From Lytechinus pictus (Eukaryota), in assembly GCF_037042905.1 (NCBI RefSeq), contig NC_087245.1, positions 16,928,001 through 16,992,000 of the forward strand: 64,000 nt of DNA, in the 5' to 3' direction. The first letter of the stretch is position 1. Each line of letters starts with the position of its first letter. Positions 1-64,000 of the stretch are shown in pieces. Made by a program: the position numbers and the translations under genes. The notes beneath the pieces were generated by a model. That model had not been told where the DNA came from. It ran no database searches and saw nothing but the letters and a program-made list of their open reading frames with translations.

Positions 1-1
1 T

Positions 2-2465
<2,464 letters not shown>

Positions 2466-2971
2466 TTTCTGGAAGAGATTTTAGATGAAAAAGAAAGTTT
2501 AGTGTCTTCACTCCAAACAACTCCTCCACTTGAAAACAGGGAAGTATGGGGCGAAGGCTAAAATTACACTCGTTTTGATTGGACGACCCCCATTCTGGAT
2601 ACGCCGATTAACTTACCAATACTTTTTTTGGTGCGCTCAAGAATATTAAAAATAAAACTGAAAAACTTTTGGATCTTATAACTGGTCACGGAAAAGCGTA
2701 TCTTTCTATTCCTATGACATATGTTAGAAACATTCTCGTTTGAAAATGTAACAGCAATATTGCAAAATCAAATACTCTTAAAAAATACAATTTCATTGAT
2801 ACATTCTGCATCTGTAATACAACAGACACGTTTTCTAAAAAGTGGTAGAACCTCAATTTACTAATAACTTCAAAATAGTTCACTTTTGTAGTCATCTCAA
2901 ATTAATGAAGAAAAAATATATATTAAACAATTATCTGAAACGGTATGAGCTGCGCTGGTGGTTGAGCTTAC

Positions 2972-3040
2972 CAATACTACCGTCGAGTGTAGGACCAAAA
3001 ATGAAATGATGGATAGCTGTGATTAACTCCCATTTTTATA
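2972..3040 (-). promoter_or_regulatory. Probable TATA box and short non-coding first exon of gene A
   Basis: TATAAAA on the minus strand at 3040-3034, an Inr-like TCATTT about 30 bp downstream, GTAAGC donor at 2971; the ATG exon is preceded by an acceptor (ttccag AAA ATG). Confidence 0.6.
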
Positions 3041-3244
3041 GAAAATTCTAAATAACCTATTTTAAATAGAAGGTGAAGCAGATGGCTAATTTCTCTAAGT
3101 TTATTTCCAATTTTAATTCTTTTGATGTATTGTCTTCTTTCTTGTCTCTACGTTCCCTTTGTTCAGAACGTTTCTTAGCGGATTAATTTGTAGCTTTTAA
3201 TTATCTTCAATAGCTTTAACTGATAAGCCCCGGTTATGTGTGCG

Positions 3245-4570
3245 TTGCGGTATTAGACTGAAGGAAATAAGACAATGATAGTTTCTTACACAAAAAGGGC
3301 ATGGCTATGTCAGAAAAGCCGATGACACGACATGTATTTTAATTTCAAGATTGACCAGGAATAGTTTGATTTCTCCGTCAAAATATATCCTGATGCACAT
3401 TGTGCGAACTTCTTTGTGCTAAACTATCAATCAGTAATACTGCACGAAGGTTATTACATAAATCTATAGTCTTGGGAAGTATTCCAGATGACTGCATTGA
3501 TAATCTACTAAAAAGATATCAATTAAGATAACCAAAGATAATGATTAGATACTAAATCAAATTGATGACGTACATGTTTATAGGGGAAGGGGTGACTATT
3601 GTACACGATAAAGGGTAACAGTTTTTCTATCAACACATAAATATGGGAATGCATAAAATTGAAACTTGGATCTATATTTCTAGCTATATATCAAGAAGGT
3701 AGAGTCCTATACAAAACTGTAAGCTTAAAATAATGACCTGACCAGTAGGTAGATAAAGCAGAAGATGAAAAGTTGATGAAAAAATGATCATAAACGCGAA
3801 AAAAATGAAATCAAGTTCAAATCAAGGGTCAAATTAATCAAGTCATTTCAGCTAGAAACCCTTTCAAATCAAGTGAAGTAGTGAGGCAGGCTGAGAATTA
3901 GCAGATATTGCGGTATTAGACTGAAGGAAATAAGACAATGATAGTTTCTTACACAAAAAGGGCATGGCTATGTCAGAAAAGCCGATGACACGACATGTAT
4001 TTTAATTTCAAGATTGACCAGGAATAGTTTGATTTCTCCGTCAAAATATATCCTGATGCACATTGTGCGAACTTCTTTGTGCTAAACTATCAATCAGTAA
4101 TACTGCACGAATGTTATTACATAAATCTATAGTCTTGGGAAGTATTCCAGATGACTGCATTGATAATCTACTAAAAAGATATCAATTAAGATAACCAAAG
4201 ATAATGATTAGATACTAAATCAAATTGATGACGTACATGTTTATAGGGGAAGGGGTGACTATTGTACACGATAAAGGGTAACAGTTTTTCTATCAACACA
4301 TAAATATGGGAATGCATAAAATTGAAACTTGGATCTATATTTCTAGCTATATATCAAGAAGGTAGAGTCCTATACAAAACTGTAAGCTTAAAATAATGAC
4401 CTGACAAGTAGGTAGATAAAGCAGAAGATGAAAAGTTGATGAAAAAATGATCATAAACGCGAACAAAATGAAATCAAGTTCAAATCAAGGGTCAAATTAA
4501 TCAAGTCATTTCAGCTAGAAACCCTTTCAAATCAAGTGAAGTAGTGAGGCAGGCTGAGAATTAGCAGATA
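3245..4570. repeat. Direct tandem duplication, 2 x 663 bp
   Basis: TTGCGGTATTAGACTG starts at both 3245 and 3908; the copies run colinearly to 3907/4570 with about three substitutions seen. Confidence 0.95.
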
Positions 4571-5224
4571 TAGGACCCCCCCCCCATTTTTTTTTAATTG
4601 GAGGGGGGGGGGTTCATTTTCATTATTTGTTTTGCGTGTCACATTTTTGTTTTCATGTTTAGAAAACGTGCCATTTCTATTTGTTTTATTGTGTTCCCCT
4701 CCACCCCTCCTCCTGCGGTTAATCTTGGCCCAACCCTGAAACATTATAGTGCACCATTTTGCAAAAATTAGCGTCAAGCAATAAAATCGATCAAGAAAGG
4801 AATCAATTTTGCGTGCAGAAAGTACATGTATAATCGGCCAGATAATAAAGACAATTACATATTTTAAAAAATACAATGTTGAGAAGAGCAGTACGATGAA
4901 ATAAACCTCTGCATACATGTACTTCAATTCGTGCATTTTCTTGTAAGCAGCACTGCTCCAAACCCTGACTCGTATGCCAGAGCTTAAAGCAATTTCAAAA
5001 CTTATTATTTGATTATAATGACATTATTTTAAAAAAAAGTCCTTATTCGTGTAACCCAGTATTATAATTAATTTTGTTTGGTTTCCTCAGAAATGTTACA
5101 CGAACTATTTCCCCCTCTTAATCCACCGACCGCTACTGACGTAATTCTCTCAATTATTATACAATCTAATATTGAACTTGGTGACCCACTGTTGATAACA
5201 CTGAATTGTGAGGTACATAACAGG

Positions 5225-5302
5225 TATAAAAGGAAAACACACAATTCATTTTTTCCATATGTCTATTATTCATTCTATTCCAGTGCCAAGAAGACTATTG
5301 TG
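5225..5302 (+). promoter_or_regulatory. Probable TATA box and short non-coding first exon of gene B
   Basis: TATAAAA at 5225-5231, GTAAGA donor at 5303; the coding exon at 9459 is preceded by an acceptor (ttgtag). Mirrors the gene A layout. Confidence 0.5.
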
Positions 5303-5783
5303 GTAAGAAAAGTTGATATTTTCATCCCATATGTTAGTAATTTTCGTACTCAATAATCATCTCCACATGTCACTTCACGTTGTAAAACGTTAAGTAAATA
5401 CATGTAGAAGCAAATATTTAGGGCTTTCCCTCGTCCGTCTCTTAAATATTTAAATGGTACCAAAAGAGAGTGTGATTTGGGTTTGTCGAATATATGAGCA
5501 ACTTGCTACAAGTATGTTGTGTTGTTTTCGTATTTTTTTTTCGATAAATCTCTTTTAGTTCAATTAATGAGGCCGGCACAATTTTAGTTTTTCAGGAGAT
5601 CGCTTACTGACATTTATGGGTAGATTGCAGAAATCTTTCCAAAGAAATATCGGTCTTAAAGGGGAAGGCAAAACTGAGATATGAAAGATGTTTCCACATC
5701 ATTTTATCGGTACATACACTACCTGCTCTAAATGACAGCTAGCTTTTGAAAATGTGTTCCATTTTTGCAGCAAGTTGTACTGA

Positions 5784-5812
5784 TGTGTGTGTGTGTGTGT
5801 GTGTGTGTGTGT
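5784..5812. repeat. (TG)n microsatellite
   Basis: Uninterrupted TG run. Confidence 0.9.
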
Positions 5813-5839
5813 TGTCATTACAATCTATCATAAGCAAAG

Positions 5840-6050
5840 ATTATTGATTGATTGATTGATTTTATTCGTCAAGAATATCACAGGATATAAGATACAATAA
5901 GTGCGAAGAATACCTTGACAGGATAACCCATGAAAGCAGAGTGGCTTACTTCTTGCAGTAGGTCCATGCTTCCAATGGAGTCTTATGATAGTAAAAAACA
6001 TTATTGTAACAACTGTAATAACCTCCACAAGTACAAGAATATGGTAAAAA
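5840..6050 (-). mobile_element. Possible 3' end of a non-LTR retrotransposon with (ATCA)n tail
   Basis: The minus strand reads AATAAA followed by (ATCA)n, a typical CR1/L2-group tail layout; no coding sequence or TSD seen. Confidence 0.4.
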
Positions 6051-6189
6051 AGGAAATAATTATCAATCAAATAATTTGCGAAAACCTGAAGCAAACAACA
6101 ATAATTTCAACGTACCCTATATCATCTGCAATACTGAAAACCAAATGTACAAAATGTTTGTTGTTTTACTGGTAATGCTGTTCTCTATA

Positions 6190-7000
6190 CAGTGCGTCCC
6201 ACAAAAAACGAAACCGAGATTTATCGATGATTTATCATAATTTAATCATAAATACAATAAACAATTGACCTACCATTGTAAAGCTTAGAATCTCCTCTTT
6301 CATCTGAAATTACTTAGATTGTTTCTCGTTCACGCATGAGTGAGCAAAAACAATTTGAAGAGGGGATACAAAAAAGTCATTTGGCGGGCTGTATCTGGGT
6401 TTCAAAAAGATAACCACATTTTTAAAAAGTTCAATATCTGCCCTTTAATTTGATACCTCAATTACAGAAAATGGTCAAGAAATAACAAATTTCTGGTTAT
6501 TTGAAATAAGGCTTGAATTTCAATAATTTCATAAAATCAAGAGGTTCTACAGGCTAGCGTTCAAACACACTTGACACTCCGTTTTGTTGACGATCAGCCA
6601 TGCATTAAGTCTTTTGTTAACCATGCGATAGCTTCTGTGGGAAACCGGTGAAAACACGTTTATTTAATGAAATTATGGAAATACAAGCATTGTTTCGAGG
6701 GAACATAACTTTTTTACTTCTTGACCATTCGTTGTGATTAAGGTATCAAATAAAAGAGCAGATATTGAACTTTTTAGGCATGTGATTTTCTTTTTGAAAT
6801 TCAGATACCCCAGGCCAAATGAGTTTTTGGTATCCTTTCTTCAAATTGTTTTTGCTCACTCATGCGTGAATGGAGATTAATCTAAGTAATATCAGATAAA
6901 AGTAGAGATTCTAAGCTTTACACTGGTAGGTCATTTGTCTATTGTATTTGTGATTAAGTTATGATAGATCATCGCTTTACCTTTTTTCTGGGACGCACTG
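6190..7000. mobile_element. Non-autonomous Tc1/mariner-like element (811 bp)
   Basis: TA|CAGTGCGTCCCA ... TGGGACGCACTG|TA; imperfect inverted repeats extend several hundred bp. Confidence 0.88.
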
Positions 7001-7405
7001 TATAGTAGATTCAAGTTTTAGGAATTTCTTTAGTTCACTCTTAAAGTGCGAAAAAATTGTAACAGTTTTTAACTTGATTAGGAAGATAATTCCAAAATCG
7101 GATGCCATTGTAATAAAAAGTGTTCCCGATATGACCTTCACGGTTCGGTAATACAAAATTAAAATTACTATTTCTAGTATCATACCTTTTGATAATCGAA
7201 ACACGTCAAAATTATTGGCTGTGTAATGATTTATTGTATCCGAAATATTTTATTCACGTGCATGGTGCAATACTATTTGTTTAGCTCTTTGATCTACATG
7301 GAGGAATCCTGCATTTTCAAGTTCATTACATCCGACGTGTTTTCTTGGGCCTAAAACATTTATGAATCTTACGATCTTATTCTGAATTATTATCTGAACC
7401 TTTAA

Positions 7406-8009
7406 CTCAGGGTTGAAAGTATACCAATTATTAAATAATTATTAAATAAATAAAGTGAAATTCACATAGCAAAATGCCGAAATCTTCATCAAAATTGGAT
7501 GACAAACAATAAAGTTATTGAATTTTGAAATTTAGCAATAGTTTGTGAAACTAGTTATATGCACGTCATCATTAATATGTATTTGTTGGGCTGATGACGT
7601 CACATCCCCAATTTTCTTTTTATTATACATGAAATCATAATTGTTTCATTTTTTCATGCGTGTGTGAATAATGTGTTTCCTTTATAATGGAATATGTTGA
7701 AGCAATTAATATCTCATGCACTAAATCAGTTGTCCATCTAATTTGTTTCCGTTCTTGGTAGAATTTTTTTGAATAAACCTAATTTCAAATAATAGAATAA
7801 AAATAACAAGTGGGGATATGCCATAATCAATTTGCTCATAGAATAGTCATAAAGACATGCCTAGAACTGTTTCACCGGAATAATGCAAATCTTTAAAATG
7901 CCATAATTTTGTTAGTCCTTGTCCGATTGGATCAAATATTCAGTGTTTTGTTTGTCCGATTTTTCTTTATCTGTTCAAATCATATTATTTTGAACTAGAA
8001 TGCATCCCA
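7406..8009. mobile_element. Decayed TTAA-flanked (Kolobok-like) MITE
   Basis: TTAA at both ends, imperfect long TIRs, similar to 17796-18243. Confidence 0.5.
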
Positions 8010-8215
8010 TTAAGGGATTGTACTGTAATATATAGTGGAAGTTATGTATCAAATTAAGACACAATGTATCTCAACATGAACAATGTCTTTAATATGTAAG
8101 TTTTAATGATATTTCAAAGAGCGTATTTTGGGCCGAAAACATGAACACATTATCGCTCATGCCCCATTTTATAACATAATTTTTTACAAAAATTTCTTGT
8201 TAATGCTTTCGAACT

Positions 8216-9312
8216 CAGTGGCGTACCTTGGGTCACAGCATGGGGGGGGGGGGGGGCACCAACAAAAAATTTGAGTCACTTATTGGTCGTTGAGAAGTGC
8301 GCTCAATTGCCAGGTATGCTGACCTAGTAGAAACATTTTAAGGCCTGTGCCATTAAACGGATATGTATCTCATAATGCGAGAGCGAAACGCGAGCTGAAT
8401 TTTTTGTTTAGATATTCAGACCTAAAAAAGGATATTATAAACATTTTTTGTAATCGTGATACATACCTGTCTCACTATACAAACAGTGCGAGCGCGAGAT
8501 GAAATATTTGTATATATTGACCCCAAACATGGTCATGAAGAGCATACATATCTCATTATCTCACCATAGTGCTGATTTTGTTAGAAATACAACGAAACTC
8601 ATGAAACACTTATTGTAGTCATTGTAATTATGAACATGGTATGCATCTCAAATAATGCGAGCGCGAAGCGCGAGCTGAAAATTTCTGAAATTCAGACACG
8701 AAGAGGGGCATTCTAATGCTTGTTTTTAAGAATTCATTAAGACCATACGTATTTCATTAACCAAATGATGGGAGCGCGAAACGCGAGCTGAATTTTTTTA
8801 TATTCAGACCAGAAAAAATGGGCATTTAAGGACTATTTGTGGGAATTCATAAAGGGCAGAAATATATCACAAATCCACTAAGGCGAACGTAAGCGGACTG
8901 GAAATGTTTTGTATTCAGACCTTAAACGGGGCAATCGCTTTTAGTAGTCATGAAAAAAAAGCATATTTCACGACAAAAATCAATAACAGCTAGAAGTGTG
9001 AGGATATATTTGGTGTATATTGACGTGAAAACGGGATCTTTGGTAGTACAACAGGATTGATTGAACAGACAATGCGAACACCAGGAAAGATGAACACATA
9101 GGCCCTAAGCAATGTTTCATAAAGTTATGAAAAAATCTGATGAAATATAGTATAATATAATATTAAAACTTCCAATAATTTATTCTCCTCCAATTCCTTT
9201 TTTTTTGGTACTTTTCCCTCTTTTTTCTTCTTTTCTTCTGTTTTTTTTTGCCAGCCGATGGGGGGGGGGGGGGGGGGCACGTGCCCCATGTCCTCCCGTA
9301 GCTACGCCACTG
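8216..9312. mobile_element. Non-autonomous hAT-like element
   Basis: CAGTGGCGTA ... TACGCCACTG termini; 8-bp TSD TTCGAACT/TTCGAATT; internal repeats containing GCGAGCGCGAAGCGCGAGC. Confidence 0.85.
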
Positions 9313-9458
9313 TTCGAATTTATACACTAATTAATAATTATTAATGGCTAAAATATCAGAAAAGTTGAATAACTTACATTGCCTTGATCATGCTGATAAA
9401 ACAAAAAAACCACAAAATCACATTGTTTCAGAGTAATTCCTTATCATTGTAGGTAGAC

Positions 9459-23158
<13,700 letters not shown>

Positions 23159-25473
23159 TCTAAAATGGTATTCAATAGTATTGCATAAATATATCAAAGG
23201 TATTTGTCTGTTCTAGGGGAGGGGGTGGGTGTCAAAATTGAGCTATAATGTCAAGAAACTCATTAATATATTGCAGTTACCCAGATAAAATTGAAATCAA
23301 TAAATGTGCAATGACAAACAGATTCTCATTTCTCACTTGATTTATTTTCGTAGCAATTAAGGTTTGGGAGTGGTAGCGATTCACTGATGGCTTCAGCAAT
23401 GTATGTGGGTGTGTGTGTGTGTGTGTGCGAGAGAGAGGGGGTACAATGCGTGTGTTTGTGATCGGTGTGGGTGTGCGTGTGTCGGTGATCGCGCGCGCTT
23501 GTATAGACATTTGCCACGTTTTCGGAGGACAGGGCACATAGAAAAATTCATGGGAACGCTGGTCCTTCAAAGCCTTGCTATTGTCATCGAAAGTCGAACA
23601 ATAGAGCCTGATTCCGTCGACCTTTTGAGAATGTGCAAACGTGTGTGTGTGTGTGCGAGACAGAAGAGGAGGGAGGGAGGGGATGGAGAAGAAAAGCATC
23701 ATTTCACCATTCAGCAGTAACTTATATAAAGGTATTCACGGTATACAAGCTGATGGTCACCAAGTTAGCACGGGGTCACTCTCTGTACTACCCTTACGCG
23801 TCTACTCAAACAAAAGCCCTAAACTGCGTATTACGTGAAGTAGCATTTGTACCCTTAAATCGAAAATCATACCATATAAATGGCATTAACCCGGCCTCAA
23901 AATAAGTGACACGAAACCCTCGACGTCTGAAAAAGCTGGAATGGAAATGCCCCCGATTTAAGGAAGATGTTGGCGAAGACAAAGGCTTAAAACAGACGCT
24001 TTTGGTCCTCTTTTTTCTGGATGAGTATGTGCAAATTGTAAATTACTACTGGGGTATTGCGATCCTTAGCAATGATACAATCATGAGCTTCTTGAATTTG
24101 TTGTTTGCGTGTCTCACTGTTGTTAGAGCTCAATTGTCATTGAAGAGTCGAACTTATGCCAGGGCCCTATAAACATGATGAAGGTCATTTTGGTTACAAA
24201 CATTTTTCCATCTTTACACATCTTCCAGAATATCTAGGGTGCTGCCCGGGGTGCTGCCTATGGAGAATAATAAAATAATACACGCAGCACCCCCCAAAAA
24301 ATTTGAGCACCGGCCGCTTCCCAGGGCCACGATTTTATGCCTTTTACTTCCAGTATTCCCGCAAATTTGTCATGACCTGCTTTACCATCTCTTTTCTCCT
24401 CTTCATCGTCCACTACTTCCTCCAGATCAATTGCTATGTGCTTCATTCATTTCTTGCCTCATATACCTCTGTCTCGTTCTCCTAATCGCAGTACGCTTTT
24501 TACCCCTCTCCCCTCATCACTTTCACAATCATGATCTCCATGTGGGCGCCACATTCTCCGTTCTTAGACAGGTTTTCCACCTCAAAAACGGAATCAAACA
24601 TGGCAGAATAAGGATTTGAACTTTTTAATTCGTGCGTTACTCTATTTATAAAAAAACCAACAATTGCTTAATTTTTGTACGTTCTCCATACGATCACATT
24701 GGAAACATAATCACCAGTGAATTTTCGATTAATAGGAAAAAATAAATGCCTAGTCATGAAAGCACTCTCTATAATTTCAGCAATCGAGTTCTTCATTTTA
24801 AGAAGTTTATTGTCAATGTTTTAAAAGCAATATATCCTTCTGACCTCCTGGAGCCTGTTGAATACGACTTAGTATTACGTTAACATACCATCCATTGGTA
24901 TCATTTCCATGGTAACGACACTCAAGATCAAATAAAAACCAGGTATTCTAGACTGCATGGCAAACTTAAAACAAAAGTACCTGTTAGATGTCTAATGATT
25001 GACGTTCCTGTTGTATTTAAAATACAATCAAGGAAGTAATGTCTCTTCACTAAATCCGGAAATATCAAAATGGGAATAATTCCTTGACATAATATGCCAA
25101 GAATTATTCCCATTTTGATATTATTTCTTGTATAGGCCTATATTTCATTCGATTTGTTCAGAATGATCTTATCATTTTCCGGGTAATCTTTCAATATCAG
25201 AATTTTGTGTGGTTAACAACATAATAGCAGCAGCATTTGAAATAAAGTCAAAAGATAAGCTCGAAGATTTCGAAAGAATGTTCAAAGAGTTCAATGAATA
25301 TTCCTTGGGCAGCCCTTTTAAACGAATTTTCGCCCACAGGGCTTTGTCAAAATAACCAAACTAATACTGTTTAAGTAAAACTGCACATTCATATCAAAAC
25401 ATATATCAATAAAATATTACTCATCATGATAATGATAATGCTGTTATGATCGAGTCGGGCCATGTCTACACCC

Positions 25474-26899
25474 TTACTGGGTGGTGGCGAGTGCCTTGAA
25501 TCCTGACCTAGTAATTGAATTGTCGCTGATAAACCTCACATACATGGAGTTCTTGGTGGAAGTTATTGGTGTAGGGATCGTGTTTCCACACACTTTTTCA
25601 AGGTAAGGACCATGCATATCACCATCATGAACCTGTTTGGAAGAAAAAAGGGAAATCTAAAACAATGTTTCAGATAACCGATTAAAGGCCTACGCCAATA
25701 GCTCGTCAGTTGGAAGATAAAAACAAAAGTAATTTCCTCTGAATTTCTTAAACTATCAGTTCTTTCTTTTCTAGATGAATGATTAAAAACGATAGGCAAA
25801 GTATTATTGCTAGTTAGTTATAGGAAGGGAATTAAGATCAGCCTCGATTTTACTCTTACACTTTACTCTTTACACTTAGTAAGGCGGCGCCCATGCAGAG
25901 AGATCACATATCGATATAGATATACCACTGACAAATCAGCGTGCATGATATTGTATTGAACGAGGAAAAATGCCCACCGCTGGATTTCTGTTAGATTGGT
26001 TTTTAATAAACATAAACTAAATCTAGCGATTTGCAACTCTTCAAAAGATTATGGGCAGATGGAGCCAAGATTTAAAACAGGAAAGAGAGAGTTACAAAGG
26101 AACGAGATACCTCTACTGCATCTGCACTGCATGAAACATGATCTTCTATATCGATGTCGTCGAAAGATAGAGTGATAGTCTGACCGACAGGGGCGTGGAT
26201 AGTGAAAGAACAATCAGCATTGTTTCCGTATGTATCAGGGTAGTTGGGCGACGTCAAGAGACTTGTTGCAGAGCTGATAGTACTACCACAAACTGGAAAT
26301 GTGGAAGAAAATAGGGGACGGGGCAAGGAATAGGAAATAGGAAGGGGGAGGGGCAAGGAATAGGGAATAGGAAGGGGAAGGAGAATGTGCATACTTATAG
26401 TTCGAGGTCATAAAGGAATTTGAAGAGAGGTAGGATGATAAGAATATTCAGCATAGACAGAGCAAGAGAGAGTGTGGGTATGAAGAATAGACAGGCAAAT
26501 AGGTAAGAAATAAACAAAATGAAAATGAAAAGATGAAGACGAAAAAAATTAATATTGAAGAGACAGGAGGGGGCGTGAGAGAGGGAGTTAAACAGTGATA
26601 TTCAACATTTCATCTTTATACTGTCGCACGTAATATACATCAATATTTGAATTTTTTTCCTTTTGAATGTGCTTAATCGTACTGAATGTCGTGTTTTTTG
26701 TTAATCTATCGACGAAATCACATTTGAATGGTGGTATTTCAGGTGTGCATTTCAGTAGCTGCATATTACCACACTTTAGGTAGTGTAGATGTAATAAGTA
26801 CATTTCTTAACGTATTTCTATTAAAATTATTCTTACACACATTATTGTTACACACCTCCGATCTCTAAAGTTTGGTAGGACGCAGAGAAGCCTCTCTTC
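25474..26899 (-). pseudogene. Gene C 3' part: end of the interrupted exon 9 plus CUB2 exons, separated from the rest of the gene by the 18.8-kb insertion
   Basis: Exon 9 remainder 26893-26856 (..RGFSASYQTLEIG, GT donor), exon 26292-26111 (CGSTISSATSLLTSPNYP..), exon 25632-25474 (VHDGDMHGPYLEKVCG..TTQ*). Sizes 182/159 match genes B and D. Confidence 0.92.
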
Positions 26900-29800
26900 T
26901 ATGAGGCGCCGAATGTACCAATATTATATAGAACAATTATTTGTTATATAATCATTATTTATTAAATAATAACTATTATTTATATATAATTTACATTTTA
27001 TTTGTAAATAACTACTATTATATAAAATATCATTTCTAATTATTTATATATAATTCCAAGTAATACTTCATTATTTGTAAATAATAATAGTTCGACATTC
27101 CATTATTTATAAATAATGATTATTTGTTTTTCATTATTTATAAATAATGATTATTTGTTTTTCATTATTTATAAATAATGATTATTTGTTTTTCATTATT
27201 TATAAATAATGATTATTTGTTTTTCATTATTTATATATAATGATTATTTGTTTTTCATTATTTACAAATAATGATTATTTGTTTTTCATTATTTATAAAT
27301 AATGATTATTTGTTTTTCATTATTTATAAATAATGATTATTTGTTTTTCATTATTTACAAATAATGATTATTTGTTTTTCATTATTTATAAATAATGATT
27401 ATTTGTTTTTCATTATTTATAAATAATTTGTTGAGTTTTCCATTATTTATAAATAATGATTATTTGTTAAATAATGAAAACGTCTACTTCATTATTTATA
27501 AATAATTTTTTCGAGTGCACCATTATTCTCATTATTTATAAATAATCATTATTTAATGTTCGAGTTTTCCATTATTTATAAATAAAGATTATTTGTTAAA
27601 TAATGCCATTATTTATTAAATAATGCCATTATTTATTAAATAATGCCATTATTTATTAAATAATGGAAAACTCGCTATAACATGCAAATGTGGGACCGCC
27701 CATGATATGAATATTCATGATGCGATTTCCTTTTTCGTGATTTTTCTTCACAAATTTTTGTCCATTTCCTCTTCATAATGACATTTCTTGAAGCAATTTT
27801 CTAGGGATATGGTCTGATTGTAATATTCTTCATTTTCTATATAACTTCGTCTTCGTAGAAATATCAAAAAGTGTAATTTTATACGATTTTTCCTACAGTT
27901 CACAATCCCCATAGGCGCGCGTGTACGGTAGGGACAACCGGTGAATCGACGGAGTGCTCTTCATCGAAATACTACGTTGGTTGGTCCCCGGAAGTGGCGG
28001 GCGGAATTTAGCCCGAATCCTCGATGGAAGTCGATCAAGTGCATATGAGCTGAGAGAGTGAAATATCAGTGTACTTGTACAGGCCCTTCTACTTTTTATA
28101 AATATTTCTTGTTGCTTTTTTGGTTAAGTTAATTTTTCCTGGTGTAGAGATAAGTTTCAGTTCTAATAATGCACTTCAAATACATTTTGGAGTGTCTGTT
28201 TGAGGCGTTTGGGGCGATTTCACCCTGGCCCCAAAATGCTCGCAACGACAATACGGGGGCATGATGACCCCTAATTTTTTAAAAACTTATTTTTCTATTG
28301 AAAATTATCACAAAATTCACCAAAAGTGTGCACGAAAGCCTTCGTATTTCACTTTTAAAACTCCAAAAAGTGCCCAAATGACAAGCTTGGTCGCTTCGCT
28401 GTGTCGCTTTCAACTTGAGAACGTTTACGCGTCTGCTTCCCCCCCCCCCCCCCCCTCCTCCGAAAGAAATTCTGTATACGGCCATGCTCTAAAGAGCCTG
28501 GCACATTGATTTATGTATACTTCATTTTCATTATTTTTATCTCATTATCATCATGGCCTTACGCAGAATTTTTTCCGGGGGGGGGGGGGGTGGGGGGAGC
28601 AGGACGCGCGTAAACTTTCTCATAAAAATCTTGAGAAAGCGAAGCGACCAAGCTTGTCATTTGAGCTTGGTCGCGTCGCTGTCTCGCTTTCAAGATTTTT
28701 TTGAGAAACTTTACGCGCGTCCTAGCTGCCCCCCCCCCCCCCCGGTAAAAATTCTGTGTAAGGCCATGATGATAATGTGATAAAAATAATGAAAATGAAG
28801 TATACATAAATCAATGTGCCAGGCTCTTTAGAGCATGGCCGTATACAGAATTTCTTTCGGAGGAGGGGGGGGGGGAAGCAGCCCTGATAGCAGACACGGT
28901 CGTAATGACGTCATTAACTGATCGTAAAGTGGTAATACTCGTCATGTCGTCGTATTTATGACGTTCTTACGACGTCATTTTGACGACTTAGAATGGCAAC
29001 TTTCATTTGCATTTTTATTTGACCAGATTATGACGTGATTTCGACGTCATTTACTGACCAATTTACGACAAGTAAATTTGCTCGCTTATAATGACCAGAT
29101 TATGACGTGATTACGACGCCATTTACTGACCAATTTACGACAAGTAAATTTGCTTTCTTATATGACCAGATTATTACGTGATTACGACGTCATTTATCGA
29201 CCAATCTGCAACAAATGAATTTGCATTTTTATATGACCACATTATGACGTGATTATGACATCATTTATTTACCAAACAACGACAAAGAAATTTGCGTTTT
29301 CATATGACCACATTACGACGTGATTATGACATCAAATTTTACCAATCAACGACGAGGAAATTTAGCCACATACTATTTTGCCATTTTTTCAACCTTGCCA
29401 TGTTAGCAGGGCTATTTCTACTTATAAAAGGAAAAGTAAAACTAAAAAAAAATAGTACAGATTTTTTTTTATTTTAGGTAAAGTATGTAATTCTTCAAAG
29501 AAAAAAGTTTCAAAAGCAGTGGCAAAAATAATCATTTCTTAACTGGTTGCCAACCAAACCAAACAAGAGGAAGCTTTATATGTCAAAGAAGTTTGTATCT
29601 GTTTTAAAACTTTTTTTTTCGCAAGTGGTGTCATGCCCCGGTGTCATGCAAACCCCCTATCTAGTTAGCTCACCCCCCCCCCCCATGCACGCCCCCCGGG
29701 CTCACCCCCTATAAAAAATTCATGATCCTCAGAATTAATTCGCCGCCGCCGGGCGTCGAGCCTGCGCATGCGCGCTGCACTGCATGCAACTTAACTGGCG

Positions 29801-30160
29801 CAGTCTAGTCGCAACCATTTAATTTGAAAAAGGAAAGTGCCCGTTTTTCGCCGTTAAATGTTGCAGCCTAATTTTGGATCGAGAATTAAGTGCGACGAAG
29901 ATGGCCGTTAATAATAGTTCTACTACTTTAAGAACACGATTCAGATTTGGATAACGACTTCGAAGGCATTCGCAGGAGACCACACAGTAAGTTAGATAAC
30001 CATCTTCTAAGATTTTCTTTTCGGAGCGCGGCTTGCCTTTGGCTTTAGATTTCGTGCACTGACACTGCCCGGCCGGGGTGGCTGCCCCGAGCGCCGGCAT
30101 GCTGAATAGGACAGGCTGCGCTGGTCACGTACGTTCACCGACTATAGGCTATGTATCAAC

Positions 30161-33073
30161 CATAGAGATGTATACTAACTACGCTAGAGTGCGGAGTCGC
30201 CATAGGCGCGCGTACTTAACGTCTGTGATTGTGTGGAGCGTGGCGGCCATTGCTCGATAGGTATAGATTCGCAAAAGTACCCGGATGTACCCATAGCTCG
30301 TGCGTTGTAACGCTGTGAAAAGGGGTGCCGTCTCCGGCCTTTTTCTTGAAGAAAAGAACACAACCTCATAAAAATCGAAAATATGAATGACAAATTGCAT
30401 TTCAATACACTATTAGAGTGATTACATGGGGATTATGCTATTAATTTGGCATTTTAAAAACCTGATTTCTCGGGATGAAATTCTAAATAATTTGCATTTA
30501 CCTGTCCGTTTATAGGCCTGTAATAGATAACAATGTTGATATACTATCATATAAACAATCATATAAAAATAAAAACATACAGCGGACATTAATAGAAAGA
30601 TTGACAATTAATTCAAAAGACTGCAGTGAATTAGCCCTTCTCTGGATTTCCCTACCTTTAACTGCATCGTCCTCCTTCCATCCTTCCCACATTTACGTCC
30701 TTTGATTCTATGTTTATGTTGGATATAATTTTGTAATTTCTATATAGGCCTACATGATATGTAACTTGCTTTAATTTGTATGAAATATAGGCCTATCATT
30801 TTTATATATTAAGTTGTACAATATTTCTGTATAAGTTAGTGTTTTGATCTACATGCGCTATTAAAGGGCATCTCATTGTTGTTCTTGGTGAGCCTCCCGT
30901 TACACCATCAATGTTGAAATTTGTGTTATTTGGTGAACGTGCTGATTTTGTTCTTATAGAAACATAATGAATTCCCCAAAATCTGCAGGCCTATATGGCC
31001 CGAAAATAAAATATTGATTTAAAATGTCGAGAATATAGCCTAATTTGTTCAAACTTTTCAAAAATGACAGTTTTAATTCCCTTCACTTTAAGTTAGATTT
31101 GTTTTAATTCGCTTTTTAGGGGCCGTGTGTGCAATTAAAATAACAAACACACCTAAGCAAATTCGCTTTAACATACTGATCAAAATAAAATACAGGGGGC
31201 GCGACCGGACCCCTCCCTGAAATGAAAATGAACATTACACATAATAAATGATTGTGATTTTATGCACCCCATCACTTTCAAAATCATTCCGCGACGCCGT
31301 AATTAACATAATATAATAATTTTGTTCATCCATGGAAATCTTATTTAAAAAAAACTGATCGAATAACCAAACTCAGGTCCATAGGCCAGCAAATGACATT
31401 AAAGGAAGAAAACTAGAAAATCAAATTCAGTTATACTTTTAAAATGAAAAACAAAACTGGATATTCAAAACGCGTGTTTATCTGTTTATATGTTAGGCCG
31501 GTGCCAGTGCTTACAAATATTTGCCATAAAGTTCATTTATTCAAGCGACACAGACACAGTTAATTAACACAATTTCAAGGCAGGTATCAAATTTGAGATT
31601 AAATTAGGATTTTTAATATCTTATTCCAAGTATTGTCACTTTTGCAATATTATTGTTTCATAATTATGTTTGGTTTTAGTACTCACAATTTTGCAACGGT
31701 TTTCATAATTATGATAAGTTTGCATTGATGTCTTTCATGATATTAGTTTTATACACTCTTGCAGTAGTAATAATATTCTTTATAGTATAATACAAATTAT
31801 ATATCATAATCCCGCCCCTTTTCTTCTCTCCTTCTCCCCCTTCTTCCCCTCCTTATTATTCTATCCTTGATTTGTTCACATGATATTGGTCCAATCATTA
31901 TAGGATCAGAAACAACGGCGATAAACAAAATATTTCAGCCAGTTTGCCGATCAGCATATTTTCAGCCGGGGAGAATCAAGTCTATACTTTCCAGAAAATC
32001 AAAGTAAAATTGTTTTGCGCATTGTGATTTGTTTACTCTCCGAAGTTTTAAAATGTTTGCAAGGCAATAACACTGTACATAAACATCCAACCCCCCATTA
32101 GGCCTCCTGTACATTGCAAAATTGTACGACTGCATGCGCGCATTTGATATGCAAATTTTGCTGTCAACAAACTTTTCTATACATTGATCGCAAGTAAGAA
32201 AGTATACTTTTATATACATATTTATAAATATGATGGGATGGTTGCCAGCAAAGGAAATCTAAATCATCAAGTTTTAACTGAATCAATGCGTAAATCATTT
32301 CCAAATATCAATAAAAAGTCATTTTATGATTCGCGAGTTTTTGTGATGTTGGTTTACATCAGCGTGTAAGACATGGGGAAAAGGGATCGAGTTATTATAG
32401 GCCCTATTGTGTAGATATATATGGAAAATGAATTATAACAATTATCTAAAGTGAAGAAATAGATTATCAGCAATCAGCATAATAGTAATTAGGAAACTAT
32501 GAACTATAAAAATACAATCGTGGTTTTTTTTTCGATACAGCGTCTCAGATGCATCAGACACTGTGATATGGCCTATGAATTTTCTTAGGTTAATGTACAT
32601 CAAATCATATTAAAACACATTAAATTTATTTATCAGGACCTAGGCCTAAATGTTATTTTTGATATTCATCTCTTCCAAATCATTAGAAAATAGAAGTCAT
32701 ATTAATGTATCGAAATTTTACCTAAGCAAAAACAATTGGGACTTTAAATCGTTTGCCTGTATTATAGCTGTATCGGCCTATATTATGCGCTATAGATAGG
32801 CCTATATAGGCCTTTTGACCTCAGTTTTGCTAGATTTTTGTTGTATTTGAACTTTAATCCAGTGCAATATTTACAATTTTGCTTTTCCATATGCTTTCGT
32901 GCTCATATGTCATCAATTTGTCATGTTCTGTGCTCATCCGTGTACATGCCCCATAGGTACTGTACGCTCATGGCAGGCTGCGAATACCTATCGAGCAATG
33001 GCGGACGGTCTCCACGTAATCACAGCGATTTGACGAAGTACGCCCTCTAGCGTTACTAGTATACATCTCTATG
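30161..33073. mobile_element. Non-autonomous P- or hAT-type element (2913 bp) inside the CACTA-like element
   Basis: TIR CATAGAGATGTATACTA extending imperfectly for about 100 bp; perfect 8-bp TSD GTATCAAC (30153-30160 / 33074-33081). Confidence 0.85.
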
Positions 33074-33081
33074 GTATCAAC

Positions 33082-35670
33082 TCAGTGGAGCCCGCCATTA
33101 TAAAAGCCCTCTCGCGGTAGGTCGCCTAACAATCTTGTTAGCGACGCCTACGAGCATCTTCTTGCTCACTCTCCAAAATGTCTGCGATATTAAAATCCTA
33201 AAAACTAATGAAATCGTTTAAATTTAGTAAGACTATGAATGTTTATCATTTATATTGACTATCGGTGTATCAACCTATATCGAAATTATAAGCAAGTGTG
33301 TGTAAGAAGGCGATTTACCAGTCATTTTGATGAGTGATACAATATGCCAAAATTTATGAAAATATAGCGTAAATTTTATATAGCATTTCAAAAATCCTTA
33401 TTTTCAATATCCCCATAATTTTTTGTTGTTTTAAAAAATATCTTATTAGGCCTACATTAACTAGAATTTTCCAGACCTGATAACGTTGGTAGCTTATTTT
33501 CTCCATCATTCATAAGAAAATTTCAGGCCTTCAAAATCGGGTTATTTTTTGTTATATTTCTAAAAGAAAATAGTTAGATTCGAACAACTATACCATTGTT
33601 CTCCCGAAGAAGGGTTATCATCACATAAATTTGTGTATATCATACATAACATTAAATATTACGAGTGTAGCAATCAATGTTGGATAACATTTTTCACGAT
33701 GAGTTACGTAATGAACAGACAAATCAAGTTCATTCTTAGCACACGAGCCGCAGAATGCAAAATTTTAGCGTGTGCAGACGGGGCTGATCGCCCGGGCTGT
33801 CCGTTCAGATTATCCAGTCCGATACTGGAGTCAGGTGGTATATTTCACGTACCTTTTCCCCTCGCGATGACCACTGTGCAGTTTTAGTGTTTTATTTCGA
33901 TACTCAGTCTATGAAATTCATACTTTACCGATGTCTAAAAATACTTGGAATATACCTGACACATAAATTATTTCATTTTCGGTGATTATTATTTCTTTCC
34001 TTAATTACAAAAAGTCAAACTGATGTCAAGAATGTGTAACATTGACTGTATAGTTAAAAATATAGGTTTGGGAAATATCGTGTTAAGTTTGTCCAATGTC
34101 ATCAGCATCTCGGTATATGTTAAACAGAAAATATAAAACAACTATATGTTTTGTAAATTCCACGACCGCCTTTACCATTATGGAACATATGAAGCCAACC
34201 TGCATGACCGCCGGGGGGGGGGGGGGGGGTACTCAAATTATTTGTTAAAATGAAAGTAGTATCAATATTTATAGACCTTCAATATGCCTATTACCAGGCT
34301 CTTGTGATTATAAATTATAATCATGGTGAGTTGGGGGAGTAAAAGGGTTGGATGAAATAGATTGCATGGGGAGGGGTCGAGGCCGAGAGAAAAAAAGAAT
34401 TAAGGGGCCAAAAGGAGATTGCAGGCCGGTAGAATGACAGAGGGTCAAATATTAATAGGGCAAGCTTTATTTGAGAGCTTGACCATAACAGGAGGGAAGG
34501 AAAAATACAAGACAGTGGAAATTTAAATAGGGAGAGCTGATCTTTGAGATATATAATGGCACGAAAGCAAAAACAAAGAAAGAGAGAACAGGGAGATAAA
34601 GGAGGAGGAGAAGCCCTTGCAATTAAAATGTATCAAACACACTTGGCTGGGGCGGCAGTGAGCACGGTGAGATGATTACCCCCCCCCCCCCCTCCCTCTA
34701 CCACCTCGTCAGTCTCAGTAGCAGAGAAAGGGGACTAATGATTGACTTTTTGTGATTCATGCAGGTCGAAAGAAATGATAATTCTCAAAAATGAAATCAT
34801 TCATGTGTCAGGTATATTAGAGCATTTTTAGATATCGGTAAACTATTCATTTCACAGATTAAGTATCAACATTAAGCACTATAAAACTGGACAGTGGTCA
34901 TCGTGGAATATACCACCCGAAACCAGCATGACCAGTATGGGACTAGATAATCCCGTCCGACACACTAGGGATCAGCCCCGTCTGCGCACGCTAAAATTTA
35001 TCATTCTGCGGCTCGCGTGCCAAGAATGAACTTGATTTTTTCTCTTCATTACAAAACTCATCGTGAAAAAGATTATCTAACATGGATTACTACACTCCTA
35101 AAATGAATTGATATGTATCATTTACACAACAATACGAGATGATAACCCTCATTCGGGCGTACAGTTGGTATAGTAGTTCGAATCTAACAATTTTCTGTTA
35201 GAAATATAACAATAATTAACCTGATTTTGAAGGTCTGGCATTTCCTCATAAAGCCGAGAAACAGTAATCTATTAACGTTATCAGGTCGGGAAAATTCTGG
35301 TAAATGTAATAAGATATTTTTTTAAACAACAAAAAATTATGGGGATATTGAAAATAAGGATTTTGAAATGCTATATAAAATTTACGCTATATTTTCATAA
35401 ATTTTTGCACTTTGCATCACTCATCAAAATGACTGATAATTCGTAATATAACAGGCAATTGCCATTAAATTCGGTATGAGTTTGTACACCGATAGTCAGT
35501 GTAAATGATAAACATTCATAGCCTTACTAAATTTGAATAATTCCATCAGTTTGTAGGATTTTAATATCGCAGACATTATGGAGATTGAGCCAAACGATGC
35601 TAACAGGCGTTGCTAACAGGGTTGCTAGGCCCGAAAATCCGATTAAGCTCCGCCCACTTTTTACACTGAG
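33082..35670. repeat. Old, diverged long inverted repeat (arms about 33082-34000 and 34768-35670)
   Basis: Colinear reverse-complement matches, e.g. AATGTCTGCGATATTAAAATCCTA / TAGGATTTTAATATCGCAGACATT and GCGTAAATTTTATATAGCATTTC / GAAATGCTATATAAAATTTACGC; true termini and TSD not resolved. Confidence 0.85.
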
Positions 35671-35738
35671 TTGGAGGGATTAACGTACGTGTGGTGGGCT
35701 CAGGGCCCAAGTCTGCACAGACACAGTGCACACTTTAA

Positions 35739-36063
35739 GGTAAATGCCAGTTGTGGTAACGATATCAAAATGAGTTCGTACAGAATCCAATGAAATGACC
35801 ACCAAAGTGTCTGTCTATGACTATATTTATAAATAGTATACCGTATGTGCCAAAGGATTCTGGAAGAAATTGTGTAATTGCTGCGAAATAAGCAAAAAAA
35901 GCACAGGATTCGGGTCAATTCGAGCCCGGGCCGACATTAATCAGAGCAATAAAAAATAACTGTCCCACGTGCTCTTATCTGTGTTGGTGATCTTCAGTTT
36001 GAACATTTTTCAGTGTAGATTTCAAGATTTCACAAAGTTCAGTTTATGTAACTGTACCAGATC
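35739..36063 (+). mobile_element. TTAA-flanked (Kolobok-like) repeat fragment, interrupted by the next element
   Basis: Begins TTAA GGTAAATGCCAG; similar to 42030-42316 and 40813-41039; resumes at about 37595. Confidence 0.5.
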
Positions 36064-37592
36064 TAGTACATGTATGGTGAGACTACCACATATCGACCAC
36101 CTCTTTTGAAACCGACCACCTTGCGCGCGTTAAAATAATTGCGTATTACAAACGATACGCGCGGGAGAGTAGGCGCAGTGTCCATAGAAACGGTATGAAT
36201 CACTCCTAGTACCAATGAGGTCCAACATTACATGTATGGACCTCATAGGCGACATCAGTAGTATTTTTGGTTAGAAATCTCTGAGAACAGGATATTTATA
36301 TATTATATCACAAGTACAAGCTATATTCCTTTCTCTTATTTAAATTATAATTTTATAGTGTAAATGCATCGTTAGCAACAACAAAAAATGAAAGAAATGA
36401 AGGGGAACTTACATTTTCACGGCTTTTTCCTGATTTTCTGGGCAGCTGCTCTTCTCTTCTGACTCGCGATCGAAGCTGATATGAAGATCACGTGATTCTC
36501 GTTCTCGTCAGCTGATCGGTTGGTTATTCTTTTCGTCAGACGTTAATAATATATATTTTATAATGCTAGCATTCATCGCTAATTTAGGTGAAAGAGATTG
36601 AAGTTAAACAGCGCCAGGTCGGAATCATAATTATTTTGGAAGAGTGTATTTATACACTCGATCTCATACCTAACGTAGACGGCGCTATTCAACAAATGCA
36701 CAATCTTCAATATAAAAAATAAAACAGAAAGAACGCCTTGAACACAGGCCAAAATGCCTAACGATTTCTCCGCGGCATTAACAACTATCGTAAAGGGCGC
36801 TCCATTTATCAATAAAGATGGATGCTAAGCTGTCTATGGCGACAAAATTTGCCACAAATATTTACGAAGAATTGTGAGAAATGGTCTGAAAATGCAACAA
36901 AAGAACCGGTGAGTACCGATTAAACATTATCAATTTATTTAATAGAACATATTTAATGACTACAATGTAACAATTTCTAGATAATATTGCTTAGTTCTAA
37001 GCTAGGGCGGCCCAAATGCGCGTGAGTGGAGTCCCAGTTTATTAGCATGGGTAAGTATTGGGGTGTCGCCTAGAGTGGTATGAATCGATTTTACGAGAAA
37101 AAAAGAAGCAACAAAAAGTAAAAATTTAGTAGAATTAATCAAAATTGTATTGACCAGACCCAAACCCCGCTGAAACACCAAGAAATCCGATAGGAAACGG
37201 CTTTAGAACAAATATCCGTCGTCAATCGTCGAATCATGTGCCGGAGCTCGCAGTGGAAGTAGAGACGATCATTTAGCGTGTTTACATCATAGAACTGATT
37301 TGGAAGAGTAAAAATATTTCGCCACCGCGACAAGAATCGGCCGTAAACTTAGTGTATCGCGGGTGGTCGGTTTCAAAAGACGGGTGCAAATGAGCAAATG
37401 TAAAATCGTCGTATTCATTTTTCGTCGATATATACGCGGATTGAATCAGAGTCGCCGAGCGAAACATGGGAATCTGATCTGCTCAATTTTCTGCACAAAT
37501 GAGACGAAAACTGGGTAAAATTGATGAATATTTTCGCAGATACGATGCTTAGAAGATTAGGTGGTCGATAAGGGGTACTTCCAACCATACTA
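36064..37592. mobile_element. TIR element with TAG termini (Academ-like, tentative)
   Basis: Left TAG(TACATG)TATGGTGAGACTACCACATATCGACCACCT vs reverse complement of the right end TAGTATGGTTGGAAGTACCCCTTATCGACCACCT; interrupts CCAGATC|TAGATCC; TSD unclear. Confidence 0.55.
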
Positions 37593-37633
37593 TGTAGATC
37601 CTCGATGATATACCGTACTGACAATTTTTTTAA

Positions 37634-38407
37634 TCCTAAATCTACCGGGGTATTTTGATTCTTGTTATTCCTGGGGGGGGGGGGGTATTATTGCCCCCCC
37701 CCCCCTTATAAGATCTCGGCCGTGGATTGCACGATCACAACGAAAATTTGCATGATGGTAGAGAATGACGTAATCTACGTAGTTGCATTGGTAAATTTCA
37801 CTGAATTCATATTTTTTATTTTATATATGAATTAATTATGCTAATTTATTCATGAGATCATACTTTTTGCTCTGATTCACTAAATAAAGCTCCTAGAATG
37901 CTATTTTTTGGGTGAAAATATTCTTTATAGCATTCCTAACAATTGTGAATGAAAAAAAATCTGGTACCGAGACCGATTTCTTATGTATTTTATTTTTTTT
38001 TAAATCATGTATTTCTTTGTTTTTTTACATTTTGTTTTTTATTGTATTTTCGATGGAAATCGTTCTAGACTTAATTCTAATCATAAACAAGGCAAAATTA
38101 ATTAAGTTTAATCAGTAAAAGTAGAAATAATGATAAATTTATGAATTTTGGCTAAATACACAATTTGCATTGGATTTGTACATGAAATCATGTTTATGAG
38201 CAATTTTGGGTCTGACATGCACTTACATAATGTTGCGTAATGTCGTAACCGCGTACCCGGGCGTCACAAATTTGGTCTCAAAATTTGCGCGAGACTTGAA
38301 AGTAAAAAGTCAGTGAGCGGCGCGATCAAAATTTTTTGCGCGACAGCGTAGTGATGAAATTTGTTGGGGGGGGGGGTCAAATTGACCCCCCCCCAGTTTA
38401 ATAAGGG
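37634..38407. mobile_element. TTAA-flanked piggyBac-like MITE
   Basis: TTAA at 37630-37633 and 38408-38411; ends TCCT../..AAGGG with G/C-run hairpins near each end. Confidence 0.55.
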
Positions 38408-38509
38408 TTAAGGCCGTCTCATGAAATGCCCTATATTCATTATTTTTCTACCAAAAGCACCATTTTGAGTAAGATTTTTAATGAATAGATCTGTTTGACA
38501 TTTCAGGAG

Positions 38510-38697
38510 AAAGAGAGGGAGACACAAAACCACCTGTCTCGGTGTCACACATGAGGAGTTGAGGAGGAGATGAAGTCAGTGAATATGACCTGGCCTGGGG
38601 GAGTTTCCAGAAGAAGGCCCAGAATCGCTGGATGCCAGGAGTGGAGATCCTTCGTTGCTGCCCTACATGATAGGAGGCATCGGGCAGTAGGTAAGTT
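38510..38697 (+). mobile_element. Decayed 3' end of an RTE-clade LINE
   Basis: Broken translation ..EEEMKSVNMTW..QEWRSFVAAL.. resembles the C-terminus of RTE ORFs, ending in a GTAG/GTAAG tail. Confidence 0.65.
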
Positions 38698-40073
38698 AGA
38701 AGGCTATTTCAGATGTAAAGCCTTTTTTTTGGGGGGGGGGGATCATTGGGAATCTCTATTATCAGAATCACGCAGATTTGGGTGTGCACAAACTCGGGGC
38801 ACCTTATAATCTGTTAATGGTCCTGACTATACTTCGAGGACTCTGTGATATTTTTTCATTGTATTTTCATTCACGGAGCCTAGACAAGTCTCTGTTGCAT
38901 GTAGAACTTTGTACACTAAGATGGATTTCCCTAGAAAATCCACCCTTCCCACAATAATTTTGGGGCAAACATTTAATTTGTCCAATTTGTAAGCTTTTGT
39001 ACTCTAAATGCATACAAAGGCTTTAAAAATGTTAATTGATGGAAGGTAAAAATTTTGAAGGATCACTTTCTTACAATTCCCACGCTATATAACGCAATGA
39101 CATGAACTTTAACTCGAGTGACGTACGTATGCAAGAAATACAGAATTGGTGCACATGCATAGCTGATTGATTCATTGTGCTAGTACTGGTACTAGATCGG
39201 TTTGGACGTTCTAATTTCAATGACAAGTTTAGATGGTAAATTGGCGCTAATAAAATTTTGCATTGGTCGATCTCGCGATGCCAGAAAACTAATTCCACCT
39301 CAAAATTTGTCAGATTTTTTTTGCAAAATATATATTTAATTGATCCTTGACCTGAATTTAAGCCAAATCAGGCATAGGGAATGGCTGTATTTCAGCCTCG
39401 AAGTTCGAATTCTCGGTCCTGACAGTCCTGGTTACCCCATAACCATTTAAAACACATAAAAAAGGCATGAATTAAAATTGTAATTATAAAAAAATAATAT
39501 GTTTTATGTGTCAAATAAATTGATTCTAAAATTTCCTTCCTTATACAGAGATGGTTAAAGGTCTTGAGGGCATCATGCCCCCCCCCCCCCCCGACTTGAC
39601 TTAACATGTTAATATTTGAAGTATAAAATATGTAACAAACCCCACATCGTTTTTTAATCATTTAAAATAAATTTAAAATAGTTTTTAATGAAGATTAATA
39701 AATAGTTTATGTAGAAAAAGTTTTTATGTTTCTCCTCTTCTGTTATTTTTGCAGATGCTGTAATTTGAAACGGAAGGTGTCCTGCCAATAAATTTTCATC
39801 CCACCTGAACTGCCTTGCCTGCCTGCACCCAGTCATCTGTTCCTGAGCATTTTCATTTTCCTCTATTTTTCATCATCGTTTGTTTCGGCCTGTATGAAGT
39901 GAATTTCACATTGATTGGTGGAGCTGCTAAGTTGGCATTACAGGGCCACGCCGGGGTATGATCCTTTGGGTTGAACATCATGACTGCTAGTTGGTCGGCA
40001 AAGGTGATGGGATCGATCAATGTCACATGGAGTAAGATCGATACCAATCTGCTTTGCTACATTTCGAACAATC

Positions 40074-40469
40074 TCATACGGATACGGATATTATTGCGAC
40101 AGGAGTACTGCTCGATGTGGTCAAGCCTATTTGACAAAGCATTATGGTGTTAGTCATGTTATCAGAAACCGATTTTTCAAAATCACGGAGTTGCTTCAAT
40201 TTATTATCGATAGATATTTCAAGAACATGTAGACTAGTGAGCTTTTCATCAAGAATTTCATGCAATTTATTTTCGCGCTTATCCATGTCATCATTGAGTT
40301 TTTGTCTCTCGCGTTCCATTGCCACGGCCACCGCTCTTTGAACGACTGTATCAATATGATCTAGGTATGCTGGGCTTTGTTTAGATCCAGTTAATGATGA
40401 AGCAGAGGATTGTGTACATGCGTTAGCCGAGTGCAAGCGGCCTCTTGATCTGGTGGATATCTTAGACAT
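40074..40469 (-). other. 131-aa ORF with coiled-coil-like segment, possibly a truncated LINE ORF1 start
   Basis: Basic/Ser-rich N-terminus followed by heptad-like VVQRAVAVAMERERQKLNDDMDKRENKLHEILDEKLTSLHVLEISIDNKLKQLRDFE; no downstream ORF2. Confidence 0.4.
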
Positions 40470-41039
40470 GTTAGAGATTATGTAATGATATAATTGAAAA
40501 GTGGGATGGGCTGTGCATCTGCCAACTCACCAGTCAACCAATTAGAGACGGCCTTCCAAAGTGACACAGCACGAAAATATCAATATGGGACTGGTCTAGT
40601 CAACACATACATGTAGATCCTGAAAAAACCATGGAGACCGCAGACGCAAAATGACTTCCATACATAAAGATATGATGCACAATCTCCAGTGGGTTCAAAA
40701 CACTGAACACATGCTATGCTGATACACAGACTATCATAAGAACTTTATCAAGCAAAGGAAATCTGGTATGAAATCTCTCAGCTCACATAAAAAGCCTACG
40801 TAGCTACATGTAGGGAAGAAAATGCGTAATTGCTGAGAAATGAGCAAAATAAGCATGTAATTATATCAAATGTCAGGTATTTTTCGAATCGATTATAATA
40901 CACTGTCCCACATATGCTTTTCTGTGTTTACAGCGATCATCAGAATTATCGATTTTAAGTTTAAAAATTCATGATTTTACAAAGATACAAGTTTACATTA
41001 ATGTACCAGATGTAGATTATGTACAATATATTGACAATT

Positions 41040-41774
41040 CTCGCTACCCCAAATAGCGATTTCGCCGAGATCCGGGAAAATCCCTGTAACGTGCATTGCA
41101 TTATGGGATAGCTTTTTCGGTATTACAACTTCCTGTTCGGAAGTCCAACGCACTGTTTTGCCATTTAGATCAACAGTGCCGTCATGCACAACAACACAAC
41201 GTAGCTTTCGCTCGGAAAGTTCGTGATCACAACCCTCTCTTTCACTAACAGTTTTACAGCCTTTTCTGCTAAAGTCACTAATTCTGCCTGACGCTTTCCA
41301 TTGCACGGTATTCATCTGTCAGTTAAGATTTTTTTAAGTTCCGAAACTGATTTTTATCCATTTTGTGGTCGACGAAAAATTGAACGAAATGAATGCTGAA
41401 TATATTTAGTGTCTAGTTGAATACGATCGTGATGTCAGGCCGGTCGCTAAATGCAAAATTTTAAGATATTCATTATTTGTTTGATTTTTTTATAACCAAA
41501 TAAAAACATGAATAAAAATTATACTCACGTGAAATATATTTTTTATTTTTATTTATAATTCAAATGGAATCAAAACTGACCAAATGTAATAAAAAGTATT
41601 ATACTCTGTACATATTACGCTGATTGGCATCGATTTCAGCGTGGTGGAAAACTCAGTATCGCGAACCTTGCGCGAGCATGACTCTAAACCGGAAGTGGTG
41701 ATGACGACCCGACGGAGTGAAAATTATCTCGTCTCGCGCATTATGAGATTTTTGTTCCTATTTGGGGTAGCGAG
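41040..41774. mobile_element. 735-bp MITE with 4-bp AATT TSD (Sola1-like, tentative)
   Basis: 17-bp TIR CTCGCTACCCCAAATAG; empty site GACAATTAAC in the duplicate at about 42762. Confidence 0.8.
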
Positions 41775-42316
41775 AATTAACTTTGATTTTATAGATTTTC
41801 TCAAGAAATAATTGTTTGCTGCAACTACTGTCTATTCCTTCTAAGTGATAGTGTAATACAACAGTTCCACAAACTATTTTCATCAGACTTATTGATGCAT
41901 GATTCTTTCACCCAAATGCAAGCTTCCATAAATCCTGAAAACTTTGCAACTCAGGTATTTTTTTTTTTACATACAGTATATTTTTTCCTACATTACATAG
42001 TTGCCTTAAGTTAATAGCGCACCTCTAGTAGTAACTATCTTAAAATGAGTTCGAACAGAATCCAACAGAATTACCAGCAAAGTGTATGTATATATAAAAG
42101 ATGTGTGCCAAAAAGCTCGGGAAGAAAATGTGTAATTGCTGAGAAATGAGCAAAATAAGCATGTAATTCTATCAAATGTCGGGTATTTTTCAAATCAATC
42201 ATAATACACTGTCCTGTCCCACATATGCTTTTCTGTGTTAGTGATCATCAGAATTATTGATTTTAAGATCAAAATTCATGATTTTACAAAGATACAAGTT
42301 TACATTAATTTACCAG

Positions 42317-42735
42317 GGCCCCGTCTTACAAAGAGTTATGATTGATCCGATCAATCGCAACTATGGACGGTCAGCAACGTTAACATCTATTAAGCATGTT
42401 TGTTCAAAATATTTTCTAGCTATGATGTATGTTCATGCATTCATTGTTTTCTCAAAAATTCGCTGCGTTTCTCTTTGCATACAAAGGACATTGTGCAAAT
42501 TTTTCGTAGAAAAATATTATGACACTGATGGATTTCCATAGAGTTATGATTGATCGGATCAATCGTAACTCTTTGTAAGACAGGGCCCAGGGGTCCGTTG
42601 CAGAAAGAGTTGCTCTTAAACGCAAGTAAAAAAATCAATCGCAAGTCCCAAATGCGCGCTGTTGATTGGTTGAAAATCAAGTTGCGCATGATTTTTAGAG
42701 TTGCGATTGATTGCAACTCTTTCTGCAACGGGTCC
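42317..42735. mobile_element. Two abutting Harbinger/Tourist-like MITEs (42317-42587 and 42591-42735)
   Basis: CAG at 42314, 42588 and 42736; empty site TACCAGAT in the duplicate at about 41004; clear TIRs on each. Confidence 0.85.
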
Positions 42736-45673
42736 CAGATCTAGATTATGTACAATATTTTGACAATTAACCTTAATTTAAAAGACTTTCCGAAGAAATA
42801 ATTGTTTGCTGCAACTACTGTCTTTTACCCCTGGCCCTAAGTGATAGTGTAATACAACCCAAACATTTCATAAGAATTAATGTACATGTATGATTCTTTC
42901 ACCCAAATGCGAGCTTCCATAAATCCTGAAACTATTCCAACTCGGGTATTTTTTTTTTACATACAGTATATTTTTACCTACATTACATAGTTGTCTAAAG
43001 TTGAAGGTATATTTAATTACAATTTCAACGAAAAAGCTTTATTCTTGGAGATCATTATGCCTCTGTTATGTATTAATGTGTATTTATACATGATGTACAA
43101 TTGTATGTATTGCCTTGGTATAACAAACATTGTAATTTCATTCCTTTGACCCTAATACTGCATTTTCATAGAAAAGTGTTTTTTTTTCAATCTATTTAGA
43201 GTTTTCAACATTTTGTATTCCTTTTTTTTTTTGCTGGTAATATGTTATGCAACTTTTATTTATTAATAGAATATTTGCCACGATTTCGTAATTGAAATGC
43301 GTACATGTATTTGATTTCGTTTTCCATTTTTGTATATATTCTTTTTCGGGGGGGGGGGGGGGTCATGTTCTTGAGACCGAGACAAGTTATGCAAGGCCCT
43401 GGCATGGAGGATCATTATATTGTTACTGGGAATGCTGGACATTGTCTGACCACCTCAGTATTCACCAAATATAGATAATCCTCAATGACAAGGTCTTTGA
43501 AGTGATGTGTGTATGTACATTGCATGTAGAATTTAATGTTTAGGTCATTATCACGTCAGAATACGTTAAGATATCATAGTTGACTCCAAAAGACGTCATA
43601 TTCATTTCAATATGCGACGTCAATATGACGTCTATTACTAGTCAGCAATATGTTGCAAAGTCGTCATTCAGACGTCGTAGTTGACTTATAAAGACGTCAT
43701 AATTACATCAATATGACGTCTGAAACTGGTCAGGAATACGTCGCAAAGTTGTCATTAAGACGTCGTAGATGACTTTTAAAGACGTCATAATTACATCAAT
43801 ATGACGTCTAAAACCGGTCAGGAACACGTTGCACGGATGTCATTAAGACGTCGTTGTTGACTCTCGAAGACGTCATAATCACGTCAATACACGACGTCAA
43901 TCTGACCCTTGATACTGGTCAGGAAAACGTTGTAAAAACGTTGCTAAGACGTCATTAAGACGTCGTAGTCACTCTTGGAGACGTCATAATGACGTCAATA
44001 TACGACGTCATAATGACGTTATTCGCGGGTGCAAGATCCCGTCAATAAGACGTCATGTTACGACGTCAAAATGACGTGACACTCGTCGTTAAACTGACGT
44101 AATTATGACGTCATTTTTACCAGTTTCTGCTATCAGGGAGACGCGTAAACGTTCTCAAGTTGAAAGCGACACAGCGAAGCGACCAAGCTTGTCATTTGGG
44201 CACTTTTTGGAGTTTTAAAAGTGAAATACGAAGGCTTTCGTGCACACTTTTGGTGAATTTTGTGATAATTTTCAATAGAAAAATAAGTTTTTAAAAAATT
44301 AGGGGTCATCATGCCCCCGTATTGTCGTTGCGAGCATTTTGGGGCCAGGGTGAAATCGCCCCAAACGCCTCAAACAGACACTCCAAAATGTATTTGAAGT
44401 GCATTATTAGAACTGAAACTTATCTCTACACCAGGAAAAATTAACTTAACCAAAAAAGCAACAAGAAATATTTATAAAAAGTAGAAGGGCCTGTACAAGT
44501 ACACTGATATTTCACTCTCTCAGCTCATATGCACTTGATCGACTTCCATCGAGGATTCGGGCTAAATTCCGCCCGCCACTTCCGGGGACCAACCAACGTA
44601 GTATTTCGATGAAGAGCACTCCGTCGATTCACCGGTTGTCCCTACCGTACACGCGCGCCTATGGGGATTGTGAACTGTAGGAAAAATCGTATAAAATTAC
44701 ACTTTTTGATATTTCTACGAAGACGAAGTTATATAGAAAATGAAGAATATTACAATCAGACCATATCCCTAGAAAATTGCTTCAAGAAATGTCATTATGA
44801 AGAGGAAATGGACAAAAATTTGTGAAGAAAAATCACGAAAAAGGAAATCGCATCATGAATATTCATATCATGGGCGGTCCCACATTTGCATGTTATAGCG
44901 AGTTTTCCATTATTTAATAAATAATGGCATTATTTAATAAATAATGGCATTATTTAATAAATAATGGCATTATTTAACAAATAATCTTTATTTATAAATA
45001 ATGGAAAACTCGAACATTAAATAATGATTATTTATAAATAATGAGAATTATGGTGCACTCGAAAAAATTATTTATAAATAATGAAGTAGACGTTTTCATT
45101 ATTTAACAAATAATCATTATTTATAAATAATGGAAAACTCAACAAATTATTTATAAATAATGAAAAACAAATAATCATTATTTATAAATAATGAAAAACA
45201 AATAATCATTATTTGTAAATAATGAAAAACAAATAATCATTATTTATAAATAATGAAAAACAAATAATCATTATTTATAAATAATGAAAAACAAATAATC
45301 ATTATTTGTAAATAATGAAAAACAAATAATCATTATATATAAATAATGAAAAACAAATAATCATTATTTATAAATAATGAAAAACAAATAATCATTATTT
45401 ATAAATAATGAAAAACAAATAATCATTATTTATAAATAATGAAAAACAAATAATCATTATTTATAAATAATGGAATGTCGAACTATTATCATTTACAAAT
45501 AATGAAGTATTACTTGGAATTATATATAAATAATTAGAAATGATATTTTATATAATAGTAGTTATTTACAAATAAAATGTAAATTATATATCAATAATAG
45601 TTATTATTTAACAAATAATGATTATATAACAAATAATTGTTCTATATAATATTGGTACATTCGGCGCCTCATA

Positions 45674-53579
<7,906 letters not shown>

Positions 53580-53846
53580 CTCTAGCAAACACAATGTTAA
53601 TCACAAAAATAATGATGAAATTAAATACGCTTGATATAAACTTTTAGCATACACACGATCTAACTGTACAATTCTACGTTCGGAAAGCATTTTGTTAGGA
53701 ACATCCAAACCTACATGATCGTAAAAGGATGCCACGTGAGCATTGCAATCCATATGAAACTAACTATTTAATGTAATGTATGTATTAAAGAAAGTTCTAC
53801 AAACGAAAGACAAAAATAAGTAAATTGTCATCCAGGTGTATTATAA

Positions 53847-54084
53847 CAGTGGCGGATCAAGGGGAGGGGGTTAGGTATTTAAATTTCCACCTTGAGCTCC
53901 CTATAAATAATAAACAAGGAGTGTGGGGTCAAACCCAAACACCCCCTTCCCTGCATGTTTACGAGAGTCGCGCAAGCACAACAGTGGCTGATCTACGGAG
54001 GGGGGGGGGGGGTAGGGCGCATTACGTTGCAGCTCAAACCAACTTGTCAAAGCCCCCTCTCAGAAAACGCTAGATCCGCCACTG
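53847..54084. mobile_element. hAT-like MITE remnant(s)
   Basis: CAGTGGCGGATC ... GATCCGCCACTG inverted ends, second left end at 53982; no matching TSD. Confidence 0.5.
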
Positions 54085-54666
54085 ACTAACATAAAGTGCA
54101 CATATAAAGAAAATACATGAAATATATTCAGTGAAAATGGCAATGTATACATGTACATACAAATGACATGACCGTACGCAGCGGGGGGGGGGGGGGGGGG
54201 ATGCAGGGGGCAGTTACCCCCCCCCCCCCAAAAAAAAAAAAATATATATATATATACTGGGGTAGTAATAAATACACACATGAATAAGTTAATTAATAAA
54301 TTGATAAGTAAATAAATATCAGTGTTCTCGAATTTCAAACAAATTGTGCACGTATTCTTCAATTTCACTTCAATTTTAACAAAGTGCCCCTATGACAAAG
54401 CGCGGTCACTTTTTTGTACGACCATGTAAATGTATAGGCCTACAAATACCAATAATCAATCACGTAAACATTAAAATAGTATTGAATTATTACATAACCA
54501 TAATAAAACCTAAGAGAAGGAATGGAAGAAGACAAAAAGATAAAGAAAGGATTTCAATTGAAACGACTTAAAATGCCAGATCATATGTGTGTGTGGGGGG
54601 GGGGGAAGAAATTCCGATTAGAACTGATCACGATATACGAATGCTAAAATATTTTACAAGAAAATA

Positions 54667-54745
54667 ACTTACTGTTTCGGTTTTACTGCTGTTTTGGTAG
54701 CTTTTGGGTTGGGATCAGTGTTGCTTTCTTGACGTTCAGTGCTGC
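54667..54745 (-). promoter_or_regulatory. Possible non-coding first exon of gene C
   Basis: CAG|GTAAGT-like donor (acttac at 54667-54672) upstream of an ATG exon that begins with an acceptor (ctag AG ATG); no clear TATA box seen. Confidence 0.35.
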
Positions 54746-56899
54746 TCCATTACCATGATAATGATGTCTACTTCTCATGCAAATGGCTTGTAACGAAGAG
54801 CGGGGGCAGTCGCACCATTTCGAGACAACCGGGGGGGGGGGCTCGCTTTCTCAAAAGGGTATGTTGAGGGAGAGAACTCAATTCAACGCACCCTTCCGAG
54901 ACAATCATGGGGGCTTTTTACGAAAGGCTATGAGTAGTTCTCTGAACAGGTCGTTTCTATGAAATCACATTTCAAACAATGATAACAAAAACAATATATT
55001 AATATTAATGGGGAAAAAGAGAAAAGGTGACATTTTTGTATCAATTTTGAACAATTTGCATAAATGATGTTCATAATTCTAGACATATCCCCTCCCCCAC
55101 CACCACCACCAAAAACTTGCACTGACACACACATAAATAACTAGTGTACAGACTACTCGTCAAAAGCTCCCCAAGTTGTCTCGAAAGGGTGTGGCCAGCC
55201 CCACTCCACCCCTGCTCCGCGAACACAGACAAGTCATGTCGATGCCCTTTCCCCATCCTGTGTAGTAGTAATGGTACTCACTTAGTGATCGTAAGTATCG
55301 TTTTAATGGCTATTCACAAGCAATCAGTAAGATAAGACCGTATTACACCATCGATTGAAGGGTGTGGTTGAAAAACGAGTGTATGCTGTTCTCTTGACCA
55401 ATAGCAAAGTATGGAGAAGTTAACGTGCAAGGAATAACTACCATTGATTTCTTGATTATATGTGGCATGAATGAGGCACGTACATTTCATAAGGTGCTTA
55501 CATTATTGAAACATAAACTAAGACAAGGCAAATCCGACAAACTTACATGGATCATGATGAAAAACACGAATTAAAATGGCATGTGAACAAACGTACAGAA
55601 GTCAACAGCTAATGACACTTAATCGGGTACCACAAGTTAGAACTTCTTAATTGCCTTTAATATAGATCCTGGACAAAATATATTTTCCACAATCTTGAGA
55701 ATGATGCGAACTTTGACACTTGCTGTATTCAAACAAACTGAAGGTGAAAAGCTTTAAGCCATTCAATACTGCCTTCTCCATTCATAAAGGCGTTTCATTG
55801 TTTTGTACCGATATTTTTACTTTGGTGTTTTAGCAACATATAGTTTTTTTTAGTGAAGAGAGTTCTGAAAGAATGAGGGGTGCTGTATTCCCCTATTAAA
55901 TCGGGGGGGGGGGGGGAGGGGAATGGTCTTGCACTGGGACGGGCAGACGGGGACAGGATTTCCCCCAATGTTTGAAGTGGTAATTGTAGGCTTGTACCAA
56001 ATGGGTGGGTGATGGCGCGTCGCATACCCCCCTCCCCCGCTTTCACCAAAATGGTGTAACCGTGTTGGGAAAAAATACACCATTCTGCTTAGTTTTACCG
56101 AGATTAAAATGTAAGCAGCCATTTCAAAGCGGCTATCCTCACTACCACTTGATCTAATAGAAGATTTGTATAACACCATTCGGTACAATATCAGTTGGTC
56201 TCGTCGTCAAATCACTATTTGGTCCAATTGTTATTTGATATAATTACTATTTGATCTAAGGTGAGTTCGTCTAACAGCCATTTGGTCTTTGATTATTTGG
56301 TCTAATGCCGATTTTGTCTAATTGTCATTTCGTCTAGCCATTAATTGGCGATTGGTATATTATCAGAATGGTCTCATAACTACTTCATCTAAAATGGTCT
56401 AAAATAAAACGTACTCGGCAACGGCACCTCCATGAAGAGATACGATCAATCTGAACGATCAATTGTAACTTTTTAGGATGTGATTTGCCATAGATTTACA
56501 ATTGATATCGACAGTAAGATTGATTGTATTTTTTATGTCATCTTGTATTTCTTACCATCTGATCTAATCATCACCTCGTCTATACTGACCAACTGAGCTA
56601 TTTTTTATTATTTTTATTTTTTGCCATTTTCTACGACTACGGACCACTCTCAAATTATTAGAAAACTGATGTTCATAAACATGAAAAGGGATAAGGGTAA
56701 AGTTAGGGTACCTCTCCCCTCCCCATTGCGCCAGTACCCCCAGCAGCTGGACTTTAGATCAGCCCGATTATCCACGTGATCCATGTTCTGCCTATACTTT
56801 TGAAATTAGAGCAAATTAACATTTTGTGGCAATTAGACGAAATTATGATAATCCACCTGGTTAATAGACCAACTGGCTTTAGCCGAAATAGATATTACT

Positions 56900-57600
56900 A
56901 ATAATATTAATAATAAACACGTACAGCATTTATAAAGCGCCAGTATCAAGTAAACTATTCCGAGGCGCAGAGGGCTGGGGGATTACAGAAAAAATGTTTG
57001 CTTGTGTGGGTGTATGGTCAGATCAAATTACTCTTACATATTCAACAAACGTAAGAAGAAAACAGATAGGATTTTAAATACATGCTTCAAGCGATTCAGT
57101 TGATCGGATCCTCAGTGTAAGAGCATCCAGAGAGATGGAGCTGAAGAGGCAAAGTTTTTTTCTCTATAGGGTTAGGTTCGTTCTCTGTATATTTAGCTGT
57201 TTGTTAGTGGAGAAGTGGGGATTTCTTGCGGGAGTGTATTCTGAGATGAGGTCCTGAAGGAATATAGGTGACTAACCATGAAATGCTTTCCATGGGTGGA
57301 GTAAAATTTTGAATTTTATTCTTGTAGATACCGGTAACCAGTGAAGACTTTTAAGAATTGGAGTGAGATGTTCCACTGAGGACCCGAGCAGCAGAATTTT
57401 GAGCACGTTGCAGCTTGGCGAGTTGGTACGATGTAGTATTAAACAATAAAGTATTGCCATAATCAATACGAGATTATGAGCGAATCACAGATGCTGCAAC
57501 TTCAGATGACAGAGATTTCCTAGTGCTATGAATATTACGTAATTGTAAATATACCGATCGACATGTAGCAGTATTATGTGATGACATTAATGCCAACCCA
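56900..57600 (-). mobile_element. Decayed 3' fragment of an L2/CR1-group LINE
   Basis: Translation HLTPILKSLHWLPVSTRIKFKILL..KAFHG matches the characteristic L2/CR1 ORF2 C-terminal motif; GCGC..GCGCTTTATAAATG and a (TAT)n-like tail follow. Confidence 0.85.
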
Positions 57601-59991
57601 GGGTCAATATGAATTATTAGACAAAGTAAACACTAGACGAACTGATTATTAGGAAAAAATGAAAAACTGTGTTTAGATCTCATAATAATTATTTGTCTAA
57701 AACGTAAGAAATATGCCCAATAAAAAATGACCTCATGAAAAAATAAATAATCAATCTCATATTCTAATAACGGAATATCTGTCGTTAAGTCACTCCACTA
57801 AATACATTTTTTCTCTTTACCGTATTTAAATAGTTAAAGAGATATTTCGGTCCAAAGAAGTCTTGCATAAAATATTATTGCTCTAAGTGTTGTATCTAAC
57901 CCATATAGTTTGAATAAATCATTAAAAGTTTGTGCAATTCTACCGACTATTTTTAAAACATTTAAAAGTAACAGCTCCAATATACAGAGGTTCGAGGATC
58001 AGAACCTGGTGACGTCACTGGGATGCCATTGAAGGTCGTTGCCAGACGTAAATATTCATATCTAATTCTTCAAAAACTCAATATCACACACACACTCTCC
58101 CTCGCATACACCCATGGTCATATCTTTGAATCATCATGACTAGTCTTTAGGTTTTCAAACGCAATGAGACGAACGTTGACGTAAAATGTCATCAAATAAT
58201 AAGATATCTTGGGTAGATGTGAAAATGTCAAAAATAGCTTGCGCCAACATGAAAGAGTCGACCCCATTGACAGCCCCGTCTAAAGTCACAATTAAATGAA
58301 TTGCTCTGTACTTAGATACATCTATGTGTCTACTTCATATTTAGAAACATAATTTTGACAGCTTCTCCCAAAACTAACTTTTTTTCATATACATCTCGAT
58401 ATCATTTTCTTACCTCATTATTTCTCCCTCTCTCCACATTTCCTTTAATTCTCTGTAGCAATATCTCATTCTCTCATTCCACTCATTCTAATATCATGCT
58501 TCTCTTTACAGCCATGCTTACAGTACATAATGTCTCTCCAAATAATATCCCCTTACCACCAAAGGGGGTTCACCAAGAAATCATAACAATTCAGATGATA
58601 AAGGTCAGTATAAGGTGATTTAAAAAGGAAATCGGAAATTGAAATGATACTATTTACTTTGTTAACTGTCGCTCTTTTGCAAAACAGTGATGTGCATTAC
58701 GCAAAAGAATGATAAGCTATAGAAATTGTTTTTGTGCATGAAGTCGAAAGAATATATATTCATTTTGGATTGCGAAGCAGATTTTGCTGTTGTAGAAACT
58801 TTGTAATAATGGTATGAAAAATAAAGTTTATAACATGAAATTATCTAGTTTCATCCTTATTCACTATTTTCTTGAGTTCTCTTTTTTTAAAGATACGTAA
58901 AATCTCCAAGGCTGTATTGTCATTTTTTCATCATATACTTTTGTTTTCCTTCTTATGTTGTTTTCTTAGTCTAATATATCTGTTCAAATCAACATGATTT
59001 CAGAGTTAACAATAACTTGATAACAAAATAATACAAGGTGTTCACTCATTTTGAATGCGTCTTAAATTTTATTTAAATTTTTGAAATTCTCAGATGAGAC
59101 AAGAAACTGAAGAAAACTATTCTACAAAGCATCGACAATCATTAACGATACATACAGGCAAAAGATCATCTGATATTATTGTGCCCAAGATCCGGGTAAT
59201 TGTATACCATCAAATATATGCTATTGATTTCGCAACACAAATCCAGGCGTACTATTAACTAATGATACATTTATTTTATATTCAATTTAATGTATCATGC
59301 ATTAACAATAAATTAATTGAAATACAAGCTATTAAGATTACTATTCACAATAGCATTGAAAAAAAATGCAATCAATATATCGCCAAGGGAGTAATTTAAT
59401 GGTTAACTGCGAATCAATATGTCAGCGTCATACATACTCGTAATAACATAAATAAGGCGACTGACAAGCTAACTTTCATACTGCGATGAGATTTTGAATG
59501 CATTCTTGGATGCAAAGGCCCATGATACAATGAAACGCATCTACTGGCATGTTAAATTAACCACCCTTTTAAGTTTTTAAATTCAAATTTTCAGGAATTT
59601 TGATAAGTTCACTGTGATATGTCAGTGTTATTACTCCAATCTTGCATTGCAGCTTCTGTTTATTTACGTTAACATTTGATTTAATGCTCTTTAGATTTTA
59701 ACTACCATTGATGAAGTATTGTTTCCAGAGTAGAACTGATACCAATTATCAATGTTCATTAATTATGAATACACTCTATCTATAGGCCTATGATTTACTG
59801 GGGCTAATCTCAATGATCATGTCTCTCTATTTTCTAAGTTTCAATTGCCAAAATACAATAACAGATGAATGTATGTCACCGAGATTTATTTTTGTAAGAT
59901 TCAAATCAAATTAATTATAAGTACCAGAACAAGTTTAATAATCGTTATTATACGATGTTATTATAAGAGCCAGTCGAGGGTGTCTTTGCCA

Positions 59992-61889
59992 TTATTCCAT
60001 TTTGGAGATTGCCTTGAATCCTGACCTAGTAACTGAATTGTCGCTGATAAACCTCACATACATGGAGTTCTTGGTGGAAGTAATTGGTGAAGGGATCGTG
60101 CTTCCACACACCTTTTCAAGGTAAGGACCATGCATATCACCATCATGAACCTGTTGGAATGACGTCATAGATGGGTTAGAGAATACTTCAGTATATAACT
60201 ACATCACTTCATCACCACATGTATAGTCAAAGTAATTGCTGCCTATTTGTTTCAAGACAGTATCGCAAAGTCTCAGCAAATCTAACGATTCATCATTTTC
60301 AAAGTTTGAATTCATACTAGATTAAATGAAAGAGTATTACCATAAACACAAATTGTCAGACAGATTCAATCTAAAATATTGCAAGAATGGAATGGGGGCA
60401 CTGGAAATGTGTGGTGGATGGGCAAATGTGAATCTTTATAATGTAAAAAGGATGCAGAAAAAGAAAACTCTGAAAATCATCTGTGTTTTATTATAACTTT
60501 TTAAAAATGACATATTATTGGAACACATAATATGTGTGTTTTTTTTTTTTGGTAAAGCTCATAAAGACATAGATACATACTTTTACGCATGAGAAAGTAA
60601 CAGCTGGTTGAAGAAGAGATACCCCCAAAACGGCGGATGGTTAAAAATACATGCATATACCTCTACCATATAAAATAAACAAGGAATAGCAATAGCAATA
60701 TCCCTGTGGTTTTTTTTTTTTTTTTTGGGGGGGGGGGGTAATAATGGTTGGGCCATGACCTTGGATTTGTATTCCAAAGAAACTTTTTTTTTTTACAATG
60801 TTGGCTTTGATTAATATTGATTTAATTCAACTGATTGAAACTATCTATGAGGCTTTGCCAAGACCATGGTGGGACAAGGTAAGAGACAGATAACCATAAG
60901 AAATGCAACAAGATAAAATACCTCTACTGCATCTGAACTGCACGAAACATGATCTTCTATATCGATATCGTCGAACGTTAAGGTGATAGTCTGACCGACA
61001 GGGGCGTGGATAGTGAAAGAACAATCAGCATTATTTCCATAATTATCAGGGTAGTTGGGTGACGTCAACAGAGCTACGGAAGAGCTGATTATACCACCAC
61101 AAACTGGGTTATATCGGAAAGAGATGAATTGATAGGAAAATTGATGAATTGATTTCATTCAAATCATGTCGCACAGCCACAAACTGAAATGAACATGAAT
61201 TACGTAAAAAAAGAATCTGAAGATACAAATTGATACAGCATTTGATATTCCCTTTTCTACCCCCGCCCCCGCACCAGGGACTGCATCGATCTGTGTGAAG
61301 AACTGCATCTGAATCTATGTGACTCGTTACCACAATAGATCAAGTACCAATGGTCAATTTATCCATTTATCTACAACCATGAGAACGGTGAGAAAATAAA
61401 ATACTGAGCATGATTGATGTACATTACAATACATGGTTCAAACCCCAGCTGCGTCAGACCAAAAGACATTAAAAGATGGGAGTTGCTGCTACCCTGTTTG
61501 GCGTTCAACTATTAAAGGGATAGAGCCGTGTCGATCTGGCGCTGCACGGCCCATGATCAATTGGGCAAAGCAAGTATTTCATTTCATGTCTATTTCGAAC
61601 AATAAAAAAAAATATGGATTTAAATTCAACAGTAATCTTTCAATTTTCAGGTTCTCGGAGATATCCATTTAATTATCTATATACAGCTATATTTATAAGA
61701 TCTTCATTTTGCTCACATACCTCCCAACTCTATAATGTCGTAATTTGCAGAAAAGCCTCCACCTGTAATGATAAAATCACTTTCAAAAACCAGTAACATG
61801 TTTGGACCAGTGCTTGTCAAATCACCAGGAAGAGTGGTGCCACACAGTTTACCCAGCACATGGTCGCTCGGGCTGGCTCCATCATATAC
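59992..61889 (-). CDS. Gene D: last three exons (second half of CUB1, CUB2) of a further paralogue; upstream exons lie beyond the window
   Basis: Exons 61889-61721 (169 nt, VYDGASPSDHVLGKLCG..GFSANY), 61103-60922 (182 nt), 60150-59992 (159 nt, ..KME*); same sizes and phases as gene C exons 9-11. The protease domain is inferred, not seen. Confidence 0.9.
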
Positions 61890-62162
61890 CTGCAATAGCA
61901 ACGAAATATTTGAACCTCGTTTAGATATGATGTCGCAGAGTCAATATTTTTTATTATTATTAAAATAATATGAGGTTGATTTTTGTTCAGAAGATAATTG
62001 AAGGTTTGAAAATTTATCTGGAACAACCGCCCATTAAAAAAACCCACATCCCTTTTCTTTTGAGTACGGTCATTTGGTATATCCATTTTTTTTCATTTAT
62101 ATGTTTCATTGATTTACAATCATGCAAGAATTGTAATATGTACAAGACATCGACAATAATTA

Positions 62163-63175
62163 AACAAGTGGAATGCCTCACCTGCATCACGCGATTCAAT
62201 ATAGCAGCAGTGCTGACTTTGAAAAACAACCTTTTAATAATTATTCACAAAAAACACCATTCAAATGATACAATACTACGTTCATTGACATTTGACCTTG
62301 ATAATGTGACCTAAAACTTGTCAGTGATACTTGATTACCCCTATATCCACATTTTATACACTATATCTATAAACTTTGAAAGTTATGACAGCAATCTAAT
62401 AATTACCTCTAAAATGGCCAAAGTTCAATGACCTTAAATGACCTTTGACTTTGGTCATGTGACCTGAAACTCACATGAGATGTTCAGTGATACTTGACGA
62501 CTCTTATGTCCAAGTTTTATGAACTAGACCAATATACTTTCAGAGTTATGATGGTAATTCAACAAATACCCCCAACATGGCCAATATCCATTGACCTTTG
62601 ACCTTGGTCATGTGACCTGAAACTCGCACAAGATGTTCAGTGATACTTGGTTACTCTTATGTCCACGTTTTATGATCTAGACCAATACACTTACAGAGAT
62701 ATGATGGTAATTCAACAACAAAAAACCAACATGGCCAAAGTTCATTGACCCTAAATGACCTTTGACCTTGGTCATGTGACGTGAAACTCTTGCAGGATGT
62801 TCAGTAATACTTGATTAACCTTATGTCCAAGTTTCATGAACTAGGTCCATATATTTTCTAAGTTATGATGACATTTCAAAAACTTAACCTTAGGTTAAGA
62901 TTTTGATGTTGATTCCCCCAACATGGTCTAAGTTCATTGACCCTAAATGACCTTTGACCTTGGTCATGTGACATGAAACTCAGGCAGGATGTTCAGTAAT
63001 ACTTGATTAACCTTATGGCCAAGTTTCATGAACTAGGTCCATACACTTTCTAAGTTATGCTGTCATTTCAAAAACTTATCCTTCGGTTAAGATTTGGTGT
63101 TGACGCCGCCGCCGCCGTCGGAAAAGCGGCGCCTATAGTCTCACTCTGCTACATGTATGTAGGTGAGACAAAAAA
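62163..63175 (-). mobile_element. Helentron-associated (HINE/pearl-like) non-autonomous element with internal tandem array
   Basis: Subterminal inverted repeat TCACCTGCAT / ATGTAGGTGA, hairpin GTCTCAC..GTGAGAC, (GCC)n microsatellite, central 150-185-bp repeats built on GACCTTTGACCTTGGTCATGTGAC, A/T-run flanks, no TSD. Confidence 0.75.
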
Positions 63176-63185
63176 CCATTGTCAT

Positions 63186-63288
63186 CATGGACCTGGCCAC
63201 GGAGGATTAGCTATTGTTACTGGGGGTGCTGTGACAATGCTCAGCACCCCCAGTAGCAATAGAATAATCCTCCGTGGACAGGGCCCTG
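63186..63288. mobile_element. 103-bp hairpin hAT-like MITE
   Basis: About 46-bp imperfect TIRs; perfect 8-bp TSD ATTGTCAT (63178-63185 / 63289-63296). Confidence 0.85.
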
Positions 63289-64000
63289 ATTGTCATGATT
63301 ACTCAAAATAGAAAGAAATACTGAATAGATAAATTAACAAAATACAACGAAATAAGGAAACATGACAATATAATCTATACCATGTATATGAAATACTTTC
63401 AATACCTTCACAAATATAAATTGTAATCTAAAGCATAAAGTAAACTATAGCATGGAAAATGGGGACTGGGTGAATAAACTTGACATCTAAAATAAGAAAA
63501 TGTATCATAGGGCAAATCGCCATTTTCCAAAGTACTAATTTAGTTTCATTATTTTTTCGGTATTAAAGTAATACTCAGTTTCTTTTTGTTTCCTTATAAA
63601 CTCTTGACAGATCAACATTCGGTATACACATATCACTTTTAACTTTACAAGTATTTTGTTATTATATTTATTTGGGTAATTAATTTATCTGATGGGAAAC
63701 CAAAACGTTTTCCGAAATTGGTGACATTAATCTTCTTGATATCCTTATTCATGTTAAAGAAATATGAAAAAAAAAGTCACAAAACAAATGCGTAATTGAT
63801 TCCTGCTGATAATAACATAATGGACAATTTGACGAATCTCTTCATTGAAAAGGCATTTAAGGCTATGGCGTTGTGGATTTCTTTTAAACAAAAAAGAACA
63901 TTATCTTGTGTCAAATGTCCTAGGCATGGCTGAGGCTTTGCATGAAAAGGGAAAATCTTTACTACCACAGGCAGCAAAGTTTTGAATATGCTAAAAAAAA

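Follow-up and report, generated by a model that had tools for sequence, protein, structure and literature searches.

CACTA/TRC (EnSpm) transposons combine a short terminal inverted repeat (TIR) with several hundred bases of subterminal repeats (PMC8978399), and animal TRC elements have termini that start with CCC (PMC1636069). SmTRC1 and the Tribolium and Aedes TRCs (PMC1636069) and the Hydra element Spongebob/EnSpm-4N1_HM (PMC4298943) measure 5.2–9.2 kb, have CCC termini and a duplication of the target site (TSD) of 2 bp, insert in other repeats and have truncated copies reported to yield spliced transcripts. Pack-CACTA elements of Arabidopsis (PMC6379663) and animal Pack-TIRs (PMC8277862) are non-autonomous TIR elements with extra internal DNA, and large ORF-carrying CACTA elements include the 16–20 kb En/Spm elements of Chondrus (PMC6431247) and a 20.5-kb element of soybean (PMC2613891). 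Our narrow literature search found no nested non-autonomous foldback composites in sea urchins, and the family may be described; PMC8903248 and PMC5753468 gave no confirmation of Ricksha as a precedent.

We analysed a 64,000-nt stretch of Lytechinus pictus DNA (the window), in which a 15-kb enzyme-less transposon, here called the carrier, is recently inserted in another mobile element within a protease gene (Table 1). The outer element, foldback B, splits a CUB exon that forms an open single frame once the foldback is omitted, and the right half of the exon is a Pfam CUB domain match. By the exon map, its sister copy, foldback A, falls in a paralogous protease gene, where it occupies an intron. 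We liken the outer foldback to the sea-urchin TU foldback elements, its arms carrying short tandem arrays. The arms had been described as near-identical and indeed differ at only 4 of 1533 positions. Arms inside one foldback are 0.26% and 0.32% apart and those between A and B 0.93%, a difference that suggests some homogenisation. The non-repeat arms of A and B differ at 7/755 and 7/749 positions (0.9%), and an arm compared with contigs of other samples at 4/671 and 3/691 (0.4–0.6%). By TSD length and first bases, foldback B appears IS3EU-like: the 6-bp TSD (in 2/2 foldback copies), long TIRs and first bases TATG resemble IS3EU, whereas only four of five terminal bases match the TAYGG..CCRTA termini of the fungal families, the fifth base being the one that differs (PMC12730594).

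Table 1 Positions of the foldbacks, the carrier and its nested parts in the window.
Feature	Positions	Strand	Description
Foldback A, sister copy without carrier	12053..15880	.	TSD TTAAAC; gives empty site
Left copy of foldback B TSD CTCTTC	26894..26899	+	6 bp; within CUB-domain exon of subtilisin+CUB protease gene (minus-strand)
Foldback B	26900..45673	.	18,774 bp; termini TATGAGG...CCTCATA; arms with 31-bp AT-rich arrays
Carrier TSD AG	28880-28881 and 44139-44140		flanks on both sides
Carrier, non-autonomous CACTA/TRC-like element	28882..44138	.	15,257 bp; CCC...GGG ends; perfect 13-bp TIR
Carrier left end	28882..29363	+	TIR and 71-bp subterminal array; CpG-rich
CpG-rich promoter-like stretch and putative non-coding exon 1	29720..29986	+	donor at 29987
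P-like insert	30161..33073	.	2,913 bp; perfect 8-bp TSD; 17-bp TIR; young
Old inverted-repeat element	33124..35630	.	arms 33124-34018 and 34742-35630
TTAA-flanked element hosting two further levels	35735..37640	.	end approximate
TAG-end insert	36064..37595	.	1,532 bp, any duplication counted in; TSD not clean
CAC...GTG-ended insert, deepest level	36201..37077	.	perfect 8-bp TSD; young
Further abundant repeat ending at TTAA	37641..38410	.	borders approximate
Putative exon 2	38507..38690	+	184 nt; splice motifs; holds putative RTE-like 3' fragment
Putative exon 3	39755..40843	+	acceptor at 39754; antisense to ORF remnant
Decayed LINE-ORF1-like remnant	39836..40469	-	spread over three frames; frameshifted
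Two diverged direct copies, TTAA-type element end and about 240 bp	40813..43006	+	40813-42016 and 42119-43006
AATT insert	41040..41774	.	perfect TIR; 4-bp AATT TSD
Two adjacent MITEs	42314..42738	.	42314-42590 and about 42589-42738
Carrier right end	43560..44138	-	88-bp subterminal array and TIR; CpG-rich
Right copy of foldback B TSD	45674..45679	+	6 bp; CUB exon runs on to about 45840

The 2-bp duplication around the carrier was borne out. Foldback A has one AG at the position matching the insertion point and hence provides the empty site, and the presence of TIR and TSD exactly there indicates that the 15-kb unit inserted by means of its own ends. The TIRs, called crisp in the preliminary description, are perfect over 13 bp only, the ends being about 20% apart beyond this. 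When CCC-start TIR+TSD pairs were counted in the window and in 20 shuffles as a chance control, none was found in the shuffles versus seven in the real window, six being mirror positions of the foldback arms and one the carrier. The subterminal arrays comprise 4.6 repeats of 71 bp (85%) on the left and 3.1 repeats of 88 bp (86%) on the right, with CpG o/e values of 2.06 and 2.01 versus 0.74–0.76 in the window flanks, as expected from their description as CpG-rich. CpG retention was rejected as a sign of youth, since the CpGs are part of the repeated motif, a few decayed variants do occur and repeats of invertebrates frequently lack methylation. Assembling foldback arms is difficult, and among the other-sample contigs listed none bridges either foldback–carrier junction, as a misjoin of an unrelated 15 kb into the foldback would predict; such an artefact is extremely improbable, because it would not produce a 13-bp TIR and a 2-bp duplication precisely where the empty site lies.

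The CCC/GGG termini, the 2-bp TSD and the short TIR with several hundred bases of subterminal repeats are features of CACTA/TRC (EnSpm) elements. The Repbase rule for non-autonomous EnSpm elements asks for the same TSD length and bases 1–11 within one mismatch of a classified element (PMC4455052); compared by eye with the Tribolium TIR given in PMC1636069, carrier bases 1–11 match at 9/11, with two mismatches. No Pfam family scored above cut-off in 150 of the 156 stop-to-stop frames of at least 42 aa (the other six lie at borders), and the same held for 24 read-through frames taken from four stretches of the backbone. These 150 + 24 frames likewise gave no Transposase_21-type transposase gene by Pfam, so the element is transposase-less, as had been proposed, and not an autonomous CACTA/TRC member. 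It differs from the TRC and Spongebob elements in having no Transposase_21 or other Pfam domain, in its length of 15.3 kb and in a body made of a nested insert stack, and from the Chondrus and soybean elements in carrying no ORFs. The sizes of the latter place 15 kb within the superfamily's reach, whereas a statement in PMC6431247 that transposition efficiency drops above 6 kb of cargo speaks against mobility of a 15-kb carrier.

Rfam gave 0 matches over 26800–45800, and proteins P0001 and P0002 had no Pfam match at cut-off. The sole coding remnant found in the carrier was a stretch absent from the earlier element list, whose first 106 aa share 75% aa identity with an intact 279-aa protein. 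Several top clusters in an atlas comparison of this remnant are named L1-related and others carry baculovirus FP domains; from these clusters and a motif that we take to be typical, we presume it to be LINE-ORF1-like.

Nesting reaches at least five levels, from foldback to carrier, TTAA-type element, TAG-end element and 8-bp-TSD element, in keeping with the at least four proposed earlier. The empty-site joint of the 8-bp-TSD insert (36191>37077, skipping 885) occurred in 4/4 runs of other samples and that of the TAG-end insert (36063>37596) in 1/4 (X2), among the joints listed. The P-like insert, which we assume to be P-like from its CAT...ATG ends, matches at 8/8 TSD and 17/17 TIR letters, with subterminal arms about 11% apart. 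The diverged 0.9-kb inverted repeat was confirmed, with 128 mismatches in 861 columns (14.9%) between its arms; on the far side of the P-like insert, to the left, its continuation gave no more than a weak local alignment. The interior had been called visibly decayed, which holds for this repeat and the ORF remnant and not for the P-like insert. The TTAA-flanked element, which we assume to be Kolobok-like, is 22% from a related copy near 42010, and the two direct copies differ at 34 of 444 columns (7.7%) with 12 gap events, inserts excluded. The AATT insert shows 20/694 differences from an X1 contig, and a joint skipping 739 occurred in 2/4 runs. The first MITE has a 20%-diverged copy at 20551–20850, within the host intron. 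A reported RTE fragment found no tool support: 38555–38710 had no Pfam match and no homolog among 25 candidates, and the RTE-like label rests on a C-terminal motif that we take to be typical.

The comparison with other samples covered four of 17 runs (X1, X2, X12 and X13), with X3–X11 (share 0.05–0.10) and X14–X17 outside it. X1 contributed 254 records versus 4,421–53,116 in the others, and X12 and X13 look like RNA. All 30 bins were covered in 4/4 runs; cover was lacking in X1 at 33026–33458 and in X12 and X13 at 35111, which was not used as evidence. No contig among those listed spans the whole carrier, and near-identical contigs could be the same insertion carried by other individuals. The P-like insert differs from contigs of three runs at 15/2596, 4/1536 and 8/1603 positions (0.26–0.58%) and the 8-bp-TSD insert at 3/542, 3/542 and 3/520. 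In the 0.9-kb repeat, other runs carry the partner arm's letter at 5/6 listed places, while run X1 has the window's own letters at 4/6 of those places; the arm mismatch is thus at least partly decay. Record X13-22 spans 39753–40324 with 3 differences and no gap, so the frameshifts of the ORF remnant are common to another sample. In record X13-17 (29145–29848, with 8 differences and 64 gap letters) the left array likewise continues into the interior in another sample.

The cargo is of mixed age. The old layer consists of the frameshifted LINE-ORF1-like remnant, the 0.9-kb inverted repeat and the 7.7%-diverged duplicated segment; the young layer consists of the P-like and 8-bp-TSD inserts, which are 0.3–0.6% from other-sample contigs, like the foldback arm. 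Since A is without the carrier, the carrier did not enter before the A/B split (0.9%), unless A lost it tracelessly. Divergences within the cargo are 7.7%, 14.9%, 20% and 22%; set against the 0.9% bound, these and the frameshifted ORF leave the old layer no time to have decayed at this site, and it must have come as a block. The earlier proposal of a cargo older than its host and delivered as one block therefore stands for the old layer and falls for the two young inserts, which are as close to contigs of other samples as the foldback arm is. The greater age of the cargo does not hold either when the carrier lineage is taken as the host: organism B, a second species, holds the right end (43662–43805) at 92–94% and part of the ORF remnant (40290–40472) at about 92%, so the two are equally far from that species.

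The closeness of arms within an element relative to that between elements would also fit an old foldback whose arms were kept alike by gene conversion while inserts piled up locally. Conversion between arms is unable to explain 0.9% to a separate copy and 0.4–0.6% to other samples, and the interrupted exon retains its open frame and a perfect TSD; we consider such decay in place very improbable. This one locus shows that old-looking repeat DNA can reach a new site, here a coding exon, aboard an enzyme-less DNA transposon of 15 kb, and the ages of nested inserts therefore do not date the locus. Repeat annotation would report the one insertion as a dozen fragments with no relation to each other. 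The opposite trap also exists, as unlike arms need not mean age: the P-like insert has subterminal arms about 11% apart and yet is itself >99% identical to other samples. Large non-autonomous CACTA-like elements and nesting are already known, and the gain is a clear example with no new mechanism.

On balance we lean towards the view that this is one recent copy from a non-autonomous CACTA/TRC-like family of long standing, which gathered inserts in its body. Its lineage would have lost the coding genes while both ends and the subterminal arrays were kept, probably along with the promoter at the left end and a short first exon that is non-coding. Other elements would have inserted into the body over time and travelled along, accumulation inside earlier carrier copies being more likely than at a donor locus. 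A CACTA-type transposase acting in trans may then have excised the whole 15 kb and inserted it in the young foldback, duplicating AG. The old inserts would predate this last jump, though not necessarily the carrier lineage, and the two young inserts would have entered shortly before or after it.

Alternatively, and in our estimate unlikely, a block of repeat-rich chromosomal DNA of roughly 10–14 kb was taken up once by a shorter CACTA-like element, through a template switch, by filling of a gap or by loss of the inner ends from two neighbouring copies, and the resulting unit then jumped here. The interior does resemble ordinary repeat-laden DNA of the genome, such as the intronic MITE relative, and capture is described for animal TIR elements (PMC8277862) and for Arabidopsis Pack-CACTA (PMC6379663). 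If a captured block later spread, it would equally yield the internal divergences, the decayed letters and frameshifts shared in the old cargo, the continuity from array to interior, contig ends at splice sites and cover of all bins. Capture predicts a donor locus without CACTA ends. Against it, the interior holds no host-gene fragment by Pfam and no inner remnant of the end arrays, and sequence just inside both arrays (29601 and 43447) is common to 4/4 runs, the second organism among them. With an upper limit of 5 kb for the interior, the animal screen had 3,585 bp as its largest case in humans (PMC8277862), so it offers no precedent at the carrier's size, with an interior of about 14 kb.

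A putative transcript would speak for accretion in a carrier family. The promoter-like stretch holds a palindrome at 29764 that we take to be NRF1-like, and contig ends on splice motifs in two other samples suggest a non-coding spliced transcript that starts in the left end and reaches the old cargo. Contigs end on the donor at 29987 (X13) and the acceptor at 39753 (X12, X13), and X13-22 has 210 letters upstream of 39753 versus 211 predicted by the exon model, off by one; the splice joints themselves were not among the 15 of 560 joints listed. If spliced, these records would connect the left end in cis with the old cargo in other samples. The longest sense ORF of the predicted unit is only 70–87 aa, and no coding function is claimed.

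The order of events could also differ under either cargo origin. The entire 18.8 kb is bounded by intact ends and a perfect 6-bp TSD, which would fit a last jump into the exon by the whole foldback with the carrier already inside. We regard this as rather unlikely, given that the sister foldback A is without the carrier, that the carrier's own TSD shows it able to move alone and, weakly, that no foldback–carrier join occurs among the other-sample contigs listed. Joint movement of the composite, if it occurred, would be a rarer sort of case, in which one superfamily carries another. Quite improbable is the fuller version, in which the 18.8-kb unit moves as one to several loci with two transposase systems alternating, and a non-coding spliced transcript of exonised retroelement debris is retained by the carrier across individuals.

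More than one carrier copy probably exists. Depth in X1 was about 4–5 for the backbone, 7 for the carrier ends, 9 for the P-like insert and 100 for the foldback arm, which hints at several copies; it was not counted as evidence, since contig depth is no copy measure, X12 and X13 are RNA-like and X1 is odd. Record X1-4 has a stretch of 379 letters at odds with the sequence beside 33459, indicating that related copies differ in structure.

The element that the preliminary description had placed at 28882-44138 is present at exactly those coordinates, with a perfect 13-bp inverted repeat (TIR) beginning CCC at both ends and AG on each side as a 2-bp TSD. This carrier, a non-autonomous CACTA/TRC-like element, occupies a site in the right half of foldback B, an 18.8-kb composite; foldback A, the sister copy, has one AG only at the corresponding position and thus represents the empty site of the carrier. 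Pairs of CCC-starting 13-bp TIRs with a 2-bp TSD, 5–30 kb apart, numbered zero in 20 shuffles of the window and seven in the real window, where six of the seven are mirror positions of foldback arms. The subterminal arrays of the carrier (71 bp x 4.6 and 88 bp x 3.1) have a CpG o/e of ~2 compared with ~0.75 in the flanks, and past the first 13 bp its ends are ~20% diverged from each other. Foldback B interrupts a CUB exon (identified by a CUB match and comparison of paralogous exons) whose subtilisin+CUB gene is on the minus strand, and the reading frame of this exon is unbroken once the foldback is omitted. No contig among the records listed spans the whole carrier or crosses the foldback–carrier junctions. 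The carrier is a real, well-defined structure of an already known kind, and that its insertion is an artefact is scarcely credible.

Positions of the carrier, its cargo and neighbouring features in the window
Feature	Position	Remarks
Foldback A	12053-15880	6-bp TSD; no carrier
Arms of foldback A	12053-13640, 14330-15880	0.32% divergence
Foldback B	26900-45673	18,774 bp; 6-bp TSD
Arms of foldback B	26900-28434, 44139-45673	0.26% divergence
Foldback centres	13561-14350 (A), 28372-28881 (B)	~282-bp unit repeated in both orientations; three times in A, twice in B
Carrier	28882-44138	15,257 bp
CpG-rich stretch	29720-29990	o/e 1.5; immediately upstream of the inferred first exon
P-like insert	30161-33073	TSD 8/8 and TIR 17/17 letters intact
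0.9-kb inverted repeat	33124-34018, 34742-35630	
TTAA-type element	35735-37640	
TAG-end element	36064-37595	
8-bp-TSD insert	36201-37077	
ORF remnant	39836-40469	minus strand
AATT-TSD insert	41040-41774	
Protease gene cluster	755-62000	at least three paralogous subtilisin+CUB genes, both orientations
CUB exon pair	26075-26290, 60895-61101	35 kb apart, same strand
Direct repeat	3245-3544, 3908-4207	at least 300 bp, 100% identity, 663 bp apart
Inverted repeat	6225-6974	316-bp arms, 83% complementary, 118 bp apart
Tandem array	62321-63095	diverged; period ~150-190 bp

Animal TRC elements are reported to have CCC ends and 2-bp TSDs, insert in other repeats and give spliced transcripts of truncated copies (PMC1636069, PMC4298943); the carrier resembles them in its CCC ends, its 2-bp TSD and its location in another repeat. 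CACTA ends are defined by their subterminal arrays (PMC8978399), and CACTA elements reach lengths of 16-20 kb (PMC6431247, PMC2613891). Set against the Tribolium TIR, the carrier, a candidate member, falls one base outside the Repbase rule for non-autonomous elements (PMC4455052). The outer foldback has a 6-bp TSD in common with IS3EU and is alike at four of five terminal bases (PMC12730594). The carrier works like a non-autonomous TRC, and a narrow literature search found no description of its family.

Pfam gave no match at cut-off for the 150 frames scanned (of 156 stop-to-stop frames of at least 42 aa in the carrier), one frame having a weak zinc-finger signal (E 0.0099), and none for 24 read-through frames from four backbone stretches; Rfam gave no match on the carrier region. 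No transposase was found among the Pfam-scanned frames. The sole coding remnant is split among three frames; across 106 aa it shares 75% identity with a protein of 279 aa, itself intact, whose atlas neighbours are L1-related and baculovirus-FP-like clusters, which fits its putative label of LINE ORF1. An RTE fragment had also been proposed near 38555-38700, and neither Pfam nor homolog search confirmed it.

The arms of foldback B differ at 4/1533 positions. Between A and B, the non-repeat arms diverge at 7/755 and 7/749 positions (0.93%), a roughly threefold gap relative to arms within a foldback that suggests homogenisation within elements. Arm identity thus makes the elements look too young, and 0.9% is a more cautious bound. 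The carrier would have joined the B lineage after the A/B split, unless it was lost from A without a footprint. Its insertion point is the last ~282-bp unit of foldback B.

The cargo includes an old, diverged layer. The arms of the 0.9-kb inverted repeat have 128 mismatches in 861 columns, and at five of the six variant sites listed the variant letter is that of the partner arm, so this divergence is at least partly decay. Between two direct copies of the TTAA-type segment there are 34 mismatches in 444 columns and 12 gap events; a third copy stands 22% apart, and a MITE in the carrier differs by 20% from its counterpart in another part of the window. A contig of X13 (X1, X12 and X13 are sequencing runs of other samples) crosses 39753-40324 with three differences and no gaps, so the frameshifts of the ORF remnant are common to X13. 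The old layer cannot have decayed at its present site, and decay of the cargo in place is an unlikely account, to which we attach very little weight.

The intact TSD and TIR of the P-like insert offer modest independent support for its youth. Among the records listed, this insert differs from contigs of three runs, which may represent this very carrier as present in other individuals, at 15/2596, 4/1536 and 8/1603 positions; the corresponding counts are 3/542, 3/542 and 3/520 for the 8-bp-TSD insert and 4/671 and 3/691 for the foldback arm, and the AATT-TSD insert is intermediate (20/694). Judged by sequence divergence, the P-like and 8-bp-TSD inserts are as young as the foldback. The earlier proposal that the cargo is older than its host therefore fails for these two inserts, and delivery of old cargo as a block holds for the old layer, too decayed for this site, and not for them. 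The deepest stack runs from foldback through carrier, TTAA-type and TAG-end elements to the 8-bp-TSD insert. Contigs of other samples from four runs yielded 560 joints, and among the 15 listed the empty-site joint 36191>37077 occurred in 4/4 runs, 41035>41775 and 42585>42734 each in 2/4, and 36063>37596 in 1/4.

The share of sampled words from 10 kb of carrier interior was 0.43-0.55 in five runs (five samples, two studies) and 0.05-0.11 in ten runs under another organism label. All 30 carrier bins were covered in each of the four runs compared, and sequence at positions 29601 and 43447 was present in 4/4. An X13 contig (29145-29848) contains the left array followed by 485 bases of interior, with eight differences and 64 gap letters. 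In organism B, a second organism label, identity is 92-94% for the right end of the carrier and ~92% for the ORF remnant, both listed differences of the latter being third codon positions; because these values are similar, the carrier lineage and its old cargo look about equal in age. Record X1-4 matches 33459-34079 with 13/621 differences (~2%), and X1 has the window letter at 4/6 inverted-repeat places and therefore the same decayed copy. The first 379 letters of this record do not fit left of 33459 (33080-33458); it represents a structurally altered form of the inverted-repeat arm, so related copies vary in build.

We somewhat favour a history in which a CACTA/TRC-like element would have lost its genes and retained its ends and promoter, collected inserts over a long period, and recently been moved entire, by transposase acting in trans, into the young foldback. 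Uptake of a donor block in a single step predicts many of the same results as such accretion and is a tentative possibility; Pack-CACTA capture is described in Arabidopsis (PMC6379663), and an animal Pack-TIR screen had an upper limit of 5 kb (PMC8277862). Whether the 18.8-kb composite made the last jump into the exon is a question separate from cargo origin, and we consider such a jump rather doubtful.

The carrier probably gives a spliced non-coding transcript linking a left-end exon with exons of retroelement debris. An X13 contig over 29939 ends 49 letters off (inclusive count), which puts the end at 29987 provided that the nearer end is the right-hand one; this position is the first G of the donor, as expected when the following exon begins with G. 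In X12 and X13, contigs begin at 39753, the AG common to donor 38690/38691 and acceptor 39754, and in record X13-22 this position is preceded by 210 letters where the exon model predicts 211. These observations suggest that X12 and X13 are RNA. The predicted splice joints are absent from the 15 of 560 joints listed. The longest sense ORF of the predicted spliced unit is 70-87 aa, and the putative first intron of 8.5 kb would house most nested inserts. The CpG-rich stretch contains, at 29764, the one NRF1-like palindrome of the window.

One foldback family struck two of the protease paralogs at sites 11 kb apart, with A intronic and B exonic. The CUB exon pair, with 78% protein and 88% DNA identity over 190 bp, reflects duplication of a gene or an exon that is fairly recent. 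The inverted repeat at 6225-6974 is probably a MITE.
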